64,000 nt of DNA from Candidatus Omnitrophota bacterium (GTDB taxonomy: Bacteria; Omnitrophota; Omnitrophia; Omnitrophales; Aquincolibacteriaceae). The notes beneath the pieces were generated by a model that was not told the DNA's origin, did no database searches, and saw only the letters and a list, made by a program, of their open reading frames with translations. How positions within the stretch are numbered: position 1 is the stretch's first letter; each line of letters begins with the position of its first letter. Below, one piece after another: positions 1 to 64,000 of this stretch. Location of the stretch: assembly GCA_035368605.1 (NCBI GenBank), contig DAOSLF010000001.1, positions 22,877 through 86,876 on the forward strand, written 5' to 3'. Made by a program: the position numbers and the translations under genes.

Positions 1-582
1 GCGTTTCTGAAACTGCGTTTTCACGGGGCCCGGGCAAAACACGGTGGCGGTCACGCCGGTGCCGGATAATTCCCCGGAGAGCGCTTCCGTGAACGAAAGG
101 ACATAAGCCTTCGAGGCGAAATAACAGGCCATGAACGGGCCGGGCTGGAACGCGGCCGTGGAAGCAACATTCAGGACCTTTCCGGAAGCCTTCGCGATCA
201 TCCCCGGGAGCAGGAGCCGCGTCAAGTGAGTGAGCGCCATGATATTAAGCGAAAGCATGGCCTCCGTGGCTTTCCAGTCTGAACGGTCGAACGGGCCGTG
301 AATGCCGCACCCGGCGTTATTCACAAGCGTGCCGACCGCGATCGCTTGCCCGTCCAGTTCTTCTTTGATCTCCTGCGCGGCGCCCGGCCGGCTCAGGTCT
401 TTTGCGATGATGCGGACGTCAACCCCGTGAAGGGACGAGAGCTCGCGGGCGATATCAGCCAGCCGCGAATGATTCCGGGCGACAAGGACGATGGGAAAAC
501 GGTCGGCGGCGAACAGTTTTGCGAATTCCCGGCCGAGGCCTTCGGAAGCTCCCGTGATGAGAACGTATTCCCGCGCCTGCAT
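1..582 (-). CDS. classical short-chain dehydrogenase/reductase (SDR), partial (3' end outside window); possible 3-ketosphinganine-reductase-like partner of the upstream alpha-oxoamine synthase
   Basis: Minus-strand ATG (rc of cat at 580-582) lies 6 nt after the stop of the upstream gene. The N-terminus MQAREYVLITGASEGLGREFAKLF carries the TGxxxGxG Rossmann motif of classical SDRs. The ORF is in frame to position 1 and is absent from the ORF track because it runs off the window. Confidence 0.6.
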   Translation of the reverse strand, partial: MQAREYVLITGASEGLGREFAKLFAADRFPIVLVARNHSRLADIARELSSLHGVDVRIIAKDLSRPGAAQEIKEELDGQAIAVGTLVNNAGCGIHGPFDRSDWKATEAMLSLNIMALTHLTRLLLPGMIAKASGKVLNVASTAAFQPGPFMACYFASKAYVLSFTEALSGELSGTGVTATVFCPGPVKTQFQKR

Positions 583-587
583 AAGCC

Positions 588-1811
588 TCAACGCAGGATG
601 CCGGTGGAGCGGGCGATTTGCTCGAAGACATGAACCGCCCGTTCGATCTCCTGGAGGGAGTGTCCGGCCGTGACGGTGGCGCGGATGCGGGCCGTGTTGG
701 GTTCGACGGCCGGCGGGAGGATGGGGACGATGAAGATGCCTTTCTCTTTTGCGAGGTGTGTCATTTCGAGGGCCTTGCGTTCTTCGCCGATGATGATCGG
801 GACGATCGGCGTCTGGCTTCGGAGCGTGTCGAACCCGCGGTCCTTGAGCGTTTTCAGGAAAAAGGCCGTGTTCTTGCGGAGTTTTTCCACCCGCCACGTT
901 TCCTCTCCCATGACCTCGAAGGCGGTTTTCGCGGCCGCGGCGGATGCGGGCGGAAGCGCGGCGGAAAAAATGAACGGCCGGATCGAATGCTTCAGATAAT
1001 TCACGAGTCTGGAACTCCCGGCGATATAGCCGCCGATGCTCGGGATGGTCTTGCTGAGGGTTCCCATCTTGATGTCAATCAGTCCTTCGCGGGGATCGAT
1101 CCCGAAGTGTTCCTCGATGCCGGTGCCTTTCTTGCCGAGGACGCCGAGAGAGTGGGCCTCATCGACCATCAGCATCGCTTTGTGCTTCCGGCAGACACGA
1201 ATCATCTCGGGCAGGTCGACGATATCGCCGTCCATGCTGAAGACGGCGTCTGTCACGACCAGTTTGGTGCCTTTCCTGGATGCGCCATGGAGCGCTTTGT
1301 CGAGGGCCTCCATGTCGTTATGTTCGAACCGGACGAAGTGGGCGCGCGAGAGGATGCACCCGTCGACGATACTCGCGTGATTGATCTTGTCCGAGATGAC
1401 GGTGTCGTTCCGGCCGAGCAGGGCGGAGATCGTGCCGAAGTTGGCGCCGTACCCGGTCGAGATGGCAAGGGCGTCCTCGGTTTTTTTAAAGCTGGCGATC
1501 TTTTTTTCAAGTTCGACGTGCACTCGGGTCGTTCCGGTCAGGAAACGGACACCGTGGGTGCCGGTCCCGAACTTGTCGAGGGCTTGTTTTGCGGCGGCGT
1601 TGATCTTCGGATGGCCGAGGAGGTCGAGGTAAGAGTATGAAGCGAACTGGAGCATCGGACGGCCGTTCACCGTGATGTGCACGCCGGAAACCGCGTCGGA
1701 GCAGTGCATGTACGGATAGACGCCATGTTTTTTGGCGGCCCGGGTGCGGTAGTTCAGGGCTTCGATGCGTGAGAACAGGAGATTTTTCTGGGACATAGCG
1801 GAATCGCTCAT
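588..1811 (-). CDS. alpha-oxoamine synthase family PLP-dependent acyltransferase (serine palmitoyltransferase / KBL / BioF-like)
   Basis: 407 aa from ATG (rc of cat at 1809-1811), start MSDSAMSQKNLLF. Family motifs present: NHASIVDG, SMDGD, DEAHSLG, and the PLP-lysine region GTLSKTIPSIGGY. Which family member it is cannot be decided from sequence alone. Confidence 0.8.
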   Translation of the reverse strand: MSDSAMSQKNLLFSRIEALNYRTRAAKKHGVYPYMHCSDAVSGVHITVNGRPMLQFASYSYLDLLGHPKINAAAKQALDKFGTGTHGVRFLTGTTRVHVELEKKIASFKKTEDALAISTGYGANFGTISALLGRNDTVISDKINHASIVDGCILSRAHFVRFEHNDMEALDKALHGASRKGTKLVVTDAVFSMDGDIVDLPEMIRVCRKHKAMLMVDEAHSLGVLGKKGTGIEEHFGIDPREGLIDIKMGTLSKTIPSIGGYIAGSSRLVNYLKHSIRPFIFSAALPPASAAAAKTAFEVMGEETWRVEKLRKNTAFFLKTLKDRGFDTLRSQTPIVPIIIGEERKALEMTHLAKEKGIFIVPILPPAVEPNTARIRATVTAGHSLQEIERAVHVFEQIARSTGILR

Positions 1812-2164
1812 GGTTGTTTTTCTTTCAGGAAATGGAGTTGGTTGTTCCCGGTCTTTTCGAGAGTCATCTGTGCCGCGTGACTGAGCCCGTTGAAATCGTA
1901 ACAATCGACGGTGAGGAGATCGCCGGGCGCAATGCCGGTCAGGGAATCCACGCCGGCAAACGACGTTTTTGAGGTGATCCGGAAAAAGGACAGGATCACT
2001 GGTTGTGTGACGGTCATGGCGATATTCGCTCCCGGTTTTCTGGAAAGTCTATCGTTCCCGTCATGTTTGGCAAGGAAAAAGACGCCCGCCGGCAAAAATC
2101 AGGGATACACCCCGATTTACAGCGGTCGGGAAAATCGGAGTATGGCCCCGGTTTCCACTATCCT

Positions 2165-2194
2165 GTGGCAATATCGGTCTCCGGCAGTTATAAT
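2165..2194 (+). promoter_or_regulatory. candidate sigma70-type promoter for tRNA-His (-35 TGGCAA, 18-nt spacer, -10 TATAAT)
   Basis: TATAAT at 2189-2194 lies about 20 nt upstream of the tRNA 5' end. TGGCAA sits 18 nt upstream of the -10. Confidence 0.4.
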
Positions 2195-2214
2195 GCGCAC
2201 TCCAAAAAATCCTT

Positions 2215-2290
2215 GGTGGGCGTAGCTCAATTTGGTTAGAGCACAAGATTGTGGATCTTGGGGTTGCGGGTTCAATTCCCGTCGCCCACC
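2215..2290 (+). tRNA. tRNA-His (anticodon GTG) with genomically encoded G-1
   Basis: Cloverleaf read by eye. Acceptor 5' strand GTGGGCG pairs with 3' strand CGCCCAC. The extra 5' G at 2215 opposite discriminator C is the His-specific G-1. Anticodon loop is TTGTGGA with GTG. T-arm is GCGGG-TTCAATT-CCCGT. No encoded CCA. Confidence 0.85.
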
Positions 2291-2322
2291 CGTTTTTACA
2301 TCCGAAGTGATGGGAGGCAGGT

Positions 2323-2530
2323 CATGAAAGAATTTTTCGTCGGTCTGCTCGCGATCATCGTTGTTCTCCTCCTCGCCGGCGTGGGGGTTCTCCTTTTTCC
2401 GTTCTTTCTTCTTCTCGGGATCGCGCTGAGATTTTTGGTCCTTGTTCTGGTCGGCCTTTTCGCGATCTGGCTCGTCGGCAAGCTTGTTTTGCTCCTGATC
2501 GATTCCCTGAAGAAGAAAGACCAAACGTAA
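2323..2530 (+). CDS. small hydrophobic membrane protein (two predicted TM helices), hypothetical
   Basis: ATG at 2323 is preceded by GGGAGG. 68 aa, almost entirely L/V/I/G/F with a KKKDQT tail. The longer track ORF from 2249 would overlap the tRNA. Confidence 0.45.
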
Positions 2531-2540
2531 GGAAGACCGC

Positions 2541-2792
2541 ATGGAAAGACTGATGACCGCCCGGCAGGTCAGTGAATTGCTCGAGGTCAATCCGTCCACG
2601 GTCTACCAATGGGTCCACCTCGGACTGATCCCGTACGTCAAGCTCGGGAAATGCGTCCGCTTCAAGAAGATCGAACTGTTCCGCTGGATCGACAAGAACC
2701 TGCGCCACGAAAAGGTCTCGTTCAAAACCGTCGAAAAAGTTCTTCGCAAACATCCTTCTGCCCGCCAGAAGGAATTCTCCGACCTGGAATGA
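2541..2792 (+). CDS. excisionase/AlpA-family helix-turn-helix DNA-binding protein
   Basis: MERLMTARQVSELLEVNPSTVYQWVHLGLIPYVKLGKCVRFKKIELFRWI matches the Xis/MerR-type HTH_17 pattern (L-t-x-xE-A-xLL-vs-xTvyrw-x-G-lP-x-kvG). Its stop overlaps the downstream OST start (ATGA at 2789-2792). Confidence 0.65.
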   Translation: MERLMTARQVSELLEVNPSTVYQWVHLGLIPYVKLGKCVRFKKIELFRWIDKNLRHEKVSFKTVEKVLRKHPSARQKEFSDLE

Positions 2793-5356
2793 AGACGGAC
2801 CTCTCCGGTGTTCTGAACAGACTTTCCGGGGCGGTGCCGGCCCGCATCGAGTTCCGGAGCCCCGTGACCGCTATCCTCCTGATGGTCCTCTGCCTCGGGG
2901 CCAATATCTATGTCCGTCTCTTTCCCGCGCATCTGCCCGGTCTCCGTCAGGAGGCGCTCCTGAACGTTGTGAACGCCGAACTGAAAGAGGGTGCCGGAAA
3001 CTATACCGGCGAGGCGAGGCTCAAGGGGCTTGCGGTTTCCGCCGCGGCACAAACCGGCATTACCCGGGATCCGACCGCTTTTTCCAGGAAGGTTGACGCA
3101 GAGCTCACGAAACTGAAAGGCCCGCTGCAGGATGAGAGTGGTTTGACCTATCTCCTGGAAAGCGATCCCTATGCCTGGGCGGTCTGGACGGAGAATGTCC
3201 TGCGGTATGGTCATCCGGGGAACCGGATCGTGAACGGGAAAAGTCATGACAGCCTGATGCTCGCCCCCCGCGGCCTCGAGGTCTTTCATTTTACATTCCT
3301 TTTTTATCTGACGGCGCACCTGTACAAGGCTGTTTCGCTTTTCAGCGGTGCGGTTTCTTTCCAGTCGTTCCTCTTTTATGTGCCGGTTTTTTATTCCGCT
3401 TGTTTTCTCGCGCTTTTTTATCTTTTCGTGAGGCGGTGGTCGACCGATCTCGCCGCGTTCTTTGCCGTGATGCTCGCGGGGTTTACGGGGGAAATGGTCC
3501 AGCGTGGCTGCGCGGGATGGTATGACTTCGATATGCTGAGCCTTTCCTTCGCGGTCCTTGTCGGCGGGTGTCTCGCGGAGGCCTTTCGGGACGGGGGATG
3601 GAAACGGATGATCCTTGGCACGGTGGCGGCGGCGTTTTTTGAAGGCGTCTACGCGATGACGTGGCTCGGCTGGTGGTTCATGCTTGTTGTCGCGGCCGGT
3701 TTTTTTATCTCGTCCGCCACGCTCGCGGTCATTGCAGGTCCCCAAAAGCTCAGTGCGGTGCTGCGTTCTCTTTTTTTCCATTTGTCCGCGGCGGTCCTCT
3801 TTTATGTCCTTTCGTTCCTGTTCGCCGGATGGATGACCGGTGTCGATATGATCGAACGGGTCGGGTGGCTCAGGTCGTTTCTCAGGTTCAATACGGCCCT
3901 GGGGGCGGACATCTGGCCGAATGTTTTCTACACGATCAGCGAACTCGGCGCCCTCTCGCTCCGGGGGATCGCAAGCCGTTTTTACGGGGTCATTCTTTTC
4001 TCGGCCATCCTTGTGTCTGTTGCGTTTGCGGTTGTCAGGGAATGGCGCTCGGACCGCCGGTCGGTGGTCCTGATCCTGCTTTCGTGGTTTGCTTTCATGT
4101 TTTTCGCTTCTTTTAGAGGAAATCGCTTCGTCCTTTACCTTGCGGTTCCGGCGTTCGCTTTCTTCGGGATCGCGCTTGCGGAATATTTGCCGGGCTGGAT
4201 CAAGGATCGTCTCGGCGGTATCTTGCGGATTCTTGCCTTTGGCGGTTATGTCGTTCTGCTCGGTTTTCTCGTCCGGACGGGATTTGCCTCCGGGATCGCG
4301 GTGGCCGAAAGCATCCGGCCCGTCATGAATGACGCATGGTATGAGGCCCTGAGCCGGATCGAACGTGAGACACCCAGGGATGCTATCATCAATTCCTGGT
4401 GGGATTTCGGGAGCTGGTTCCGCTATTACGGGAAACGCGGCGTGATCTTTGACGGTCAGTCTCAGGGCGGCCAGTTGGCGTACTGGATGGCAAGGGCGAT
4501 GCTTGAGACCGATGAAGAGAAGGCGGTCCGTATCCTTCGCATGTTGGACCTTTCGGGAACCGGCGCGTTTTTCCTTATCCAGGAACGGATTCGGGATCCC
4601 TACCGGAGCAAGACTGTTCTCGACAGCCTGTTGGCCTCGGATGAGGCAACTGCCCGTGAGATCCTCGCGTCGGAAGGTTTCGAGGCGGAAGGCGCGAAGA
4701 AGGTCCTGGATGATCTCTTTCGGCTTCCGGCGCCGGCGTATTTTGTCGTCGAAGGATCCATGGTCGGCAAGATGGCGAGTATCTCGTTCATTGGAAACTG
4801 GGACGCAAGGAAACTCATGATCGAACGCATGGCGGGTGAACCGGCGGAAGCTGTCCGGGGGCGGCTGACGTCCCTGTTCGGTCTCGCTCCGGAGGAGGCG
4901 GAAAGACTCTATCAAAGGCAGACGGAGACACTGAAAGGCGTTGATCGCAATGAAAGCATCTCCACGAGATCGGATTTCTTTTCAAGTCCCGTCAAGGGGG
5001 AGAAGGGGAAATCCCTCATCCGTTTTGACAATGGCGTTGTGTTCGACCCGGTTTCGCCGGAGGTGCTTTATTACTCGGAGGCCGCTTCGAAATTCAGGGT
5101 TCCGAAACGGGTCGTCTTGTGGCGTGAGGGTGTCCGCAGTGAAATGAAAAATGAAGGCGGTGGCGACGATGCGACGGTCCTGATCGCGGCGAACGGAGAG
5201 GAATACCGCGCGGTTCTCGCGAACGATGACCTGATCGATTCTCTTTTTGTGAGGCTTTATCTTCTCGGCGGTTCAGGCCTGAAACACTTCAATCCGTTCC
5301 ACTCGGATGACGAGTACAAGATTTATATTTACGAGATCGATTGGGGTGCTTCATGA
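2789..5356 (+). CDS. oligosaccharyltransferase of the STT3/AglB/PglB family (GT-C fold, N-glycosylation OST)
   Basis: 855 aa. The N-terminal half has many hydrophobic helices; the C-terminal half is a soluble domain. It contains the diagnostic WWDFG (INSWWDFGSWFRYYG), a TIxE loop motif (FYTISELGALS) and a DPY motif in the first external loop (ESDPYAWAVW, compare FDPYFNYR of eukaryotic STT3). Start MKTDLSGV at ATG 2789. Confidence 0.85.
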   Translation: MKTDLSGVLNRLSGAVPARIEFRSPVTAILLMVLCLGANIYVRLFPAHLPGLRQEALLNVVNAELKEGAGNYTGEARLKGLAVSAAAQTGITRDPTAFSRKVDAELTKLKGPLQDESGLTYLLESDPYAWAVWTENVLRYGHPGNRIVNGKSHDSLMLAPRGLEVFHFTFLFYLTAHLYKAVSLFSGAVSFQSFLFYVPVFYSACFLALFYLFVRRWSTDLAAFFAVMLAGFTGEMVQRGCAGWYDFDMLSLSFAVLVGGCLAEAFRDGGWKRMILGTVAAAFFEGVYAMTWLGWWFMLVVAAGFFISSATLAVIAGPQKLSAVLRSLFFHLSAAVLFYVLSFLFAGWMTGVDMIERVGWLRSFLRFNTALGADIWPNVFYTISELGALSLRGIASRFYGVILFSAILVSVAFAVVREWRSDRRSVVLILLSWFAFMFFASFRGNRFVLYLAVPAFAFFGIALAEYLPGWIKDRLGGILRILAFGGYVVLLGFLVRTGFASGIAVAESIRPVMNDAWYEALSRIERETPRDAIINSWWDFGSWFRYYGKRGVIFDGQSQGGQLAYWMARAMLETDEEKAVRILRMLDLSGTGAFFLIQERIRDPYRSKTVLDSLLASDEATAREILASEGFEAEGAKKVLDDLFRLPAPAYFVVEGSMVGKMASISFIGNWDARKLMIERMAGEPAEAVRGRLTSLFGLAPEEAERLYQRQTETLKGVDRNESISTRSDFFSSPVKGEKGKSLIRFDNGVVFDPVSPEVLYYSEAASKFRVPKRVVLWREGVRSEMKNEGGGDDATVLIAANGEEYRAVLANDDLIDSLFVRLYLLGGSGLKHFNPFHSDDEYKIYIYEIDWGAS

Positions 5357-6492
5357 GTGCCCATGATATTGAAGTTTCGGTGGTGATTCCGTGCCTGAAT
5401 GAGAGCGGGAGCGTCGGGACCTGTGTCGAAAAGGCGCGCGCTTATTTTTCGGCCAGGGGTATGGCGGGTGAGGTTATCGTGGTGGATAACGGTTCCTCCG
5501 ACGATTCGGTCGTGAAAGCACTGAATGCCGGCGCGCATGTCGTTCATGAGAAGGTTCGGGGGTATGGGGCCTCCTGCCTGCGGGGATTCCGGGAAGCTCG
5601 TGGTAAATATCTCGTCATGGGCGATGCTGACAATACCTACGATTTTGCTTCCCTGGACCCTTTCCTGGATCCCTTGCGAAGGGGGGCAGATGTTGTGATG
5701 GGGTCCCGTTTCCGGGGAAAGATCCATCGCGGAGCTATGCCGTGGACGAACCGCTATCTTGGCAATCCCGTCCTGACGGGGTTGTACCGCCTTTTCTTCC
5801 GCACGCGGCTCACGGACATCCACTGTGGCATTCGGAGTTTGACAAAAGATGCTTTTCTGAAGCTGAACCTGCACTGTCTCGGGATGGAATTCGCGTCTGA
5901 GATGGTTCTGGAAGCGCTGCAGAAGAAACTGAAGATCGTGGAAACACCGGTTGATTATTTTCCCCGCGAGGGCCGCTCAAAACTGGAGCCCATGAAAGAC
6001 GCCTGGCGGCATCTCCGCTTCATGCTTCTTTTCTGCCCGGACTGGCTTTATTTTGTCCCGGGTTTGTGTGTCGGGGGATCCGGATTTCTGGTGCTGCTCG
6101 CTCTTATCGGCGGGCCGGTCCATTTCCTGGGGCACGCCTGGGATATTCATATGCTGGTCTTTGCGGCATTCCTGAGCATTCTTGGCTATCAGATCCTCAA
6201 CGTTGGTCTCTACGCCAAGCTTTTTGCCGTTAAACAGGGATATCTGGAGAGTGATAGTACGCTGAACTGGTTCGCGCGGCACCTCCGTCTTGAGACCGGA
6301 GTTGTTTTGGGCCTGATATTGTTCGGCGCAGGACTTGTTCTGAATCTCTGGATCTTTGCTGAATGGTGGCAAAATGCTTTCGGGCCGCTCTATCGTATCC
6401 GCGAATCGGTCGCGGGGATGACGTTCATGACACTGGGCCTCCAGACGGTTTTTTCCTCTTTTTTTCTCAGCCTCATGAATCTCCGCCGCTGA
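5353..6492 (+). CDS. GT2 polyprenyl-phosphate glycosyltransferase (Dpm1/AglD/ArnC/GtrB-like) with C-terminal TM helices
   Basis: N-terminal GT-A domain with VVIPCLNE, VVDNGSSDDS and a DADNTYD (DxD) motif, followed by 2-4 hydrophobic helices. Start ATG 5353 overlaps the OST stop (ATGA). Confidence 0.8.
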   Translation: MSAHDIEVSVVIPCLNESGSVGTCVEKARAYFSARGMAGEVIVVDNGSSDDSVVKALNAGAHVVHEKVRGYGASCLRGFREARGKYLVMGDADNTYDFASLDPFLDPLRRGADVVMGSRFRGKIHRGAMPWTNRYLGNPVLTGLYRLFFRTRLTDIHCGIRSLTKDAFLKLNLHCLGMEFASEMVLEALQKKLKIVETPVDYFPREGRSKLEPMKDAWRHLRFMLLFCPDWLYFVPGLCVGGSGFLVLLALIGGPVHFLGHAWDIHMLVFAAFLSILGYQILNVGLYAKLFAVKQGYLESDSTLNWFARHLRLETGVVLGLILFGAGLVLNLWIFAEWWQNAFGPLYRIRESVAGMTFMTLGLQTVFSSFFLSLMNLRR

Positions 6493-6494
6493 AG

Positions 6495-7475
6495 ATGCAG
6501 AATTCAGTAACCAATCCCGCAGTCCCGAAAGCGTCCAGGGTTTCGATTGTGATCGCTGCGCGAAATGCCGAAAGGACGCTCGCTAAATGTCTCGATTCGC
6601 TCATGAAGCTCGATTATCCGGATTACGAGGTTATCGTGGTGGACGACGGCTCGACGGATGGAACGCGCGATATTGCGTGTCATTATCCCGGTATCGTCTT
6701 GCTTGGGACTGGTGGCGCAGGACCTGCCGTGGCTCGAAATACAGGTGTCAAGATCGCACGAGGCGAGTTCGTCGCCTTTTTAGATTCGGATTGTTATGTG
6801 CGCCCGGATTGGTTATCCGAGCTCCTTCGGGGGTTTGTTGACGACCGTGTAGCGGGGGTCGGGGGGTGCCAAGAAAGTCCGCATGATGAAGAACCCTTCG
6901 GGCGTGAGGTCCATCGTTTTTTCTCCTGCGCCGGATTCCTCACAAATTATATGCAGCGCGCCGTTGCGACGCGCGAGGTCACGCACAATGCGAGCTGCAA
7001 CGTCATGTACCGGAAGGCGGTCTATCGGGTGCTCGGCGGGTTCGAAGAAGGGTTCTGGCCCGGGGAGGATCTGGAGTTCGACCACAGGGTGCGGACCCGG
7101 GGATATCGTCTGTTTCAGGTGCCGGACGCGATCGTTTATCACTACCGGGCCGACACGATCGAACGGTTCAGGAACATGATGCACCGCTACGGCTGGGCGC
7201 AGGGGATGCTGGCCCGCCGGCACGGCCTGTTCCGTCCTATCCAGTGGGTGCCGGTCCTGATGTTGCTGCTGGCGGTGGGGGGCGGAGCGGGGTTTTTGGT
7301 TTCTCCAACCTGGACCGTGGTGCTGGCGGTTGTTGTTTCGTGGATTGTTTGGGAATGGCTCGGTCGCGATCCCGCGCTGCTGAAACTGTTTGTGAACGCT
7401 CTTTTTTTCTGGAACGCCGGTTTTATGAAAGGGCTGACGGAACGCCGCGAGGGTGAGAGGCGTCCGAATCGGTAA
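6495..7475 (+). CDS. GT2 family glycosyltransferase
   Basis: Start MQNSVTNP at ATG 6495, 2 nt after the previous stop. Motifs SIVIAARN, VIVVDDGSTDGT and FLDSDCYV (DxD), with a C-terminal hydrophobic segment. Confidence 0.8.
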   Translation: MQNSVTNPAVPKASRVSIVIAARNAERTLAKCLDSLMKLDYPDYEVIVVDDGSTDGTRDIACHYPGIVLLGTGGAGPAVARNTGVKIARGEFVAFLDSDCYVRPDWLSELLRGFVDDRVAGVGGCQESPHDEEPFGREVHRFFSCAGFLTNYMQRAVATREVTHNASCNVMYRKAVYRVLGGFEEGFWPGEDLEFDHRVRTRGYRLFQVPDAIVYHYRADTIERFRNMMHRYGWAQGMLARRHGLFRPIQWVPVLMLLLAVGGGAGFLVSPTWTVVLAVVVSWIVWEWLGRDPALLKLFVNALFFWNAGFMKGLTERREGERRPNR

Positions 7476-7517
7476 TGCCCGCGTGTTCTATTGGACGGAT
7501 GGAGAGAGATTCCCTGT

Positions 7518-8723
7518 ATGATGCGGTCTGTTTATCGTGTAGCCGTTAAGTGCTTTGCCTGGGGCATGCTGGGAATCGGGCGGGTGTTGCGGCGCTCCCG
7601 GCCTCGCTACGATTTTGCGACCATCCGGAAGATCCTAATCAATAAGTGTGACCGACTGGGAGACGCGGTCGTGATCTTGCCGCTACTCTTGGAACTTCAA
7701 AAACATTACCAGATCACCGTTTTGACTTCAGAACGGAACGATGAGTTCCTTCGTCGGTTTGTCCCGACGAAAAAGTATATTGCCGAACCGAAATCTTTTC
7801 ACCAAGTCCTGCGGATGCTCTTGAGTGGTTGTGCCGTTTTTTGGGGGAAGAGGGGCTCAAAGGATCCCGACTATGACCTTTACCTTGACTTCAACGGCCT
7901 CAAGGAGCTTGATGTTTTTTTTAAAGTTTGGAAGGATGCTCTTTGTGCACATCATGCCAGTTTCAATATGGGTTTTTGGAACGGGATGCTGGATTATTCA
8001 CATCGGGATTATCCGGTGCTTTTTTCCCGGAGGCCCGTTCTGGATTCTTATGCCCAATTGGTGTGCGAAGCGCTTGGAGTCGAAATTACATTAGCGAGCG
8101 TGGGAGGGGCACACGCTGTTTTTCCGGAGGAAATGCCGCCCGGTGATTTTGTCATCATTAATGTTTCCGGCCATGAACGTTATCGCGGACCGGCGCTGGT
8201 CTTCTATGCGGAGTTGATAAAGGAAATAGCACAGCGGTTGGGATGTTTCATTATGGATGAGCTTGGCGGGACCCATATGCCAGCCATCAAGGAAATGACC
8301 CGGGGAACAGACAATGTCTATTATGCGGAACGGGATTTTTCAATATGGGAGTTGGCCGGGCTTGCTTCCAAGGCCCGGGGCTATCTCGGTGCTGATTCCG
8401 GTATCAGTCATCTGATGGGGGGGCTAACGAATGCGATCGTTTTCTTTGGCGATCAAACAAGTGAAATCTGGCGGCCCTATGTTCCAAGTGGTTATGAAAA
8501 ATGCGAGTATAAGGAAGGGTTTATCCTTGAGAGATCGGTCGATCCGTCCGGTTTTTTGAAGGCTGTTATTTATCAACCCGTGCGCTGCCGGCCCTGTTTC
8601 GATTGGGGATGCCGTCGGCCCGTGTGCGTGGACGCATTTTTAGCTGTTAAGGAGCCATTGATCAACGTGGTGTTAGAGCTTTTCAGATCGTGCGGTGCGA
8701 TCCCGGGAGCGGTGGATTTATGA
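7518..8723 (+). CDS. GT9 family glycosyltransferase (heptosyltransferase-like)
   Basis: KILINKCDRLGDAVVILPLL is the typical GT9 N-terminal motif. The gene is visibly AT-richer than its neighbours. Confidence 0.6.
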   Translation: MMRSVYRVAVKCFAWGMLGIGRVLRRSRPRYDFATIRKILINKCDRLGDAVVILPLLLELQKHYQITVLTSERNDEFLRRFVPTKKYIAEPKSFHQVLRMLLSGCAVFWGKRGSKDPDYDLYLDFNGLKELDVFFKVWKDALCAHHASFNMGFWNGMLDYSHRDYPVLFSRRPVLDSYAQLVCEALGVEITLASVGGAHAVFPEEMPPGDFVIINVSGHERYRGPALVFYAELIKEIAQRLGCFIMDELGGTHMPAIKEMTRGTDNVYYAERDFSIWELAGLASKARGYLGADSGISHLMGGLTNAIVFFGDQTSEIWRPYVPSGYEKCEYKEGFILERSVDPSGFLKAVIYQPVRCRPCFDWGCRRPVCVDAFLAVKEPLINVVLELFRSCGAIPGAVDL

Positions 8724-9853
8724 GAATTGCCGTGGATGCGTTCCCTTTGGTCACCCCGAGGACCGGGTTCGGCCAGTGGGTCCATCATCTGGCGCGCGAA
8801 TGGTCGGGGGAGCGCAGCCAGGAACTTTATTTGTTTAATACGAAGAAACGCCGGATCGACGGATATCCCGGAGCTGTTTTTAATACCCGATATCCGACGA
8901 TCCTGGATCGATCCAGTATTTTTTGGATGACGGTCCGCGGTCGTGCCGAGCTGTCGGATTGTCGCCCCGACGTTTTTTGGGGAAGCCAGGGGTTCCTGCC
9001 ACTGCGGATGCCGGAGGAGGTCGCCAAGGTCATCACGGTCCATGATGCCGTTTATTATGCTTGTCCCGAAACGATGAGCGGCATCACACACTTTACCTAC
9101 CAGACTTTTTTAGAACAGTCGATTCGGAAGGCCGACGCGGTAGTGACGGTTTCCCGAACGATGAAAGAACAACTGGAGGGGATTTTTCTCAAAAGGGAGA
9201 TCCGCCGGGAACTGGATGTGGTTTACCCCGGCGTGGATGATGCCTTTCGATTTACGGAGAAGTCTTTAGCCCGAGAGTGTATCGCAGGGACTTACCGGAT
9301 AACCCGGCCGTATCTGCTTTTTGTCGGGACTTGCGAACCGAGAAAAAATCTTGTCGGATTGATAAGGGCGTTCCGGATTTTTCTTGAAAGAAATCCCTCT
9401 GACCACCAGCTGCTGATCGTGGGCGCCAAGGGGTGGAAGGACGCTCCGATCTATGCCGAGGTGAAACGCCAAGGCGCCGAGGATCGGGTAAGGTTTCTCG
9501 GGTATGTCCCTCAAAAAGACCTTCCCGCTTTTTATTCCGCAGCGGATGCGTTTGTTTTTGTGCCTTTTTATGAAGGATTCGGAATTCCGAACCTGGAAGC
9601 CATGGCTTGCGGCGTTCCGATCATTGCCTCAGATATACCGGTCTTCCGTGAGGTTCTGAACGACGCGGCATTCTTTGTCAGGCCGGAAGACCCGCGGGAC
9701 ATTGCCGACGGGATACAGGCAGTGCTTTTGAATACCGGCTTGCGAAACGACCTTGTCCGGAGGGGGGCGATCCGGGCTCGCGCTTTTTCCTGGCCCCGTT
9801 CTTCCGAAGCGATGCTCGATGTTTTTCGCCGGGTTTTGAAATCTCGCGCGTGA
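8720..9853 (+). CDS. GT4 (glycosyl transferase group 1) glycosyltransferase
   Basis: Start MRIAVDAF overlaps the previous stop (ATGA). C-terminal EGFGIPNLEAMACGVPIIASDIPVFREV is the GT4 EX7E-type motif. Confidence 0.8.
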   Translation: MRIAVDAFPLVTPRTGFGQWVHHLAREWSGERSQELYLFNTKKRRIDGYPGAVFNTRYPTILDRSSIFWMTVRGRAELSDCRPDVFWGSQGFLPLRMPEEVAKVITVHDAVYYACPETMSGITHFTYQTFLEQSIRKADAVVTVSRTMKEQLEGIFLKREIRRELDVVYPGVDDAFRFTEKSLARECIAGTYRITRPYLLFVGTCEPRKNLVGLIRAFRIFLERNPSDHQLLIVGAKGWKDAPIYAEVKRQGAEDRVRFLGYVPQKDLPAFYSAADAFVFVPFYEGFGIPNLEAMACGVPIIASDIPVFREVLNDAAFFVRPEDPRDIADGIQAVLLNTGLRNDLVRRGAIRARAFSWPRSSEAMLDVFRRVLKSRA

Positions 9854-9861
9854 AGAACGAT

Positions 9862-10269
9862 ATGAAAAAGACCATGACTATCACCGCGTTCAACCGGCCG
9901 GGATATCTCGAACAGATGCTGCGCGACGCGGGATCAATGGCGGTCTTGTTTCATGCCGCGATGGTTCGATGGACGGAATCTATCGCGGACCTGCGGGCTG
10001 TTGCTGACCCGGGAAGGATGGGATTGGGCGATCTTGAGGGGGGGGATCTTCGGCGGGGTTCTAAATTATTCGCGCTCCAGCCTCTTTACGCTCGGGCGAC
10101 ACACATCGGTCGGGATCAGGTGACTTACTGTGTCCCGGAGTTTTATGGCATTATTTTTGATGGAATCCGTTTGTGTGAAAGAACGATGCCGGTCCAGTAT
10201 CGCATTTCGCGAAAATGGTCCAACTTGTTCTGGAATGGTCTGCCCCTGGTTTACGATCTGTCGCGATAG
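9862..10269 (+). CDS. hypothetical protein; N-terminus resembles the start of a GT-A glycosyltransferase (possible gene remnant)
   Basis: MKKTMTITAFNRPGYLEQML resembles the xTxxNRPxYL opening of GT2 enzymes, but no DxD follows. No SD is visible. Followed by an AT-rich roughly 400-bp gap. Confidence 0.3.
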   Translation: MKKTMTITAFNRPGYLEQMLRDAGSMAVLFHAAMVRWTESIADLRAVADPGRMGLGDLEGGDLRRGSKLFALQPLYARATHIGRDQVTYCVPEFYGIIFDGIRLCERTMPVQYRISRKWSNLFWNGLPLVYDLSR

Positions 10270-10668
10270 GCTTCTTCAGGCAGATTCTTTTGATGTGTTT
10301 TGGGGAATGAAAGGGGATGTCTCCGGTTACGGGGATGATGATATGTGTCATAAATTAAAATAGATTCACGGAGATTGGTGGGGATTTTATAGCCCCAAGT
10401 TGAAAGTGATGATAGCGGTCCGGAATGAATTATGACCGGCGGTCTTGATGCCTGTATTAAACGAGAAGAATCATGATACTGATAGGGTGTTGTCTACCCG
10501 TGAAATCATGTGGGTTGATTTTCTTGCGGATGCTTTGGAGGACGATGATTTGAAAAAGAAATATTCAGAACCGGGGAAGCGGCGGGCGTATGACTTTCAT
10601 ATCGACAAGATCGTGCCGCAGTGGCTGGAGTGTCTCTCGTGAGATCAGTCCGTTCCGGGGATTCGTTT

Positions 10669-12255
10669 ATGAGGCACTCTTTCAGGTTCATGCTGTCCAG
10701 AGGATTATTTGCTGTTTCGGGTGTGCTATTCTGGTTTGTAGCGGCCCGGTGCTATTCGGTGGAGGCGATCGGTTTGGCATCGGCAGTGATCTCAGCGTCT
10801 TCTCTCATTCTTTTTTTTGCAGGATTGGGAATGGGCCCCGTTTTGGTGCGGTTTTTACCGCGGAGTTCAGAAAAAAAGAAGCTTTTGGCGACTCTTTTTC
10901 TTTTTTCCCTTATCCTGCTCGGTTTGTTGCTGACGGTTTTTATATCTGGCATAAAAAGTTTTCTGCCACAGGCTGCCTCTTTCGACCTCATCTATACCCG
11001 GATCCTCTTCGTCGCATCCGTCATCTCGTTCTTTGTGTTTTACGTACTGGAGGCAGTCCTGGTGGCTTTTAAACGGACCGGTGCGCTTGTCGCGACGGAC
11101 ATCCTGCAGTATTTTCCCCGGATCGTTTTCCTGCCGCTTATGGTCGGGTGGGGAGGGAGCGGTATTTATTTCGCGAATGGTTTGTCCGCGGCCCTCGCGG
11201 TGGTTGCCGGACTTTTTTTTATGCGGGATAAGATGGGCCCCGGGAACGGACAGAGCGGATTCGACCCCGGACTTTTGCGCGAGACGCTGCCCCTTTCGCT
11301 GGTCAATTTTTTCAGTTCTGCCACCCTTTTTTTACCGGGAGTATTAATCCCGCTAGTCATCGTTAGATGGTTTTCCGAACGCGAAGCCGGTTTTTTTTAT
11401 TTGCCGTGGATGATGTTCTCGGTCTACGCATCGTTCCTGGGGTCGGCGACCGGCACTCTTTTGATGAAAGCCTCTCACGGCGAGGACCCGGAACCGCTTT
11501 TTAAAAAAACCGTGGCTGTGACGATTTTTTTGGTTGTCGCAGGAGCCCTTGTTTTTCTACCGTTTGCGCCGGCGATCCTGGGGATCTTTAAAAAGGAATT
11601 TCAATCCGAATCCCTTGTGATCTTGAGGATTCTTTTTTTGTCCATTTTCTTTTTCCCGGTCCACCAGATTTACATCACGCTTTGTAATATCCGCAGGGAC
11701 GTGGTTCGGATCGGGTGGGTGGCTTTCGTTTTTTTAGCGCTGCTTGCGATCTTTTCGATCATTTTGTTTGTCCGCCAGGGTGTCGCGATATTCGCCTGGG
11801 CGTGGTTTTGGGCGAATGTGGTGACGGCAGGGTTTGTGCTATTGCTGGTAACTCTGGACAGGCGGAAGGGTATCCGGAGAAATTTCGACTCATCTCTTGA
11901 GCCGATTGTGTCGAGAGAATATAATAGCCCGGAGGAAAGACAGGGCCGATATCTTTGGTTGGGACGGCAATTCCAAAAAAAGCGGCTTGATTTTCATTGG
12001 AAGAGAAAGTGGAAATCAATGCGATCCAATTTTTTGTCAGAAAAAACTGGATTGGAGAGGTGGCCCATGACAGAACCTCAGCGACATACACTGGTTGCGA
12101 GCGGCGCATTTGTTGTGGTCGGGTGTTTTATCCTTTATCTGGCTCTTTTCGGTCTCCACGTTGTGGATCCCAAGGGGCTGATCCTGATGGTGGGATTCCT
12201 GGCCGCGGTCACGATGATCGCCGCGCAAAAGCGTAAACGCAATCCGTTGCTGTAA
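10669..12255 (+). CDS. Wzx-like polysaccharide/oligosaccharide flippase (MOP superfamily polysaccharide biosynthesis protein)
   Basis: About 12 hydrophobic helices with the typical PST-family organisation (LVRFLPRSSEKKKLL loop). Start ATG 10669. The unusual charged insertion plus extra TM at the C-terminus was not checked. Confidence 0.65.
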   Translation: MRHSFRFMLSRGLFAVSGVLFWFVAARCYSVEAIGLASAVISASSLILFFAGLGMGPVLVRFLPRSSEKKKLLATLFLFSLILLGLLLTVFISGIKSFLPQAASFDLIYTRILFVASVISFFVFYVLEAVLVAFKRTGALVATDILQYFPRIVFLPLMVGWGGSGIYFANGLSAALAVVAGLFFMRDKMGPGNGQSGFDPGLLRETLPLSLVNFFSSATLFLPGVLIPLVIVRWFSEREAGFFYLPWMMFSVYASFLGSATGTLLMKASHGEDPEPLFKKTVAVTIFLVVAGALVFLPFAPAILGIFKKEFQSESLVILRILFLSIFFFPVHQIYITLCNIRRDVVRIGWVAFVFLALLAIFSIILFVRQGVAIFAWAWFWANVVTAGFVLLLVTLDRRKGIRRNFDSSLEPIVSREYNSPEERQGRYLWLGRQFQKKRLDFHWKRKWKSMRSNFLSEKTGLERWPMTEPQRHTLVASGAFVVVGCFILYLALFGLHVVDPKGLILMVGFLAAVTMIAAQKRKRNPLL

Positions 12256-12496
12256 GTCCGGGGATTCGGGTCTGCGGATCCGTTTCTCGTGAAAAAACGG
12301 TTTAAGCGGGTCCCGAGATGCGGATTCCGGTTTCCGGTATTCCTCCTTGTCAAACTCATGCCTCTCCCTTACACTACCGCGGCTGTGAACCCCGTCGGAT
12401 TTTTAACCCGCACTGAGGCGAACGTTTCAGGGAAGAATGGAGTCATGAAATATTCTTTTGAGTTGAATCATTCGGGCCAATGGGAGATTTAACCAG

Positions 12497-13607
12497 GTGA
12501 ACGAAGAAGTTTTCGCCCTCAAAGCAACCCTCCAGGATCTCAAGGACAAACTCCAAGAGATAAGGAGGTATCTTTGACCTCGCCAGCCAGGAGCAGGAAG
12601 TCGAAGCGATAAACCGGAAGATGGCGGCTGCCGATTTCTGGGACTGTCAGTCGGAAGCCCAGACGACCGTCGAACGCCTGAAAATCCTCAAGAAGGTCGT
12701 CGAACCCTGGCATCATGCCGACCGCGCCTGCGCCGATCTTGTCGAGTTTCTCGATATGGTCGATGAAAACCAGATCGAATCCCTGAAAGATCTTGCCGTT
12801 GATGTTCAAAAGGTCCGGCAGGAGGTCGAGAACCTCGAATTCCAGCGTCTTTTCACCGATCCCTTTGATCCGAACAACGCGATTATCAGCATCAACGCCG
12901 GTGCCGGCGGCACCGAGGCCTGCGATTGGGCGCAGATGCTCTTCCGGATGTATACCCGTTATTGCGAACAGCATGATCAAAAGATCCAGATGATCGATCT
13001 GATGGAAGGGGAAGGCGCGGGGATCAAGAGTGCGACCTTTATCGCACAGGGGCCCTACGCGTACGGCTACCTCAAGGCCGAATCCGGCGTGCATCGCCTT
13101 GTCCGAATCTCGCCGTTCGACGCGAACAAACGACGCCACACCTCCTTTGCCTCTGTCGATGTGATCGCGGAGGTTGAGGACACGCCCGAAGTCGAGATCA
13201 AGGAAGCGGATCTCCGGATCGACGCCTATCGCGCGGGAGGCGCCGGTGGCCAGCATGTCAACAAGACCTCGAGCGCGATCCGCATCACGCACATTCCGAC
13301 CGGTATCGTGGTACAATGCCAGAACGAACGTTCCCAGGGACAGAATAAAGCGGTCGCGATGAATGTCCTCCGGGCGCGCCTTTACGAGCGGTACCGGCAG
13401 GAGCAGGAATCCGAACTTGCCAGGAAATACGGCCCCAAGAAAAAGATCGAGTGGGGTTCCCAGATCCGGTCCTATGTGTTCCATCCGTATTCCATGGTGA
13501 AAGATCACCGGACGGACGTCGAGACTTCGAATGTCCAGGCCGTGATGGACGGGGACCTCGATGAATTCATTCACGTCTATCTGAAACAGCACGTGTCAAA
13601 AATCTGA
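12497..13607 (+). CDS. prfB: peptide chain release factor 2 with programmed +1 ribosomal frameshift (join 12497..12574,12576..13607)
   Basis: Frame-0 ORF VNEEVFALKATLQDLKDKLQEIRRYL ends at the in-frame TGA (12575-12577) within AGGAGG TAT CTT TGA C. The +1 frame continues DLASQEQEV... to 13607. SPF motif (RISPFD) and GGQ (RAGGAGGQHVNKT) are present. This parallels E. coli RGYL-UGA-D. Confidence 0.9.
12563..12578 (+). promoter_or_regulatory. prfB autoregulatory +1 frameshift site (internal SD AGGAGG, slippery CTT, UGA-C stop)
   Basis: Sequence AGGAGGTATCTTTGAC matches the conserved RF2 recoding cassette. Confidence 0.85.
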
Positions 13608-13610
13608 GAA

Positions 13611-13640
13611 CCGGGACTCGTCCCCAGGGACGAATCCCGG
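13611..13640. repeat. GC-rich imperfect palindrome CCGGGACTCGTCCCCAGGGACGAATCCCGG (member of the CCGGG(G)ATTCG repeat family), likely terminator-like hairpin after prfB
   Basis: Inverted repeat read directly, 3-33 nt after the prfB stop. Confidence 0.6.
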
Positions 13641-13661
13641 GTGGGTTAAACGGAGGCGGTC

Positions 13662-14462
13662 ATGAAAAAGTTCGCACAACTATTTGTCTTGCTCGTTGGT
13701 TGTTTGGTCTTGTCAGGTTGCCTGACACAGGTTGAGGACGGCCAGGTCGGCGTGAAGATCGATTTCGGAAAGATCCAGGAGCAGCCGCTCGGCGCGGGCT
13801 GGCACTTCTTCGTGCCGGCGGTGACACAGATCGAGATCTGGAACGTCAAGATCCAGGAACTCAAGGAGCTGGCCATGGTGCCGTCTTCGGAAGGTCTGAT
13901 CTCTCAGCTCGATATCTCCATCCTTTATCAGGTCCCCGCAGGCCAGGCGAGCCTTGTCCGTCGCACGATCGGACGCTACTATGTGCAGATCGTGCTCGAG
14001 CCGTATGTCCGTGAAGCGATCCGGAACGTCGCAAGCGGCTACGCGGTGAAGGCCCTCTATAGCGAGGCGGGCCGGAAGGAGATCGGCAAGAACATGCTCG
14101 ATTTCCTGCAAAGCAAGTTGGACGAGAAAGGCATCATCGTGCAGGATGTGCTTCTGCGGGATGTGAAGCTGCCGCCGTCGTTTTCCCAGTCGATCGAGGC
14201 GAAGCTCCGGGCCGAACAGGAGGCCCTCCAGAAGGAGTTCGAATTGCAGAAGGCGAAGAAAGATGCCGAGATCGAGGTTGCGCGCGCGGAAGGTGTCGCG
14301 AAGGCCAACCAGATCATTGGGGATTCCCTCAAGAACAACGAACCGTACCTCCGGTACCTCTGGATCAACAACCTCAAGGAGACGAAGAACAATGTGATCT
14401 ACGTCCCGACCGAGGCGGGGCTGCCGATCCTCGAGGCATCCAGGAAAACAAACACTCAATAA
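13662..14462 (+). CDS. SPFH/band-7 (prohibitin/HflC-like) domain lipoprotein
   Basis: Signal peptide with lipobox LSGC. Coiled-coil AEQEALQKEFELQKAKKDAEIEVARAEG is typical of the SPFH C-terminus. GGAGG RBS precedes the start. Confidence 0.7.
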   Translation: MKKFAQLFVLLVGCLVLSGCLTQVEDGQVGVKIDFGKIQEQPLGAGWHFFVPAVTQIEIWNVKIQELKELAMVPSSEGLISQLDISILYQVPAGQASLVRRTIGRYYVQIVLEPYVREAIRNVASGYAVKALYSEAGRKEIGKNMLDFLQSKLDEKGIIVQDVLLRDVKLPPSFSQSIEAKLRAEQEALQKEFELQKAKKDAEIEVARAEGVAKANQIIGDSLKNNEPYLRYLWINNLKETKNNVIYVPTEAGLPILEASRKTNTQ

Positions 14463-14470
14463 AAAGGAAT

Positions 14471-14498
14471 GGGTCCGGGGATTCGTTCCCGGGACCCG
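14471..14498. repeat. hairpin repeat GGGTCCGGGGATTCGTTCCCGGGACCCG (same family)
   Basis: Imperfect palindrome immediately after the SPFH gene stop. Confidence 0.6.
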
Positions 14499-14559
14499 TG
14501 AATTGCTTTAAAAAACATATCCGAAGGAACCGGCCGCAAGCCCCGATTTTGGAAAAAAT

Positions 14560-17235
14560 ATGATCAATTTCATCCTGAAAAAAATATTCGGAACGCAGAA
14601 CGCAAGAACGTTGAAAACCCTCTGGCCGGTCGTCGCACAGGTGAACGCTTTCGAACCGGAGATCCAGAAGCTTTCGGACGACGCCCTGCGGGCAAAAACG
14701 GATGAGTTCCGGAAAAGGCTCGCCGCCGGCGCGACGATAGATGAGATTCTGCCCGAGGCGTTCGCCGTGGTCCGGGAGGCCTCCAGGCGGACGACGAAGA
14801 TGCGACATTTCGACGTCCAGATTCTCGGCGGTCTTGTGCTCCATAAGGGAAAGATCGCGGAGATGTCGACCGGGGAAGGGAAAACGCTGGTCGCGACGCT
14901 CCCGCTTTATTTGAACGCGCTGGAAGGGAAGGGCGCGCACCTTGTCACAGTGAACGACTATCTGGCTAAACGTGACCGGAACTGGATGGGACCCATCTAC
15001 GAGTTCTTGGGGCTTACCGTTGGCGTCATCCAGCATGACATGCCGCACGAGGAACGCCAGAAGGCCTATGCCTCGGATATCACCTATGGGACGAACAACG
15101 AGTTCGGGTTCGATTACCTGCGCGATAACATGGTTACGAGCCTCGAGGGACGTGTGCAGCGGCCGCTCCATTTTGCGATCGTCGACGAGGTCGACTCGAT
15201 CCTTATCGACGAGGCCCGGACGCCGCTCATCATTTCCGGCCCCGCCGAAGAATCCACGGACAAGTATTACCGGGCCCAGCGAGCCACCCATGTCCTGAAG
15301 GGTTACCGGATCGTCAAGGAAGAGGTCGACCCCGAATGGAAGGCGAAGCTCGAGGAGATCAAGAAGGACTACGATTACATCGTCGATGAAAAGGCGAAGA
15401 CGGTCCGCCTCACGGAATCAGGTGAGGCCAAATCGGCGAAAGCGATGGGGGTCGAGAATATGCACGACTCCGACACCGTGGCGGAACGTCACCACATCAT
15501 CACGGCCATTCGGGCGAAGGAGTTCTTTGAGAAGGACGTTGATTACATCGTCAAGGACGGCGCGATCATCATCGTGGACGAGTTCACGGGCCGCCTGATG
15601 CCCGGCCGCCGCTTCTCGGACGGTCTTCATCAGGCCCTCGAAGCGAAGGAATCGGTCGAGATCAAGCGAGAGAACCAGACGCTCGCGACGATAACGTTCC
15701 AGAACTATTTTCGCATGTACAAGAAACTTGCGGGCATGACCGGTACCGCCGCGACGGAAGCGGTCGAGTTCGACAAGATCTACAAGCTCGATGTTGTCGT
15801 TATCCCGACGAACCGGCCCTGCATCCGCGCCGACCATCACGATTCCGTCTATCGCACCGAGCGCGAGAAGTTCGACGCGGTAGTGCGCGAAGTGGCCGAG
15901 ACGCACAAAGCGGGGCGTCCCGTGCTCGTTGGCACGATCTCCATTGAAAAATCGGAGCAGCTTAGCAAACTCCTCCAGAAGATCAATCTTCCTCACACGG
16001 TCCTGAACGCCAAATACCACGAGAAAGAGGCTGAAATCGTCGCGCAGGCGGGCCAACCCGGTGCCGTCACGATCGCGACGAACATGGCGGGGCGCGGTAC
16101 CGACATTGTGCTTGGTCCCGGCGTCAGGGAAAAGGGCGGTCTCGCGGTGATCGGCACCGAGCGTCACGAGTCGCGTCGCATCGATAACCAGCTGAGAGGG
16201 CGATGCGGGCGGCAGGGGGACCCGGGGACATCGAAGTTCTTCATCTCGCTTGAGGATGAGCTTATGCGGCTTTTCGGTTCCGACCGTATTGCGAGCCTTA
16301 TGCAACGGCTTGGGATGCAAGAGGGCGATGAAATCCAGCATCCTCTTGTCAGCCGCGCGATGGAGACGGCTCAACGGCGCGTCGAGGCGTACAACTTCGA
16401 GATTCGCAAACACCTGCTCGAATATGACGACGTCATGAACCGCCAACGGGAACTTATTTACGGCGAACGCGATCTTGTTCTCAAAGGGACTTACGAGGAA
16501 CTCAAGAAACACATTCTCGACATGTCCGACAACGTTGTAGAGAACCTTCTCCTGACGTATGTGAATCCGGATATCCGCGACGATGAAAAGGACCCCGAGG
16601 GGCTCGTCGCCGCGATGAGGGAGAAGTACGGCGCGGATCTGCGCCAGGCGGTCGATGAGAATATGTACGGGATCGATTCTCTCCAGGCTGAGCTCGAGGA
16701 GAGGGTCCGTGCCATCTACGACGCGCGGGAGAAGGCGTTCGGGATCGAACGGTTTCATTTCCTGGAAAAGTACATCCTTCTGCAGGTGATCGATACGAAA
16801 TGGAAAGAACATCTTTACGCGCTCGACAATCTCCGTGACGGGATCGGTTTGCGGGCCTATGGCCAGCGGGACCCGCTCGTTGAGTACAAGAAAGAAGCGT
16901 TCGATCTTTTCGACGCGATGACCGATGTGATCAAGGATGAGGCGATCGAGCTTCTGTTCCGCGTCCAGGTGGTCCATGAAGAAAAGATGAAAGCCGCGCC
17001 GGAAACGCCGAAAGCCCGGTACCTTCATCCGGATTCCGGTGGTATGAAAAAGACAGCCGAGAAAGTCCATCAACAGGTCGAGCAGGGCATGGAATCCCGC
17101 TTTGCTCCGCGGCAAGGCGCACCCGACCAGAAACCCGAACCGATCCACCGGGAAGGCCCGAAAGTCGGAAGAAATGACCCCTGTCCCTGCGGAAGCGGCA
17201 AAAAATTCAAAAAGTGCTGCGGAGGCAATGAATAA
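14560..17235 (+). CDS. secA: preprotein translocase ATPase SecA
   Basis: Start [19 protein letters not shown]. Walker [19 protein letters not shown]-like helicase motifs. C-terminal zinc-binding [14 protein letters not shown]. Confidence 0.95.
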
Positions 17236-17236
17236 A

Positions 17237-17317
17237 CCCGGGTCTAGAGACTCGTTCCCGGGGGCTCAAGAAGACAAGGCGCCGGACGAGTCCCGGGAGA
17301 CCGGCTCCGGGTCCCGG
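17237..17317. repeat. cluster of CCCGGG-containing inverted repeats (GAGACTCGTTCCCGGG ... GGACGAGTCCCGGGAGACC ... GGGTCCCGGG) after secA
   Basis: Multiple SmaI-type CCCGGG palindromes and the TCGTYCCCGGG motif lie between the secA stop and the lnt start. Confidence 0.55.
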
Positions 17318-17330
17318 GTTTAAGGACGAC

Positions 17331-18848
17331 ATGAAAAAAGTCAGGTTTTTATTAGCTATTGTAAGCGGCATTCTCCTCGCCCTCTCCTTTCCTCACCCCG
17401 GTTGGGGCTGGATTGCCTGGGTTGCACTGATCCCTCTTTTTTATGCGATCCGGTCCGCTCAGAGCGGGCTGTCGGCCTTTGGCCTCGGGTATCTCGCGGG
17501 GTTCGTTTTCTTTTCCGTCTCGATGCAGTGGATGACGCATGTGACCGCCGTCGGCTGGCTTCTTCTCGCGATCCTGGAGTCCTTTTTTATCGGCGTGTTC
17601 GCTTATCTGGTCTACCTCGGGAAACAGACGTCCTGGCCGGTGTTCTGCAAAGTCCTCTGGACGGCGTCCGCGTGGACGCTTACGGAATATGCCCGGTCTG
17701 AAGTGCCCGTGTTCGGTCTCGGCTGGAATCTGCTCGCTTACTCGCAGGCGTCTTGCCCTGTCATGATCCAGATCGCGAACGCGGGCGGCGCTTACGGTCT
17801 GGGGTTTCTGATCGCGGTTGTGAATGTCAGCCTCGCGAAACTTTGTCTTTTTGAGAAAAAACGGAAACGCGGCGTCACAGCGGGGCTTTTTGCGTCGGCG
17901 CTACTCGTTCTTTTCGGGACCTATGCTTATGGCGAATGGCAGCTCGCGGAGGCGAAGCCCGCCGAAGAATTCCTGAGGGTAACGGTCCTGCAGGGAAATA
18001 TCCCGCAGTCCCTGAAGTGGGCGCCGGTCGCGCGAGAAAAGATCATCGAGGTTTATTCCAAACTCACGGAGCTCGCCTCTCTTTCGCAATCGGATCTGGC
18101 CGTCTGGCCCGAGGCCTCTTTTCCGGGATATTTCAACCGCGATCTCCTGGCGGAGGTTGTCAAACGCCGGATCCGGGAACTTGGCGTGCCGGTGTTGCTC
18201 GGCGGGCTTCACTGGGAAAGCCGCGAGGAGGTCTACAACAGCGCTTATTTTGTGGATCGGAACGGCGAGACCGGTCAGCGGTATGACAAGCTGAACCTTG
18301 TTCCGTTCGGGGAATACATCCCGCTGAAGCGGATTTTTTTCTGGCTGACGCCGATCGCGGACGCTCTCGGGATCAGCGATTTCAGCATGGGGAAGGACGC
18401 GGTTCTTTTCCGTTGGGCGAGGGAGGCCTGGCCGTTCGGCACGCTGATCTGTTTTGAGGATGTGGTGCCGTCACTTGCGCGGGAATTTGCCGCGCGCGGC
18501 GCGACCTTCCTTGCCGTGATCACGAATGACGCGTGGTTCCTCGACACGGGGGCGCCGTTCCAGCATCTCCAGGCCTCGATCTTCCGGGCTGTCGAGAACG
18601 GGATTCCCGTCGTGCGTTCTGCCAATACCGGCGTTTCCGGTTTTATCACCCACCGCGGGGAGGTGAGCAAGACCGTTACCGGTAACAATGGCAAGGAAAC
18701 CTTTGTGACGGGGCTCACGACTCACGATATCCCGCTCATCTCCAGGATAACCTGGTATCGCCGTGGCGGTTGGATGTTCCCGCACGCGACACTTATTGTC
18801 TTCATGGTCTTGAGTGTTGTTATGTGGCGGAGAAGATCCCATGGATAA
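17331..18848 (+). CDS. lnt: apolipoprotein N-acyltransferase
   Basis: N-terminal multi-TM region (LALSFPHPGWGWIAWVALIPLF) followed by a CN-hydrolase domain (VWPEASFPGYF, ICFEDVVP). Confidence 0.85.
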   Translation: MKKVRFLLAIVSGILLALSFPHPGWGWIAWVALIPLFYAIRSAQSGLSAFGLGYLAGFVFFSVSMQWMTHVTAVGWLLLAILESFFIGVFAYLVYLGKQTSWPVFCKVLWTASAWTLTEYARSEVPVFGLGWNLLAYSQASCPVMIQIANAGGAYGLGFLIAVVNVSLAKLCLFEKKRKRGVTAGLFASALLVLFGTYAYGEWQLAEAKPAEEFLRVTVLQGNIPQSLKWAPVAREKIIEVYSKLTELASLSQSDLAVWPEASFPGYFNRDLLAEVVKRRIRELGVPVLLGGLHWESREEVYNSAYFVDRNGETGQRYDKLNLVPFGEYIPLKRIFFWLTPIADALGISDFSMGKDAVLFRWAREAWPFGTLICFEDVVPSLAREFAARGATFLAVITNDAWFLDTGAPFQHLQASIFRAVENGIPVVRSANTGVSGFITHRGEVSKTVTGNNGKETFVTGLTTHDIPLISRITWYRRGGWMFPHATLIVFMVLSVVMWRRRSHG

Positions 18849-19095
18849 CTTTTTGAAACGGGATTATGAACCTGGTGTCCGGAGGAAACGTCGGCTTGGT
18901 GTGATTTCATGGCTCCGGACTCATGGCTGGCTGATGATCTTTCCGGCCCTTTTGTTAAGCGGCTGTGTCCGGCTTACCGGAACGGCCGGGTACTGGAAAA
19001 CGGACAAGCAGGGGAATCCTGACACGAAGCGAGCGACCTTTGATTCGGCGGATTTTTTCCCGGGAAGTCCCGCGCCCGGTTCGATCGATTACTGA
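18841..19095 (+). CDS. small predicted lipoprotein, hypothetical
   Basis: MDNFLKRDYE...LMIFPALLLSGCVRL has a lipobox LSGC. Overlaps the lnt 3' end by 8 nt. Confidence 0.35.
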   Translation: MDNFLKRDYEPGVRRKRRLGVISWLRTHGWLMIFPALLLSGCVRLTGTAGYWKTDKQGNPDTKRATFDSADFFPGSPAPGSIDY

Positions 19096-19325
19096 ACGCG
19101 TGCCATGCTCGCCACGCAAGTGCACCGCAGAAGGATGGTCCGGTACCGCGAAGATCCATGAAGCGTTTTTCCTCATCGGGTCCCCGTCCCTGTTTTTAGC
19201 CGCCGCGTATATCATTAAGGAAGAAAGAAGGGAAGAAGACACGGGTTCGCCCCGACCTTGTGCCCGATGAATGCATTGAGCGGTGCCGGCGCGTGGGATT
19301 GGCCGGCTGACGTTCTTCAGGCCTG

Positions 19326-19898
19326 CTACGCTCTTCCCGAAACCTCTCCGGTGTCGGTATTCACCCGAACAATGTCCCCGCTCTCAATGTACTGGGGAAC
19401 CTGGACCTCGATCCCTGTTTCAAGTTTCGCGGTTTTGAGCGAACGGCCGGATGCCGTCGCGCCCTTGAGTGCCGGGTCCGTTTGTGTGACGGCGAGTTCG
19501 ACGTAGACGGGCAGTTCCAGCGAAACGACGGAACCGTTTAGTTTGAGGGCCTGGATCTCGAGGTCTTCTTTCAGGTAAAAGCGCTGGTCCCCGAGTTTGT
19601 TCGCGCTGAGGGAGAACGGCTCATAGGTTGAGTTGTCCATAAAGTGATAATCGATCCCGGAAAGGTACTGGAAGACCACGGGTGATTTTTCCACGTCGGC
19701 GAGGTCGAATTTCTCGGAGGTCGTGAAGGTCTTGTCCAGAACGGCACCCGTGAGGAGGTTGCGGACCCTGGCTTTGGCCATTGTGGAGGCGCCGCGGGCG
19801 GTCGGGGTCGCGAATTTGACATCAAGGACATAGTAGGGCGTGCCCTCGATATAGATATAAAGTTTCTTCTCCAGTTCTTTTGCCGACACCTGCGACAT
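19326..19898 (-). CDS. efp: elongation factor P (EF-P family)
   Basis: Start MSQVSAKELEKKLYIYIEG. Three OB-fold domain pattern. ARVRNLLTG matches EF-P RVKLRRLLTG. C-terminal VNTDTGEVSGRA resembles VDTRSGEYVSRV. Confidence 0.8.
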   Translation of the reverse strand: MSQVSAKELEKKLYIYIEGTPYYVLDVKFATPTARGASTMAKARVRNLLTGAVLDKTFTTSEKFDLADVEKSPVVFQYLSGIDYHFMDNSTYEPFSLSANKLGDQRFYLKEDLEIQALKLNGSVVSLELPVYVELAVTQTDPALKGATASGRSLKTAKLETGIEVQVPQYIESGDIVRVNTDTGEVSGRA

Positions 19899-20055
19899 GA
19901 GGACTCCTTCCTTGTTTGCAAATGAAAGCGGTATTGTATATGAGATGCCGTGCGTCACCAAGTCCCTCTTCCTTCAGTCGAATCTGCCGATATATTTCCA
20001 TGACATTGAGATTTGCGAGATGGCCGATCAATCTCAGTGATGTCAAGGGAGGAAA

Positions 20056-20646
20056 ATGATAGCGAAAGACAGGAGATTCCGTCCGCTCCCGCCTGTAACG
20101 CTTTTATTCCTTCTCGGTGTCGTGCTTCCTTTGATGAGCGGAACCACGTATGTTGCTTTCGAAGGCAACAAGGAAGTGGGGCGCTATGAGGAGCATGACG
20201 GTAAAAACGATGTCAAGATCGTGCGTCAAGATGCTCCCGCAGCTGAACCTGTTGCCGGGGAAGAGGGGACAGGAGTGACCGGGTCGGTGAGGAGGTCCGG
20301 CTGGTTCGATCGGATCAATGAGAAATTCCTCCACTTAAAAATCGAAGATCCCGACCTTGTTGATTTTCTGAACCGTCAGCCGTGGGTTCAGAAGCTCCGG
20401 ATATGGGATGAGGAGCATGATCTCGAAGAACGGTTTACCGCATGGCGCCCCGTCATGATCGGCGCCATCTTCGGTCTTCTCTCGATCGCGGTTCTTTACA
20501 GGGGCTACCGTGTTTTCCGGTGGATGCGCGGCCGCGCTCGCAGAAGCGCGGTCAAGATTCCGTTGCCGACGACGACGGATACGGTCGGGAAAGTTTCAGG
20601 CAAAAAAACGGATACTTCTTCTGAAGAACAGGAAAAGGCGGAATGA
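20056..20646 (+). CDS. hypothetical membrane-anchored protein
   Basis: GGGAGG RBS. N-terminal and C-terminal hydrophobic segments. No recognisable motif. Confidence 0.4.
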   Translation: MIAKDRRFRPLPPVTLLFLLGVVLPLMSGTTYVAFEGNKEVGRYEEHDGKNDVKIVRQDAPAAEPVAGEEGTGVTGSVRRSGWFDRINEKFLHLKIEDPDLVDFLNRQPWVQKLRIWDEEHDLEERFTAWRPVMIGAIFGLLSIAVLYRGYRVFRWMRGRARRSAVKIPLPTTTDTVGKVSGKKTDTSSEEQEKAE

Positions 20647-21479
20647 CCGCGAGCTTTTCGATTTCCTTGCGCGTTGTTTTGTTTTTCGTGCCGATGGTGC
20701 TGTTGTCCGTTCCCTCCGCCTCCGCGATCCGCTATGACAAGGGGACCTATCAGCGCAAGGTCTATGAGAGCAAGGCCAGGGAACGGTTGAACAGTTTCAC
20801 GGTCCAGAACTTCACGGTGCTGCATGAGGTCTCCCTGACCCGGGAGCAGGTGAGCGCTCTCACGAAGGTTATCGAAAGCGCGATCGCGACCGTCAGAAAT
20901 GATTTCCAGTTCCAGCCGACCGGCACGTATGAGGTCATGCTTTTCGCGGGCGGGACCTATGAAAAGGTAGACAGCTCCAACCAGGTGACCGCCGGATTTT
21001 ACCAGGCCAAGAAGATCCGCGTACGTTTCGGGGACAGCGCCGGTCCTCCGGGGAATCTCGGCTACTTTCGCAAAGTGTTCACGCATGAACTGACCCACCT
21101 GGCTGTCCGTTCGCTTGACGGAGGCAAAATGACCCGCTGGATGGGGGAAGGTCTTGCCGTTTATGAGGAAAAGGGAATCCGGACCCGCACTCCGTTCATC
21201 GCGAAGGAGCTTTATGAACGGCGGAACCCGAAATACCGGAAACTCACTCCGGAGCAATTCTTCGATTTTGCCGCGACCGTCAATTCGGACGGGACGTATC
21301 CCCCGGGTTTTTACGAGAACAGCTATGCGGTCACCAAATTCATCATCGATGAGTACGGCTTCCCGAAGGTGCGGGACCTTCTGAAACGCATGAAATCGGG
21401 AGCCTCGTTCAGCGCGGCGTTCAAGGAGGTTTACGGTATGACGCCGTCCGAAATGGGCGCGAAGGCTTACGGATTCTGA
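20643..21479 (+). CDS. secreted putative zinc metallopeptidase (HExxH motif)
   Basis: Signal peptide MTASFSISLRVVLFFVPMVLLSVPSASA. HELTHL zinc-binding motif. Translationally coupled (ATGA) to the upstream gene. Confidence 0.5.
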   Translation: MTASFSISLRVVLFFVPMVLLSVPSASAIRYDKGTYQRKVYESKARERLNSFTVQNFTVLHEVSLTREQVSALTKVIESAIATVRNDFQFQPTGTYEVMLFAGGTYEKVDSSNQVTAGFYQAKKIRVRFGDSAGPPGNLGYFRKVFTHELTHLAVRSLDGGKMTRWMGEGLAVYEEKGIRTRTPFIAKELYERRNPKYRKLTPEQFFDFAATVNSDGTYPPGFYENSYAVTKFIIDEYGFPKVRDLLKRMKSGASFSAAFKEVYGMTPSEMGAKAYGF

Positions 21480-21483
21480 CGGG

Positions 21484-22242
21484 TCAGATCAGGGACAGAC
21501 CGCCATCCGCGATGACGATCTGACCGACGATCCAGGAAGATTCGGGTGAGCAGAGGAATGTGATGACGCGCGCGAGGTCTTCGGGGGTTGCGACGCGGCC
21601 GGCCGGTGTCCTTTTGACGACTTCTTGCTTGAAGATCTCGAAAAAGGGGAATGCCTTCAGCGCATCCGTGTCCACAAGCCCGCCGGAGACTCCGTTCACC
21701 CGGATTCCCTTGGGCATCAGCTCCACCGCGAGATAACGGATCAGGCTTTCGAGCGCCGCCTTGGAGATACCGATGGCCCCGTAATTCGGGATGTAGCGGT
21801 GAGAACCCAGACTTGAGATCGCGAGGATCGCTCCTTCTTTTTTTGCCTCCATGCCCGGCAGGACCTTCTGGACCATGGCGAGGAAGGCCTTTGTGTTGAT
21901 GTTCATCGAAAGGTCGTATTGATTCATCTTGAGTTTGTGGACCGGCTTGAAGGCCCCGAGCGCGGCGTTGTGGATGAGGATGTCGATCGATCCAAAAGTT
22001 TTGGTGACATTCTCGAACAGCGCGGGGAGTGCGTCGAGGTCGCCGACATTGCACTGGAAGATTTCGGCTTTGACGCCTTTCAAGCGGATTTCTTCGGCCG
22101 TTTTTTGCGCGGCGCCTTCGTTCTGAAGATAATTGACCGCAATGTTCGCACCTTTTTCCGCGAGCGCGAGGGCCGTGGCTTTTCCGATCCCGCGGGATGC
22201 GCCAGTAATGAGGGCTGTCTTGCCATGAAGCGGTGTCGTCAT
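21484..22242 (-). CDS. SDR family reductase, FabL/FabG-like (enoyl- or ketoacyl-ACP reductase)
   Basis: MTTPLHGKTALITGASRGIGKA. Catalytic YGAIGISKAALE (YxxxK). Divergent from the radical SAM gene. Confidence 0.8.
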   Translation of the reverse strand: MTTPLHGKTALITGASRGIGKATALALAEKGANIAVNYLQNEGAAQKTAEEIRLKGVKAEIFQCNVGDLDALPALFENVTKTFGSIDILIHNAALGAFKPVHKLKMNQYDLSMNINTKAFLAMVQKVLPGMEAKKEGAILAISSLGSHRYIPNYGAIGISKAALESLIRYLAVELMPKGIRVNGVSGGLVDTDALKAFPFFEIFKQEVVKRTPAGRVATPEDLARVITFLCSPESSWIVGQIVIADGGLSLI

Positions 22243-22329
22243 AGGCCGAGAGAATAGCAAAGAACACCGGAAAGCTCAATTTAATTCCCCGTGGCCGGTA
22301 AAACAAATTCGGGTAAAAAAGGGAAAGTC

Positions 22330-22338
22330 TGTTATACT
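22330..22338 (+). promoter_or_regulatory. extended -10 element TGtTATACT placed 6 nt upstream of ATG (predicts a leaderless transcript for the radical SAM gene)
   Basis: TCTGTTATACTTCCGCA-ATG. The same TATACTTCCG motif recurs at 59474 and 63192. Confidence 0.5.
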
Positions 22339-22344
22339 TCCGCA

Positions 22345-23946
22345 ATGAAAGTTCTCCTGATTAATCCAAAATTCGCCCCGACGATCTGGTCGTTCGACGG
22401 TCTTCGCCCGTTCACGGGCACGAGTTTTTCGACGACCCCTCTCGGGCTCGCGACCGTCGCCGCCTTGACGCCCGCTTCCTGGGAAGTCGAAATTCTCGAC
22501 GAGAATGTCGAGCCGATCGATTTTGAAAAACCGGCCGATCTCGTTGCCGTCAGCGCCTTCAATGTCCAATACCGTCGCGCGATCGAGATCGCGCGCGAAT
22601 TCAGATCCCGCGGCCGGAAAGTGGCGTTTGGCGGACCGTATTGCAGCCTTTTTCCGGAGGCGTTCGAGGGCAAGGCCGACCACCGCATCGTGGGGGAGGC
22701 CGAGGACATTTGGCCGCTTTTTCTTCGTGATTTCGAAGAAGGCAAGGCGCTTGAGCTTTATGTGGCTCCGAAAGCGAGCGTGGATATCCGGAAGAGCCCT
22801 GTCCCGCGTTTTGATCTTATTAAGGGCGATCGATACAATATGTTTTCCCTTCAGACGACTCGAGGTTGTCCCTATAACTGTGAATTTTGCGATATCATCA
22901 TCATGGACGGCCGGAAACCCCGTACGAAGACCGTTCAGCAGGTGCTTGCCGAAGTGGACCATTGCGTTCAGCAGGGGGCCCATTACATCGTGTTCGGTGA
23001 CGCGAATTTTATCGGCAATATCGGCTTTGCCAGGGAACTGCTCACGGCCCTCGCGGATTATTCGAAAAAGAACGGCTACCCGATCGAGTTCTCATGCGAA
23101 TTGACGATCAATGTCGCCCATCACCCCGATCTTCTGGAGCTTCTTCAGGAGGCGAACTTCTACGCCGTTTTCGTGGGGATCGAATCGCCGAGGAAGCAAA
23201 GCCTCCTCGAAGCCGGAAAGTATCAGAACACGCGCGAGGACATCATCGAAGACATCAAGCGTATCCAGTCGTATCACATTTCGGTTGTTGCCGGCATGAT
23301 CGTCGGCTTTGATTCCGACGACAAGGGAATCTTCAAGGAGACCTACGATTTTCTCCAGGAACTCGGCATTGCGTTTACGACCTGCGGGACGCTGATGGCC
23401 CTGCCTCACACGCCGCTCCTTAAACGCCTTAAGGCCGAAGGGCGGCTTCTCGATCTCGAGTGGACGGGCATGAACGGTCACGGCGCTTCGGACTGCAATT
23501 TCATCCCGAAGCTCATGACGCTCGACGAACTGCGTAAAGGCTATAATTGGCTTAGCCGCTGCCTCTATCGTTACGATAGTTACGCTGACCGCCTTGTCGC
23601 CACGCTGAACCGTTTCAGGAACCGTAATAAAGAACATAAAAGAGCGAGTCTCGACACGAAATTCCTGAGCGTTCTCGTCAAGGTCTTCGCCTATTACACG
23701 CTGACCTTCGATCTCAAAAGGATGTCGTTTTTTTACGGAACCATGTGGCGTGTCGCGGTGGGCGGGCCCTTTTCTGTCGGGAAATGGCTGGAATTCTTCC
23801 GCTGGATCGCGACGCATCGCGCTTTTCGCCAATATGTGATGGAAACCCAGGGAGATCCGGAAGAAATGGATCCCAACTCGCCTCCGTTCGATGTCGAGTG
23901 TGCCCCGGTCACGGACGACAGTCCCCGGGAAGAGGTGTTGGTTTAA
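22345..23946 (+). CDS. B12-binding-domain radical SAM enzyme (class B radical SAM)
   Basis: N-terminal cobalamin-binding-like domain (MKVLLINPKF...DLVAVSA). Radical SAM cluster motif CPYNCEFC. About 530 aa with a C-terminal extension. Confidence 0.8.
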   Translation: MKVLLINPKFAPTIWSFDGLRPFTGTSFSTTPLGLATVAALTPASWEVEILDENVEPIDFEKPADLVAVSAFNVQYRRAIEIAREFRSRGRKVAFGGPYCSLFPEAFEGKADHRIVGEAEDIWPLFLRDFEEGKALELYVAPKASVDIRKSPVPRFDLIKGDRYNMFSLQTTRGCPYNCEFCDIIIMDGRKPRTKTVQQVLAEVDHCVQQGAHYIVFGDANFIGNIGFARELLTALADYSKKNGYPIEFSCELTINVAHHPDLLELLQEANFYAVFVGIESPRKQSLLEAGKYQNTREDIIEDIKRIQSYHISVVAGMIVGFDSDDKGIFKETYDFLQELGIAFTTCGTLMALPHTPLLKRLKAEGRLLDLEWTGMNGHGASDCNFIPKLMTLDELRKGYNWLSRCLYRYDSYADRLVATLNRFRNRNKEHKRASLDTKFLSVLVKVFAYYTLTFDLKRMSFFYGTMWRVAVGGPFSVGKWLEFFRWIATHRAFRQYVMETQGDPEEMDPNSPPFDVECAPVTDDSPREEVLV

Positions 23947-24029
23947 AAGATGCGGGATTGTCTCGGGATTGTCGAGGACCCGGATCCGCGGGCGAACCGG
24001 CCGAATGCTCCTCTCTTATAAAAAGATGC

Positions 24030-24059
24030 TTGGGAGCTAAAAAGTCCCTGTGTTATAAT
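24030..24059 (+). promoter_or_regulatory. strong candidate promoter: -35 TTGGGA, 18-nt spacer with TG, -10 TATAAT (TGtTATAATTCCG)
   Basis: Read directly in the rSAM-methyltransferase intergenic region. Confidence 0.55.
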
Positions 24060-24095
24060 TCCGAACCCTTGAACAGGGCAGGGACCATTTCTATT

Positions 24096-24731
24096 GTGGA
24101 ATCGCTCTCAAATACACTTCGGACATACCAGCGAAAACTGTTGGATACGTTAGTCAGGTGTCATTTTCGTCCGACGCTCGAAGCGAGGGCGGAATCATTC
24201 GTCAGGCTCTTTGAAACGTTTCTCCCGAAAGGGAGCCGGATTCTGGACCTCGGCGGCGGCTGGGGGTTCTATAGCGAACCGCTTGCCCGGCGCGGGCACG
24301 ATTCGCTCGTTCTTGATGTCGTAAAGCCGGGATATCAAAAGGCACCGGTTGTCATTTACGACGGGAGCAAGATCCCGTTCGGGGACAAAAGCTTTGATGT
24401 AACCCTCCTTGTGACCATGTTACATCATGTGCCGGACCCGGAGGCGCTGATGCGGGAGGTGACGCGCGTGACGCGCTCGCGGGTGGTCGTGGTCGAGGAT
24501 CTTTATCATCATGGAGCGGGACGTTTCTGGACCATCCTTCGGGACCGGTTGCTCAATATGGAGTTCGTGGAACATCCGCATCAGTTCCGGACCCACGGGG
24601 ATTGGCTTCATTTTTTTTGTAGTAAGGGGTTCCGGCTTGAGAAGTTCGCGCGGGTCTATACTTGGCTCGCGGGATTCCGTATTCTGAACGGTGTTTATGT
24701 TTGGGAGTGTGAACCATCGCTCCGCCATTGA
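24096..24731 (+). CDS. class I SAM-dependent methyltransferase
   Basis: Motif I ILDLGGGWGF and motif post-I VLDVV. The start is uncertain; the in-frame GTG at 24096 is the first start downstream of the promoter. Confidence 0.65.
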   Translation: MESLSNTLRTYQRKLLDTLVRCHFRPTLEARAESFVRLFETFLPKGSRILDLGGGWGFYSEPLARRGHDSLVLDVVKPGYQKAPVVIYDGSKIPFGDKSFDVTLLVTMLHHVPDPEALMREVTRVTRSRVVVVEDLYHHGAGRFWTILRDRLLNMEFVEHPHQFRTHGDWLHFFCSKGFRLEKFARVYTWLAGFRILNGVYVWECEPSLRH

Positions 24732-24766
24732 GAACGATACGCGGGGAATGACATCAAGGGCAGGAC

Positions 24767-25177
24767 ATGTCCACTGTTTCGATCGAAAAAGTGCTCTGGA
24801 TCAGGGAGGGAGAAGGGATCGCCGCTTGCGGCCGCATCCCGAGTGACTCGGAGTTTTTTCGCGATCATTTCCCCGAGTTCCCGGTCCTGCCGGGCGTGCT
24901 GGCGCTTGAGATGCTCAAACAGACAGCCGAGAAGTACTTGGCGTCGCTTGGGAACGGCGCGGGGGGCCGTTATTTCCTGAAGCATATCCGCGCGACGCGT
25001 TTCACGAAATATCTGCGTCCCGGGGACGAATGGGAAAGCCGGCTCACGCTGACGCAGAGTTCGGACGAAGAAACGGCTTGGGACGCCAGGCTTTATTATC
25101 ACGGTGAGGTCGCGGTATCCGCCAGACTGACGCTCGCCAGGGTCAAGAATCCTCAATCATCGGCGACATCGTTATAA
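24767..25177 (+). CDS. FabZ/FabA-like hot-dog 3-hydroxyacyl-ACP dehydratase (catalytically competent)
   Basis: FFRDHFPEFPVLPGVLALEMLKQ contains the catalytic His (HFP) and Glu of FabZ. Confidence 0.8.
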   Translation: MSTVSIEKVLWIREGEGIAACGRIPSDSEFFRDHFPEFPVLPGVLALEMLKQTAEKYLASLGNGAGGRYFLKHIRATRFTKYLRPGDEWESRLTLTQSSDEETAWDARLYYHGEVAVSARLTLARVKNPQSSATSL

Positions 25178-25196
25178 CGCAAGGAAAAGGAGAATC

Positions 25197-25607
25197 ATGA
25201 ATAACGAGATTTTCAAGAAAGTGCAGGAAACATTAGCCGGCGCGCTTGGTGTTGACGCCTCTGACGTCACGCCCGACGCCTCCCTGAAGAGAGACCTTGG
25301 CGCCGAATCGATCGATTTTATCGACATCATCTTCCGCCTGGAAAAAAGTTTCGACCTCAAGATTCCCGCGAACGACCTTTTCCCGAGCCATATCTTCACG
25401 AACGAACGTTTCGTGAAAGAGGGAATGGTCACTCCGGAAGGGATTCATGAACTCCGCACGAAACTTCCGTACCTTGACCTCGGGGCTTTCGACAAGGACC
25501 CGCAGGTTGTGAAGCTGGCCGATTATTTCACCGTCAAGATGATCCTCCGTTATCTGGAAGAGCGGCTGGGAAAATCCTCGGGTTGTTCCGGCACCTGCAA
25601 ATCGTGA
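25197..25607 (+). CDS. acyl carrier protein with roughly 55-aa C-terminal extension
   Basis: AAGGAG RBS. DLGAESIDFIDIIFRLEKSF is the ACP phosphopantetheine-attachment helix II region (Ser in AES). Unusual C-terminal tail ending SSGCSGTCKS. Confidence 0.8.
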   Translation: MNNEIFKKVQETLAGALGVDASDVTPDASLKRDLGAESIDFIDIIFRLEKSFDLKIPANDLFPSHIFTNERFVKEGMVTPEGIHELRTKLPYLDLGAFDKDPQVVKLADYFTVKMILRYLEERLGKSSGCSGTCKS

Positions 25608-25978
25608 CGGTCAAAACGCGCCGTCTTCATGGGGTCGGGGTCGATCTCGTATCCCGTTCGCGCATGAAAATGTTTCTGTCCCGCCATCGCGATATGATCA
25701 CGCGCAGGTTCCTGAATGACAGTGAGCGCCGGCGCCGCACCAACATCGGTCTCACGGAACTTGCGGAACTTTTCACCGCCAAGGAAGCTTTCTTCAAGGC
25801 CTGTAATGAGCCCTGGATGGGGTTAGGAGGTTTTCGGGGAATGCGGATCACGGAACGTCGCGGCGACGGATTCACCATGGAATGGAAGGTAGCTGGCACC
25901 CGGCGATGTTATCGCGGTGAGGGGGTTTTTTTCCGTGACGGTGATCTGGTCGGTGCCCACACGATGATCTGGAGTTGA
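25604..25978 (+). CDS. acpS: holo-ACP synthase (4'-phosphopantetheinyl transferase, AcpS type)
   Basis: GVGVDLV near the N-terminus and FTAKEAFFKA match AcpS motifs (GxGxDxV, AxKEAxxKA). GTG start overlaps the ACP stop (GTGA). Confidence 0.7.
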   Translation: MTVKTRRLHGVGVDLVSRSRMKMFLSRHRDMITRRFLNDSERRRRTNIGLTELAELFTAKEAFFKACNEPWMGLGGFRGMRITERRGDGFTMEWKVAGTRRCYRGEGVFFRDGDLVGAHTMIWS

Positions 25979-25980
25979 GT

Positions 25981-26415
25981 ATGCGTTGGCTTCTTCTTGA
26001 CAAAGTTCTCTCGATCCACCGTGGCAAACGAGCCGTGACCGAATCCCGTGTTCCCTGCGCGCCCTACTCAAGCGAAGTCCTTTTTGTCGAAATGATGGCC
26101 CAGACCGGAGGTCTTCTGGTCGGAGCGGAAAGCGATTACCGGAACGACGTGATCTTCGCGAAGATCGAGTCTGCTTCGTTCGCCGGGGTTCCGGCCCCAG
26201 GTACTCCGATCACGGTTGAGGCGTTCGCGGACGGGCTCGCTCCCGAGGGTGGGTGGATCGAAGGTGTGATAACAATGGCCGGCGTGGTCATCGCGAAGGC
26301 AAAACTGCTTCTTATGTCTGTCGGGCGGCTCGTCCCGGGGCATTCTCAACCCATCACCTTCCATGATAATTTCATGGAGCATTTCAAGGTCCGGGAGAAG
26401 GTGTCGGTATCATGA
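25981..26415 (+). CDS. hot-dog fold dehydratase-like protein lacking the catalytic His (probable non-catalytic DH partner)
   Basis: Hot-dog length and FVEMMAQTGGLL central helix resemble FabZ, but there is no HxP/HFP motif. Confidence 0.6.
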   Translation: MRWLLLDKVLSIHRGKRAVTESRVPCAPYSSEVLFVEMMAQTGGLLVGAESDYRNDVIFAKIESASFAGVPAPGTPITVEAFADGLAPEGGWIEGVITMAGVVIAKAKLLLMSVGRLVPGHSQPITFHDNFMEHFKVREKVSVS

Positions 26416-27701
26416 CCAGGCACCGGGTGGTCGTCACGGGGTTTGGTGTTATCAGCGCCTGCGGGAACGGATGGGAACCCTATTGGGACAGCGCTCTCCA
26501 GGGACGCTCGGCGGTTCGTGAAGTCGAACGTCTCAAACTGAACGGATTTTCTTTCAAATATGCCGGAACGATTCGGGATTTTGACCCCAAACAATACGTG
26601 GAGAACCGAAAATCCCTCAAGGTCATGTCCCGCGAGATCCAGCTCGCCGTGGGGGCCGCGAAGCTTGCCCTCCAGGATGCCGGTCTTTTCGGGACCGCTT
26701 ATGACCAGTCCCGCTTCGGTGTGACGCTCGGGACCGGTATCATCAATAACGATCTTGACGAGATCGGTGTGGGTTTCAAGAACGCGATCGATGGCTCGGG
26801 ACGTTTTTCGATGGCGAAGTTCGGCCAGGAAGGTGTCCGCTCTCTTTTTCCGCTCTGGTTCCTGAAATACCTTCCGAATATGCCTGCCTGTCACGTTTCG
26901 ATCGCTTACCATCTCCGGGGACCCAGCAACACGATCACGACATCCTCGGCGGCGGGGGCCCAGGCGATCGGGGAGGCGTATCGGGTGATCGAGCGCGGCG
27001 ACGCGGATATCATGCTGGCCGGCGGGACCGATTCAAAATTGAATGCGATGGGGATCTCCCGTTTCCATCTGCTCGGTCTTCTCTCAAAACGGGCCGGATT
27101 GCCGGAGCATGTCTACACGCCGTTCGATGAGCGTCACGACGGGATCGTGCTCGGGGAAGGAGCCGGCATTCTTGTTCTGGAATCGCTGGAGAACGCGAAA
27201 CGGCGCGGGGCTCCCATCTATGCCGAGATCACGGGTTATGGTTCCTCTTCGGATTTCAATTTCGATCCGCGTGACGAGGATGATTTCACCGGCAAGCGGG
27301 TCGCGATGCGGCGAGCGCTCGAAGACGCGGGGATCGAACATCACGACGTCGATGTGATCGTCGCAAACGGGAGCGGCGTTCCCCAGGGGGATATCCAGGA
27401 AGCCCTTGCCATCCACTCGTTCTGTATGGGGTCGTTCGACAAACAGAGCGTGACCGCGCTCAAATCCGTGACGGGAGATCTCGTCTACGGCTCGGGTGGT
27501 GTCGAGGCTGTGATCGCCGCGTTGATCGCCAACAAGCGGGTCGTACCGCCCGTGACCAATCTTAAAAAACCTTATCCGGAATGTCCGCTGCCGCTTGTCC
27601 GGGACAAAGCCAAGTCCGCCGACGTCACGAACGTCATGTTCAACAACTTCGGTTTCGGCGGACAGAACGCGTCACTGGTGTTCAAACATGTCAAAGCGTA
27701 G
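26412..27701 (+). CDS. ketosynthase-like protein lacking Cys/His/His catalytic triad (chain-length-factor-like KS-beta)
   Basis: Thiolase-fold KAS architecture. Active-site positions read ITTSSAAGAQAIGEA (Cys to Ser), DVIVANGSGV (His to Asn) and KSVTGDLVYGSGGVE (His to Asp). ATGA coupling to the upstream gene. Confidence 0.85.
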   Translation: MTRHRVVVTGFGVISACGNGWEPYWDSALQGRSAVREVERLKLNGFSFKYAGTIRDFDPKQYVENRKSLKVMSREIQLAVGAAKLALQDAGLFGTAYDQSRFGVTLGTGIINNDLDEIGVGFKNAIDGSGRFSMAKFGQEGVRSLFPLWFLKYLPNMPACHVSIAYHLRGPSNTITTSSAAGAQAIGEAYRVIERGDADIMLAGGTDSKLNAMGISRFHLLGLLSKRAGLPEHVYTPFDERHDGIVLGEGAGILVLESLENAKRRGAPIYAEITGYGSSSDFNFDPRDEDDFTGKRVAMRRALEDAGIEHHDVDVIVANGSGVPQGDIQEALAIHSFCMGSFDKQSVTALKSVTGDLVYGSGGVEAVIAALIANKRVVPPVTNLKKPYPECPLPLVRDKAKSADVTNVMFNNFGFGGQNASLVFKHVKA

Positions 27702-28983
27702 GATCGTCGTTACAGGAGTGGGGGCGGTGACGCCTCTCGGGAACAATGTCAGGGATACCTGGCTCCGTGTCACACAGGGTAAATCGGGGATCGGTCCTAT
27801 TACGCTTTTTGACGCCTCGACGTTCAACACGCGGATCGCGGGCGAAGTGAAAAATTTCAATTTTGAACGCTGGCTCGAACGGAACCCGCCACTCGCGTCT
27901 GCCACGCGCAGTACGTTCTTCGCGCTTCAGGCCGCCGCGGAAGCCTATAAAGACGCGATGTTGAAGCCGTTCAGTGTTGATTCGCGGCGCTTCGGCCTTT
28001 ATTTCGGTGCCGGGGACAGCGGAATCGATTTCGAGCCGTTTATCAAGACCCTCATGGCCTCCTTCGGCCCGGGCGCCGAGTTGGTCGATAAGGGGAAATA
28101 CCTCCACCATGCCCCGGAACACATGAGCGCCTTGCGCGAGCTCGAAAGCCAGCCGTTCATGACGGTAACGCATCTGACGCGCCTTTTCGACATCCGGGGT
28201 CCCGTGTCGAACTGTCTGACAGCCTGCGCGGCTTCCTCGCAGGCGATCGGCGAAGCTTACGAATGGATCAAGCGCGGTGATGCGGATGTTATGATGTCGG
28301 GCGGTTCTCATTCCATGGTCTATCCGCTGGGTATCGCGGGTTTCAGTCTCCTGACCGCGCTGTCGACGCGTAATTCGGAGCCCGAGAAAGCGTCGCGGCC
28401 GTTCGACAAGAAACGTGACGGTTTTGTGATCTCGGAAGGCGCTGGCGTGCTGATTATCGAGGAACTCCAGCACGCGAAGAAACGCAAGGCGCATATTTAT
28501 GGTGAGGTTGTCGGCTACGGTTCGACAGCCGACTCGTACCGGCTTACGGATATGGATCCGGAGGCTCGCGGGGCCTCGGAGGCGATGCGGATCGCGATGA
28601 CGAAAGCCGGCATCGGACCCGCTGACGTTGATTACATCAACGCGCACGGGACCTCGACCTCGGTCAACGACTCTCTTGAAACAACCGTAATCAAGAAGGT
28701 CATGGGGGAGTATGCGAAGAAGATCCCTGTGAGCTCGACCAAATCGATGCTTGGGCATATGATCGCGGCGGCGGGTGGTGTGGAAGCGATCTTCTGCCTG
28801 CTCGCAATGCGTGATTCGATCATCCCTCCGACGATCAATTATGAAGAGCCCGACCCGGAACTCGATCTGGACTATGTTCCCAACGTTGCCCGCCGCACCG
28901 ACGTGAATGTCGCGCTTTCCAACTCATTTGGCTTCGGCGGTCAGAATATCTGCTTGGCATTGAGGAGATACGATGGCGCATGA
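27688..28983 (+). CDS. beta-ketoacyl-ACP synthase (FabF-like KS-alpha, catalytic)
   Basis: Start MSKRRIVVTGVGAV. CLTACAASSQAIGEA (Cys), YINAHGTSTSVND (His) and KSMLGHMIAAAGGVE (His). Overlaps the KS-beta 3' end by 14 nt. Confidence 0.9.
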   Translation: MSKRRIVVTGVGAVTPLGNNVRDTWLRVTQGKSGIGPITLFDASTFNTRIAGEVKNFNFERWLERNPPLASATRSTFFALQAAAEAYKDAMLKPFSVDSRRFGLYFGAGDSGIDFEPFIKTLMASFGPGAELVDKGKYLHHAPEHMSALRELESQPFMTVTHLTRLFDIRGPVSNCLTACAASSQAIGEAYEWIKRGDADVMMSGGSHSMVYPLGIAGFSLLTALSTRNSEPEKASRPFDKKRDGFVISEGAGVLIIEELQHAKKRKAHIYGEVVGYGSTADSYRLTDMDPEARGASEAMRIAMTKAGIGPADVDYINAHGTSTSVNDSLETTVIKKVMGEYAKKIPVSSTKSMLGHMIAAAGGVEAIFCLLAMRDSIIPPTINYEEPDPELDLDYVPNVARRTDVNVALSNSFGFGGQNICLALRRYDGA

Positions 28984-30064
28984 TCTTGTTTTTATGACCG
29001 GAGCGACCGGTGTGCTCGGTCAGGAGCTTGTCAAAAAACTGCTGCTCACGACGGAGTCCGATATCGCGATTCTTTCACGCGCGAAGAATCGCGTGCCCCA
29101 TGCCGAGCGTGTCCGGAAGATCCTGAAGGCGGCGGGGATGGACGCCCATTTCGGTTCGCGGGTCCGCGTGGTGGAAGGGGATGTCACGAAGCGTAAATTC
29201 GGATTGAAGAAAGAGGATCTCGATTTTCTCGAAAGGGAATGCCGCGTTTTTTATCATATTGCCGCCCTGACCGCGTTGAATGGAACGGATAAGGAATGCC
29301 AGCAGATTAATGTGGGCGGGACCGAACACGCGCTTGAGCTTGCGTGGGATCTCCGGAAAAAGGGGAATCTCGAGCGCTTTATCTATTTCAGCACCGCGTT
29401 CGTGGCCGGCAGTGTCTGGAATTACCGGTCTACGGAGGATTCGCTTCCCGAGAAACCCGCATTTGCAAACTACTACGAGTCCAGCAAGCATGAGGCAGAA
29501 GGCAAGGTCCGGAAGGCGATGGGACACGGCCTGCCGGTGACCATCATCCGGCCGAGCATCGTGGTCGGCGACTCCGTGACGGGCGAGGTTTCCGATTTTA
29601 ACGTGATCTACCCTTTCATCAAACTGTTCGCGCACGGCATCCTGACGAAGCTTCCGACCCACCCTGAGAATACGTTCAATATCGTGCCGATCGATTTCGT
29701 CATCAACGCGACGACGGCCATCGTCAGGAATCCCCGATCGATCAACAAGTGTTTCCATCTGGTGTCGCCGGAGCCGCCTTCCATCGGTTCCCTGGTGGCT
29801 CTCCGCGAATCTTTCCCGAAGGTCGCCAAGATCGAGATGATCGATCCGTCGAGCTTTAAAAAGGACCAGCTGGACCCGCAGGGGCAGATGGTCTTTTCGA
29901 TGCTGGAGCCCTATCTCGGTTATTTGAACGGCAAGTTGACCTTCGACACCTCGAACACCGAAGAAATCCTGCGTGATACGGACGTCCGGATGCCTGAGAC
30001 GGGTCCCGCTTTCCTGAAAACGCTGATCACCTATGCCGCCAAGGCGGGATATTTGGCGATCTGA
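28973..30064 (+). CDS. stand-alone thioester reductase (NAD(P)-dependent, extended SDR; fatty acyl-ACP/CoA reductase-like terminal R domain)
   Basis: FMTGATGVLGQELVKKLL (TGxxGxxG) and YYESSKHEAE (YxxxK) with the overall TR-domain layout. Overlaps the KS stop. Confidence 0.75.
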   Translation: MAHDLVFMTGATGVLGQELVKKLLLTTESDIAILSRAKNRVPHAERVRKILKAAGMDAHFGSRVRVVEGDVTKRKFGLKKEDLDFLERECRVFYHIAALTALNGTDKECQQINVGGTEHALELAWDLRKKGNLERFIYFSTAFVAGSVWNYRSTEDSLPEKPAFANYYESSKHEAEGKVRKAMGHGLPVTIIRPSIVVGDSVTGEVSDFNVIYPFIKLFAHGILTKLPTHPENTFNIVPIDFVINATTAIVRNPRSINKCFHLVSPEPPSIGSLVALRESFPKVAKIEMIDPSSFKKDQLDPQGQMVFSMLEPYLGYLNGKLTFDTSNTEEILRDTDVRMPETGPAFLKTLITYAAKAGYLAI

Positions 30065-30577
30065 CGGGTTCCGGAGCGTTTCGGTATGTTTTTAGCGGCG
30101 GATCGGAAATAGCGCAAATCCGATCGGTCCAGGGAGCGCATGAAGGAGATGCCCTCCGGTCAGTTGTTCCATCCGGTGCGCGTTTTTTGTCGTGCTTCTT
30201 GTCTTTCTTGCCTGTCCCTCTATCCCCGAATTAGCGGCCGACCCTGTATCTGTCTCCGCCACGGATAACGCATGATAATGTCAATGTTCTTATGCAAGGA
30301 TTGAGAGGCGTTTTCTCGAAGATCAGTTCCCGGACCCTGTTTTTCAGCCCCTAGGGATTTTTATCGGTGTGAATGGCGGGGGGGGATATGAGGTTCTGGT
30401 CACGGGCATCGGAAGATTGGTTTGCGCGGGCCATTCCACCCGATCCTTTCGAGATACGGGCGCTTTTTGATCCCGTCAGCCTATGCCGGGAAAGCCGCTC
30501 GGGCCAGCCGGAACCGGGATGGTCGCGTTGCTTCAAAAGAAAAAACAATGGCCAAGGCGGAATAGGGGTTTTTATTT

Positions 30578-31753
30578 CTATCGCCAGTGTGTCGGGTGTT
30601 TCAGCGCGGCCATTTTCAGGGCATCCGCGAGGATGAGCGTGAAAACGGCGGCGGCAAGCGGATGAAACAATGCTGATACCGGATTCGCCTTGACTATCGT
30701 ATGGGTCTTAAACGCCGTGATCCAGATGATGAACGCAAGTCCTGTCGCCAGAATCCCGGCCAGTGAATTTCCGAAACAGAAAGGCAGGATGGCGAACGGT
30801 AACACCGAAAAAAGAAAAGTGCTCAGGACACAGCGTAGAAGGTCCGCCGGATTTTGTTCAAAGGCGTGAAGGTAGATGCGCCGCCACCCCCGCCATAGCG
30901 TCTCGAACGAGTCATACATCCGGGTACCATAGAGATTCATTCCGAAAGCGCAAATCCCCTTTGCCCCGGTTTCCTTGGTCTTTCTCATCAGCGCGAAGTC
31001 TTCGAGAAAAGCCTCCTTGACCGCGTGATGACAGCCGAGTTTCCGGTAATGGCTGTGCCGGAGAAGGAGGTACTGGCCGTTTCCGAAGTAGACCTTTGAT
31101 TCGGGATCGTTGATCTTCCGGACAGGGAACCATAGCCCCATGTAGCCCATCGCGCAGGGCTGGATGAGGTTTTCCCAGAAGCCGTGAGCCAGACAGCGGG
31201 GAAGCAGGGTCAGGAGGTCAAGGGAGTTTGTTTCCGAAAAAGCGATCGCGGCGTCGACGCTTCCCGGTTCGTGTCTTGTGTCGGCGTCCGTGAAAAGCAG
31301 CCAGTCGCCTTTGGCGTAGTCTTTGCCGAGATGAAGCGCATAGTTCTTTCCCGTCCAGCCTTCAGGAGTCTCGGGAGTATTGAGATATCCCAAAAAGGGT
31401 CCGTCGCTACTGTCCTTTTTTGTACCGAAAAAGGTGCCTGACCCCTTGATTTCCTCAGCGCCAAGGTCTTTCAGGATCGCTTCGGTTCTGTCTGTGGAGC
31501 CGTTATTGATGACGATGATCTCATCGCTCTCTCGGAGCTGGCTCAAAAAGGGCCGGACGCATGCCGCGATGTTTTTTTCCTCGTTCCGGGCCGGGATCAG
31601 GACCGTCACAGAACCTTTGCGAATGTTTCCGGAAGGAATTCTGAGCGCGGGGGCTTGGGCCAGTTCGGAGAGGGACCGGATGCTACGGTAAATCCATACA
31701 CCAAGCGCAGTCAGGAGATAGGTCAGGAGGATGGGCTCCATAGAGTCAGGCAT
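30578..31753 (-). CDS. membrane-anchored GT2 glycosyltransferase
   Basis: N-terminal TM, VLIPARNEE, IIVINNGSTDRT and FTDADT (DxD), plus C-terminal hydrophobic helices. Start assumed at MPDSMEPILLTY. Confidence 0.7.
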   Translation of the reverse strand: MPDSMEPILLTYLLTALGVWIYRSIRSLSELAQAPALRIPSGNIRKGSVTVLIPARNEEKNIAACVRPFLSQLRESDEIIVINNGSTDRTEAILKDLGAEEIKGSGTFFGTKKDSSDGPFLGYLNTPETPEGWTGKNYALHLGKDYAKGDWLLFTDADTRHEPGSVDAAIAFSETNSLDLLTLLPRCLAHGFWENLIQPCAMGYMGLWFPVRKINDPESKVYFGNGQYLLLRHSHYRKLGCHHAVKEAFLEDFALMRKTKETGAKGICAFGMNLYGTRMYDSFETLWRGWRRIYLHAFEQNPADLLRCVLSTFLFSVLPFAILPFCFGNSLAGILATGLAFIIWITAFKTHTIVKANPVSALFHPLAAAVFTLILADALKMAALKHPTHWR

Positions 31754-31821
31754 CTTAGCAAATGGAGATGGCGGGTCAAGGAAAACTATCAACGGCTAGC
31801 ATTTCTAATCGTTGGGATGGA

Positions 31822-31850
31822 TTGATTATTGGAGGCGCCTGGCTTATAAT
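31822..31850 (+). promoter_or_regulatory. canonical sigma70 promoter for lysS (-35 TTGATT, 17-nt spacer, -10 TATAAT)
   Basis: TTGATTattggaggcgcctggctTATAAT lies about 100 nt upstream of the lysS ATG. Confidence 0.6.
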
Positions 31851-31949
31851 ACTCGCTCTTCACCATAAACCTTTTCCGCCACAAGGCATAGGTTGGTTCC
31901 GCGCTTGCGATGGTAAGTCGGTCATGCTAAAGGCATAAGGATAAACGAC

Positions 31950-33371
31950 ATGAGTGTTTCAGATTACGGAGCCCGGTTTCTTCCCAAAGAGTCCCTTGCC
32001 GGGATCGTTTCCGATTTCCAGCCCGGGCGAAAGGTCCGCGTGGCGGGGAGACTCATGTCCCGCCGTGATATGGGCAAGAGCACGTTCGCAGACATCAAGG
32101 ATGAAGGCGGACGCATTCAGACCTATGCCAAAAAAGACGTGCTCGGCGACGAATCTTACGCCGCGTTCAAGTCGCTGAGTTTGGGTGACATCATCGGGCT
32201 TGAGGGCGAGCTCTTTCTCTCGAGAACGGGCGAGAAGACGATCAAGATCGAAAAGTATGAGCGGCTTTCCAGGATCGTCCGCACACTCCCGGAGAAATGG
32301 CACGGCCTGAAGGATATCGAGACGCGTTACCGCCGGCGGTATGTGGACTTGATCGTCAATGATGAGGTCCGCGAAACTTTCAGGAAGCGGAGTCGCATCA
32401 TCAGCGAGATACGTAAATTCCTCGACGCTAAAGGATTCATGGAGGTCGAGACCCCCATGATGCAGCCTCTCGCGGGAGGTGCCCGCGCCAAACCGTTCGT
32501 GACGCATCACCATGCCCTCGCGACCGATCTTTACCTGCGTGTTGCTCCCGAGCTGTATCTGAAGCGACTTCTGGTGGGCGGTTTCGAAAAGGTGTATGAG
32601 ATCAACCGGAATTTCCGCAACGAGGGAATCTCCGTTCGCCACAACCCCGAATTCACGATGATGGAGCTTTACCAGGCGTACGCGGATTACACGGACATGA
32701 TGAGCATCACCGAAGAACTGGTTCGTCATCTGGTGATGATGCTTTATGGCAAGGACGAAATCCCGTACGGGGATCGCACCCTGAATTTCAAGGCCCCGTG
32801 GAAGCGGATTTCCTTTTACGGCGCTCTCGAAGAGACGACGGGGATGGATTTTCGCAAAGTGAACGTGCGGGAAGCCGCGAAAAAACTTCACGTCAAATTC
32901 GACGAGGATATGGAGGATATCGATGTCCTGAATGAGATCTTTGGTGAGAAGGTCGAGAAAAACCTTTGGGACCCGACGTTCGTCGTCGATTATCCGACGG
33001 TCATGACGCCCCTCGCGAAGGCGAAGGCGGAAGACCCTGAGCTTGTGTACCGGTTCGAACTTTTTATCGCCAAAATGGAAGTGGCGAATGCCTTTTCGGA
33101 GCTGAACGATCCCGCGGTCCAGCGCGGGCGGCTTGAAAAACAGCAGGAGTTGATCGGCGAGCACAAGGAGATCGATGATGATTTCCTGATGGCGCTTGAA
33201 TACGCGATGCCTCCGGCGGGGGGGCTCGGCATCGGTATCGACCGACTCGTGATGCTGCTCACCAACCGGATTTCGATTCGGGATGTGATCCTGTTCCCGC
33301 AACTTAAGCCGAAGAAGAAGGCTGAATTGGAAAACGAAATGGAAACGACGGAAGAAGGTTCCGCTCAATGA
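31950..33371 (+). CDS. lysS: lysyl-tRNA synthetase (class II)
   Basis: OB-fold N-domain (KVRVAGRLMSRRDMGKSTFADIKD). Class II motifs (FRNEG, GGLGIGIDRLVMLLT). Confidence 0.9.
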   Translation: MSVSDYGARFLPKESLAGIVSDFQPGRKVRVAGRLMSRRDMGKSTFADIKDEGGRIQTYAKKDVLGDESYAAFKSLSLGDIIGLEGELFLSRTGEKTIKIEKYERLSRIVRTLPEKWHGLKDIETRYRRRYVDLIVNDEVRETFRKRSRIISEIRKFLDAKGFMEVETPMMQPLAGGARAKPFVTHHHALATDLYLRVAPELYLKRLLVGGFEKVYEINRNFRNEGISVRHNPEFTMMELYQAYADYTDMMSITEELVRHLVMMLYGKDEIPYGDRTLNFKAPWKRISFYGALEETTGMDFRKVNVREAAKKLHVKFDEDMEDIDVLNEIFGEKVEKNLWDPTFVVDYPTVMTPLAKAKAEDPELVYRFELFIAKMEVANAFSELNDPAVQRGRLEKQQELIGEHKEIDDDFLMALEYAMPPAGGLGIGIDRLVMLLTNRISIRDVILFPQLKPKKKAELENEMETTEEGSAQ

Positions 33372-34678
33372 AATTCGAGCTTTTTATCGCCCACAGGCAT
33401 CTGACCCGGCGACGGAAGACGGGATTCATCTCCCTTATTTCGTTGATATCGATGGGCGGGATCGCGATCGGTGTGATGGCGCTTATTATTGTGCTTTCGG
33501 TCATGACCGGGTTCGATAATGAACTCAAACGCAAGATCGTCAGCATCCAGCCGCATCTCCGGATCGAAAAGTCGGAGGATTGGACGAACTCGGCCGACGA
33601 TATGGCGAAGATCCGGGCGTTAAACATCCCCGGGCTCAAGATTGTAATGCGATTCATCGAAAAGCAGGCGATCCTTCGCACCGATACCGCCGCGCAGGGC
33701 GTGGTGGTGATGGGGCTGGATACGGAGAACGGGGATTTTTCGATCTATGAAAAGAATCTTGTGTCCGGGACGCTTGGTTTCCAGGAGTCCGTTTACACGG
33801 AAAAGAGACGCCGCTGGTGGTCCTTCAAAAGCAAGGTCGAGAAGTCGAATGTCCCCAGTATCGTGCTGGGCGAGATCCTGGCTTCCCGGCTTCGGGTTCA
33901 GGTGGGGGATGTTATCCATCTGATCACGCCGGAGCCCGAAAAAAAGAACCCGTTCATGCCGCTCCCGATGCATGTCAAGACGTGGCCGGTCATCGTGCGG
34001 GGGATTTTTCATATCGGGATGTCCGATGCCGACGCCCAGGTGGCGTTGCTCAGCCTTGAGACGGCCCAAAAGTTCTATCACATGGAGAATAAGATTTCGG
34101 GACTGAGTCTTCAGTTCAGCGATGTGGATGAGGCGGAAAAATGGAAGTGGGTTCTGGCGGGTCATTTCCCGATGCAGTACCGGCTCGCGTCCTGGTATGA
34201 CATGAATCAGCATTTTTTTCAGGCGCTGAAGGTCGAAAAATTCCTCATCAGCATTCTGCTCTCCCTGATCGTTGTCGTGGCGGCGTTCAATATCATTTCG
34301 ACCCTGATCATGGTCTCCATGGAAAAGACCAGGGATATCGGGATCCTCCGCGCCCTTGGGGCCACGCGGTCCGCGATCCGGAGAATCTTCCTGATCGAAG
34401 GGATGAGTTACGGGTTCTGGGGAATGGTGATCGGCGTGGGCATGGGCGTGTGGGGGGCGCTTCACATCAACGATCTTTCGGAATTTCTCAAGACGACGTT
34501 CGGATTCGAGGTTTTCCCGAGAGATGTTTATATTTTTGACAGAATTCCGGCGGAAGTCCGCATGGAGGATATCATGGTGGTCGCCGGGCTGGCGTTCATT
34601 CTTGCCGTGATCGCGGCGCTTTATCCCGCGCACCGGGCAGCAAGCCTCAAACCGGTGGAGGCGCTTCGTTATGAATAA
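33368..34678 (+). CDS. lipoprotein-releasing system permease (LolC/LolE, FtsX family)
   Basis: MKFELFIAHRHLTRRRKTGFISLIS. Four TM helices with a large periplasmic loop. Confidence 0.8.
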   Translation: MKFELFIAHRHLTRRRKTGFISLISLISMGGIAIGVMALIIVLSVMTGFDNELKRKIVSIQPHLRIEKSEDWTNSADDMAKIRALNIPGLKIVMRFIEKQAILRTDTAAQGVVVMGLDTENGDFSIYEKNLVSGTLGFQESVYTEKRRRWWSFKSKVEKSNVPSIVLGEILASRLRVQVGDVIHLITPEPEKKNPFMPLPMHVKTWPVIVRGIFHIGMSDADAQVALLSLETAQKFYHMENKISGLSLQFSDVDEAEKWKWVLAGHFPMQYRLASWYDMNQHFFQALKVEKFLISILLSLIVVVAAFNIISTLIMVSMEKTRDIGILRALGATRSAIRRIFLIEGMSYGFWGMVIGVGMGVWGALHINDLSEFLKTTFGFEVFPRDVYIFDRIPAEVRMEDIMVVAGLAFILAVIAALYPAHRAASLKPVEALRYE

Positions 34679-35366
34679 CGCGGCGGCGATCCTCAGCGCA
34701 TCCGGACTGCGGAAGGATTATGACACCGTGACCGGTAGCCTCGAAATCCTGCGAGGGGTTAATCTGGAGGTTTGCCAGGGGGAAATGCTTTACATCACGG
34801 GTAAATCGGGGTGCGGGAAGTCGACCCTGCTTCATCTCCTGGGCGGTCTTGACCGACCGACGGACGGGAAGCTTTTCTTTCGGGGGCGTGAGATGACCGG
34901 CATGCCCGAACGCGAGATCGCAAGAATCCGCTGTCGCAATATCGGTTTCGTGTTCCAGTTCTATCATCTGTTGCCGGAGCTCACGGTCCATGAAAATGTA
35001 TTACTCCCCACACTTATCGCGAAAAAAAAGGACTCGGGCTGGGTCAAGGAGGTTCTGAAACGTGTGAAGCTCTGGAACCGGAGGACGCATTTCCCGTCCG
35101 AGCTCTCCGGCGGGGAGAAACAGCGCGTGGCGATCGCCCGGGCCCTCGCCAATCGACCGGACGTCGTTCTTTGTGACGAACCGACCGGCAATCTCGACGA
35201 AGAAACGGCCGGGACGATTACGTCGTTGCTCGCGGAATTGAACCAGAAAGAGGGTCACACATTTCTTATCGTGACCCATGATGAAGAAATTGCCCGGACA
35301 GGGAGCCGGTCGCTGACGCTTCACGAAGGTCAGCTGATGCCGGCTTCGAATGTTTTTAAACATTGA
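34671..35366 (+). CDS. lolD: lipoprotein-releasing system ATP-binding protein
   Basis: Walker [13 protein letters not shown] signature [15 protein letters not shown], Walker [13 protein letters not shown]. Confidence 0.85.
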
Positions 35367-35398
35367 TCGCAGCGGATCCTTAAACAAGGAGATTCAAG

Positions 35399-36304
35399 AT
35401 GGAACTTCAAATCTATATCGACGGTAAATGGTATCCCAGGAGTGAAGCGAAAGTGTCTGTCTTCGATCACGGCCTTCTTTACGGAGACGGTGTTTTTGAG
35501 GGGATTCGCGCCTACGATGGAATCGTCTTCAAGCTCGAGGAGCATCTCAAACGGCTCTGGGAGTCGGCCCATACGATCATGCTCGAAATTCCGATGACGC
35601 CCAGGGAAATGGAAAAAGCCGTTATTGAAACCCTTCGCAGGAACAAGCTGACGAGCGGCTATATCCGACTGGTCGTCACGCGCGGCACGGGGGACCTCGG
35701 ACTATCGCCCTTTCTCTGCAAGAAACCGACAGTTTTCATTATCACGGACAAGATTGCACTTTATCCGGCGGATTTGTACCAGAAAGGGTTGGAGATTATC
35801 ACCGTTCCGACCGTCCGGAATCTCCCCGAGGCCGTGAATCCGTCGATCAAAAGCCTGAACTATCTCAATAATATCATGGCCAAGATCGAGGCAAGGAACG
35901 GCGGTTGTATGGAAGCGCTGATGCTCAACCACCAGGGCTACGTCGTAGAATGCACGGGTGACAATGTGTTCATGGTCAAGAAAACCGGCAAGGGGTCGGC
36001 CGTGAAGGATTGCACGCTTTTGACGCCTCCGTCCTATCTCGGAGCGCTCAAGGGGATCACGCGTGATGCGATCATCGAGATTGCCCGCAAACTCAAACTG
36101 CCTTTCGCGGAAAGAATCCTGACGCGGCATGATTTTTTTAACGCCGATGAGGTATTCCTCACGGGAACGGCGGCGGAGGTCATCCCGGTCGTCAAGATCG
36201 ACGGACGCGTTGTCGGAAGCGGTAAGCCGGGCAAGATTACCAAACTGCTTTTGGAGGATTTTCACGCGCTGGTCCGCAAGGACGGGGTCCGGTTCTCCCT
36301 TTGA
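35399..36304 (+). CDS. ilvE: branched-chain amino acid aminotransferase (class IV PLP)
   Basis: AAGGAG RBS. YGDGVFEGIRAY and EVFLTGTAAEV motifs. Confidence 0.85.
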   Translation: MELQIYIDGKWYPRSEAKVSVFDHGLLYGDGVFEGIRAYDGIVFKLEEHLKRLWESAHTIMLEIPMTPREMEKAVIETLRRNKLTSGYIRLVVTRGTGDLGLSPFLCKKPTVFIITDKIALYPADLYQKGLEIITVPTVRNLPEAVNPSIKSLNYLNNIMAKIEARNGGCMEALMLNHQGYVVECTGDNVFMVKKTGKGSAVKDCTLLTPPSYLGALKGITRDAIIEIARKLKLPFAERILTRHDFFNADEVFLTGTAAEVIPVVKIDGRVVGSGKPGKITKLLLEDFHALVRKDGVRFSL

Positions 36305-36326
36305 TCGGGCCGGGAGCGAAGCGAAC

Positions 36327-36848
36327 ATGATCTGCAATGTGTGCGGGACAAAGGAAGCGACGATTCACCTGACCGAGGTTGTGAGCGGTCAGATGGCGGA
36401 AGTGCATATCTGCGAGCAGTGCGCCGAAGAGAAGGGGACGGATTTCAAGACCTATTTCAACTTTGGCGACTTCTTCACGGGTTTCGCGGGGATCGGAAAA
36501 CTTCTTGAGACGCCGGGGGAAAAAACCGCGGTCGCCTGCAAATCCTGCGGTATGACCTTCGAGGAATTCTCCAAACAGGGACGTCTTGGATGCGCGCAGT
36601 GTTATACCGCGTTTCATCGTCAGCTTGAAGCCGTGATCAAACAGGTCCAGCGGGCGGGGGTCCATGTCGGCAAAAAACCGTCCAGAATCCCGAAGGATGT
36701 TCGGCGCGCTCACGATCTCCGCCAGCTTCAGGACCGTCTGCGCAAATGCATCCAGAACGAGGCGTTTGAGGAAGCGGCGCGCCTTCGCGACGAGATCAGG
36801 CAGATCGAAGACAAGAACAAGCGCCCGAGGAAAACAAAAAATGACTGA
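36327..36848 (+). CDS. mcsA: protein-arginine kinase activator McsA-like (zinc-finger plus UVR domain)
   Basis: Paired CxxC motifs (CNVCG...CEQC; CKSCG...CAQC). C-terminal UVR motif AFEEAARLRDEIRQIE. Confidence 0.7.
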   Translation: MICNVCGTKEATIHLTEVVSGQMAEVHICEQCAEEKGTDFKTYFNFGDFFTGFAGIGKLLETPGEKTAVACKSCGMTFEEFSKQGRLGCAQCYTAFHRQLEAVIKQVQRAGVHVGKKPSRIPKDVRRAHDLRQLQDRLRKCIQNEAFEEAARLRDEIRQIEDKNKRPRKTKND

Positions 36849-37905
36849 GAACGGTTCTTCGCCGGCGCAGTCGGTCAACTGGCTTCGGGCCACGGGTCCC
36901 GAGAACGATGTGGTCGTCAGCTCCCGCATACGGCTCGCGCGCAATCTCGCGAATTACCCGTTCCTGATCAAGATGACGCCCGATCAGCGGATCGCCCTGA
37001 TCGCGGAGATGGAAAAGGCGGTCCGCGCCTCGAGTTTTCTGAAGAAGGCCAACATGATCCTGACGAAGGAGATCGGCGAGATCGACCGGCAGTTCCTTCT
37101 CGAGCGGTATCTGATTTCGAACGCGCTGGTGCGCGAGGACGGTGCGAGCGCGGTTGTGATCACGCCGGATGAAATGGTCAGCCTCATGATGATCGAGGAA
37201 GACCACCTCCGGCTCCAGGTCTTCCAGTCGGGGCTGAACCTTGCCGAGGCGTGGCGCATTGCCGACGAGATCGATATGGAACTCGAAAAGAGCCTTAGTT
37301 ACGCTTTTGACGCGACGCTTGGTTACCTGACGGCCTGCCCGACGAATGTCGGGACCGGTATTCGCGCCTCCTGCATGCTGCATCTGCCGAGCCTTGTGAT
37401 TACGAAACAGATCCAGAAGGTGTTGCAGGCGCTTTCAAAACTGAACCTCGCGGTGCGAGGCCTTTACGGCGAAGGGACACAGGCGCTCGGGAGTTTTTTC
37501 CAGTTCTCGAACCAGATCACGCTCGGACAGCCTGAGACGGAGATCATCTCGAATCTCGAAGGAGTCATTAAACAGGTAATCACGCATGAGCGGGAGGCGC
37601 GGGAATATCTCCGGAAGAAACGCAAAACAAAAATGGAAGACCAGGTGTGGCGGGCGCTCGGCGTTCTGAAATCGGCGAGGCTCATCTCGTCCCAGGAAGC
37701 GATCCAGCTTTTGTCGCTTGTGCAGACCGGTGTCGATACCGGGATCATCGAAGGCCGGGTGACCCACCGGGACCTGAACCAGCTTTTTTTATGGATCCAG
37801 CCCGGGCATCTCCAAAAAATGCACGGGTCGGAACTCAGCGCTGCGGATCGCGACATTCAACGCGCTGACCGGATCCGGACGTTCTTCTCAAAGTTGTTAC
37901 TTTAA
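36841..37905 (+). CDS. mcsB: protein arginine kinase McsB (ATP:guanido phosphotransferase)
   Basis: Phosphagen-kinase signature CPTNVGTGIRAS. Overlaps the mcsA 3' end. Confidence 0.85.
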   Translation: MTENGSSPAQSVNWLRATGPENDVVVSSRIRLARNLANYPFLIKMTPDQRIALIAEMEKAVRASSFLKKANMILTKEIGEIDRQFLLERYLISNALVREDGASAVVITPDEMVSLMMIEEDHLRLQVFQSGLNLAEAWRIADEIDMELEKSLSYAFDATLGYLTACPTNVGTGIRASCMLHLPSLVITKQIQKVLQALSKLNLAVRGLYGEGTQALGSFFQFSNQITLGQPETEIISNLEGVIKQVITHEREAREYLRKKRKTKMEDQVWRALGVLKSARLISSQEAIQLLSLVQTGVDTGIIEGRVTHRDLNQLFLWIQPGHLQKMHGSELSAADRDIQRADRIRTFFSKLLL

Positions 37906-37908
37906 CCC

Positions 37909-39621
37909 ATGAGGATACCGTTTATGAAGAAGCCCCTTCTCGTTCTCATCCTTTCAATATTGTGGGTGCCGGCGAGCGTGTTCGCGGAAAATGTGACAGC
38001 TGATTCGAGGATCAGTCAGGTGACGGTGTATTCGAATGATGCCTTTGTTACGCGCGCGGCAACGGTCGAGGTCAATCCGGGCGACACCAGGGTCGTGTTG
38101 CCGAATCTTGTGGCCGCTTTCGATCCGGACTCGCTTCGCGTGAGGGGCCGCGGGACCGCCGCCGTGAAAATCCTGGGTGCCCAGGTTGAGAGGGCTTTTC
38201 TCAAGGAAACCCCTGTCGCAAGGGTGAAGGAGCTTGAAGCGCAGATCGAAGGGATCGAGGACCAGAATAAAAAACTTGAGAACGAGAAGAATGTTTTGAA
38301 GGAAGAGAAATCTTACCTGGATTCGATCAGGCTCTTCGCGGGGCAGAAACTTCCCGAGGACCTGGTGACCAGGATGCCGACCGCCCAGGATCTGGAATCA
38401 ACGCTTGTATTCCTGGGTACCAGGTTGAAGGAGAATTTCAGCCGCGGTCTGGCGATCGACCTTGAGATCCGTGAGAACGTGAAGAAGCTTGAGGTCCTGC
38501 GCCGCGAACTCGCCGAGCTCTCCGGTTACGGGCAGAAGGTGAAATACTCCGTCGTGGTGGATATCGAAGTGGCGAAAGCCGGTCGACTCGATCTCGAGGC
38601 CGCCTACAAGGTCGGCGGGGCATCGTGGGAATCCGTCTATGATGCCCGCGCCCAGCTTGACAAGGCTAGGACCGAGCTTGTGACCTATGCGATTGTCCGC
38701 CAGACCACGGGCGAACCCTGGGATGATGTGGATATGACACTTTCGACGGCGCAGGTGAATGCCGGCGGCAGCATGCCTGAGGTGAACAGCTGGTTCATTC
38801 ATCCGTATCAGCCGCCGGTGCCTGTGAATCGCGGAAAAATGATGTATGCGGCAAAGGCTGGGTCCCTGGAGGCAAAGTCGCCGGGTGACTTTGACATGAT
38901 GAGAGCTTCGGCGGCCCCGCCACAGCTCGCGATGGAACCCGAAATGATGATCGCCGAAACGGCTTATACCCAGGCCGAAAGCAAGGGCATCTCCGTTGTT
39001 TACAAACTGCCCCGGCGAGTTACGATCAAACCGGACGGAGCCGATCACAAAGTGCCGGTGACCGCCCAGGACCTGGTCTCCAACTTCGAATATTCCGCGT
39101 ATCCGAAAATGGTCCCGGTCGCATATCTCAAGAGCCGGGTCACGAACGCGAAAGATATCCAGCTTTTGGGAGGCAAGGTGAATGTCTTCTTTGAAGGGGA
39201 TTTCGTCGGGAACTCCCGTATCCCGAACATCGCTCCGGGCGAGGAATTTGACCTTTATCTGGGCGCGGACGACAACGTGAAAGTGAAGCGGGAATTGCTC
39301 GAGAAGAAATCCGATAATGTCCTGATCGGCAATATTCCGTCGTCCACCAAGAAAATCGCTTATAAATACAAGCTGACAGCCGAAAATTATAAGGCCCAGG
39401 CCGGTAAACTCAGCCTGTTCGAGGCGATCCCGGTCTCCCAGGATGAGCGCATCAAGGTCAAGGTCACTCAGATCAGCCAGGAACCCCAGGACAAGGACTG
39501 GAAGGACAGGAAGGGTGTCTGGCGCTGGGAGCTTCAGCTTGAACCGAAAGCCAAAAAAGAGATTTTCTACACCGTGACCGTTGAGTTCCCGCGGGACATG
39601 ACGGTGGAGGGACTCGAGTAA
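37909..39621 (+). CDS. secreted coiled-coil protein, DUF4140/DUF4139-like (hypothetical)
   Basis: Signal peptide MKKPLLVLILSILWVPASVFA. N-terminal VTVYSNDAFVTRAATVEV. Long coiled-coil. Family assignment is from memory only. Confidence 0.45.
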   Translation: MRIPFMKKPLLVLILSILWVPASVFAENVTADSRISQVTVYSNDAFVTRAATVEVNPGDTRVVLPNLVAAFDPDSLRVRGRGTAAVKILGAQVERAFLKETPVARVKELEAQIEGIEDQNKKLENEKNVLKEEKSYLDSIRLFAGQKLPEDLVTRMPTAQDLESTLVFLGTRLKENFSRGLAIDLEIRENVKKLEVLRRELAELSGYGQKVKYSVVVDIEVAKAGRLDLEAAYKVGGASWESVYDARAQLDKARTELVTYAIVRQTTGEPWDDVDMTLSTAQVNAGGSMPEVNSWFIHPYQPPVPVNRGKMMYAAKAGSLEAKSPGDFDMMRASAAPPQLAMEPEMMIAETAYTQAESKGISVVYKLPRRVTIKPDGADHKVPVTAQDLVSNFEYSAYPKMVPVAYLKSRVTNAKDIQLLGGKVNVFFEGDFVGNSRIPNIAPGEEFDLYLGADDNVKVKRELLEKKSDNVLIGNIPSSTKKIAYKYKLTAENYKAQAGKLSLFEAIPVSQDERIKVKVTQISQEPQDKDWKDRKGVWRWELQLEPKAKKEIFYTVTVEFPRDMTVEGLE

Positions 39622-39667
39622 GCGAGTGTCGTTCGTCATCGTACCATAAAATCTCCGGAGGTTTTTC

Positions 39668-42130
39668 ATGTTCGACCGTTTCACCGAGCGAGCCCGCAAG
39701 GTCATCATCCTTGCGAAGGAAGAGGCCAAACGCTTCAATCACGATTACATTGGGACCGAGCACATCCTTCTCGGTCTGATCAAAGAGGGGGAGAGCGTCG
39801 CTGCGGCTGTACTGCAGAACCTCGGACTTTCGCTCGACACGATCCGTCTCGAGATCGAGAAGCTCGTGCAGTTTGGACCAAGCACCGTTGTGTCAGGGGA
39901 TATCCCGTTCACGCCCAAGGCGAAAAAGGTCATCGAGCTCGCAATGGACGAGGCGCGCCGGCTTGGGCACAACTACATCGGGACCGAGCATCTGCTGCTC
40001 GGTCTCATCAAGGAGGGGGAAGGCGTTGCGAGTCACGTGCTCACGAACGTCGGCCTTGACCTCAATAAGGTCCGTTCAGAAGTCATCAAGCTTCTCGGAT
40101 CGGCTTCGCCCGGCGGCGATGCGGGCGGTGCCCCGGGACAACCGGCTTCCGGGATCGGGGGCGGCAGCAAGGCAAAGACCAAAACGCCGGCGCTCGACGC
40201 TTTTGGACGCGATCTTTCGCAGCTCGCGCGTGAGGGAAAACTCGACCCCGTGGTCGGCCGCCATGACGAGATCGAGCGCGTGATCCAGATTCTCGCCCGG
40301 CGCACAAAGAACAACCCGGTGCTTCTCGGAGAGGCCGGGGTCGGCAAGACCGCGATCGTTGAAGGGCTCGCCCAGAGGATCATCGCGGGCGATGTCCCGG
40401 AGATTCTGATCGACAAGCGCATGATCGTGCTGGATCTTGCTTTGATGGTTGCCGGTACGAAATACCGCGGGCAGTTCGAGGAACGCATCAAGGCGGTGAT
40501 GGACGAGATCCGCCGCGCCGACAACGTGATTATTTTCATCGACGAGCTTCACACTCTGGTAGGGGCCGGCGGCGCGGAAGGCGCGATTGATGCATCGAAC
40601 ATCTTGAAGCCATCGCTTTCCCGCGGCGAGATCCAGTGCATTGGCGCGACGACGCTCGACGAATACCGTAAATACATCGAAAAGGACGCCGCGTTGGCCC
40701 GCCGTTTCCAGACCGTCATCGTCGATCCTCCCTCGGTCGACGACACGATCCAGATTCTGAAAGGCCTTCGCGATAAGTATGAGGCGCATCACCGGGTCAA
40801 GATCACCGATGAAGCCCTCTCCGAAGCCGCGAAACTCTCCGACCGCTATATTTCCGGCCGGTTCCTTCCGGACAAAGCGATCGATATTATCGATGAGGCC
40901 GCTTCGCGCGCCCGTCTTTCCGTGACGACGCTCCCGAAGGACCTGAAGAAAATGGAGACCGAGATCGAATCGCTTCGCCGTGAAAAAGAAGCTTCGATCA
41001 AGGGACAGGATTTCGAAAAGGCCGCAAAGCTCCGGGACGAGGAACGCAAGGCCAAGGAAGACCTCCAAAAGATGAAGAAGAGCTGGAAGGAATCCAAATC
41101 CGAGGTCGAAATCCAGGTGACGGGTGAGGATATCGCGTTCGTGGTCTCGAAGTGGACCGGTGTTCCGCTCGCACGTCTTGAAGAAAAAGAGACCGCGCGT
41201 CTTCTCAAGATGGAGGAAGAAATCCATAAACGGATTATCGGCCAGGACGAGGCGATCCGGGCGATCGCGCACGCGGTCCGCCGCTCGCGGTCCGGGCTCC
41301 GCAATCCGCGCCGTCCCATCGGCACCTTTATTTTTCTCGGTCCCACAGGTGTCGGCAAGACGCTGCTCGCGCGCGCTCTCGCCGAGTTTATGTTCGGCGA
41401 CGAAGACGCCATCATCACGGTCGATTGCTCCGAATATGGTGAGAAGTTCAACGTCTCACGTCTCGTCGGTGCGCCCCCCGGCTATGTCGGGTACGAAGAG
41501 GGCGGTCAGTTGACGGAAAAGGTGCGCCGGCGCCCCTATTCGGTGGTGTTGCTTGACGAGATCGAAAAAGCGCATCCGGACGTTTTTAATATCCTTCTCC
41601 AGCTGATGGAGGAAGGCCGGCTGACGGATTCTTTCGGCCGCAAGGTGGACTTCCGGAACACGATCGTCATTATGACCTCCAACGTCGGCGCGGATCTCGT
41701 CCGCAAACAGGGCGACCTTGGCTTTACGGTCAAAAAGGACGATCTGAACTACGACAATCTCAAGACGAAGCTCCTCGATGAGACCAGGAGAGTCTTTCGT
41801 CCGGAGTTCTTGAACCGGGTCGACGACATCATCGTCTTTCACCCGTTGACGCGCCAGGACCTCGAACAAATCATTGATATCGAGCTCGGCGAGGTCAAGG
41901 ATCGGCTCAAGGAAAAGAAGATGGAACTTTTGCTCTCCGATGAGGTGCTCAAGTTCCTGATCGACCAGGGTTATGATCCCGTGTTTGGTGCCCGACCGCT
42001 CAAGCGGACGATCCAGCGGCATATCGAAAACATTCTTGCTGAGGAAATCCTTGGCGGCAAGTTCCGGGAAGGTGACAAGATACGAGCGGAAGTCCGCGGT
42101 GACAGGATCGTTTTTGAGAAAGCGACCTGA
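39668..42130 (+). CDS. clpC: ATP-dependent Clp protease ATP-binding subunit ClpC
   Basis: Two Clp_N repeats. Two AAA modules (GEAGVGKT; GPTGVGKT). Middle UVR motif ([15 protein letters not shown]). Confidence 0.95.
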
Positions 42131-42136
42131 CGCCTT

Positions 42137-44053
42137 GTGAAAAAACGCCGAATCCTCAGACTCATCCTTCTGCTGGCGGTTCTGGCTGCGCTGGTGGCGG
42201 GAGGGGCCGTTCGTGTGGTTCTTTCACGGGTTGCCGCATCCGACGAGTTCCGGATCTTTGCTGAACAACGCGCCGGAGAATACCTTAAGGCTAAGGTTTC
42301 GATCGGCAATATCCGCCCCTACCGTTTCAACCAACTTGCGCTTGAGAATGTTATCATCGAATTTCCCCCGATGGGAGGCGGCTCTCAGCTGGTCCGTCTG
42401 GACCGTCTCATTTTCTGTTATCACCTCAGCCAGTTGTGGAACCGCAACCTGGAGGCTCCGGCCGGGGTGACGTTCCGGAATCCGTCGATGATTGTTGAAA
42501 ATGGGGATTTCCCGTATCAGTATTTTGAAACTCCCGCCCGGGCCGAGATGCCGGCCCTCAATTTCAAGGGCGGAGAGATCCGCTATCATATTCCCACCAT
42601 CGGAAGGGAGATCGTTCTCCGGGATATCGATGGCAAGGTCACGCCCGACGCCGAATTGAAGGTCCGGATCGATATCCGGGCGTCTGCCAGCGGATTTCTC
42701 GAAGGGGATGTGTTTGTGCGCGGGGTGGTGGACCCCGTCCGGCGGACACATGATCTGTGGCTTGAACTCGGAGGCATGGATTTCTCCCGTGATATTCCGC
42801 TCCCGTTCCGCGGCCTGACCGGTAAAATTCACTGGACCGGCAAGAATCTCGCCTTTAATGATGTCGCGACGGTCGTCCACGGCTGGTCGGCGAAGCTATC
42901 GGGCAAATTTTCGAGCGAGGACGGTAAGCCGCAACTGAGTTTTCGTTCGCTGATCGGAAAGGAAAATCCGTGGATTACCCTCGATTTCATGCTGGATCTT
43001 TCCGGCCAGCGGGTTGAAGGAGGCCTGGATATCGCCGGCGCGGGTCGCTATTCCTTTGACGGTAGCGCACGTTTGGCCGGCCGGCGCTTCATCATGGATT
43101 CGCTCATGCTGAACGGTCTCTACCAGGGGCGCGGGGAACTCGATTTCGCTTCCGGTAATTATGAAATAGCCGTTGAAAAGGGCTCCAGGCGGATCTCGGT
43201 GATGTCAAATCTCCGGGGTCTTGATTTTACCGTTCGCGGCAAGCTGGACCACCTGGACCTTTTTGGCATGGATGCCGTGACGCAGGGCCGGCTCTATATT
43301 CACGCGCTTGACCCGGCGTGGCAGGACCGGCAGTTCCGTTTCAAGGCGGATCTCGAAACCGATTACTTCATCATTAACCAGGAACCGCTTCAGGACCTGA
43401 AAGGGTCTTTTGATATCAGTCCCATGGGGATTACCGGTATCCGGTTCTCGTGGGGCCGAAAATTCGAAATGACCGGCCAGGTGATGCCCCCCCTCAAGGC
43501 GCCCCAGGCGAAACTTGTGATCCGGACGGTGAGTTTCGATCTCGGGCAGGTACAGTTTTTTGCCTCCAGGCCGCTTCCTAAAGAACTCGGCGGCCTGATG
43601 GATGGGAAGCTATCGATCGAAGGAGATCTCCGCAGGCCAGAGTTCGCCGCGACCATCAACATCCGTGACGGGAAGTGGGGAAAGATCGACTATGACCGGG
43701 GGATCATCCAGTTCCGCGGTTTTTCGCCTTACTTCCCACTGCAGGATTCCAAGATATGGAAAGGGCGTAGTGTCTTTTTTTTGACGGGTGCGGTGGATTT
43801 GACGCTTGACAACATGCTCGCGGGCGTAAAAATAGAGACTTTGGACAGACTGGTCGTGTGGAAGGGGTTTGAGGTTACCCTTCATGAGAAGGACAGTAGC
43901 GTTCAGCTCGTGAAGGGTACCAATATCGATGTTCCCGTGCCGTCGATCGATGTCGGGGCGGTCAGGCCGTCCGGGGATCGAAACGGTAACAGGGACGGAG
44001 ACGGAAGGCCGGATGAAAAGGGCCTTACCGTGGGGACGAAACTGAAGTTCTAG
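42137..44053 (+). CDS. large membrane-anchored/exported protein, possibly AsmA/TamB-like (uncertain)
   Basis: GTG start. N-terminal TM (ILRLILLLAVLAALVAG) then a 600-aa beta-rich region. Immediately upstream of mlaEFD. Confidence 0.35.
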   Translation: MKKRRILRLILLLAVLAALVAGGAVRVVLSRVAASDEFRIFAEQRAGEYLKAKVSIGNIRPYRFNQLALENVIIEFPPMGGGSQLVRLDRLIFCYHLSQLWNRNLEAPAGVTFRNPSMIVENGDFPYQYFETPARAEMPALNFKGGEIRYHIPTIGREIVLRDIDGKVTPDAELKVRIDIRASASGFLEGDVFVRGVVDPVRRTHDLWLELGGMDFSRDIPLPFRGLTGKIHWTGKNLAFNDVATVVHGWSAKLSGKFSSEDGKPQLSFRSLIGKENPWITLDFMLDLSGQRVEGGLDIAGAGRYSFDGSARLAGRRFIMDSLMLNGLYQGRGELDFASGNYEIAVEKGSRRISVMSNLRGLDFTVRGKLDHLDLFGMDAVTQGRLYIHALDPAWQDRQFRFKADLETDYFIINQEPLQDLKGSFDISPMGITGIRFSWGRKFEMTGQVMPPLKAPQAKLVIRTVSFDLGQVQFFASRPLPKELGGLMDGKLSIEGDLRRPEFAATINIRDGKWGKIDYDRGIIQFRGFSPYFPLQDSKIWKGRSVFFLTGAVDLTLDNMLAGVKIETLDRLVVWKGFEVTLHEKDSSVQLVKGTNIDVPVPSIDVGAVRPSGDRNGNRDGDGRPDEKGLTVGTKLKF

Positions 44054-44060
44054 GAGCTTT

Positions 44061-44873
44061 ATGACGCGGTGGGGGAATCTTAAAAGACTGGTCAGTGTCA
44101 GGTCCTGGCTCGGGCATTTTGGCGGGCTGTGCGTTGAGTTTTTTGAGGATGCGGGCGGGATCGCCCTTCTCTTTCGGGATACCTGTGCGCATCTTTTCAG
44201 GAACAGGATTCGATGGAAAATGACGCTCGATCAGATGAACAAGATCGGCGTGATGTCATTGCCGCTTGTCTTCCTGACATCACTCTTCACGGGGATGGTG
44301 CTGGCTCTCCAGTCCGCTTATCAGCTCCGTCTCTTCGCGGCTGAAAAGTTCACGTCCGACCTGATCGCGGTTTCCCTGTGTCGCGAGCTCGGTCCGGTCC
44401 TCACCGCAATGGTCGTCGCGGGCCGCGTCGGCGCCTCGATCGCTGCGGAGCTCGGGACCATGAAGGTCACCGAACAGATCGACGCACTGAAGGCGCTTGC
44501 CGCGAGCCCGATCCAGTATCTCGTGATCCCCCGATTCGTTGCGGCGCTTTTCATGCTTTTCGTGCTGACGATCTACGCGGATTGCATCGGGATGTTCGGC
44601 GGGTACCTGATTTCGGTTTTCAAGCTCGGCATGAGTTCTCACACGTACATCAAACGCGGCATGGACGCGCTTATGGTGAAGGACGTTGTGACGGGGCTCA
44701 TTAAAGCGTTTTTCTTCGGGGGGTTCATTTCGATCGTGGGATGTTTCTACGGTTTCCGCGCACGCGGCGGCGCCGAAGGCGTGGGACGTGCGACGACGCT
44801 TGCGGTCGTTGTTTCGCTGATTCTCGTCATCGCTTCGGACGCGCTTTTTTCCGCGATTTTTTATTTCTTTTAA
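44061..44873 (+). CDS. mlaE: MlaE-family ABC transporter permease
   Basis: LALQSAYQLRLFAAEKFTSDLIAVSLCRELGPVLTAMVVAGRVGASIAAELGTMKVTEQIDAL matches the MlaE/YrbE core. Confidence 0.8.
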   Translation: MTRWGNLKRLVSVRSWLGHFGGLCVEFFEDAGGIALLFRDTCAHLFRNRIRWKMTLDQMNKIGVMSLPLVFLTSLFTGMVLALQSAYQLRLFAAEKFTSDLIAVSLCRELGPVLTAMVVAGRVGASIAAELGTMKVTEQIDALKALAASPIQYLVIPRFVAALFMLFVLTIYADCIGMFGGYLISVFKLGMSSHTYIKRGMDALMVKDVVTGLIKAFFFGGFISIVGCFYGFRARGGAEGVGRATTLAVVVSLILVIASDALFSAIFYFF

Positions 44874-44888
44874 AGGAATAATGTTTTT

Positions 44889-45659
44889 ATGATCGAGATC
44901 AAAAACGTTCATAAATGGTTTGGAGCGAATCACGTCCTGCGGGGTGTGGATCTGGAGATCCAGAAAGGCGAGACGCTTGTTATCATCGGGCGCTCCGGCT
45001 GTGGGAAGAGTGTTCTCCTCAAACATATCATTGCTATCCTGGAGCCTGACGAAGGCGATATCCGCATCGATGGGCGTTCGATGTTCGCCATGACGCCCGG
45101 TGAACAGGACGAATTTCGCTTGCGGCTGGGGATGCTCTTCCAGGGGGCCGCGCTCTTTGACTCATTAAATGTCCGGGAGAATGTCGGGTTTTCCCTTTAT
45201 GAACACACAAAACTTGCCGAGGAGACGATCAGCGCCCGGGTCAAGGAAAAGCTCGGGCTTGTGGGACTCAGTGGTATCGAAGACCTGATGCCGTCGAGCC
45301 TTTCGGGAGGAATGAAGAAGAGGGTTGGGCTCGCGCGTGCGATTTGCAGCGAGCCGGAGATTATTCTGTATGACGAACCGACGACGGGTCTGGATCCGAT
45401 CAACGCTGACGTGATAAACGATCTTATTCTGCGGATGCAGGCCAAACTCAAGGTGACCTCGATCGTTGTGACCCACGACATGACGAGCGCCTACAAGGTC
45501 GGCAACCGGATCGCGATGCTTTACGAAGGAAAGATCATCGGTCTTGGGACGCCGGACGAGATCCGGAGTTCCCGGAACCCGGTCATCCGGCAGTTTATCA
45601 CGGGATCGGCCAACGGCCCGATCACGAACGGAACGAAAAAGGAAACGGAGAATATATGA
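44889..45659 (+). CDS. mlaF: MlaF-family ABC transporter ATP-binding protein
   Basis: Walker A GRSGCGKS, signature LSGGMKKRVGLARA, Walker B ILYDEPTTGLD. Confidence 0.85.
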   Translation: MIEIKNVHKWFGANHVLRGVDLEIQKGETLVIIGRSGCGKSVLLKHIIAILEPDEGDIRIDGRSMFAMTPGEQDEFRLRLGMLFQGAALFDSLNVRENVGFSLYEHTKLAEETISARVKEKLGLVGLSGIEDLMPSSLSGGMKKRVGLARAICSEPEIILYDEPTTGLDPINADVINDLILRMQAKLKVTSIVVTHDMTSAYKVGNRIAMLYEGKIIGLGTPDEIRSSRNPVIRQFITGSANGPITNGTKKETENI

Positions 45660-46474
45660 AAAAAAATACCAATGAGATGGCGGTCGGCGTTTTCGTGATT
45701 GTCGGCTTCATTTTTCTTACGATGGTGCTTTTCTTTGTCAGCGGCGTCTACCTGTTCCGGTCCGGCTACGGTCTCAGGATCATGTACGAGTATGTGAGCA
45801 TTCTGGACCGGGGGGCGCCCGTGAGGATGGCGGGTGTCCGGGTGGGCGAGGTCAGCAAGGTGCGGTTGTTCTTTGACGAGATGAAGAAAAAGAACCGCGT
45901 GGAGGTGAAGCTTTTCATTGAAAAGGGAGTGGAAATCGGTGAGAATTACCAATTCAAGATCCAGGGAACGCATATCCTGAGCGAGCCCCATATAGAGATC
46001 ACACCCGTGGTCGGCGCTACCCGCCTCCTGAAGGACGGCGATTCGGTTGAAGGTGTAAGCCCGGTAGCTGTGGAAGAGCTGGTTGAGCGGGCTCACGAGA
46101 TCTCAAACCAGATCTCGGAGATCATGGCGAAGTTCCGTGCCGGTGTCGAGTCTGATGGGACGATCGAGGATCTGAAGACCATGGTCAAAAACTTCTCCGA
46201 TATCAGTACCGCGCTCAACACCACCGTGGGAGGTTCCGAAGGCCGGCTCAAACAGAGCGTTCAGAATATCGAATCATCAACCGATTCACTAAGCAAGATT
46301 CTTGATGGAGTCGAACGGGGGGAAGGGACCCTCGGAAAACTCCTCAGGGAGGACGAACTTTACGAAGAGATGTGCGCCTTCGTCAAGGATATCCGCGCCC
46401 ATCCCTGGAAATTGCTGAAAAAAGATTCCAAGGATGGAAAGAAAAAGAAGTGGTATTACCTGTTCCTGAAATGA
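45656..46474 (+). CDS. mlaD: MlaD-family MCE-domain protein
   Basis: N-terminal TM then MCE domain (RSGYGLRIMYEYVSILDRGAPVRMAGVRVGEV). Confidence 0.75.
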   Translation: MKKNTNEMAVGVFVIVGFIFLTMVLFFVSGVYLFRSGYGLRIMYEYVSILDRGAPVRMAGVRVGEVSKVRLFFDEMKKKNRVEVKLFIEKGVEIGENYQFKIQGTHILSEPHIEITPVVGATRLLKDGDSVEGVSPVAVEELVERAHEISNQISEIMAKFRAGVESDGTIEDLKTMVKNFSDISTALNTTVGGSEGRLKQSVQNIESSTDSLSKILDGVERGEGTLGKLLREDELYEEMCAFVKDIRAHPWKLLKKDSKDGKKKKWYYLFLK

Positions 46475-46524
46475 GCGAATAAATATCTTCTATTTGTTCG
46501 GAAGTGACCAAAGGAGTTGTGATT

Positions 46525-47673
46525 ATGATCATATTTATCCGGTGTTTGTTTGTCCTGTGCTGCGCGGCGGTGGGCTGGTCGATGCAGATGCAGACCTTTT
46601 TGAACATCCAGCTGCCGCATGGGGCCTGGATCTCGGCTGTGGTTGGCGGGATCGTCGGCAGTCTCATCGTGCTGATCGATATTTTCTTCAAGCAGTATAC
46701 GGTCCGCAACATCCTGTCAGTCATCGTGGGGCTTGCGTTCGGCCTTTTGACGCACAAGCTGTTCATGACGGTGGTGGCGTACGGGAATCTGACGCCTGAA
46801 CAGAGCCGGATCCTTGCGATTTCATCGGCGATCCTTTTCTCGTATCTTGGCATTATCACGATTCTCCGCGGCCAGGATGAGTTTGCCCTGATGATCCCGT
46901 TCGTGCGCCTCGACACAAAGGGGACGGGGGAGGATCTCGTACTGCTCGACACCTCCGTGATTATCGACGGTCGTATCGCCGACATCGCGAACACCCATTT
47001 CCTCGGCGGGAAGCTCATCCTTCCCCGTTTCGTCCTGAAAGAGCTTCAGCTTATCGCGGATTCTTCGGATCCCCTCAAACGCAACCGGGGTCGTCGCGGT
47101 CTCGATGTCCTGAATGCGATCCGCGAGAACCCGAACATCAACGTCAAGATCCACGAAATGGATTTTCCCGAGTTCAACACCGTGGACGCGAAACTCGTGA
47201 AGATGGCCCAGGTCATCGAGGCGAAGGTGTTCACGAATGACTACAACCTCAACAAGGTTGCCGAATTACAGGGAGTCAAGGTTCTCAATATCAATGATCT
47301 CGCGAACGCGCTCAAGCCCGTCGTGATGCCCGGTGAAGAGATGGAGATCAAGATTCTCAAGGAAGGCAAGGAGCATGAGCAGGGCGTGGCGTATCTGGAC
47401 GACGGGACGATGGTCGTCGTGGATTCCGCGCGCCGCCGGATCGGTCAGACCGTTCGCGTGACGATCACGAGCGTGCTGCAAACCCAGGCCGGGCGCATGA
47501 TCTTCGCAAAGCTTTCGGATGATTCGGACGGGCGGCGCGATCGGCATGACAGGGGACGCGGGGACCGCTGGCATGACAACCGGGGCCGGGATCAGCGCTC
47601 CCGCGGAAATGGGCACGGTCAGCACCAGCCATCCTCCAGCCCGGGTCAACAGGGCCCGGGACAGAACGCCTAG
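46525..47673 (+). CDS. yacL: PIN/TRAM domain membrane protein (YacL-like)
   Basis: AAGGAG RBS then ATG 46525. N-terminal TM helices. PIN domain ([17 protein letters not shown]). TRAM domain ([11 protein letters not shown]). Lies upstream of ispDF, as in known yacL-ispD-ispF arrangements. Confidence 0.7.
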
Positions 47674-47708
47674 CCCATAGCGCATTCGCCCGGGATCGCT
47701 GTGATCTG

Positions 47709-48965
47709 ATGTCAAAAAAGTCCAGGACGGATCGACGGAAAGGTTTTTCCGGCGCAAGCCTGATTGTTCCCGCCGCGGGGCTTGGAACGCGTTTTGTCGA
47801 TAGCTTAAGGAAGCCCGGAGCCCCGAGGCCTTCCGATCGCTCCAAGCTCTTTTATCAGCTCGGCGGTGAACCGGTGCTCCTGCGAACCCTCAGGGTATTC
47901 GCGGGAATACCGGAAATTCGCGAGATTATCCTTGCGGTGAGTCCCGAAATGCACGCCGGCGTACGGTCCCTGTTAAGGGATCTGAATGATCCGCGCGTGA
48001 CCTGGGTGCCTGGCGGGAAGACCCGTGCCCAATCGGTATGGAACGCGCTCCGGAGAACATCCTCAACATCCGAGTGGGTCCTGGTCCATGATGGCGCGCG
48101 CCCTCTCATCACGGAACGCGATATCCGGAAAGTGCTCAGGGCGGGCAACGGATGGGATGGTGTTATTCTGGCGCGCAAGGTCGTCCCGACAATCAAGCGT
48201 GTTTTGAAAAGCGACGGCCATATCGAAGGTACGGTGGACCGGAGCGTGCTTTATGAAGCGGAAACCCCTCAGATGGTCCGTCGTGAGGTCCTGCTTCGGG
48301 CTTATAAAGCGGATTCCGCCGCGGTATTGCGCGCGACCGACGAAGCGGGACTTCTGGAGGCGATTGGCGCCCGTGTGAAGATCGTGACCCATACCGGCTG
48401 GAACCCGAAACTGACAACTGTTACGGATCTTATGCTCGCTCAGGCGATGATGGAAAAAGGTGGCGCTCCGGGCGTCCGGATCGGGATCGGCTTTGACACG
48501 CACCGGCTTGTCCCCGGGAGGAAACTTTGGCTTGGCGGCGTGACCGTCCCGTCGACGAAAGGTTCTTTGGGGCATTCGGACGGGGACGCGCTTCTTCACG
48601 CCGTCGCTGACGCGATCCTTGGGGGGATCGGCCGGGGCGATATCGGAGAATGGTTTTCGGACAAGGATCGCCGCTGGAAGAACATGAAAAGTTCCATTAT
48701 TGTCAGTACGGTCATGAGGGAAGCGAAAAAGCTCGGATGGGTCCCGTATCACATCGATTCGAATATTATCCTGCAAACGCCAAAGCTTGGCCCTCACAAG
48801 ATGAGGATTCGAAAAAAGGTCGCGAAGATTGTCGGGTTGCCGCCCGATAGCGTTTCGGTCAAGGCGCGGACGCGGGAGGGACTGGGGCCCGAAGGTGAAG
48901 GCCTCGCCGTGACCTGCCAGGCGGTTGTCGCGATGAAGAGGGTTTCAGATGATCAGATTCCATAA
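47709..48965 (+). CDS. ispDF: bifunctional 2-C-methyl-D-erythritol 4-phosphate cytidylyltransferase / 2-C-methyl-D-erythritol 2,4-cyclodiphosphate synthase
   Basis: IspD N-domain (LIVPAAGLGTRF). IspF C-domain (IGIGFDTHRL, GHSDGDALLHA). Confidence 0.9.
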   Translation: MSKKSRTDRRKGFSGASLIVPAAGLGTRFVDSLRKPGAPRPSDRSKLFYQLGGEPVLLRTLRVFAGIPEIREIILAVSPEMHAGVRSLLRDLNDPRVTWVPGGKTRAQSVWNALRRTSSTSEWVLVHDGARPLITERDIRKVLRAGNGWDGVILARKVVPTIKRVLKSDGHIEGTVDRSVLYEAETPQMVRREVLLRAYKADSAAVLRATDEAGLLEAIGARVKIVTHTGWNPKLTTVTDLMLAQAMMEKGGAPGVRIGIGFDTHRLVPGRKLWLGGVTVPSTKGSLGHSDGDALLHAVADAILGGIGRGDIGEWFSDKDRRWKNMKSSIIVSTVMREAKKLGWVPYHIDSNIILQTPKLGPHKMRIRKKVAKIVGLPPDSVSVKARTREGLGPEGEGLAVTCQAVVAMKRVSDDQIP

Positions 48966-50364
48966 CACGTTGACCGGCCGGCTTGAGGAGTTCACGCCTC
49001 TTGTCCCGGGCAGGGTTTCGCTTTATACCTGCGGTCCGACGGTCTATCACTACGCGCATATCGGCAATTTCAGGACCTTTGTTTTCGAGGACCTCCTGCG
49101 CCGATACCTTGAATCCCGGGGGTACCAGGTCACGCATGTGATGAATGTGACCGATGTTGACGACAAGACCATCGCCGGTGCGATCCGCGAGAAAAAATCG
49201 CTCGGGGAATACACTTCCTTTTACACGCAGGCATTCCTGGATGATATGAAGACGCTGCATGTCCTGGCGCCGACGATCCGGCCGCACGCGACCGGGGAGA
49301 TCCCCGCCATGATCAGACTGATCGGGGACCTTGAAAAGAAAGGGATCGCGTACAAGGCTGAGGACGGATCGGTCTATTACCGTGTCTCCAGGTTCCCGGG
49401 ATACGGGAAGCTTTCGAAAAAGAAACTCGACGGAAACATCGCGGGAGCGCGGGTCGATGTCGATGAATATGAAAAGGAAGAGGGCGCGGATTTCGTGCTC
49501 TGGAAGGCCGCGAAAGAAGGCGAGCCCGCCTGGGACTCGCCGTGGGGGAGGGGCCGTCCGGGCTGGCATATCGAATGCTCGGCGATGTGCATGCGCTATC
49601 TTGGCGAGACTATCGATATTCACGCGGGCGGCGAAGACCTTGTTTTCCCGCATCACGAGAACGAAATCGCCCAATCCGAGGCTTCGACGGGCAAGGCGTT
49701 CGTCCGTTACTGGCTTCATGCGAAACATCTCCTTGTGAACGGCGAGAAGATGTCGAAATCCAGGGGTAATTTCCTCACGCTTCGCGATCTTTTGGACAAA
49801 GGCCACGATCCGATGGCTATCCGCCTCGCGCTGATGTCCGTGCATTACCGCGCGTCGCTCAACTTTACTTTGGATGGCCTGAAAGAGGCGCGTGAGATTA
49901 TTGAGAAATTTGATAACTGTTATTCGCAGTGTCTGAGCCGTCTTCAGCTGGCGGCCCCCGGCGCGGGCAGTGAACTCGACCTCAAGGGAGCGTTGGAGGA
50001 GATCGGTACGGATCTCGCGGAGGACCTCAATGTCGCGTCGGCCCTCGCGACCCTCCAGAAAGCCGTGACGGAAATCAATGCCCATCTTGCGCAACTTTCC
50101 GTGACCGGGCTCGCGGGTTGCGTGGAATTCTTTCGGGCTGTCGACCGGGTTTTTGGATTTGATATCGCGGCGGTTGCCGGTATCCCGGCGGATGTGAAGA
50201 TGGTCCTCTCGGATTATGTTGAGGCGCGAAAGGCGAAGGATTTCGCAAGGTCGGATGCCCTTCGCAAACAGATCGCGGACCAGGGGTGGCTCGTCAAGGA
50301 TGGTCGTCCCGGAGAACCTTCCTCGGTGAAGAAGATTCGACGGGTATGGGATGTAAAAAAATGA
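48949..50364 (+). CDS. cysS: cysteinyl-tRNA synthetase
   Basis: HIGN (YHYAHIGNFR) and KMSKS motifs. Zinc-binding CGP. Confidence 0.9.
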   Translation: MIRFHNTLTGRLEEFTPLVPGRVSLYTCGPTVYHYAHIGNFRTFVFEDLLRRYLESRGYQVTHVMNVTDVDDKTIAGAIREKKSLGEYTSFYTQAFLDDMKTLHVLAPTIRPHATGEIPAMIRLIGDLEKKGIAYKAEDGSVYYRVSRFPGYGKLSKKKLDGNIAGARVDVDEYEKEEGADFVLWKAAKEGEPAWDSPWGRGRPGWHIECSAMCMRYLGETIDIHAGGEDLVFPHHENEIAQSEASTGKAFVRYWLHAKHLLVNGEKMSKSRGNFLTLRDLLDKGHDPMAIRLALMSVHYRASLNFTLDGLKEAREIIEKFDNCYSQCLSRLQLAAPGAGSELDLKGALEEIGTDLAEDLNVASALATLQKAVTEINAHLAQLSVTGLAGCVEFFRAVDRVFGFDIAAVAGIPADVKMVLSDYVEARKAKDFARSDALRKQIADQGWLVKDGRPGEPSSVKKIRRVWDVKK

Positions 50365-50978
50365 AAAAGGGCGTTTTTATCACGTTCGAGGGAGCGGAAG
50401 GGAGCGGGAAGAGTACGCAGATCAGGAATGCGGCATCTTTTTTCCGTCATCAAAAACGCCAGGTCGTCCTTTTGCGTGAGCCGGGCGGGACCCGGATCAG
50501 CGAGGCGATCCGTTCGGTGCTTCTTGACAGGGGCAACCGGGGGATGAGTCACGTGACCGAACTTCTCCTGTACCTTTCGGCGCGCGCCCAGATCGTTCAC
50601 GAGAAGATTCTGCCGGCCCTTCGCTCGGGAAAGGTCGTCATCTGCGACCGGTTCGAAGACTCGACCCTGGCGTATCAGGGCTATGGACGCGGGATTCCGC
50701 TTCCCCTGATCCGTGAGGTGAGTCGGCTTGTTCGCGGGACGCTCCGGCCGGACCTCACGTTCGTCCTTGATATCGATATCAAAAAGGGGCTTTCGCGCGG
50801 CGGCCGTCATGACCGGATCGAGCGGGAGGCGTTCAGTTTTCATCAGAAGGTGCGCCGCGGGTTTCTGGCGCTTGCCCGGAAGGAGCCGCGACGCGTGATC
50901 GTGGTCGACAGCGGTCAGCCGCTTCCCGAAGTCAGCCGGCGCGTCCTGGAGAAATTACAGAATGTATTTGGCGAATAA
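50361..50978 (+). CDS. tmk: thymidylate kinase
   Basis: FITFEGAEGSGKSTQ P-loop. ATGA overlap with cysS. Confidence 0.9.
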   Translation: MKKGVFITFEGAEGSGKSTQIRNAASFFRHQKRQVVLLREPGGTRISEAIRSVLLDRGNRGMSHVTELLLYLSARAQIVHEKILPALRSGKVVICDRFEDSTLAYQGYGRGIPLPLIREVSRLVRGTLRPDLTFVLDIDIKKGLSRGGRHDRIEREAFSFHQKVRRGFLALARKEPRRVIVVDSGQPLPEVSRRVLEKLQNVFGE

Positions 50979-51840
50979 GACCCAGAAGCTGGCGGCCCGG
51001 ATCCTGGATTCCCATCTTGCGCAGGACCGTATTTCGCACGCGTATATTTTTAGCGGAGCGGGAACCTCATCCGGATCGGCCGAGTTCGCCGCGGAACGGG
51101 GCGGGGATATCCGGGAAGGATTTGCCGCCGCTTTTGCGGCCGCGCTTGTGAGCGGCGGGACACGGCTTTTCGGGAAAACGGATCCGGCGTTTCTCCGGCG
51201 TGTCGAGCGGCATCAGCATCCGGACGTGCGGTGGATCGGTGAGGACCGCGAAGAGAAGTCGATCAAGATCGGCGAGAATTCCGGGGATGCCGGCACGGTT
51301 CGCGATGTGATCCACTGGGCGGGCTTGAAGCCTTACGAAAGCCCGCGGAAGGTGTGCGTGGTGATCAAGGCGGAGCGGCTGACGGACGAGGCCGCGAATG
51401 CTTTTTTAAAAACGCTCGAGGAACCGCCGAAACATACGGTGTTTATCCTCCTGGTCGAGAACAAGACGCAGCTTCTGGAGACGATCCAGTCGCGATGTTT
51501 CGAGCTGCGTGTCGCGGCGACCGGGGATGACGCGGTGGGGCACGCCGCGTTTCTGGATGCGATGCCGGTGCGGGAAATCTTTGAATCGTATCCCGGACTT
51601 CCGAAACCGGAACTGAAAGGCAAACTGGACGGGCTCATGGCGCTCGCCCGCACGAAAGCGGAGAAGCTTCTGTCGGGAGGGTCGGCCAACACCCGGGCGG
51701 CCCACACCTGGCTCGAGGCTTTTGATCTTGTCTATGATTCAAAGTCCGCGATCGAGGCGAACGCCAATCAAAAACTGATGGCGACACGCCTCGCGATGAG
51801 GCTTGCAAAACTTTTTCCGTCAACGAAAGCGACGCTCTGA
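50962..51840 (+). CDS. holB: DNA polymerase III delta-prime subunit-like (HolB)
   Basis: HAYIFSG, LKTLEEPP and SRCF motifs. Degenerate Walker A, typical of delta-prime. Confidence 0.7.
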   Translation: MYLANKTQKLAARILDSHLAQDRISHAYIFSGAGTSSGSAEFAAERGGDIREGFAAAFAAALVSGGTRLFGKTDPAFLRRVERHQHPDVRWIGEDREEKSIKIGENSGDAGTVRDVIHWAGLKPYESPRKVCVVIKAERLTDEAANAFLKTLEEPPKHTVFILLVENKTQLLETIQSRCFELRVAATGDDAVGHAAFLDAMPVREIFESYPGLPKPELKGKLDGLMALARTKAEKLLSGGSANTRAAHTWLEAFDLVYDSKSAIEANANQKLMATRLAMRLAKLFPSTKATL

Positions 51841-53381
51841 TGACAAAACGGTATTACCTTACGACGCCGATCTATTACGTGAATGGAAAACCCCATATCG
51901 GCCACGCCTACACCAGCATCCTGTGCGACACGTTCGCGCGGTATCACCGGATGCTCGGTGACGAGGTGTTTTTTTTGACGGGGACTGATGAACACGGCAT
52001 CAAGGTGCAAAAGGTTGCGACGGCCGAGGGGATGGAACCGAAGGCCTTTGTGGACGGAATCGTTCCGAAATTCAGGGAACTGTGGTCCCTTCTGGGGATT
52101 CGTTACGAGCATTTCATCCGGACGACGGACGACTATCACAAGACCGGCGTTCAAAAGGTGCTGGGCGATCTCGAAAGAAAGGGGGACATCTACAGGGCGG
52201 CCTATCACGGCTGGTACTGTACTCCCTGCGAATCGTTCTGGACAGAACTCCAGCTGAAGGAGGGGAGGTGTCCGGATTGCGGCCGCGACGTGGAACGTCT
52301 GGAGGAGGAGAACTATTTCTTCAAACTTTCAAGCTATCAACAGTTTCTGATCGATCACATCAGAGCGAATCCCGATTTCATTCAGCCGGACTATCGCAGG
52401 AACGAGATTCTGGGATTCCTCCGTCAGCCGCTCGAAGATCTTTGCATTACCCGGCCGAAGACCCGGCTCACTTGGGGGATCGAATATCCGGGCTCCCCCG
52501 ATCATGTGGTCTATGTATGGTTCGACGCGCTGCTTAACTATCTGACCGGTATCGGATTCGGGACCGATGACGCCAGGTTTCGCAAGTTCTGGCCCGCCGA
52601 TTGCCATATGGTCGGCAAGGATATCCTGCGTCAGCATGCCGTTTACTGGCCGATCATGTTGAGGGCGATGGGCGTTGAACTGCCGAAGCGCGTGTACGCG
52701 CACGGCTGGTGGAAGATCGGCGGGGCCAAGATGTCGAAATCGCTCGGCAATATCGTCGATCCCGTCGAGATCGTCACGAAGTACGGGACGGACGCGTTCC
52801 GGTATTTCCTGATGCGTGAAGTAACGCTCGGCCTGGACGGCACCTATTCGGAGGACCTTCTGCTCGAGCGTTACACGAGCGACCTTGCGAACGATCTCGG
52901 AAATCTGTGGCACCGGACCGCGTCGATGATCGAAAAGTATTTTGAAGGCAAGGTCCCGCAGGTGGCGCCGGAGGTCTGGCAGACGAAACTCATGAGGGAC
53001 ACGCTCGCGCTCTGGCGTGGTGTCACGGACGATGTCCTGCGGTATGATCCCCGGGAGGCCCTCGCAAAGATCTGGTCGGTTGTTACCGAGGCGAACCAGT
53101 TCGTGGAAGAGAAAAAGCCGTGGTCGCTTGCGAAAGATCCGGCGAAACACGGGGAGCTCGCGGATGTTCTTTATGCTCTTGCCGAGTGCGTCGCGCACAT
53201 CGGTATCCTGATCGGTCCGTTCATGCCCGCGACTTCAGAACGGATTCTCAGCCGGTTGAAGGTCGCCACCGCAGGTCGGGTCAGTGACGAAGCCGGATTT
53301 GGGGAACCGATGACCGTGCCCGGAACGCCGATCGAAAAAGGCGCTCCTCTCTTTCCACGACTCGATGAAAAGACCGCATGA
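51840..53381 (+). CDS. metG: methionyl-tRNA synthetase (short form)
   Basis: PYVNGKPHIGHAYT (HIGH), KMSKSLGN and zinc knuckle CPDCG. Confidence 0.9.
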   Translation: MTKRYYLTTPIYYVNGKPHIGHAYTSILCDTFARYHRMLGDEVFFLTGTDEHGIKVQKVATAEGMEPKAFVDGIVPKFRELWSLLGIRYEHFIRTTDDYHKTGVQKVLGDLERKGDIYRAAYHGWYCTPCESFWTELQLKEGRCPDCGRDVERLEEENYFFKLSSYQQFLIDHIRANPDFIQPDYRRNEILGFLRQPLEDLCITRPKTRLTWGIEYPGSPDHVVYVWFDALLNYLTGIGFGTDDARFRKFWPADCHMVGKDILRQHAVYWPIMLRAMGVELPKRVYAHGWWKIGGAKMSKSLGNIVDPVEIVTKYGTDAFRYFLMREVTLGLDGTYSEDLLLERYTSDLANDLGNLWHRTASMIEKYFEGKVPQVAPEVWQTKLMRDTLALWRGVTDDVLRYDPREALAKIWSVVTEANQFVEEKKPWSLAKDPAKHGELADVLYALAECVAHIGILIGPFMPATSERILSRLKVATAGRVSDEAGFGEPMTVPGTPIEKGAPLFPRLDEKTA

Positions 53382-54145
53382 TCCTGACTGACACGCATCT
53401 CCATCTTCATTTTCCTCAATATGATGCCGACCGCGAGGATGTGATCCGGAGGGCGTTCGCGGGCGGCGTCGGCCGCCTGATCAATATCGGTACCGGTCTC
53501 GAAGACTCGCGGAAGGCGGTTGCGGTTGCGGAGCGTTATCCCGAGGTGTACGCCGCGGTCGGCTACCACCCGCATGAAAGCAAGAATGCTACGGCCGGGG
53601 ACCTGGCCGGGCTTGAAGCGCTGGTCGCGCATCCCAGGGTGGTGGCGATCGGGGAGGTGGGACTCGACTACTTTCACGACCATTCGCCAAGGAACGTCCA
53701 GATGGAGCTGTTCCATACGTTCCTCGGATGGTGCCGCAAACATCAGAAGCCGCTCATTCTGCACTGCCGTGAGGCTTATGGCGATATGCTGAGAATCCTT
53801 CGCGAGACCCTTCCGGTGCCCTGCCGCGGGGTCCTCCACTGTTTTTCCTCCGACGCCGCCACAATGGAAAAATTCCTTGAGATGGGATTCCATATCGCGT
53901 TCGGTGGCGCGATCACTTATAAGAATAACGATGCCCTCCGGGAGGCTTGCAGGGCCTGTCCCGCGGATCGCCTTGTGCTTGAGACCGATGCCCCTTATCT
54001 TGCTCCCCAGTCAAAGCGGGGACGGAGGAACGAGCCGCTTTATATGATCGAGACCGCCGAGTTCATCGCGAAGCTTCGGGGCGATACTGTGGACCGGATC
54101 GCAGCGGCGACCACGGAGAACGCCAAAAAACTGTTCGGTCTATGA
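53378..54145 (+). CDS. tatD: TatD-family metal-dependent hydrolase/DNase
   Basis: DTHLHL, IGEVGLDY and LHCR motifs. Confidence 0.85.
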   Translation: MILTDTHLHLHFPQYDADREDVIRRAFAGGVGRLINIGTGLEDSRKAVAVAERYPEVYAAVGYHPHESKNATAGDLAGLEALVAHPRVVAIGEVGLDYFHDHSPRNVQMELFHTFLGWCRKHQKPLILHCREAYGDMLRILRETLPVPCRGVLHCFSSDAATMEKFLEMGFHIAFGGAITYKNNDALREACRACPADRLVLETDAPYLAPQSKRGRRNEPLYMIETAEFIAKLRGDTVDRIAAATTENAKKLFGL

Positions 54146-55236
54146 TAAAAGACATCCTGAAGTTCTTTAAACGCGAGCGGTTATATCTTCTGTTGGTCCT
54201 GTTGCTCGGCGCTTTCTATGCGTTCATGACGCTGGGGCCCAAGCCGCAAACGGAGCATCCGCGGGCGCAATCATCTTTGTCGGGTCTCGAACAGTTCAGG
54301 GCGGCCGAACGGAAATTCAGCGATGAGACATTGTCCGAACCGGCATTCGGAAATTTCGCCAGGAAGGAGCCGCTTCTCGCGGCCGGGTTCGGCGCTTACA
54401 CGGCATTGCTCGGTCTGGCGCTCACTGTGGGGTTCGTCATTAATTTTTTGGCCGTGTTCCGTCCCTCGTTCAGGGAAAAGATACTGCCGCGGCTTCCTCC
54501 CCCTTCCGAGACCCGCGTCTGGCCTTTCTCGATCCTCTTCAAGACCGTGGTTCTTTTTGTGGTGTGGAGTATCCTGATCAGCTTTTTGATGGGAGTGGTC
54601 AGCGCCATTTTTCCGGTCGAGGGCGCCGACAATGCCTACATGGTTCTTCACACGTTCATCCTGAATGTCCTTTGCGTGATGTTCATGGTCCGGTTTCTTA
54701 AGCAGCAGGGAAGTTCCTGGCGGGACTTGGGATTCAACGTTCCCCAGGGGAAGCCGTTCCGGGAGATGATGATCGGGTGGACGGGATATCTCGGGGTGCT
54801 GCCGATCTTCGCCCTGGTGCTCGCAGTGTTGCTTTTTCTGGCGAACCTGGTGCGCTATGAGCCGCCGCCGCATCCGCTCGTGAACGTTTTCATCGAAGAG
54901 GAGAAACGTCTGCCGTTTCTCGTGGCGTTCTCCGCATTCCTTGGCGCCGTGATCGGTCCTGTCTTCGAGGAGGTCTTTTTTCGGGGGTTCTGTTACCCGA
55001 TCCTCAAAGGGAAGGTCGGGAAGGTTTGGGCGATGGTCATCAGCGCCGCGTTTTTTGCCTCGATCCATCACACGGGTTTCGTGTTCTGGCCGATCTTTGT
55101 GCTCGGCCTTGCCCTCGCGTATCTCTACGAATCCCGGAGGTCGCTCCTCGCTCCCATTACCCTGCACGTCACGCACAATACGCTTTTTATCAGCTATTTT
55201 TTCCTGGTCAAACAAATGATCAGCTCGAGCGCCTGA
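54142..55236 (+). CDS. CPBP-family intramembrane glutamic endopeptidase (CAAX protease-like)
   Basis: EEVFFRG and FFASIHH motifs in a polytopic membrane protein. Confidence 0.75.
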   Translation: MIKDILKFFKRERLYLLLVLLLGAFYAFMTLGPKPQTEHPRAQSSLSGLEQFRAAERKFSDETLSEPAFGNFARKEPLLAAGFGAYTALLGLALTVGFVINFLAVFRPSFREKILPRLPPPSETRVWPFSILFKTVVLFVVWSILISFLMGVVSAIFPVEGADNAYMVLHTFILNVLCVMFMVRFLKQQGSSWRDLGFNVPQGKPFREMMIGWTGYLGVLPIFALVLAVLLFLANLVRYEPPPHPLVNVFIEEEKRLPFLVAFSAFLGAVIGPVFEEVFFRGFCYPILKGKVGKVWAMVISAAFFASIHHTGFVFWPIFVLGLALAYLYESRRSLLAPITLHVTHNTLFISYFFLVKQMISSSA

Positions 55237-55253
55237 TCGAAACGAGGTAGAAT

Positions 55254-56324
55254 GTGCCCATGAAAAATCCCAAAGTCCCGTTCTCTCCGGTTGAATTCCG
55301 CAAGGAAACGCTTTATCTGCTTGACCAGAGAAAACTCCCGAACCGGGAGGTTTGGGTCGCTTGCCGGACCTCCCGGGCCGTTTGGAAGGCGATCCGCCAC
55401 ATGATCGTGCGGGGCGCCCCGGCGATCGGGATCGCGGCGGGATACGGTCTCTACCTCGGCGTCCGCGGATTTCGCGGCGGACGGTATGAATTCATGCAAG
55501 AGCTGAGCCGTCAGGGCCGGTACCTTGATTCTTCGCGTCCGACCGCTCGAAATCTTGCCTATGCGCTCGAGCGTATCTTGAACCGGGTATGCCTGAGTCG
55601 TCAGGATCACATTGTGGACCTCAAGCGTCTTGTGCTCGAAGAGGCACGGCAGATCCATCTGGATGATATCGTGCTTTGCCGGAAGATCGGTCAGTATGGT
55701 TCAAGGCTCTTCAAACGGGGTGACACGATCCTCACGCATTGCAACGCGGGGGGGCTCGCAACCTCTGGCTACGGGACGGCGCTCGCGGTTTTCTATGCCC
55801 TGAAAGAAAAGAAGATTCCGTTCTCGGTCTTCGTTGATGAAACCCGCCCGCTCCTTCAGGGCGCGCGGCTTACGGCGTGGGAGCTGAGCAGGAGCAAGAT
55901 TCCGGCGACGCTTATTTGCGATAATATGGCCGCGAGTCTGATGCGGGCTCGCAAGATCCAGGGCGTGGTCGTGGGCGCGGACCGGATCGCGATGAACGGT
56001 GACACGGCCAACAAGATCGGGACCTACGGCGTGGCGGTCCTCGCCCATGTTCACCGAATCCCGTTCTATATTGCCGCCCCGAGCACGACATTCGACCTCA
56101 AGGCGAAGACCGGGAAGGATATCCCGATCGAGGAGCGTCCGCATGACGAGGTCCGGAAGCTCCACGGCAAGCAGCTCGCGCCGAAGGGGATAAAGGTCTT
56201 TAATCCGTCGTTCGACGTGACACCCGCGAAATACATCTCCGGCATCATTACCGAGGCGGGGGTCCTCCGGCCTCCTTTTGCCAGGTCGATCGGGAAGGTG
56301 AAACGGCTTCTTGAGCACGCATGA
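55254..56324 (+). CDS. mtnA: S-methyl-5-thioribose-1-phosphate isomerase (MtnA / eIF-2B-related family)
   Basis: GAPAIGIAAGYG and GADRIAMNGDTANKIGTYGVAVLA. Start is either GTG 55254 (6 nt after GAGG) or ATG 55260. Confidence 0.75.
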   Translation: MPMKNPKVPFSPVEFRKETLYLLDQRKLPNREVWVACRTSRAVWKAIRHMIVRGAPAIGIAAGYGLYLGVRGFRGGRYEFMQELSRQGRYLDSSRPTARNLAYALERILNRVCLSRQDHIVDLKRLVLEEARQIHLDDIVLCRKIGQYGSRLFKRGDTILTHCNAGGLATSGYGTALAVFYALKEKKIPFSVFVDETRPLLQGARLTAWELSRSKIPATLICDNMAASLMRARKIQGVVVGADRIAMNGDTANKIGTYGVAVLAHVHRIPFYIAAPSTTFDLKAKTGKDIPIEERPHDEVRKLHGKQLAPKGIKVFNPSFDVTPAKYISGIITEAGVLRPPFARSIGKVKRLLEHA

Positions 56325-56366
56325 TCACAAGACCCTGTTACGCAGGGGACTGGGGAGCAGGCCGTG

Positions 56367-57296
56367 ATGGATGAGTTCACTTTTATCGAAAGATTGAAAA
56401 AAAAGATCCCGCCCGCGAAGAACGCTGTCCTTGGCATCGGAGATGATGCGGCGGTTTTAAGGTTTTCCGGTCCCGGGCGACTTGTGGTTTCAACGGACAT
56501 GATCGTCGAAAAGGTTGATTTTGTCCTGAACCGGTCCGAGCCGGAACAGATCGGGCGCAAGGCATTGGCCGTGAACTTGAGCGATCTCGCGGCAATGGGC
56601 GCCAAACCGCTCGCGTTCGTCATTAGTATCGGCAAACCCGCTTACGTTGATGCCCGGTGGCTTGACCGTTTCTATGACGGACTTCTGAGACTGGCTCGCC
56701 GGTACAAAGTCGATTGCGTGGGCGGGGATTTTTCGGCCGCAAAAGAGTTTTCCGCAAGCGTTACGATCTTTGGGACAGCCCGAAAACCGATTCTCCGCTC
56801 CGGCGCGAAAGCGGGCGACTGGATCGCGGTGACGGGACGCCTGGGAGGTTCAATCCTGCGTCATCATTTTGATTTCACCCCGCGTGTCCGCGAAGGCCTT
56901 GCGCTCGCCCGAAGCGGTCTTGTCCATTCGATGATTGATATCTCGGATGGCCTTTGCCAGGACCTGCATCATATTCTGAACGCGTCTTGTGTGGCCGCCG
57001 AGCTTGATCCGCGGCGAATTCCCGTTTCGTCCGACGCGATCCATCTCGGTCGCAAGAACAGCCTGGCCGCTCTGGAGAGGGCCTTGACCGATGGCGAGGA
57101 TTTCGAGCTTTTGTTCACCGTGCCCGGACCCGCGAAATCCGTTCTGGAACGACGCTGGAAAAAGGAGTGCCGGGGCGTTTCGCTGAACTGGATCGGCCGG
57201 ATCGTCAAGGGAAAACCCGGTATTCGCTGGATCTCAAATGACAAGCGGGTCCGGATGCGGCGGGGGTTGTCGCGGAAAGGATTCAGGCATTTTTAG
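56367..57296 (+). CDS. thiL: thiamine-monophosphate kinase
   Basis: LGIGDDAAVL and AIR-synthase-related fold motifs. The GTG at 56364 is an alternative start. Confidence 0.8.
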   Translation: MDEFTFIERLKKKIPPAKNAVLGIGDDAAVLRFSGPGRLVVSTDMIVEKVDFVLNRSEPEQIGRKALAVNLSDLAAMGAKPLAFVISIGKPAYVDARWLDRFYDGLLRLARRYKVDCVGGDFSAAKEFSASVTIFGTARKPILRSGAKAGDWIAVTGRLGGSILRHHFDFTPRVREGLALARSGLVHSMIDISDGLCQDLHHILNASCVAAELDPRRIPVSSDAIHLGRKNSLAALERALTDGEDFELLFTVPGPAKSVLERRWKKECRGVSLNWIGRIVKGKPGIRWISNDKRVRMRRGLSRKGFRHF

Positions 57297-57299
57297 ATC

Positions 57300-57779
57300 A
57301 TGGAGAAATTGTCGACCATTACAACGTCTTCCGATGAAACGATCGCGTTCGCGGAAAGGTTTGCGTTGACCCTGAAACCGGGAAGTGTTCTTTGCCTCGA
57401 AGGGGATCTCGGAAGCGGGAAAACAACGTTTATCAAGGGAGTCGCGGCAGGTCTTGGGCTTCCACGTTCCGAACAGGTAAAGAGCCCGACCTTTGTCCTC
57501 ATGCATGTGTACCGGACAAAGATTCCCTTGTATCATTTTGACTGTTACCGGATCGATTCGGTCGACGAACTTGCCAATATCGGAGTGGGGGATTTTGCGG
57601 CGGATCCGGGAGCGATTTGCTGTATCGAATGGGCTGAGAAGGCGGGTGATCTGATTCCGCCGCACGCTTACCACGTCCGGTTGGCGATCCTTGGCGAATG
57701 CGAGCGGAAGATCGATATTGTTTGCCCAAAGGCTGTCGCCGATGTGAAAAGGTCCGGGAAGGGGCGGAGGATGACATGA
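57300..57779 (+). CDS. tsaE: tRNA threonylcarbamoyladenosine biosynthesis protein TsaE (P-loop ATPase YjeE)
   Basis: LCLEGDLGSGKTTFIKG Walker A. Size about 160 aa. Confidence 0.85.
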   Translation: MEKLSTITTSSDETIAFAERFALTLKPGSVLCLEGDLGSGKTTFIKGVAAGLGLPRSEQVKSPTFVLMHVYRTKIPLYHFDCYRIDSVDELANIGVGDFAADPGAICCIEWAEKAGDLIPPHAYHVRLAILGECERKIDIVCPKAVADVKRSGKGRRMT

Positions 57780-58057
57780 TCCGGAACCGCCTGCGCTGAT
57801 GCCGGTGGAGTTGCCGACCGACGAACCAAACGACCCCCAAAATTGAATTGCCCGAGCCGGGGCCTGACGAAGAACCTGAGGATGAATCTTTAAATTCGAT
57901 GTTGTAAGCATTAAGCATCGCAGAACGGTTATAGCCAAGGTACAGTGGCGAGTCAGGAACGTTGCTGTGCCTTTTCTTTTTAGCGATCGTTACACCTGCG
58001 TTTCCGGAAGTTCCTGCCACCGGCCAAACAGGGGCAGCAAAGATGCGTCGGCTCCTG

Positions 58058-58091
58058 AAAAAAAGGGGAATGTTTTTCATGCGACATTCCC
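58058..58091 (-). terminator. Rho-independent terminator of the minus-strand flippase gene (hairpin GGGAATGT/ACATTCCC followed by a T7 tract on the minus strand)
   Basis: Plus strand reads AAAAAAAGGGGAATGTTTTTCATGCGACATTCCC, 48 nt beyond the flippase stop. A second hairpin GGGAAA-tatcg-TTTTCCC follows at 58097-58114. Confidence 0.7.
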
Positions 58092-58138
58092 ATTGTGGGA
58101 AATATCGTTTTCCCCATAGTGCCCTTCCGGGCGGGCGT

Positions 58139-59425
58139 TCATTTTAGTCTTAACTGTTTGACTGTGAAGTACGTGATCGTGAAGATCCCGGCTTCGATGA
58201 TGACGGTTGCGATGGCGGCTCCGGCATAGGAAAAAGAATAGATCAAGAGAAAGATCAACGGGAGACCCACCATCGCCATGACGATGTGGATTCTGGAGTA
58301 AATGGAGGTCTTGCCGCAGATCAGCAGGAACTGGATCCGGAAGGCGTTTGCGCCGACGATAAAGACCGCGCAAAGAAGGATCCGGAGGGTCAGGACGGCC
58401 TGGGGTGAATCGCCGCCGCAGATGATGCGGACGATCGGCCCGGCGAAGAGGAAGATCAGCGGAAGACAGATCAGGGAGATCGAGACCGTGATCTGCTGGA
58501 TTTTTCTCATGAATTCATAGGCGCGCCGCTGGTTTTTCTGGAAGATCTTGCTGAGCCTCGGGAAGAGTGCCTGTGAAAACGATGAGAGCGGGAACTGCTG
58601 GCAGAACCCGGCGATCCTTTCCGCGATCGAATAATATCCCGTGAGGGTGTTGTTCGTGAGAAGCCCGACCGTGAACACGCGCGTGGTCGTATAGGCGTTG
58701 ATCGCGACGTTGGATATGAAAATGTCCCAACCCGCCTTCATCTGCTGCTGCATGGAGGTGTAGCCCGGGAACCGGAAGGAGATTCCGAGTTTCGTAAAGC
58801 CGATGAAGAGGGCCCAAAGGCCCGTCATGATAGAGACAACGGAATAGACGAGCGGTACTATGAGGTAGTCGGACGGGCTCTTGACAAACATGAACACGAA
58901 AAGCGCGAAAAGGACTCCGCCGAGGATGTTGAGATCCGCGATGTGCTTCATTTTCTCGGTTCCCTGGAACAGCCACACTGGGAAAATCGTGTTTCCGATG
59001 ACCGCTCCGAAACTGAAAAGGTAGACCATCCAGTCCGCGCGGAAGCGCGGGACCAGGTAGACAATGGCGCCCAGGATCATCAGGCTCAACGCGGCCAGGA
59101 CGATCTTGGCCGTTATAACCGCGGAAAAGATTTCGCTGATCCTGGCGCGGCGATCCTGGTAGAGAGAGATCTCCCTGGTGGCCGAGATGCCGAATCCGTA
59201 GTCGGTCAGGATCATGAAATACTGGATGAAGGACTGCGCGAAAGCGATCAGGCCGAACTTGTCAGGACCGATGACCCGGAACAGGTAAGGGATGATGATG
59301 ACCGGAAGGATGTACGTGATCGCTTGAAGGATCGAAAGCGAGGCGAAATTCTCAAGCACGGTCCGGCGTTCGTGCCGGCCGGCCATGCGATAAGTTTTTT
59401 TGATCTGTCCGATGAGGGAGCGCAT
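58139..59425 (-). CDS. Wzx-like polysaccharide flippase (MOP/PST family)
   Basis: Start MRSLIGQIKKTYRMAGRHERRTVLENFASLSILQAITYILP (rc of cat at 59423-59425). 12-14 TM helices. The long track ORF N-extension was rejected. Confidence 0.7.
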   Translation of the reverse strand: MRSLIGQIKKTYRMAGRHERRTVLENFASLSILQAITYILPVIIIPYLFRVIGPDKFGLIAFAQSFIQYFMILTDYGFGISATREISLYQDRRARISEIFSAVITAKIVLAALSLMILGAIVYLVPRFRADWMVYLFSFGAVIGNTIFPVWLFQGTEKMKHIADLNILGGVLFALFVFMFVKSPSDYLIVPLVYSVVSIMTGLWALFIGFTKLGISFRFPGYTSMQQQMKAGWDIFISNVAINAYTTTRVFTVGLLTNNTLTGYYSIAERIAGFCQQFPLSSFSQALFPRLSKIFQKNQRRAYEFMRKIQQITVSISLICLPLIFLFAGPIVRIICGGDSPQAVLTLRILLCAVFIVGANAFRIQFLLICGKTSIYSRIHIVMAMVGLPLIFLLIYSFSYAGAAIATVIIEAGIFTITYFTVKQLRLK

Positions 59426-59473
59426 GGCGTGTAATCTATCTGTTTCGAGGGTATAAAACAAGGATGCCGAGTG

Positions 59474-59482
59474 TGCTATACT
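59474..59482 (+). promoter_or_regulatory. extended -10 TGcTATACT 6 nt upstream of the GH1 ATG (leaderless geometry)
   Basis: GTGCTATACTTCCGGC-ATG. Same motif and spacing as at 22330. Confidence 0.5.
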
Positions 59483-59488
59483 TCCGGC

Positions 59489-60712
59489 ATGAAAAAATTT
59501 CCGGACGGATTCCTGTGGGGCGCGGCGACGGCCGCTCATCAGGTGGAGGGGGGCAACATCGGTTCCGACTGGTGGGAGTGGGAACAGACACGGGGGAGGG
59601 AGCGGTCCGGCGATGCGTGTCGTCATTATGAGTTGTATGAGCGGGATTTTGATCTTGCGAGAAGCCTCCACCACAACGCCCATCGCCTTTCGGTTGAGTG
59701 GGCCCGCGTCGAGCCTCAAGAGGGAAGATTCAGTGACGATGCCCTGAAACATTACGCGGAGGTCGTGCTTGCCCTCAAAGACCGGGGCATTGAGCCGGTC
59801 GTGACCTTGCATCATTTCACAAACCCTCTCTGGTTCGCGCGGGACGGCGGCTGGGAAGATCGACGCGCCCCCGGGAGATTTCTCCGGTACTGTGACGCTG
59901 TGGTGAGGATTCTCGGCAAGCATGTCCGGTACTGGATTACGATCAACGAGCCGACGATCTATGTCTCTCACTCGTTTCTCTTTGGCGTTTGGCCTCCTCA
60001 AGCCAGGTCGCTTTGGAGGATGTGGCGGGTCAGCCGGAACATGGTTCGCGCGCATGTTGCGGTTTTTCGCATGATCCATCAGGTCTGCAGAGATTTTGGC
60101 CTCCGGGAGCCTGCCGTCAGCATCGCCCAGCACATGACGGCGCTGGTACCGTGCGGGAGCGGTCTGAGATGCCGATTCGCGTCCTGGCTCCGGCACAAGA
60201 TTTTCAACGAAAGTTTTGTGGATGCCCTGGTCCGCCGCCGCGCCCTTGATTTTATCGGATTGAATTATTATTCACGGCAGCTTGTGGAGCCTTCGAATTG
60301 GGGGATCCGCAGCCTGCTTTCCGATGTGTGCCGGGAGAACCACCGGCCTGTTCCCAAAAATTCCGTCGGTTGGGACATCTATCCCGAAGGGCTGTACGAA
60401 TTGCTTCTGAAACTCAAAAAATATGATCTGCCCGTCATGATCGCCGAGAACGGAATCTGTGCTGAGGAAGACGCTTCGCGCTGGATTTTTATCCGGGATC
60501 ATCTGCGGAGCGTGAGCCGCGCGATCGGAGCGGGTGTTCCCGTCACAGGCTATCTCTACTGGTCGCTCCTTGATAACTTTGAATGGGAAAAGGGGTTTGG
60601 ACCCAGGTTCGGGCTTGTTGAAATGAACTATCGGACTTTTGAGCGAAAGGTTCGTCCGAGTTCTCTCAAATACGCCGAAGTCTGCAGGACCGGCGTTCTC
60701 TCCGCTGAATAA
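59489..60712 (+). CDS. glycoside hydrolase family 1 beta-glucosidase
   Basis: MKKFPDGFLWGAATAAHQVEG. Acid/base ITINEP. Nucleophile MIAENGI. Confidence 0.9.
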   Translation: MKKFPDGFLWGAATAAHQVEGGNIGSDWWEWEQTRGRERSGDACRHYELYERDFDLARSLHHNAHRLSVEWARVEPQEGRFSDDALKHYAEVVLALKDRGIEPVVTLHHFTNPLWFARDGGWEDRRAPGRFLRYCDAVVRILGKHVRYWITINEPTIYVSHSFLFGVWPPQARSLWRMWRVSRNMVRAHVAVFRMIHQVCRDFGLREPAVSIAQHMTALVPCGSGLRCRFASWLRHKIFNESFVDALVRRRALDFIGLNYYSRQLVEPSNWGIRSLLSDVCRENHRPVPKNSVGWDIYPEGLYELLLKLKKYDLPVMIAENGICAEEDASRWIFIRDHLRSVSRAIGAGVPVTGYLYWSLLDNFEWEKGFGPRFGLVEMNYRTFERKVRPSSLKYAEVCRTGVLSAE

Positions 60713-60824
60713 TTGAGCACGGTTGTCATTTGAGCAGTTTGAGGTTGCCCGCGAAATGCGAATTCTGCAATAAAAAAATGCGAAATAAACATTGACTTGT
60801 GGTCCTGGAGAATTAAGATGAGTC

Positions 60825-61505
60825 ATGGTCAAAGGCATTAAGAGCTGGCCGGAAAGCGAGCGGCCGCGTGAAAAGCTGTTAAAAAAGGGGAGCGATGCGT
60901 TGTCGGACGCGGAACTCCTGGCGGTACTCTTTTGTCATGGTATTCGGGGGCTCGATGCGGTCAGCTTTTCCAGGGTGCTTCTGGCGGAAGCGGGAGGCCT
61001 TCGGGGGCTCTTGAACCGCCCTCATGAATGGGCCGGAAAATTGAAAGGTCTGGGAAAGGCCAAGATCGCCATGCTCGCTGCAGTCCGCGAGTTGGGTGTG
61101 CGGCATCTCCGGGAAAAAATGACCGGGCAGAATTTCATCCGGAGCCCGCAGGCGGTCGCGGATTATCTTTATGCCGCGCTGCGTGACAGGAAACGGGAGG
61201 TTTTCAAGGTTCTCTTTCTCGACAAGTCGCTCCGCATTCTCGGAGAGCGGGACCTCTTTATAGGGACGGTTGATGAGGCGGCCGTGCATCCCCGCGAGAT
61301 CGTGAAGGCCGCGCTGGAATTCCACGCGTCCAATATCGTGCTCGTGCACAATCACCCCTCGGGGAAAACGGAGCCGAGCCGGGAGGATTACGAGATCACA
61401 CAGAAGATCAAAGCCGCCTGCCAGACGGTCTCGGTGCGGGTGTTGGACCATATCATCGTCGGTGAGAATCAGCACTTCAGCTTTTCCGAGCGCAATGTTT
61501 TATAA
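60825..61505 (+). CDS. radC: RadC-like JAB/MPN domain protein
   Basis: HNHPSGKTEPSREDYEITQKI (JAMM-like HxHPxG motif). N-terminal HhH-like region. Confidence 0.8.
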   Translation: MVKGIKSWPESERPREKLLKKGSDALSDAELLAVLFCHGIRGLDAVSFSRVLLAEAGGLRGLLNRPHEWAGKLKGLGKAKIAMLAAVRELGVRHLREKMTGQNFIRSPQAVADYLYAALRDRKREVFKVLFLDKSLRILGERDLFIGTVDEAAVHPREIVKAALEFHASNIVLVHNHPSGKTEPSREDYEITQKIKAACQTVSVRVLDHIIVGENQHFSFSERNVL

Positions 61506-61513
61506 AAAAATAC

Positions 61514-62260
61514 GGGGTCAGACACCATTTCCCTGTAATGGTGTCTGACCCCATTCGTTGGAGGCTATTATGGCGAGGCCGAATCGCGGATTTATTGACG
61601 GGGGGATTTACCACATTTTGAATCGTGGCAACGGAAGGCAACCGGTTTTCCTCAGCGAGGGGGATTATCGGGCCTTTATAGATGTGCTTCAGGAATCCAA
61701 AAGAAAATTTTCGGTCGCGTTGTATGCTTATTCGATCATGCCGAATCACTTTCATTTTGTGGCGGAGTGCTCAAGCGCGAAAACTTATAGCCCCTGGTTG
61801 CAGTGGCTGACGACAACTCATGCTCGGCGTTATCACAAGTATTACGGAGGGAGCGGCCACGTCTGGCAAGGGAGATTTAAAAGCTTTTTGATAGGATCAG
61901 ATGAATATTTCCTGACAGTGCTGCGTTACGTCGAATCGAATCCGCTTCGGGCGGGTCTGGTCTGTTCTGCGGATCTTTGGCCCTGGTCTTCATTCAGGCA
62001 AAGGGATGGTTTTGATGACAATAAATGGATTGATGAGCCGCCTGTTCCATTACCCCAGGGTTGGAGCGATTGGGTGAATCGCCCAATCGGGGAGCCGGAG
62101 CTAATTGCCCTCCGTGCAAGTGTTAACCGTCAGGCGCCTTACGGCCCGAAACTGTGGCAAATAGAGATGTGCAAGAGGCTAAAAATGGAGTCAGTGTTAA
62201 AGCCATTGGGACGGCCGAAACGGGGTCAGACACCGTAATAGGGAAATGGTGACTGACCCC
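61514..62260 (+). mobile_element. IS200/IS605-family or REP-associated (RAYT-like) Y1 transposase element bounded by inverted 39-bp palindromic hairpins
   Basis: Left GGGGTCAGACACCATTTCCCTGTAATGGTGTCTGACCCC (61514-61552). Right GGGGTCAGACACCGTAATAGGGAAATGGTGACTGACCCC (62222-62260). The loops are reverse complements of each other. The element sits between the convergent radC and HAD genes. Confidence 0.75.
61570..62238 (+). CDS. tnpA: Y1 (HUH) transposase, IS200-like/RAYT
   Basis: GGAGG RBS. GIYHILNRGN and MPNHFHFV (HUH motif) plus YVESNPLRAGLV (catalytic Tyr region). The last codons RGQTP-stop are encoded by the right-end hairpin. Confidence 0.8.
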   Translation: MARPNRGFIDGGIYHILNRGNGRQPVFLSEGDYRAFIDVLQESKRKFSVALYAYSIMPNHFHFVAECSSAKTYSPWLQWLTTTHARRYHKYYGGSGHVWQGRFKSFLIGSDEYFLTVLRYVESNPLRAGLVCSADLWPWSSFRQRDGFDDNKWIDEPPVPLPQGWSDWVNRPIGEPELIALRASVNRQAPYGPKLWQIEMCKRLKMESVLKPLGRPKRGQTP

Positions 62261-62261
62261 A

Positions 62262-62948
62262 TTATTTGAGGCAGGCCAGAAACGCGGGGATATCGGTGAG
62301 GTCCTTCAGGATATGGTCGGGTCGGTTTTGGGAGAAGTGCTCACGGGAACGTCCGTTCGTGAGTACCGCGATGCTTCGTAGCCCCGCCGCATTGGCTGCC
62401 GCAATGTCGTATTCGGTGTCGCCGATAACGAAAGTCCGGGAGCGCTCGAATTTCCTGCCGGCAACCTTTTCGGAATGCGCGATCCCTGCCATGAGAATCT
62501 TCCGGCGCTCCCTTGAATCCATCCCGAATCCGCCTGCTCTGAAATAACGCTCGATCCCGCCTCGCGCGAGCTTCATGCGTCCCGCGCCTTCAAAATTTCC
62601 CGTAGCGAGGGCCAGAAAGATATCTTCGCGCGCGGAGAGATGTTCGAGCAGGGGAATGACGCCCGGCATGAGTCTGAACCGGACCGCCTGGTTAATATAT
62701 TTTCCGAAAAGCAGCTCGTAGCGACGCATGAGGGTGTCGAATTCATCCGCAGAAAGCAATCGCCCGATCTCCCGGAGCGCGATTTCGTCGAAGATCGCGG
62801 CATCTGTCCGTCCGTGAGGATCGAGATCCTTCCAGCAACCGGATATCCCGAAGATTGCTTCAAACGCTTCTTCAAGCGCAATCTTCCCGACGCCTTCCGC
62901 CAGCAGCAGGGTCCCGTCTATGTCGAATAAAAGAAGTTTTTGCAGCAT
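62262..62948 (-). CDS. HAD-superfamily hydrolase (phosphoglycolate-phosphatase-like)
   Basis: LLFDIDGTLL (motif I) and VIGDTEYDIAAA (motif IV). The stop lies 2 nt from the IS hairpin. Confidence 0.75.
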   Translation of the reverse strand: MLQKLLLFDIDGTLLLAEGVGKIALEEAFEAIFGISGCWKDLDPHGRTDAAIFDEIALREIGRLLSADEFDTLMRRYELLFGKYINQAVRFRLMPGVIPLLEHLSAREDIFLALATGNFEGAGRMKLARGGIERYFRAGGFGMDSRERRKILMAGIAHSEKVAGRKFERSRTFVIGDTEYDIAAANAAGLRSIAVLTNGRSREHFSQNRPDHILKDLTDIPAFLACLK

Positions 62949-63191
62949 CCGGGATTTTAGCATAAATATCCAATGTTCGTTATGTTGACATGGGCATTCA
63001 AAAGTTTTTCTTGTGAAGATGATGGCGGTCGAGGCGTTGCTTGGCCGGAGGACCGATGATGGTCTTTACCCTTTGTGGGAGCACGGTTTTTTTGCGAGAT
63101 TCCGGCGCCTTTACTCTAGCGATCTGTCCGAAGCCGTGCTTCCCGTATATGCGCATCGGTAAAAGCGCTTTCAGGTTCTCTCCCGTTCGGC

Positions 63192-63197
63192 TATACT
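63192..63197 (+). promoter_or_regulatory. -10-like TATACT within the recurring GCTATACTTTCCG motif upstream of mutS
   Basis: Third copy of the TATACTT(T)CCG element. TTTCAG sits 17 nt upstream as a weak -35. Confidence 0.35.
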
Positions 63198-63234
63198 TTC
63201 CGCGATACTAACGAGACATTTCAGGAGTTATCCG

Positions 63235-64000
63235 TTGACGCAGTCGAATCTTCCGAACCTGGACGCCCCGGTCAGGCTGACGCCCATGATGGAACAGTAC
63301 CGTTCCATCAAGAAGACGTTATCCGCTGACACGGTCCTTTTCTTCCGCCTTGGGGATTTCTATGAGATGTTTTTCGAGGATGCCGTGCGCGCATCGGATA
63401 TCCTGAATATCACCCTCACGGGGCGCGAGGGGGGAGAGGCCGGCCGTATTCCGATGTGCGGAATCCCGCATCACGCTTTTCAGGGGTATGTCCGGACGCT
63501 GCTCGATCATAATCTCAAGGTCGCGATCTGCGAACAGGTCGGGGATCCCGAACAGGCCAAGGGACTTGTCGAACGGAAGATCACCCGCATCATCACGCCC
63601 GCGACCTATCTCGATGACGAAACCCCCGAGCAGAATCTCCAGTACATGGTCTCGATCCTGGAGAATCAAGGGATCGCGGTCCTTGCCTATCTTGAACTGA
63701 GCACGGGGGAATTCCATGTCCGCGAGATCACGTCCGAGCGTCTCATGGACGAACTGACGCTTCTTTGGCCCAGGGAAGTGGTGATCCCCCGGTCGCTTGA
63801 AACGCGGGAGGAACTCAAGAACTTCATCAAGGAAACCCTTCAGGCGACGCTGACTGTCTATGAGGACTGGATTTTCGAGTATGAGGATTCAGCGAGATTG
63901 CTCATGGAGGTCTTCAAGTTCGGATCCCCGAAGAGCATTTCGTTCCACGATCACCGTCTTGCGGTCGGCGCGAGCGGCGCGATCCTTTATTACCTCAAGG
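63235..64000 (+). CDS. mutS: DNA mismatch repair protein MutS, N-terminal part (continues past window end)
   Basis: TPMMEQYRSIKK...LFFRLGDFYEMFFEDA matches the MutS domain I. TTG start at 63235 is preceded by AGGAG at 8-nt spacing. ATG 63286 is an alternative start. Confidence 0.85.
   Translation, partial: MTQSNLPNLDAPVRLTPMMEQYRSIKKTLSADTVLFFRLGDFYEMFFEDAVRASDILNITLTGREGGEAGRIPMCGIPHHAFQGYVRTLLDHNLKVAICEQVGDPEQAKGLVERKITRIITPATYLDDETPEQNLQYMVSILENQGIAVLAYLELSTGEFHVREITSERLMDELTLLWPREVVIPRSLETREELKNFIKETLQATLTVYEDWIFEYEDSARLLMEVFKFGSPKSISFHDHRLAVGASGAILYYLK

Follow-up and report, generated by a model that had tools for sequence, protein, structure and literature searches.

Gene content of the locus

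The window (the whole 64,000-nucleotide stretch of Omnitrophota DNA that was analysed) contains a radical SAM gene (22345..23946, plus strand, ATG start) which encodes a B12-binding-type protein of 533 amino acids with a C-terminal DUF4070 domain; its N-terminus, MKVLLINPKF, agrees with those of its orthologues. The B12-like domain corresponds to approximately nt 22345-22764, the CxxxCxxC motif to 22867-22890 (CPYNCEFC, residues 175-182) and DUF4070 to approximately 23410-23841, and the cysteines C175, C179 and C182 were found to be invariant in 48 orthologues. Pfam matches to Radical_SAM (74 bits), DUF4070 (50 bits) and B12-binding (44 bits, gathering cutoff 32.1) were all above their gathering cutoffs. 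In the AF2 model (pLDDT 90.2), a Rossmann-like beta/alpha domain at the N-terminus is followed by a partial TIM barrel and then by a helical domain at the C-terminus. The nearest PDB folds identified with Foldseek were AprD4 (top match), TsrM, CysS, MgmA and TokK; in each of the best matches a radical SAM core is joined to a domain of B12-binding type, and those to TsrM, CysS and TokK span the full length of the model. With a CxxxCxxC core and an N-terminal Rossmann-like domain of cobalamin-binding type in both Pfam and the model, the protein is a class-B-type radical SAM enzyme, as a preliminary description of the sequence had proposed; its use of cobalamin we infer from the gene context of its orthologues (see below).

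All 23 matches obtained in an NCBIfam scan of the radical SAM protein fell far below cutoff; therefore no curated subfamily could be assigned and such an assignment was dropped. The best match, TIGR04072 (80 bits against a cutoff of 360), is a model of 443 positions which aligned only to residues 78-367, before the DUF4070 region. Scores were similarly low for HpnR (TIGR04367; 34 bits, cutoff 650), BchE (27 bits, cutoff 481), HpnJ (48 bits, cutoff 578) and AprD4 (56 bits, cutoff 500), the tRNA and rRNA methylthiotransferase models reached at most 30 bits, and TIGR03960 gave no match at E <= 0.01. The preliminary description had asked for a comparison with subfamily models (HpnR, BchE and TIGR03960 among them) and had named two observations that would speak against it, namely the lack of a B12-binding fold and membership of an unrelated subfamily such as a porphyrin or tRNA modifier. 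Neither was made: a B12-binding-type fold is predicted, the porphyrin and tRNA modifier models are far below cutoff, and there is no well-defined unrelated subfamily into which the protein falls. The B12-binding/radical SAM/DUF4070 group is very large (1,722 clusters at 50% identity, E <= 1e-30) and has no assigned function as a whole, and the protein is a member of an uncharacterised subfamily of this known class.

The radical SAM gene is followed, after a gap of 150 bp, by a class I SAM methyltransferase (MT) gene (24096..24731, plus strand, 211 amino acids), the first gene of a putative lipid cluster. The MT open reading frame (23745-24731) extends back into the last part of the radical SAM gene; the true start is the GTG at 24096, the resulting protein is the same as database protein P0271 in sequence and length, and homologues are mostly of approximately 205-220 amino acids. 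SAM motif I (ILDLGGGWGF, nt 24240-24269), in which LDLGGGWG is invariant, had been noted from the sequence, and the identification as a conventional SAM methyltransferase was borne out by a Pfam match to Methyltransf_11 (52 bits) and by a model (pLDDT 91) which has the class I Rossmann methyltransferase fold and matches class I enzymes; motif I (GxGxG) and the Rossmann fold together place the protein in class I. Its structural neighbours, including PmtA (8ys9) and BioC (8x8i), are generic class I enzymes at a TM of approximately 0.6, and the assignment of a substrate from structure was dropped. Scores against family models were 19 bits for BioC (TIGR02072, cutoff 185), on which grounds identity as a BioC malonyl-ACP O-methyltransferase was rejected, 17.5 bits for PmtA (cutoff 390) and 41 bits for the DVU_1556 family (cutoff 155). 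The MT family comprises 195 database clusters, every named match being from Omnitrophota, to which the family appears to be restricted; in two of the clusters (P0377 and P0378) MT is fused to the downstream hot-dog dehydratase. An Rfam match to CRISPR-DR57 inside the MT gene (E 0.29) was treated as noise.

A sigma-70-like promoter match with a TG extension (TTGGGA-N18-(TG)TATAAT, 24030..24059, plus strand, 10 of 12 positions) lies upstream of MT, to which the preliminary description had attributed a strong promoter of its own. The element is present and recurs before the orthologous MT at two of the three loci checked (L165 and L167), but the pattern has no match upstream of MT in L166, and with three promoter-like sites in 3.9 kb compared to 1.7 +/- 1.4 in shuffled sequence a single site is not beyond chance. 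No intrinsic terminator was found between the radical SAM gene and MT and the predicted intergenic fold was no better than that of shuffled sequence (z-score 0.29), so transcription may read through from the radical SAM gene into MT.

The conserved cluster order starts with a divergent short-chain dehydrogenase/reductase (SDR) gene of FabL/FabG-like type (21484..22260, minus strand; 234 bits for Pfam adh_short_C2 and 306 bits for NCBIfam FabL, cutoff 328), an orthologue of which also adjoins the cluster in L165, L166, L167, L171, L172 and L173. MT is followed on the plus strand by a FabZ/FabA-like hot-dog dehydratase (24767..25177), whose orthologues carry the Pfam ApeI-like domain; an acyl carrier protein (ACP; 25197..25607), which at 136 amino acids is unusually long (130-137 among the cluster orthologues), Pfam PP-binding covering residues 8-62 only; an AcpS-type phosphopantetheinyl transferase (25583..25978; Pfam); and a second, distantly FabZ-like hot-dog protein (25975..26415; NCBIfam FabZ 31 bits), which has no Pfam match and is kept in all cluster contexts. 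Next are two ketosynthase paralogues, a chain-length-factor-like protein (26412..27701) in which alignment places Ser, Asn and Asp at the positions of the Cys-His-His triad, and a FabF-type ketosynthase (27691..28983; NCBIfam fabF 487 bits) in which the aligned catalytic triad is intact. A thioester reductase (NAD_binding_4, 28973..30064; Pfam 180 bits, TIGR01746 164 bits), whose predicted reaction frees the chain in aldehyde or alcohol form, is the last of these plus-strand genes, and a GT2/GT21-type glycosyltransferase (30578..31792, minus strand) is conserved at the cluster end. In some genomes an MMPL exporter gene accompanies the cluster. The cluster region lies among genes for the envelope (SecA, Lnt and LolC/D-like), and in the window a gene for EF-P lies 2.4 kb upstream of the radical SAM gene.

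Conservation of the gene pair and genomic context of orthologues

MT was the first cluster gene in all seven Omnitrophota contexts sampled, while the radical SAM gene was directly upstream of it in three: the window/L085, L165 (82% identity) and L172-174 (70% identity). In L172-174 the two genes are separated by 13 bp, and L172 has the most divergent cluster sampled (KAS1 48%, TR 47%). The radical SAM gene is missing upstream of MT in the other four contexts (L166, L167 together with 13 similar places, L170 and L171); in L170, three other B12-radical SAM genes occur right after the reductase of the cluster. The occurrence of the same arrangement in a lineage at 70% identity rules out that the adjacency is unique to the lineage of the window. 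The placing of both genes at the head of the lipid cluster in the preliminary description therefore holds for MT in every context and for the radical SAM gene in three of seven; in the contexts sampled MT is always part of the cluster and the radical SAM gene is a facultative neighbour. Because the adjacency is found in two distant clades, once with a gap of only 13 bp, a functional link between the radical SAM enzyme and the cluster is on balance probable. Adjacency in one genome had overstated the link, which comparison both weakened (the neighbour is facultative) and strengthened (it recurs in distant clades).

Radical SAM orthologues at 72-87% identity are also located away from the cluster. 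Away from the cluster, the orthologue most often shares a same-strand run of genes with Psd, PssA, LysE and a second, paralogous radical SAM gene of 69x aa; this context was found on six contigs of one clade (L003, L084, L086, L087, L088 and L169). Upstream of the run, two of these loci (L086 and L169) carry BtuF/C/D-like genes, CobA and the gene for a TonB receptor, and L086 contains two cobalamin riboswitches. The Psd/PssA run and the corrinoid uptake genes upstream of it thus connect these orthologues with corrinoids and with the synthesis of membrane phospholipids, and a link of the radical SAM enzyme to lipids and B12 is supported by gene context; within the window itself no cobalamin genes or riboswitch were found. 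In L083 the orthologue is three genes upstream of a type III PKS/methyltransferase/flavoprotein group, which may be of phenolic-lipid type, and EF-P is divergently adjacent to it. Other neighbours are unrelated (RpoD in L168, at 87% identity, and MFS in L001), with nothing informative among those in L002. The wider family (40-55% identity) occurs in Acidobacteriota, Planctomycetota, Binatia, Myxococcota and others; no recurrent neighbours were detected there by ORF clustering of 82 loci or by a Pfam scan of 149 immediate neighbours, the commonest Pfam family accounting for 4 of the 149.

Proposed role in lipid tailoring

We tentatively propose, as a real possibility that falls somewhat short of a probability, that the radical SAM enzyme and MT are tailoring enzymes of an Omnitrophota-specific type II FAS/PKS-like lipid pathway, in which the radical SAM enzyme would likely serve as a Cbl-dependent methylase. 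Such a pathway would draw on the ACP and AcpS of the cluster, on the active ketosynthase and its triad-less chain-length-factor-like partner, on two hot-dog dehydratases and on the SDR; the thioester reductase would yield an aldehyde or alcohol, the glycosyltransferase comes next, and some genomes add the MMPL exporter. MT, as the obligate first gene, probably methylates an ACP-bound intermediate. In the radical SAM enzyme, cleavage of SAM by the [4Fe-4S] cluster would generate a 5'-deoxyadenosyl radical, this radical would take a hydrogen atom from an unactivated carbon of an acyl chain (carrier-bound or in a phospholipid), and methyl-cobalamin would hand over the methyl group. C-methylation of the acyl chain is plausible from family precedent.

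The same observations could be accounted for in other ways. The radical SAM enzyme might act on the acyl tails of the bulk phospholipids of the membrane and have no part in the cluster pathway, its position merely reflecting a shared 'envelope lipid' neighbourhood; the run with Psd, PssA and the paralogous radical SAM gene, as the commonest context, and the envelope genes around the cluster region are what one would expect in that case. We nevertheless consider it unlikely, given that adjacency to MT recurs in distant clades and that linkage to Psd and Pss would also fit a cluster product entering phospholipids. A lipid substrate without methylation, the reaction being for example a dehydration, the closure of a ring or the joining of tails through a C-C bond and the B12-like domain being radical-stabilising or cofactor-free, is rather more doubtful. 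It draws on AprD4, which has the same fold and is the top structural and a near-top sequence match in the PDB; AprD4 is a diol dehydratase of aminoglycoside synthesis, and the paper on its structure reportedly describes a dehydratase that binds no cobalamin. GrsA/B and HpnJ, which are B12-type radical SAM lipid enzymes, do not methylate, and a separate class I MT already provides for methylation in the cluster. Most characterised relatives, whether by sequence or by structure, are, however, methylases (PhpK, MgmA, KedN5, HpnR, TsrM, CysS and TokK), and Tes (GDGT-MAS) tetraether synthase was absent from the PDB sequence matches and from the top 50 Foldseek matches although, according to the literature, its structure is present in the PDB.

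It is very improbable that the adjacency is incidental and that the substrate is not a lipid at all but a protein, RNA or cofactor. EF-P would be one candidate from its position in the window and in L083, and both the wider family without lipid context and the unrelated neighbours in L168, L001 and L002 could be read in this way, but 9 of the 11 orthologue contexts have no EF-P gene, lipid-related surroundings of three different kinds recur, and the methylthiotransferase models score poorly. As EF-P is near the radical SAM gene only in the window and L083, its modification was rejected as the main function of the enzyme.

Taken further, the tailoring proposal would make the DUF4070 B12-radical SAM enzyme, MT and the KS/CLF-reductase cluster an Omnitrophota-specific anaerobic pathway whose product, a long-chain alcohol or ether lipid with methyl branches or another radical modification, is incorporated into membrane phospholipids, a speculative extension which we regard as improbable in its entirety. 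If true, a pathway to a phospholipid-bound branched lipid would account for finding the radical SAM gene now at the cluster and now in the Psd/Pss run, anoxic sediments would hold, in Omnitrophota, an unrecognised source of unusual branched lipids, and a first function would be available for one large 'HpnP-like' radical SAM clade. Omnitrophota are abundant uncultured anaerobes for which a capacity for lipid synthesis has been deduced in the literature consulted from gene homologues in MAGs only, and no report characterising their lipids was found. The cluster, which recurs across divergent Omnitrophota and combines its dedicated ACP, the KS/CLF pair and reductive chain release with an obligate MT and a recurrent B12-radical SAM partner, is a concrete, testable candidate for an unusual envelope lipid. 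If a function were found for the Omnitrophota radical SAM clade, the B12-binding/radical SAM/DUF4070 group would gain its first foothold beyond hopanoid methylation.

Comparison with known systems

Omnitrophota are grouped with the PVC bacteria. The cluster resembles those for aryl polyenes (APE), which are type II PKS-like and contain a ketosynthase and inactive-ketosynthase pair together with a methyltransferase, a glycosyl- or acyltransferase and an ACP dedicated to the pathway; an ApeI-like hot-dog dehydratase and, at some Omnitrophota loci, an MMPL exporter are further likenesses. It differs from them in having a terminal thioester reductase and an AcpS of its own; the Omnitrophota cluster genes showed none for an aryl starter, and to our knowledge a B12-radical SAM gene is not part of APE clusters. 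MT has the same Rossmann fold as methyltransferases of the BioC, PmtA and UbiG types, with the BioC and PmtA family models far below cutoff.

TIGR04072 ('lipid biosynthesis B12-binding/radical SAM protein') and Kuste2803 belong to the ladderane-type FAS clusters of anammox bacteria and Desulfotalea (Rattray et al. 2009, PMC2649909; review PMC13459092). In those clusters, too, genes for a B12-radical SAM protein and for a SAM methyltransferase accompany FabZ, two FabF paralogues and an ACP of their own; the Omnitrophota cluster differs in having a thioester reductase and a triad-less KS, and no phytoene-desaturase-like gene was found with it.

The B12-binding, Radical_SAM and DUF4070 architecture of the window protein is common to HpnP and HpnP-like proteins (PMC10697835). 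HpnP and HpnR are cobalamin-dependent hopanoid C-2 and C-3 methylases which act on an unactivated carbon of a lipid, while the HpnP-like clades are uncharacterised (Hoshino et al. 2023, PMC10697835). The window protein is nonetheless distant from HpnR, as its low score against that model indicates, and its context is fatty-acyl/ACP or phospholipid rather than triterpenoid, no hopanoid genes being found near it.

The nearest solved folds among the methylases are CysS, TokK/ThnK, TsrM and MgmA (Foldseek E 1e-13 to 1e-17, TM approximately 0.55-0.6), although sequence identity is 16-19% and they differ in substrate and in the C-terminal domain. TsrM, itself a Cbl-dependent methylase, is placed by a review mechanistically apart from the rest of the B12 radical SAM methylases. 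Of the five closest structural neighbours, three (CysS, MgmA and TokK) are Cbl-dependent radical SAM C-methylases, and CysS and TokK act on pantetheinyl or carrier-bound substrates, their structures having been solved with pantetheinyl substrates.

Domain architecture and family of the radical SAM protein

The gene at 22345-23946 (+ strand) encodes a protein of 533 amino acids that matches three Pfam models: B12-binding at 44 bits (against a cutoff of 32.1), Radical_SAM at 74 bits and DUF4070 at 50 bits. Residues 175-182 form the CPYNCEFC motif, all three cysteines of which are conserved without exception in 48 orthologues. An AlphaFold2 model built from these orthologues (mean pLDDT 90.2) begins with a Rossmann-like domain, continues into a partial TIM barrel and ends in a helical domain; its top PDB fold matches were AprD4, TsrM, CysS, MgmA and TokK, all of them enzymes in which a radical SAM core is joined to a B12-binding-type domain, and a PDB sequence search returned the identical set. 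The B12-binding match above cutoff, the motif and the predicted Rossmann-like domain bear out the preliminary description of a radical SAM enzyme with an N-terminal cobalamin-binding-like domain. The DUF4070 C-terminal region is net basic and rich in aromatic residues (21% vs 12% overall), with no transmembrane segment found in it; this makeup is compatible with, and no proof of, peripheral membrane or lipid binding.

The NCBIfam scan reached no subfamily cutoff. The best match was to TIGR04072, a 'ladderane-cluster' lipid B12/radical SAM family (80 bits vs a cutoff of 360), followed by PhpK (72/600), MgmA (59/360), AprD4 (56/500), HpnJ (48/578), HpnR (34/650) and BchE (27/481), while TIGR03960 gave no match. 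The subfamily placement proposed in the preliminary description yielded TIGR04072 as nearest model, with every model below its cutoff and TIGR03960 absent. The B12-binding, Radical_SAM and DUF4070 architecture has been described for HpnP as well as for a number of 'HpnP-like' clades that are uncharacterised (Hoshino et al., PMC10697835). The family is very large: at E <= 1e-30 it comprises 1,722 clusters of 50% identity, with relatives at ~40-50% identity in Acidobacteriota, Planctomycetota, Binatia, Myxococcota, Spirochaetes and others. Taken together, the scores below cutoff, the HpnP-like architecture and the family size place the protein within a known class, in a subfamily that is uncharacterised.

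A database protein named from Candidatus Omnitrophota shares 100% identity with the product, and all named close relatives are Omnitrophota/Omnitrophica, which places the origin of the window in Candidatus Omnitrophota. An extended -10-like element, TGTTATACT, is present at 22330-22338 and ends 6 nt ahead of the ATG; a transcript from this position would be leaderless or near-leaderless. A similar element (GTCTGCTATACT) lies upstream of the orthologue in the related locus L165, but ~170 nt from the start codon.

The methyltransferase and the lipid gene cluster

The next gene (24096-24731, + strand, GTG start) encodes 211 amino acids and matches Methyltransf_11 (52 bits; model pLDDT 91); by domain match and predicted fold it is a class I methyltransferase (MT), in agreement with the conventional SAM methyltransferase described previously. 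This product, shorter than the ORF would suggest, agrees with database protein P0271 and with the length of most homologues (~205-220 amino acids). The strong promoter attributed to it is real as a pattern (24030-24059; 10/12 positions plus a TG extension), and this promoter-like element is found again upstream of MT in L165 and in L167, the latter without the radical SAM gene there. MT is fused to a hot-dog dehydratase in two separate database clusters (P0377 and P0378, 361-363 amino acids), P0378 being alignable to both MT and the ApeI/FabZ-like dehydratase of the window. Every MT context retrieved (L165, L166, L167, L170, L171 and L172-174) contains this cluster with MT as its first gene, confirming its place at the head of the lipid cluster. 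Given this position, the fusions and the recurrence of the promoter without the radical SAM gene, MT is an integral part of the pathway. Its substrate is probably an ACP-bound intermediate; sequence and fold comparison gave no exact substrate.

Downstream of MT are the FabZ/ApeI-like hot-dog dehydratase, an ACP (25197-25607; 136 amino acids, PP-binding match at residues 8-62), AcpS (start at 25583, overlapped by the ACP 3' end), a second hot-dog protein, two ketosynthases, a thioester reductase (TR) and a GT2/GT21 glycosyltransferase; a FabL-like SDR is divergently transcribed upstream. The first ketosynthase (26412-27701) is a chain-length-factor-like paralogue with Ser/Asn/Asp replacing the Cys-His-His triad, which is intact in the FabF-type second (27691-28983), and from this difference in sequence the two look like a type II PKS-like KS/CLF pair and not like part of a housekeeping FAS. 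The ACP extends ~70 residues past its PP-binding match, a length kept in orthologues (130-137 amino acids). Some cluster loci carry an additional fatty-acid desaturase or MMPL exporter.

As in the window, the cluster often lies in a SecA-Lnt ... LysRS-LolC/D-like neighbourhood. This block is syntenic across Omnitrophota, with SecA and Lnt upstream (14560-18848) and LysRS, a LolC/D-like MacB/FtsX protein and an ABC ATPase downstream (31950-35366); the flanking genes belong to envelope and lipoprotein biogenesis. A tRNA gene is located at 2216-2290 (Rfam, 68 bits).

Genomic contexts of the radical SAM gene

The radical SAM gene, also described as heading the cluster, holds that position between SDR and MT in three settings: the window together with L085 (same organism), L165 (82% identity) and L172-174 (70% identity). 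In the last of these, 13 bp separate it from MT and the cluster is the most divergent sampled. The gene is absent from that position in L166, L167 (and 13 similar places), L170 and L171. The cluster-adjoining copies split into two clades in a neighbour-joining tree, and orthologues of 72-87% identity are located away from the cluster. The cluster proteins of L170 are among the closest to those of the window (ketosynthase KAS2 89%; TR 82%); that locus has neither the SDR nor the DUF4070 radical SAM gene, and three unrelated HpnJ/BchE-like B12-radical SAM genes and a GT2 directly follow the thioester reductase (16180-20654). No recurrent neighbour of the family was found outside Omnitrophota. 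In our reading the gene is not an obligate member of the cluster, and a functional link to the cluster is the likelier case.

Away from the cluster, the orthologue is found most often (one clade, six contigs) in a same-strand run of a 69x-amino acid radical SAM paralogue, the orthologue itself, phosphatidylserine decarboxylase (Psd), phosphatidylserine synthase (PssA) and LysE. In L086 (2050-13625) and L169 (21-13627), BtuF/C/D-like genes, a TonB-dependent receptor and CobA lie ahead of the Psd/PssA run, L086 having two cobalamin riboswitches (2050-2240 and 4961-5076). The genes for PS/PE synthesis in these two loci have two radical SAM enzymes of the B12 type as neighbours, the 69x-amino acid paralogue showing 27-29% identity. 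In L083 the orthologue (81% identity) has EF-P divergently adjacent upstream and, three genes downstream, YceI, an FAD-dependent oxidoreductase, a type III PKS and a UbiE-type methyltransferase (12194-15877), of which the last three presumably resemble phenolic-lipid gene sets. We read these contexts as linking the Omnitrophota orthogroup with corrinoids and with membrane-lipid synthesis.

Proposed reaction and comparison with known systems

By analogy with characterised relatives, the radical SAM enzyme would most likely catalyse cobalamin-dependent methylation of an unactivated acyl-chain carbon, the chain perhaps being carried on a pantetheinyl carrier, as are the substrates of CysS and TokK. 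Alternatively, and consistent with the Psd/PssA linkage, the chain may already be part of a phospholipid. This would agree with the acyl-chain C-methylation or radical tailoring suggested earlier and is an inference: AprD4, the top structural match, is a dehydratase (its structure reportedly being without cobalamin), and in the lipid enzymes GrsA/B and HpnJ this scaffold serves reactions other than methylation. The observation of the two genes is confirmed and its interpretation partly supported.

The cluster resembles aryl-polyene clusters by component (the ApeI-like dehydratase, and MMPL in some loci) but no aryl-starter genes were seen in it. The arrangement also echoes the 'ladderane-type' clusters of anammox bacteria and Desulfotalea, which contain Kuste2803 (B12-radical SAM), Kuste3347 (SAM methyltransferase), a special ACP, FabZ and two FabF paralogues proposed to cooperate (Rattray et al. 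2009, PMC2649909; PMC13459092). The Omnitrophota radical SAM protein falls outside TIGR04072, and its cluster differs in having a reductase and a triad-less ketosynthase; antiSMASH 'ladderane' calls have been reported for Omnitrophota MAGs.

Follow-up and report, generated by a model that had tools for sequence, protein, structure and literature searches.

The 64-kb stretch of DNA analysed here (the window) derives from an uncultured Omnitrophota bacterium, and the genes at the locus are also present in independent assemblies. One operon on the forward strand, running from a methyltransferase gene to a thioester reductase gene (~24096–30064), holds the genes for two hot-dog proteins (DH1 and DH2), an acyl carrier protein (ACP) and an AcpS-type 4′-phosphopantetheinyl transferase, together with two FabF-like genes (KS1 and KS2). 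A promoter-like site 5′ of the methyltransferase gene (24030–24059, +; TTGGGA-18-TATAAT, 10/12 matches plus a TG extension) and a terminator-like hairpin 3′ of the reductase gene (30071–30084, +), both recognised by consensus match only, flank the operon on its two sides, and the surrounding housekeeping genes show synteny that is conserved across Omnitrophota. The first gene (24096–24731, +, from gene calls) encodes a class I SAM-dependent methyltransferase (PF08241, E-value 1.2e-13) that is kept 5′ of DH1 in Omnitrophota loci; it has weak NCBIfam matches to the DVU_1556 family and BioC, and searches of PDB and NCBIfam for its function returned generic matches only. The last gene (28973–30064, +) encodes a stand-alone thioester reductase of the NAD_binding_4 type (PF07993, E-value 4e-53; TIGR01746, E-value 4e-48), whose top PDB match is the MxaA reductase (E-value 3.5e-23). 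No FabD, FabH or FabG is encoded in the operon, which has no ketoreductase or malonyl transferase gene.

Three further genes lie next to the operon. A FabL-type enoyl-ACP reductase of the SDR type (21484–22260, −; PF13561, E-value 1.7e-69) is divergent from the cluster and occupies the same position in the Omnitrophota loci L004–L017; it carries the Tyr-x6-Lys motif YGAIGISK and scores 306 bits against the NCBIfam FabL model NF005975 (cut-off 328). Between this gene and the operon lies a B12-binding radical SAM protein with a DUF4070 domain (22345–23946, +, with the start taken from existing gene calls; PF04055, PF02310 and PF13282), which is a variable operon neighbour confined to the window, L004, L018 and, weakly, L050. 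Its best NCBIfam match is TIGR04072 rSAM_ladder_B12, to which it does not belong (79.8 bits, cut-off 360). Convergent with the operon is a membrane GT2 glycosyltransferase (30578–31792, −; PF00535 and PF13506), the position of which is conserved in Omnitrophota and whose best NCBIfam matches, HpnB (125 bits) and CruG (108 bits), are both far below the respective cut-offs.

The ACP (25197–25607, +) comprises 136 amino acids, with a PF00550 domain at residues 8–62 (E-value 5e-12; 46.3 bits, cut-off 20.8) and an invariant GAESID motif that places the phosphopantetheine-attachment residue Ser38 (25308–25310) at the start of helix II. It scores below the cut-offs of all NCBIfam ACP models and is not a compact four-helix bundle of ~75–90 residues. 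The sequence-only reading of this DNA had attributed the additional length to a C-terminal extension of ~55 residues; the ACP has instead an internal insertion of ~44 residues (~68–111; 25398–25529, +) at the junction of helices III and IV, followed after helix IV by a disordered tail of ~10 residues. This conclusion rests on the alignment of residues 107–125 with helix IV of ordinary ACPs, on a single 44-column gap at residues 68–111 in a MAFFT alignment with Escherichia coli AcpP, and on the terminal helix at residues 113–127 of the AlphaFold model, which can be superposed on ACPs of 80 residues across 125 alignment columns (TM 0.84, target-normalised). The Cys-rich SSGCSGTCKS ending that had also been pointed out is present, as a short lineage-specific tail restricted to a closer Omnitrophota subgroup (KSSGCSGTCKS, 25575–25604, +); it is predicted to be disordered (pLDDT <50 at residues 128–136) and both candidate AcpS start codons (TTG, 25583; GTG, 25604) overlap its coding sequence.

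The insertion is gap-free in 60 distinct orthologues and contains many invariant positions (alignment A1). More than 120 full-length homologues of 62–99% identity were retrieved and an identical 136-aa ACP is found in independent JGI, ENA and NCBI assemblies, which rules out a frameshift or assembly artefact as the origin of the long ACP. The ACP of L085, an assembly of 2x coverage, is broken. This insert-bearing type is present at a minimum of 577 genome loci in Omnitrophota, Planctomycetota, Chlamydiota and others. The PDB search returned no solved ACP chain, amx-type or other, that covers the inserted region, and in the literature searched no ACP carrying a conserved insertion of 44 residues was found described. 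The insertion probably fits the carrier to its partners in the module or to an unusual acyl chain.

The AcpS-type transferase (25604–25978, +; 124 aa) is of single-domain size, matches PF01648 (E-value 1.6e-11; 44.6 bits, cut-off 25), carries the Mg/CoA-binding Asp and Glu motifs (GVGVDLV and FTAKEAFFKA) and falls below the NCBIfam AcpS equivalog cut-offs (e.g. TIGR00516, 28 versus 59.8 bits). As had been proposed, its GTG start at 25604 lies across the ACP stop codon (TGA, 25605–25607), and in five independent assemblies the gene calls begin at the same GTG. An alternative start in the same frame is the TTG at 25583. In relatives, the junction of the two genes is a GTGA overlap, an 11-nt overlap or a 2-nt gap. 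Given the tight coupling of the ACP and AcpS genes, which relatives share, it is plausible that the cluster would charge its own carrier protein, as the sequence-only reading had stated outright. No second ACP or AcpS is encoded in the 64-kb window, and a word-limited search for AcpS homologues returned cluster-type proteins only.

The ACP and AcpS genes are flanked by the two hot-dog genes. DH1 (24767–25177, +; 136 aa) is a FabZ-like 3-hydroxyacyl-ACP dehydratase subunit that matches the FabA-like family PF07977 (E-value 1.3e-11; 44.7 bits, cut-off 23), aligns with E. coli FabZ 6n3p (E-value 1.4e-9) and scores below the FabZ equivalog cut-offs (TIGR01750, 61.4 versus 113 bits; NF000582, 55.1 versus 155 bits). 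It bears the sequence RDHFPEFPVLPGVLALEM, with His34 (24866–24868) and Glu48 at the FabZ-like spacing of 14 residues, in line with the catalytic dyad previously assigned to it. DH2 (25981–26415, +; 144 aa, ATG start) has no Pfam match and only weak NCBIfam matches to FabZ (best 1.7e-7), again below the equivalog cut-offs (TIGR01750, 31.2 versus 113 bits; NF000582, 26.5 versus 155 bits). AlphaFold models it with confidence as a hot-dog fold (pLDDT 87.5), for which FabZ structures are the top Foldseek matches (E-value ~3e-7), and its best PDB sequence match is amxFabZ of Kuenenia (8ayd, E-value 6e-5). The earlier description of DH2 as a hot-dog-sized protein without the catalytic His holds. Arg23 (26047–26049) occupies the FabZ catalytic-His position, 14 residues before the conserved Glu37 (26089–26091), and directly upstream of it is an 11-residue deletion; deletion of the His itself is ruled out by the same −14 spacing. 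Both proteins lack the FabZ N-terminal segment, and DH2 has a conserved C-terminal helical tail with a TFHxxFM motif that is absent from DH1. His128 in this tail, a candidate substitute for the missing catalytic His, is invariant among close relatives; the position is occupied by Thr, Ser or Asn in most long-form DH2 orthologues and by Pro in the short-form DH2s of L010, L013 and L018, which have no tail His. The DH2 of L010 has a His at the canonical position.

In FabZ and FabA, the active site is composed of a His from one subunit and a Glu or Asp from the other; PMC10139942 names the catalytic His and Glu. The residues at these positions were compared across the window and 82 related loci (80 of which were obtained by genome scan), with 77 countable DH1 and 79 countable DH2 sequences. 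The DH1 His was retained in 77/77 and the DH2 Glu in 79/79. The two reciprocal positions are variable: the DH2 His is replaced in 29/79 orthologues (by K, R, L, N, Y, Q, C, S, T, E or W), with losses that by our reading of the loci span at least seven separate lineages, and the DH1 Glu is Q or D in 10/77. Fisher tests on this asymmetry gave p = 1.7e-10 and p = 6e-4, values that are not corrected for phylogeny. At two loci (L076 and L082), DH1 has His and Gln and DH2 has Asn and Glu, such that neither homodimer would contain a full site and the heterodimer would contain exactly one. The order of the genes, with DH1 5′ and DH2 3′ of the ACP, is maintained at 65 of the 69 loci with enough flank. 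As only one cross-subunit site is preserved, DH1 and DH2 on balance probably assemble as a heterodimer of the FabZ type whose only active site is composite. The Glu is retained in the remaining 67/77 DH1 sequences, and DH1 may therefore also form active homodimers.

The sequence-only reading had regarded DH2 as a non-catalytic partner of the ApeP type. The pairing of a His-less protein with an intact DH1 stands; the ApeP label lacks support, as DH2 has no Ape-family match, and simple non-catalysis is difficult to reconcile with a Glu that is invariant in every orthologue, including all those without His, which is the expectation if DH2 donates its Glu to a site using the DH1 His. DH2 is thus probably not simply non-catalytic. 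A structural and catalytically silent partner, or a decaying relic, that gives the substrate tunnel its shape, the role of HadA and HadC towards HadB, would agree with the loss of the His and of 11 neighbouring residues and with scores below every Pfam threshold, but the EMMAQTGG helix is, like Glu37, invariant in 79/79 orthologues and the mean column identity of DH2 is 70% (alignment A2), which is not the pattern of a relic, and we regard such a role as quite improbable. An independent DH2 homodimer acting as a Glu-dependent thioesterase, an isomerase or an acyl-ACP binding or gating protein, alongside a DH1 homodimer serving as the dehydratase, also appears unlikely. It would be consistent with the presence of both His and Glu in most DH1 proteins, with the extra helical tail of DH2, with matches of 2 of 25 DH2 relatives (set A3) to the 4HBT thioesterase family, and with L018 (Omnitrophota), which has a His-less DH2 and no DH1 within 20 kb, so that DH2 may work alone or with another partner there. 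However, the full His and Glu dehydratase motif is retained in 50/79 DH2 orthologues, which would call for repeated changes of function; the loss of the DH1 Glu at ten loci with the His never lost, and the two loci complete only at the cross-subunit site, would go unexplained; and chain release is already supplied by the reductase.

A comparable asymmetry is observed in the ketosynthases. KS1 (26412–27701, +; PF00109 and PF02801) is FabF-like and chain-length-factor-like, with Ser/Asn/Asp in place of the Cys-His-His triad, and the adjacent KS2 (27688–28983, +) is an active-type FabF-like ketosynthase with Cys-His-His that scores 479 bits against NF005589 (cut-off 387) and 487 bits against the FabF equivalog TIGR03150, just below its cut-off of 493.75. 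Across loci, with triads read from alignments, the first ketosynthase is degenerate in 42/44 cases and the second has Cys-His-His in 44/44. Both proteins are nearer to canonical FabF (4ls5) than to 9s5h, which we take to be the anammox FabF pair. By analogy with anammox FabF2/FabFmut, a functional KS/CLF-like heterodimer (bioRxiv 10.64898/2026.05.19.726425), KS1 and KS2 would form a KS/CLF-like heterodimer.

Gene content, folds, residues, conservation and synteny are established here; the two heterodimers, the sequence of the steps and the nature of the product are inferred. The operon is likely to encode a fatty-acid-synthase-like machine centred on its dedicated insert-bearing ACP. AcpS, translationally coupled to the ACP gene, would turn apo-ACP into holo-ACP at Ser38, and the condensation stage would be carried out by KS1/KS2 in the manner of amxFabF2/amxFabFmut. 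The 3-keto group would be reduced by a ketoreductase encoded outside the operon, and dehydration would take place at the composite site of DH1 His34 and DH2 Glu37, as residue conservation suggests, the reciprocal site (the DH2 ‘His’ position and DH1 Glu) being dead because of Arg23 and the 11-residue deletion. The neighbouring FabL-type reductase would saturate the enoyl intermediate and the terminal thioester reductase would free the chain as an aldehyde or alcohol. A fatty alcohol or a fatty aldehyde is a possible product. The chain may be modified by the methyltransferase, joined in this genome by the B12 radical SAM enzyme, and glycosylated by the adjacent lipid-type GT2.

It could be argued that the locus is the main fatty acid synthase of these small-genome bacteria, with AcpS as the general holo-ACP synthase beside the sole ACP. 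The near-threshold FabF equivalog score of KS2, the adjacent FabL, the housekeeping neighbours with their conserved synteny, the lack of another ACP in the window and the cluster-type AcpS homologues would all fit such a role. It is nevertheless somewhat unlikely, as the operon has a thioester reductase at its end and does not feed acyltransferases, lacks FabD, FabH and FabG, and has a counterpart in L079 (Sedimentisphaerales) that directly adjoins a canonical fabG-acpP-fabF operon; the module is therefore a second system in at least this one genome.

The closest studied analogue is the anammox ‘Cluster I’ (KustE3603–3608), which encodes amxACP, amxFabZ, amxFabF2, amxFabFmut, a phytoene-dehydrogenase-like protein and a B12 radical SAM protein. 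Both systems have a dedicated ACP with a FabZ-like gene directly next to it, followed by an inactive/active FabF pair, and a B12 radical SAM gene nearby. AmxFabZ is active only on its own ACP (PMC10139942). It is a homohexamer with both catalytic residues, whereas the Omnitrophota operon has two DH genes, one of them His-less. The Omnitrophota operon further differs by the addition of AcpS, the methyltransferase and the thioester reductase, by the insert-bearing type of its ACP and by a radical SAM protein far below the TIGR04072 cut-off, and no phytoene-dehydrogenase-like gene is present in the window. Specific orthology to the anammox proteins is unsupported, KS1 and KS2 being nearer to canonical FabF 4ls5. 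Relative to the canonical type II system of FabZ, AcpP, AcpS and FabF, the folds, the catalytic motifs, the four-helix ACP core, the attachment Ser and the ~120-aa AcpS type are shared, while DH1, DH2, ACP and AcpS all fall below NCBIfam equivalog cut-offs and both KS and DH are doubled into intact and degenerate copies.

Mycobacterium HadAB and HadBC combine a catalytic hot-dog subunit with a partner that has no catalytic role and determines substrate length, and act on AcpM, a specialised ACP that is longer than usual. The Had proteins are of the MaoC-like hot-dog branch and HadB has both catalytic residues, whereas DH1 and DH2 are both FabZ-like with the preserved site apparently split between subunits; AcpM (1klp), which aligns over the core only, has a C-terminal extension rather than an internal insertion. 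The rhizobial acpXL-fabZXL-fabF2XL-fabF1XL cluster, which makes the very-long-chain fatty acids of lipid A, likewise has a longer ACP, its own FabZ and two FabF proteins and stands beside the housekeeping system, with a single FabZ and release by the acyltransferase LpxXL; AcpXL (2kw2, 101 aa) matches the insert-bearing ACP over the ACP core only. Like the operon, with its proposed KS/CLF heterodimer, the aryl polyene type II PKS (ApeI/ApeP and ApeO/ApeC) has a KS/CLF pair, ACPs of its own and a clustered methyltransferase gene. Its dehydratase is a heterodimer that has one active site (PMC8041823), and ApeP has been called the dehydratase (PMC12624758); the equivalent arrangement of DH1 and DH2 is suggested by reciprocal residue decay. 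Direct Pfam scans give no support for membership of the Ape families, with DH1 scoring 14 bits against the ApeI-like family PF22818 (cut-off 28.5), DH2 having no Ape-family match at E-values up to 10 and 0/25 A3 members matching. Precomputed tables list PF22818 for DH1, unlike the direct scan. The other Ape genes are missing from the window: neither the aryl-ACP ligase ApeH, the ketosynthase ApeR, the ketoreductase ApeQ or the thioesterase ApeK nor LolA-like or MMPL export genes adjoin the operon. With an enoyl reductase adjacent and release being reductive, a polyene acid is an improbable product.

Polyketide systems provide known cases of heterodimeric dehydratases and KS/CLF pairs, recently demonstrated for anammox FabF homologues as well; at this locus the DH and KS asymmetries are combined in one fatty-acid-like operon, and the comparative data make the clear prediction that the DH1 His and the DH2 Glu form the sole working site. 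The literature searched held nothing specific on Omnitrophota lipid synthesis or on insert-bearing ACPs, an ACP type encoded by hundreds of Planctomycetota, Omnitrophota and related genomes, and this core module occurs widely among Planctomycetes and their relatives. Tentatively, the ACP, the split-site DH1:DH2 and the KS/CLF-like pair could constitute a lipid module of the PVC superphylum (at least 577 loci) that runs parallel to the ordinary synthase and makes a distinct envelope lipid, which in Omnitrophota, where AcpS, the methyltransferase, the reductase and a lipid-type glycosyltransferase are added, could be a long-chain alcohol or alkyl glycoside. On this view, the anammox ‘ladderane’ Cluster I would have branched off, in specialised form, from this older module rather than being an anammox invention. 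Calls of ‘ladderane’ by antiSMASH are on record for Omnitrophota (PMC9902471), and the label given to such loci in genome mining is without evidence. The product of the module, once identified, would fill a gap in the envelope lipid biology of the PVC superphylum and would provide context for the unsolved ladderane pathway, the candidate cluster for which has a similar core.

Four closely packed genes occupy positions 24767–26415 on the + strand of the window, encoding a FabZ-like dehydratase (DH1, 24767–25177, 136 aa), a carrier protein (ACP, 25197–25607, 136 aa), a 4'-phosphopantetheinyl transferase (AcpS, from a GTG at 25604, 124 aa) and a second FabZ-like protein (DH2, ATG 25981–26415, 144 aa, with GGAG 7 nt upstream of its start). 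The identical gene set is called in independent JGI, ENA and NCBI assemblies, with the same lengths and starts for all four, and the named homologues of these core genes are Candidatus Omnitrophota proteins. The FabZ-type His/Glu dyad reported for DH1 was confirmed by a PF07977 FabA-like domain (E 1.3e-11), by alignment of E. coli FabZ (6n3p) with its entire length (E 1.4e-9) and by RDHFPEFPVLPGVLALEM, which contains His34 and Glu48. AcpS matches PF01648 (E 1.6e-11) and carries GVGVD and AKEA motifs, while the PF00550 match of the ACP is limited to residues 8–62. The observation made in the sequence-only reading is real, with one structural correction (an insertion, not an extension, in the ACP), and its interpretation is partly right.

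DH2 had been described as a hot-dog protein without the catalytic His and as ApeP-type; the former holds and the latter is not supported. No Pfam match was obtained for DH2 even at E up to 10. FabZ matches in NCBIfam are only weak (1.7e-7) and the top PDB sequence match is Kuenenia amxFabZ (8ayd, E 6e-5). In the AlphaFold model (24 homologues, pLDDT 87.5), a hot-dog fold precedes two short helices at the C-terminus (residues 126–140); FabZ proteins, including anammox amxFabZ, are the top structural matches. Within Omnitrophota, the DH2 family has a mean column identity of 70%, with an invariant Glu37 in the motif VEMMAQTGG and Lys or Arg (Arg23 in the window) 14 positions N-terminal of it, at the FabZ catalytic His site. 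A profile search retrieved only 357 relatives among 1.84 billion representatives, and alignment with distant relatives places DH2 in a broader FabZ-like family of short proteins with the N-terminus MRW, most of which retain LAEEHLHDHFPGFPVMP; in the Omnitrophota branch, 11 residues directly upstream of the His position have been deleted and the His itself has been substituted. When a catalytic His was sought elsewhere in DH2, the tail motif TFHxxFM was found to contain His128, which is invariant among close relatives; Pro occupies this position in three short-form DH2s (L010, L013, L018), and most long-form orthologues have Thr, Ser or Asn there. The short-form DH2 of L010 (10818–11276), which has the 11-residue deletion, carries His in the canonical place (RSHVP), where its close relative L013 has Arg; the branch either regained this His or had kept it throughout.

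Each active site of FabZ and FabA combines a His from one subunit with a Glu/Asp from the other. Reading the four catalytic positions at each locus (PMC10139942 names the two catalytic residues, His and Glu) revealed a marked asymmetry: the DH1 His is present in 77/77 loci and the DH2 Glu in 79/79, the DH2 His in 50/79 (the rest being K, R, L, N, Y, Q, C, S, T, E or W) and the DH1 Glu in 67/77 (replaced by Q at 8 loci and by D at 2). By our own reading, the DH2 His appears to have been replaced in at least seven separate lineages. The two never-changing residues, DH1 His and DH2 Glu, make up one cross-subunit site and the two decaying residues the reciprocal one (Fisher tests of the asymmetry, uncorrected, p = 1.7e-10 and 6e-4). 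At L076 and L082, DH1 has His/Gln and DH2 has Asn/Glu; therefore neither homodimer would be complete, and a heterodimer would have exactly one full site. Such a conservation pattern is expected if DH1 and DH2 form an obligate heterodimer with a single composite site, which in the window would be drawn from DH1 His34 and DH2 Glu37, and it is hard to explain by two independent homodimers. A counter-example is L018, where DH2 is His-less and DH1 is absent within 20 kb. In this Omnitrophota locus (9376–11195), the methyltransferase abuts the ACP, the tail His is likewise missing from DH2, and FabL is split into two fragments. If the heterodimer reading is true, then the window DH2 is an advanced example of decay that recurs across the family.

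The extra residues of the ACP are real, but four agreeing results place most of them before helix IV, rather than in the C-terminal extension of about 55 residues initially proposed. A PDB profile search aligned residues 3–61 with helices I–II of ordinary ACPs and, separately, residues 107–125 (LADxFTVKMILRYLExRLG) with helix IV; MAFFT alignment with E. coli AcpP gave one 44-column gap (residues 68–111); in the AlphaFold model (pLDDT 76) the final long helix spans 113–127 and is followed by a disordered tail at 128–136; and in Foldseek entire 80-residue ACPs superpose on this model over 125 alignment columns (TM 0.84, target-normalised). The ACP therefore contains an insertion of about 44 residues between helices III and IV and a tail of some 10 residues. 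Conservation of the inserted segment is strong: it is gap-free in 60 distinct orthologues, with G76, T79, G82, E85, L86, P91, Y92, L93, F98, D101, P102 and Q103 invariant in the alignment used to read conservation. The PDB profile and Foldseek searches found no solved structure spanning the insertion, and no description of an ACP with such an insertion was found in the searchable literature.

The Cys tail of the ACP is confined to a closer Omnitrophota subgroup. Its Cys codons supply the TG of candidate AcpS starts, a TTG in GGT-TGT in the window (25575–25607) and an ATG within CAA-TGC in the relatives L005–L009 (near 10395–10408), and dual coding may partly constrain this Cys-rich tail. The AcpS start was correctly located within the ACP stop codon, with the GTG at 25604 overlapping the TGA and the same start in independent assemblies. 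Tight ACP–AcpS coupling is conserved in variable form: in the window and L004 the two genes overlap at GTGA, in L005–L009 AcpS starts at an ATG lying 11 nt within the ACP tail, and in L010 and L013 at an ATG 2 nt past the stop. The AcpS homologues returned by a word-limited search were all cluster-type Omnitrophota proteins, and the gene is absent from most non-Omnitrophota modules (DH1-ACP-DH2-KS gene sets, KS being FabF-like ketosynthases). No second ACP was found in the 64-kb window, the remainder of which consists of housekeeping genes; AcpS may be dedicated to the module or may be the sole holo-ACP synthase of the cell.

In an ACP profile scan of one genome per GTDB species, at least 577 loci were confirmed; the best 80 belong to Omnitrophota, many Planctomycetota orders (including two complete genomes), Chlamydiota, Auribacterota and a few others. 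Searches by tblastn with the window proteins showed that the order DH1-(SDR)-ACP-DH2-(KS1)-KS2 is retained almost everywhere; in 65 of the 69 loci with sufficient flank, the ACP lies between an upstream DH1 and a downstream DH2. The Omnitrophota branch including the window (L001–L019) has added an upstream methyltransferase, AcpS between ACP and DH2, a downstream thioester reductase, a divergent FabL-type reductase and a convergent GT2. In L079 (Sedimentisphaerales), a canonical fabG-acpP-fabF operon (5695–8096; acpP product 64% identical to E. coli AcpP) lies directly upstream of a DH1-ACP-DH2-KS-KS module, which is therefore a second system in that genome at least.

The ketosynthase genes KS1 (26412–27701, +) and KS2 (27688–28983, +) overlap by 14 nt and follow the same inactive/active logic as the DH pair, with Ser/Asn/Asp replacing Cys/His/His in KS1 and the triad intact in KS2; among two-KS loci, 42/44 have a degenerate first copy and 44/44 a Cys-His-His second copy. 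The last gene of the operon (methyltransferase to thioester reductase, about 24096–30064, +) encodes a stand-alone thioester reductase (PF07993, E 4e-53; top PDB match the MxaA reductase), which implies that the product would be released as an aldehyde or alcohol. Convergent to it, an arrangement conserved in Omnitrophota loci, is a membrane GT2 glycosyltransferase (30578–31792, −) closest to HpnB and CruG, though far under their cut-offs; HpnB and CruG glycosylate lipid hydroxyls. A promoter-like site (24030–24059) and a terminator-like hairpin (30071–30084), both consensus matches only, bracket the operon. The divergent FabL-like SDR (21484–22260, −) carries Tyr-x6-Lys, the enoyl reductase signature, whereas SDRs within Planctomycetota-type modules carry the ketoreductase signature Tyr-x3-Lys; an enoyl reductase thus adjoins the Omnitrophota operon, which lacks a ketoreductase. 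Directly upstream of the operon lies a B12-binding radical SAM gene (DUF4070, 22345–23946), which the window shares only with L004, L018 and, weakly, L050; its top NCBIfam match, far under cut-off, is TIGR04072, the 'ladderane-type' lipid rSAM.

Further along the window, a McsB-like arginine kinase, a MuiA-family protein (DUF4139/DUF4140, TIGR02231 375 bits) and ClpC are encoded in succession (36664–42130), a protein-quality-control neighbourhood with no relation to the dehydratase–ACP finding. ORFs of 638 aa (42137–44053, between the ClpC and MlaEFD genes) and 196 aa (20056–20646) have no Pfam or NCBIfam match, and an IS200-type Y1 transposase gene (PF01797) lies near the window end (61558–62238).

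The DH and KS pairs functionally resemble the ApeI/ApeP and ApeO/ApeC pairs of aryl polyene synthases, and the operon resembles anammox Cluster I; membership in either system is not supported by sequence comparisons. KS1 and KS2 are nearer to canonical FabF than to the PDB chains that we presume to be anammox amxFabF2/amxFabFmut, an analogous pair. That pair is a KS/CLF-like heterodimer decarboxylating malonyl-ACP (2026 preprint, 10.64898/2026.05.19.726425), and the aryl polyene dehydratase is a heterodimer with a single active site (PMC8041823). Direct hmmscan of DH1 against PF22818 (ApeI-like) gave 14 bits (E 0.06), whereas precomputed Pfam tables list PF22818 for the DH1 gene of L083–L087 with no weak mark; a difference in model version or threshold is the probable cause. 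For Omnitrophota, 'ladderane' calls by antiSMASH are on record, with no function given (PMC9902471). The value of the finding lies mainly in a PVC-wide, insert-bearing ACP and in a clean split-site prediction for the paired dehydratases.

What the first reader, a model, noticed from the sequence alone, without database searches (positions are those of the whole stretch)
26412..28983. KS-beta/KS-alpha pair: the first ketosynthase has lost Cys, His and His
In the first KS homologue the three catalytic positions read Ser (ITTSSAAG), Asn (VANGSGV) and Asp (VTGDLVYG). The downstream, overlapping KS retains the Cys (TACAAS), His (HGTST) and His (LGHMIAAAG). This is the signature of a heterodimeric KS/chain-length-factor system rather than FabF/FabB housekeeping synthases. 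It implies controlled chain length or an unusual starter.
Basis: seen in the sequence. Interest (0 to 1): 0.7.

Follow-up and report, generated by a model that had tools for sequence, protein, structure and literature searches.

The report
Ketosynthase pair with a dead partner
Two overlapping fatty-acid-type ketosynthase genes in an uncultured Omnitrophota bacterium encode one intact enzyme and one partner without catalytic residues, a pairing conserved across Omnitrophota and Planctomycetota that probably builds an unidentified envelope lipid.

Summary
KS1 (26412..27701) reads Ser/Asn/Asp where FabF has Cys/His/His. KS2 (27688..28983, 14-nt overlap) keeps Cys/His/His.

This is not decay. KS1 is under purifying selection and has hundreds of orthologues. 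In 43 of 80 species-level loci from Omnitrophota and Planctomycetota it lies directly upstream of a KS2 orthologue. KS2 orthologues always keep the triad. KS1 orthologues lose it in lineage-specific steps. The most conserved part of KS1 is the helix-loop-helix region, which in KAS II dimers forms the interface and lines the partner's acyl tunnel.

The operon adds a long ACP, its own PPTase, an active dehydratase plus a His-less partner, a thioester reductase and a methyltransferase. A FabL-like enoyl reductase, a B12 radical-SAM enzyme and a GT2 glycosyltransferase flank it. This is a dedicated FAS-like lipid line.

Both subunits sit closer to FabF than to actinorhodin, ishigamide, aryl-polyene or anammox KS/CLF proteins. 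The closest functional precedent is the anammox amxFabFmut/amxFabF2 heterodimer (bioRxiv, May 2026). A 2023 catalogue already lists KS-CLF hits in Omnitrophica.

It is a new variant of a known kind. Heterodimerisation and product are untested.

The parts
21484..22260 (-). SDR, FabL-like enoyl-ACP reductase, divergently transcribed
   Evidence: Pfam adh_short_C2 at 234 bits. The best NCBIfam hit is FabL NF005975 at 306 bits (cut-off 328), against FabG at about 173 bits. It is conserved next to the cluster in Omnitrophota and some Planctomycetia.
22345..23946 (+). B12-binding radical SAM enzyme; accessory, present in only some orthologous clusters
   Evidence: Pfam B12-binding + Radical_SAM + DUF4070. 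The best NCBIfam hit is TIGR04072 'lipid biosynthesis B12/rSAM' at only 79.8 bits against a cut-off of 360. It is found in L001-L007, L020 and L021 only.
24096..24731 (+). Class I SAM methyltransferase, first gene of the operon
   Evidence: Pfam Methyltransf_11/23/25. Gene calls in identical contigs agree. A promoter-like site lies at 24030-24059 (consensus match only).
24767..25177 (+). FabZ/ApeI-like 3-hydroxyacyl-ACP dehydratase, catalytic His and Glu present
   Evidence: Pfam FabA 44.7 bits, and FabZ NCBIfam hits below cut-off. The motif DHFPEFPVLPGVLALE is conserved in all orthologues.
25197..25607 (+). Dedicated acyl carrier protein, 136 aa, with a non-canonical region after helix II
   Evidence: PP-binding covers residues 8-62. 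Only residues 5-60 match solved ACPs. The full length is conserved in related loci.
25604..25978 (+). AcpS-type 4'-phosphopantetheinyl transferase
   Evidence: Pfam ACPS 44.6 bits. Gene call in L001.
25975..26415 (+). DH': hot-dog paralogue lacking the catalytic His segment; overlaps the KS-beta start by 4 nt
   Evidence: Weak FabZ NCBIfam hit (31 bits, E 1.6e-7) and no Pfam hit. In the alignment the His segment is deleted and the Glu is kept (VEMMAQTGG).
26412..27701 (+). KS-beta: full-length KAS II homologue with Ser179/Asn319/Lys351/Asp356 in place of Cys/His/Lys/His
   Evidence: AlphaFold model with pLDDT 72.9, whose best fold matches are FabFs.
27688..28983 (+). KS-alpha: intact KAS II (Cys180/His/Lys/His), 14-nt overlap with KS-beta
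   Evidence: It belongs to a 100%-bootstrap clade of paired KS-alpha sequences.
28973..30064 (+). Stand-alone thioester reductase (NAD_binding_4), 11-nt overlap with KS-alpha
   Evidence: Pfam NAD_binding_4 180.5 bits. TIGR01746 164.5 bits, below its 213 cut-off. Terminator-like hairpins follow at 30071-30084 and 30178-30195 (consensus matches only).
30578..31741 (-). GT2 glycosyltransferase (HpnB/CruG-like), convergent with the operon
   Evidence: Pfam Glycos_transf_2, with HpnB at 124.8 bits and CruG at 108 bits, both below cut-off. It is conserved beside the cluster in Omnitrophota.

Best explanation
KS-beta (26412..27701) and KS-alpha (27688..28983) are translationally coupled subunits of an obligate heterodimeric KAS II-type condensing enzyme. 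KS-alpha carries the only functional Cys-His-His site. KS-beta is a catalytically inert, FabF-derived partner. Its remodelled and highly conserved helix-loop-helix region forms the dimer interface and part of KS-alpha's acyl tunnel, so it probably sets chain length or substrate shape in the way a chain-length factor does. The pair is the condensing step of a dedicated type II FAS-like line. Its parts are its own long ACP, an AcpS-type PPTase, an active FabZ-like dehydratase with a His-less partner DH', and a FabL-like enoyl reductase. Ketoreduction and malonyl loading are presumably borrowed from primary FAS. I infer that chains start by decarboxylation of malonyl-ACP, are elongated and reduced, are possibly methylated by the class I MTase or the B12-rSAM enzyme, and are released by the thioester reductase as an aldehyde or alcohol. 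The product may then be glycosylated by the adjacent GT2 to give an envelope lipid. Shown: the sequence features, their conservation, and the gene context. Inferred: heterodimerisation, tunnel control, priming, and the product.
For: The motif register was verified against FabF structures. A chain of overlapping junctions runs from the ACP to TR: ACP/PPTase, PPTase/DH' (with the TTG start at 25975) and DH'/KS-beta overlap by 4 nt, KS-beta/KS-alpha by 14 nt, and KS-alpha/TR by 11 nt. The MT-DH and DH-ACP junctions are short gaps. Beta-then-alpha adjacency is found in 43 of 80 species loci, with a conserved overlap of about 13-14 nt in Omnitrophota. KS-alpha is always C-H-K-H, while KS-beta is degenerate. 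The KS-alpha and KS-beta subtrees mirror each other, for example {L025,27,31,33} at 99 and 100, {L040,72,73,84,86} at 98 and 94, and {L049,59,75,85} at 100 and 85. For KS-beta, dN is 0.09 against saturated dS, about 1.4 times the KS-alpha dN. In KS-beta the helix-loop-helix region 105-162 is the best conserved part, with 25 of 58 positions invariant including PLWxLKYLPNMPACH. The triad positions themselves vary (S/A; H/N/D). Both subunits carry 12-15 extra residues in this region relative to FabF. There is a modest charge asymmetry in that region, -4.3 for KS-alpha against -1.9 for KS-beta. The DH/DH' split is shown. The precedent is the anammox pair: amxFabFmut lies upstream of amxFabF2, the two co-purify, they are active only together, they decarboxylate malonyl-ACP and form acetoacetyl-ACP, and residues of the dead subunit tune chain preference.
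Against: No physical or structural test of heterodimerisation was possible. The monomer model has low confidence exactly in the interface region. Ser at the Cys position, Lys351, the GFGG loop and, in most orthologues, the second His are conserved, so some residual function of the beta pocket in other lineages is not excluded. One orthologue at the beta position (P0096) and L023 have a full C-H-K-H triad, so 'inert' is not a property of the whole family. The window lacks a FabG-type KR that the Planctomycetota variants have in the operon. KS-alpha is nearly a bona fide FabF by NCBIfam score, and I could not check whether this genome has another fabF. The product is entirely inferred.
Confidence: 0.7

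Rival explanations
1. KS-beta is not inert but has a different catalytic role. It could be a malonyl-ACP decarboxylase or priming subunit, or a Ser-nucleophile acyltransferase that loads a starter unit.
For: Ser is strongly preferred at the Cys position (96 of 118). Asn319, Lys351 and the GFGG loop are near-invariant. His356 is retained in 89 of 118 orthologues. From established knowledge, Cys-to-Ser or Cys-to-Ala KAS I/II mutants and KSQ/CLF domains can still decarboxylate malonyl-ACP.
Against: 19 of 118 orthologues have Ala at the nucleophile position. Planctomycetota relatives have Glu, Asp, Ala or Val there. In this window the second His is Asp and the first is Asn, which removes both residues used for decarboxylation. 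The catalytic positions vary more than the interface region.
Confidence: 0.12
2. The cluster is the organism's main (housekeeping) fatty acid synthase. KS-alpha is simply its FabF, and KS-beta is an accessory or regulatory paralogue.
For: KS-alpha scores 487 bits on TIGR03150 (cut-off 493.75) and passes the NF005589 FabF subfamily cut-off. The cluster lies among housekeeping genes in conserved synteny: SecA-Lnt upstream, aaRS-LolCDE downstream. It appears near-universal among the Omnitrophota sampled. No other fab genes are in the 64-kb window.
Against: The operon has a non-canonical 136-aa ACP with its own PPTase, plus a thioester reductase, a methyltransferase and a GT2. These are unnecessary for phospholipid acyl chains. 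Paired KS-alpha sequences form a 100% clade separate from canonical FabFs, and a Planctomyces MAG (L071) has a canonical FabF as well as a beta-like gene. fabH, fabD, plsX and acc genes are absent here.
Confidence: 0.13
3. KS-beta is a decaying duplicate (pseudoenzyme remnant) with no function.
For: The catalytic positions drift H to N to D among close relatives.
Against: The ORF is intact, with hundreds of orthologues at 55-86% identity. dN is far below dS. 106 positions are at least 98% invariant. Translational coupling is conserved. The family spans two phyla.
Confidence: 0.02

Closest known systems
Anammox Cluster I amxFabFmut/amxFabF2 heterodimer (Granatino et al., bioRxiv 10.64898/2026.05.19.726425; presumably PDB 9s5h/9s5i)
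   Same: Both are FAS-like rather than aromatic-PKS-like pairs from the PVC superphylum. The dead subunit is encoded immediately upstream of the active one. Both subunits are full length. In the dead subunit the first His is Asn, the Lys is kept and the second His is acidic: V-N-K-E in amx, S-N-K-D here. The best structural neighbour of the dead subunit is B. subtilis FabF in both cases. A dedicated unusual ACP and a FabZ paralogue sit in the cluster, and this window also has a B12-rSAM gene.
   Different: They are not orthologous in my tree. amxFabF2 groups with Iga11 (59%) and amxFabFmut falls outside the KS-beta family, whereas KS-alpha here is sister to canonical FabF. BLAST scores agree: KS1 gets 260 bits to BsFabF and 171-198 to amxFabFmut, and KS2 gets 363 and 258-287 to amxFabF2. 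The Asp is specific to this species. KS-beta keeps the GFGG loop that amxFabFmut has lost. The rSAM is far below the TIGR04072 cut-off. No phytoene-desaturase homologue was seen. A TR, an MT and a GT2 are present here.
Actinorhodin-type KS-alpha/CLF of aromatic type II PKS (PDB 1TQY)
   Same: Two adjacent KAS II paralogues, one without the Cys, together with a dedicated ACP. The presumed heterodimer has a single active site.
   Different: The gene order is reversed (beta first). The Cys position is Ser rather than Gln. There are no cyclases or aromatases. Similarity is weak: KS1 gets 135 bits to the act CLF and 260 to FabF. There is no supported grouping in the tree. The context is reducing and FAS-like.
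Highly reducing type II PKSs: ishigamide Iga11/Iga12 and aryl polyene ApeO/ApeC with ApeI/ApeP
   Same: KS plus a dead partner work with discrete KR and DH enzymes. The DH/DH' pair here splits into His-containing and His-less paralogues exactly as ApeI and ApeP do. The accessory set recalls APE clusters: MT and GT2 in the window, and MMPL exporter and LolA-like protein in related loci.
   Different: E. coli ApeC is a 240-aa truncated protein with no BLAST match to KS1. ApeO scores only 89-131 bits. No aryl-starter ligase, thioesterase or ApeR-type KS is in the window. An enoyl reductase is present, which argues against a polyene product.
FabF-proximal 'non-actinobacterial' KS-CLF clade catalogued in 2023 (Microb Genom 9:mgen000965, PMC10132072), and the Cys-less FabF paralogues of Rhodopirellula noted by Rattray et al. 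2009 (PMC2649909)
   Same: [quoted passage not shown] The RB4527 pattern Glu-His-Lys-Asn equals the E-H-K-N pattern of the solitary Planctomycetota relatives found here.
   Different: Those are listings only. No cluster architecture, conservation analysis or function has been described for the Omnitrophota family, and I could not confirm that this exact family is among the catalogued hits.

Membership tests
KS-alpha/KS-beta (CLF) heterodimer, generic definition | Two KAS I/II-family paralogues encoded side by side and co-transcribed | tested here: met
   14-nt overlap. The adjacency is conserved in 43 of 80 species loci.
KS-alpha/KS-beta (CLF) heterodimer, generic definition | One subunit keeps Cys-His-His and the other lacks the nucleophilic Cys | tested here: met
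KS-alpha/KS-beta (CLF) heterodimer, generic definition | The two proteins form a physical heterodimer in which the dead subunit shapes the acyl tunnel | not testable with these tools
   Only indirect evidence is available: mirrored trees, interface-focused conservation and charge asymmetry. Only a monomer could be modelled.
Aromatic (actinorhodin-type) type II PKS | CLF has Gln at the Cys position | tested here: not met
   Ser179 here. The position is S/A in the family and E/D/A/V in Planctomycetota relatives.
Aromatic (actinorhodin-type) type II PKS | Sequence membership of the act KS/CLF clades | tested here: not met
   KS1 scores 135 bits to the act CLF and 260 to FabF. The NJ tree gives no supported grouping. 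PDB ranking agrees.
Aromatic (actinorhodin-type) type II PKS | Cyclase/aromatase genes in the cluster | tested here: not met
   None appear among the Pfam/NCBIfam results for 20-32 kb.
Anammox Cluster I (amxFabFmut/amxFabF2) | Dead FabF homologue immediately upstream of the active one | tested here: met
   compared with the preprint text.
Anammox Cluster I (amxFabFmut/amxFabF2) | Orthology of the two subunits with amxFabFmut and amxFabF2 | tested here: not met
   NJ tree and BLAST. Caveat: the amx sequences were taken from machine-read text of Suppl. Fig. S1 and contain small errors.
Anammox Cluster I (amxFabFmut/amxFabF2) | Cluster partners: amxACP, amxFabZ, TIGR04072-type B12-rSAM, phytoene-desaturase homologue | tested here: not met
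   The rSAM scores 79.8 bits against a cut-off of 360. The ACP and DH match canonical ACP and FabZ structures at least as well as any others. No desaturase is present in the window.
Aryl polyene (APE) type II PKS | ApeO KS with the short ApeC-type CLF | tested here: not met
   ApeC is 240 aa and has no BLAST hit. ApeO scores 89-131 bits.
Aryl polyene (APE) type II PKS | Dehydratase pair of ApeI (His) and ApeP (no His) type | tested here: met
   Alignment. Similarity to ApeI is weak (E 0.002), so this is an analogy of design and not proven orthology.
Aryl polyene (APE) type II PKS | Aryl starter activation (ApeH), thioesterase (ApeK), and no enoyl reduction | tested here: not met
   No AMP-ligase or thioesterase is in the window, and a FabL-like ER is present.
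Housekeeping FabF (TIGR03150) | Score above the curated equivalog cut-off | tested here: inconclusive
   KS-alpha scores 487.2 against 493.75, just below, but passes NF005589 (480 against 387). KS-beta scores 361, well below.

The most novel reading that the evidence does not exclude
The Omnitrophota/Planctomycetota KS-beta/KS-alpha family is an independent, FabF-derived origin of the KS/CLF design. The heterodimer came first, and the beta active site was then lost repeatedly and stepwise. The observed series runs from C-H-K-H in L023 and P0096, to S-H-K-H, to S-N-K-H, to S-N-K-N, to S-N-K-D, with separate E/D and A-x-K-F routes in Planctomycetota. This would give a natural series that recapitulates how chain-length factors evolve. 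In Omnitrophota the cassette would make a core envelope lipid, for example a methyl-branched fatty alcohol glycoside, rather than a secondary metabolite.
Probability: 0.3. Interest if true: 0.65.

Novelty: new variant of a known kind. Interest (0 to 1): 0.5.

Why it matters
Omnitrophota are a widespread, uncultured phylum whose lipids are essentially unknown. A conserved, dedicated FAS-like line with reductive release sits next to Lnt, Lol and Mla genes, and it is a concrete candidate for a signature envelope lipid.

For enzymology, the family offers FabF-like KS/CLF pairs at several stages of active-site loss. That makes the origin of chain-length factors testable.

It also bears on the anammox literature. 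Dead-FabF/live-FabF pairs with the same gene order are not confined to ladderane producers within the PVC superphylum, although the two systems do not appear orthologous.

Tried and rejected
1. Orthology with anammox amxFabFmut/amxFabF2. I rebuilt 16 reference sequences from the preprint's machine-read alignment. The tree and BLAST do not support orthology.

2. Membership of the APE family. I fetched the E. coli CFT073 ape cluster. ApeC is a 240-aa protein with no match to KS1, and ApeO is distant.

3. Specific similarity of the ACP or DH to anammox amxACP or amxFabZ structures. Canonical ACP and FabZ entries score as well or better.

4. Fused KS-KS proteins among the 150 nearest representatives as 'Rosetta-stone' support. 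Twenty-two exist, each with one intact and one degenerate half, in both orders. Their relation to this family is unclear, so I give them little weight.

5. dN/dS. dS is saturated (pS about 0.7), so only the qualitative result (dN far below dS) is usable.

6. Conserved neighbours of the solitary beta-like genes of Pirellulales and Planctomycetaceae. None were found.

7. Antisense ORFs within the KS genes (27691..28758, 26346..26912 and 29075..29758, all minus strand). They have no Pfam match and are treated as shadow ORFs.

8. My initial label 'KR' for the divergent SDR was wrong. It is FabL-like, an enoyl reductase. True FabG-type KRs occur in the operon only in Planctomycetota variants.

9. 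Literature search for 'chain length factor' plus 'Omnitrophota' returned nothing.

10. Heterodimer modelling was not attempted. The structure tool takes one chain and admits only window or the search for homologous proteins sequences.
Full report
**Observation.** The window region 26412..28983 holds two plus-strand KAS II-type genes.
- KS1 runs from ATG 26412 to TAG 27701 (429 aa).
- KS2 is best started at ATG 27688, because MSKRRIVVTG aligns with the FabF N-terminus. It ends at 28983 (431 aa).
- The two genes therefore overlap by 14 nt.

phmmer alignments to B. subtilis FabF (4ls5) fix the register. In KS1, Ser179 replaces the nucleophilic Cys (ITTS-S-AAG against VTA-C-ATG). Asn319 replaces the first His (VA-N-GSG against NA-H-GTS). 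Asp356 replaces the second His (VTG-D-L against MTG-H-L). The active-site Lys (K351) and the GFGG loop are kept. KS2 has all of Cys/His/Lys/His. A direct KS1/KS2 BLASTP (36% identity, 255 bits) gives the same register.

**Source and spread.** Identical contigs and the names attached to the nearest proteins place the window in a Candidatus Omnitrophota MAG. KS1 has 120 or more listed orthologues at 55-86% identity, and every one that carries a source name is labelled Omnitrophota or Omnitrophica.

A scan of one genome per species used two KS1-specific peptides, G[IV]INNDLD and LKYLPNMP. It found more than 568 relatives. The best 80 loci come from Omnitrophota and from many Planctomycetota. These include Kolteria novifilia Pan216, Phycisphaerae, Sedimentisphaerales, Gemmatales, Fimbriiglobus, Pirellulales, Thermoguttaceae and Blastopirellula.

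**Is the dead subunit maintained?** Yes.
- Against the 85%-identical orthologues, KS1 has dN of about 0.09 with saturated dS. This is about 1.4 times the dN of KS2 and similar to the neighbouring TR and DH genes.
- 106 positions are at least 98% invariant over 118 orthologues.
- The best conserved segment is 105-162, with 25 of 58 positions invariant, including the block P147-L-W-x-L-K-Y-L-P-N-M-P-A-C-H161. In KAS II dimers this helix-loop-helix region forms the dimer interface and covers the partner's acyl pocket.
- The former catalytic positions vary. Position 179 is S (96), A (19), C (2) or T (1). Position 319 is N (114), Y (3) or H (1). Position 356 is H (89), N (28) or D (this species only).

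Selection therefore acts on the interface and tunnel region, not on a catalytic centre. Both KS1 and KS2 carry 12-15 extra residues in this region relative to FabF. Across the paired loci the region is more acidic in the alpha subunit (mean -4.3) than in the beta subunit (-1.9). The helix it packs against is slightly basic in beta (+0.9) and neutral in alpha. This asymmetry is weak. It runs in the same direction as the main text of the anammox preprint describes for that heterodimer; the preprint's Suppl. Fig. S3 legend gives the opposite polarity.

**The pair as a unit.** In 43 of the 80 species loci a KS1-type gene is followed on the same strand by a KS2-type gene. Five further loci end too close to the gene to tell. 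In the closer Omnitrophota loci the estimated junction is mostly an 11-16-nt overlap.

All 45 KS2-type sequences have C-H-K-H. The KS1-type sequences show several patterns:
- S-N-K-[H/N/D], A-N-K-H and T-N-K-N
- S-H-K-H (L020-22)
- C-H-K-H (L023)
- A-[C/S/A]-K-F (a Planctomycetia/Omnitrophota group)
- many E/D-x-K-x patterns in Planctomycetota

One orthologue, P0096, lies in the beta position of an otherwise typical cluster and also has C-H-K-H.

I built a neighbour-joining tree (86 sequences, 422 columns, 100 bootstraps). All paired alpha subunits form a 100% clade that is sister to canonical FabFs (74%). The beta subunits lie on the other side of the tree. Sub-clades of alpha and beta mirror each other with high support. 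The simplest reading is an old duplication of a FabF-like gene, co-inheritance of the two copies, and later lineage-specific erosion of the beta active site.

**Context.** The window operon has overlapping junctions from the ACP to the TR. In order it encodes:
- a class I methyltransferase
- a FabZ/ApeI-like dehydratase
- a 136-aa ACP
- an AcpS-type PPTase
- DH'
- KS-beta
- KS-alpha
- a stand-alone thioester reductase

A promoter-like site lies before the MTase, and terminator-like hairpins follow the TR. These are consensus matches only.

Upstream, on the plus strand, is a B12-binding radical SAM gene that only some orthologous clusters have. Divergent from it is an SDR whose best model is the enoyl-ACP reductase FabL: 306 bits against a cut-off of 328, with FabG at about 173 bits. 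Convergent downstream is an HpnB/CruG-like GT2.

DH keeps the FabZ His/Glu motif. DH' has lost the His-bearing segment and keeps the Glu, the same split as E. coli ApeI and ApeP. The operon therefore contains two active/inactive paralogue pairs.

Across the two phyla the conserved core is DH-(FabG-type KR)-ACP-(PPTase)-DH'-KS-beta-KS-alpha. The TR, MTase, GT2 and an MMPL-type transporter are the Omnitrophota additions. Planctomycetia variants add a HAD protein, a class III aminotransferase, an AMP-binding enzyme, an LPG_synthase_TM protein and a hexapeptide transferase. Other variants add an alpha/beta-hydrolase and a DUF1571/LolA-like protein.

The flanks of the window cluster are housekeeping genes: SecA, Lnt and EF-P on one side; an aaRS, LolCDE-like genes, McsB, ClpC, MlaEFD and IspDF on the other. 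The SecA-Lnt ... aaRS/MMPL synteny is conserved in Omnitrophota. Antisense ORFs inside the KS and TR genes have no family match.

**Comparison with known systems.** Both subunits are closer to canonical FabF than to any characterised KS/CLF.

| Reference | KS1 (bits) | KS2 (bits) |
|---|---|---|
| B. subtilis FabF | 260 | 363 |
| E. coli FabF | 232 | 290 |
| amxFabF2 | 194-208 | 258-287 |
| amxFabFmut | 171-198 | 183-201 |
| Iga11 | 172 | 191 |
| act KS | 145 | 220 |
| act CLF | 135 | 134 |
| ApeR | 186 | 213 |
| ApeO | 89 | 131 |
| ApeC | no hit | no hit |

These values come, and the PDB ranking agrees. An AlphaFold model of KS1 (pLDDT 72.9, pTM 0.80, weakest in 36-71, 111-122 and 140-155) has FabFs as its best fold matches, led by B. 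subtilis FabF entries (4ls8, 4ls5). The preprint reports the same nearest neighbour (4ls5) for amxFabFmut.

The functional precedent is that preprint. In anammox Cluster I the dead FabF (V-N-K-E) is encoded just upstream of the live one. The two proteins co-purify and are inactive alone. Together they decarboxylate malonyl-ACP and form acetoacetyl-ACP. Residues of the dead subunit's helix-loop-helix tune chain-length preference.

My tree does not place the anammox proteins inside the family found here. The accessory genes also differ. I therefore treat the two as parallel designs, or as very anciently diverged. The caveat is that the anammox sequences came from machine-read text.

Earlier listings exist. 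Rattray et al. 2009 noted Cys-less FabF paralogues in Rhodopirellula. Their RB4527 pattern, E-H-K-N, is the pattern of the solitary Planctomycetota relatives. A 2023 catalogue reports KS-CLF hits in Candidatus Omnitrophica and Planctomycetes within an uncharacterised FabF-proximal clade. I found no description of this cluster or of its function.

**Mechanism proposed.**
- Shown: one intact and one degenerate KAS II, translationally coupled, co-inherited and under selection, inside an operon with its own ACP, PPTase, dehydratase pair and reductive release enzyme, next to a FabL-like reductase.
- Inferred: the two KS proteins form an obligate heterodimer with one active site. KS-beta's conserved helix-loop-helix shapes the tunnel.
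- Inferred: priming is by malonyl-ACP decarboxylation, since no starter ligase or KAS III is encoded.
- Inferred: ketoreduction and malonyl transfer come from primary metabolism, because the window lacks the in-operon FabG seen in Planctomycetota.
- Inferred: the chain is largely saturated, because an enoyl reductase is present. It may be methylated, and is released by the TR as an aldehyde or alcohol. The GT2, and in relatives an MMPL exporter, could turn this into a surface glycolipid.

Confidence is about 0.7 for the heterodimer and inert-partner core. It is much lower for the product.

**Verdict.** Three corrections apply. Loss of all three residues is specific to this species, and the family signature is Cys to Ser/Ala plus first His to Asn. 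The system is FAS-like and FabF-derived, not a member of the classical type II PKS KS/CLF clades. A housekeeping role for KS-alpha in Omnitrophota is not excluded. It is a new variant of a known kind and of moderate interest.

Noticed in passing
window 25975..26415 and 24767..25177: There is a second active/inactive paralogue pair in the same operon. DH keeps the FabZ His/Glu motif. DH' has the His-bearing segment deleted but keeps the Glu, as E. coli ApeI and ApeP do. Some Planctomycetota DH' orthologues still have the His.
   Followed up: partly
window 25197..25607: The cluster's ACP is 136 aa. Only residues 5-60 (helices I-II, with the Ser in ESIDF) match solved ACPs. Most of the rest, about 75 aa, matches no solved ACP and is conserved in Omnitrophota and Planctomycetota loci.
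   Followed up: partly
L089 5433-6725 (P0096); L023 3899-5179; L020-L022: Some orthologues sitting in the KS-beta position have a complete C-H-K-H triad (P0096, L023) or only Cys to Ser (L020-22). Loss of the active site was therefore stepwise and lineage-specific, or was reverted.
   Followed up: partly
L041-L083 (32 loci, Pirellulales, Planctomycetaceae, Thermoguttaceae, Blastopirellula): These loci carry solitary KS-beta-like genes with Glu or Asp at the Cys position (mostly E-H-K-N, the RB4527 type of Rattray 2009). No KS-alpha lies within 8 kb, except in L061 and L071, and there are no conserved neighbours. In L071 one lies just downstream of a canonical FabF. Their partner and role are unknown.
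   Followed up: partly
window 21484..22260 (-): The SDR beside the cluster is FabL-like (enoyl-ACP reductase), not FabG-like. The window cluster has no ketoreductase of its own, whereas Planctomycetota variants have a FabG-type KR between DH and ACP.
   Followed up: yes
window 22345..23946: This B12-binding radical SAM gene (with DUF4070) has TIGR04072 'lipid biosynthesis B12/rSAM', the ladderane-associated model, as its best NCBIfam match, but far below cut-off. It is present only in a minority of orthologous clusters.
   Followed up: partly
L012, L018, L020-22, L024, L048 downstream of GT2; L037, L033, L023, L040, L051: Related clusters add an MMPL/RND-type transporter (about 775 aa) or a DUF1571/LolA-like protein plus an alpha/beta-hydrolase. 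A Planctomycetia variant adds a HAD protein, a class III aminotransferase, an AMP-binding enzyme, an LPG_synthase_TM protein and a hexapeptide transferase. This suggests different head groups on a common chain.
   Followed up: partly
window 14560..18848 and 31950..35366: The cluster is embedded in envelope and housekeeping genes. SecA and Lnt lie upstream. An aaRS and LolC/E-LolD-like ABC genes lie downstream, with MlaE/F/D at 44061..46474. The SecA-Lnt side of this synteny recurs in other Omnitrophota.
   Followed up: partly
P0124-P0245 (22 proteins of 730-878 aa): Among the nearest 50%-identity representatives are fused double-KS proteins with one intact and one degenerate half. Nineteen have the intact half first and three have it second. 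Their origin and relation to this family were not resolved.
   Followed up: no
window 36664..42130: A McsB-type protein arginine kinase, a DUF4139/DUF4140 protein and a ClpC/ClpB-type AAA+ chaperone lie together. An McsA-like UVR-domain gene is called upstream in the identical contigs. This Gram-positive-style module sits in a diderm-type genome.
   Followed up: no
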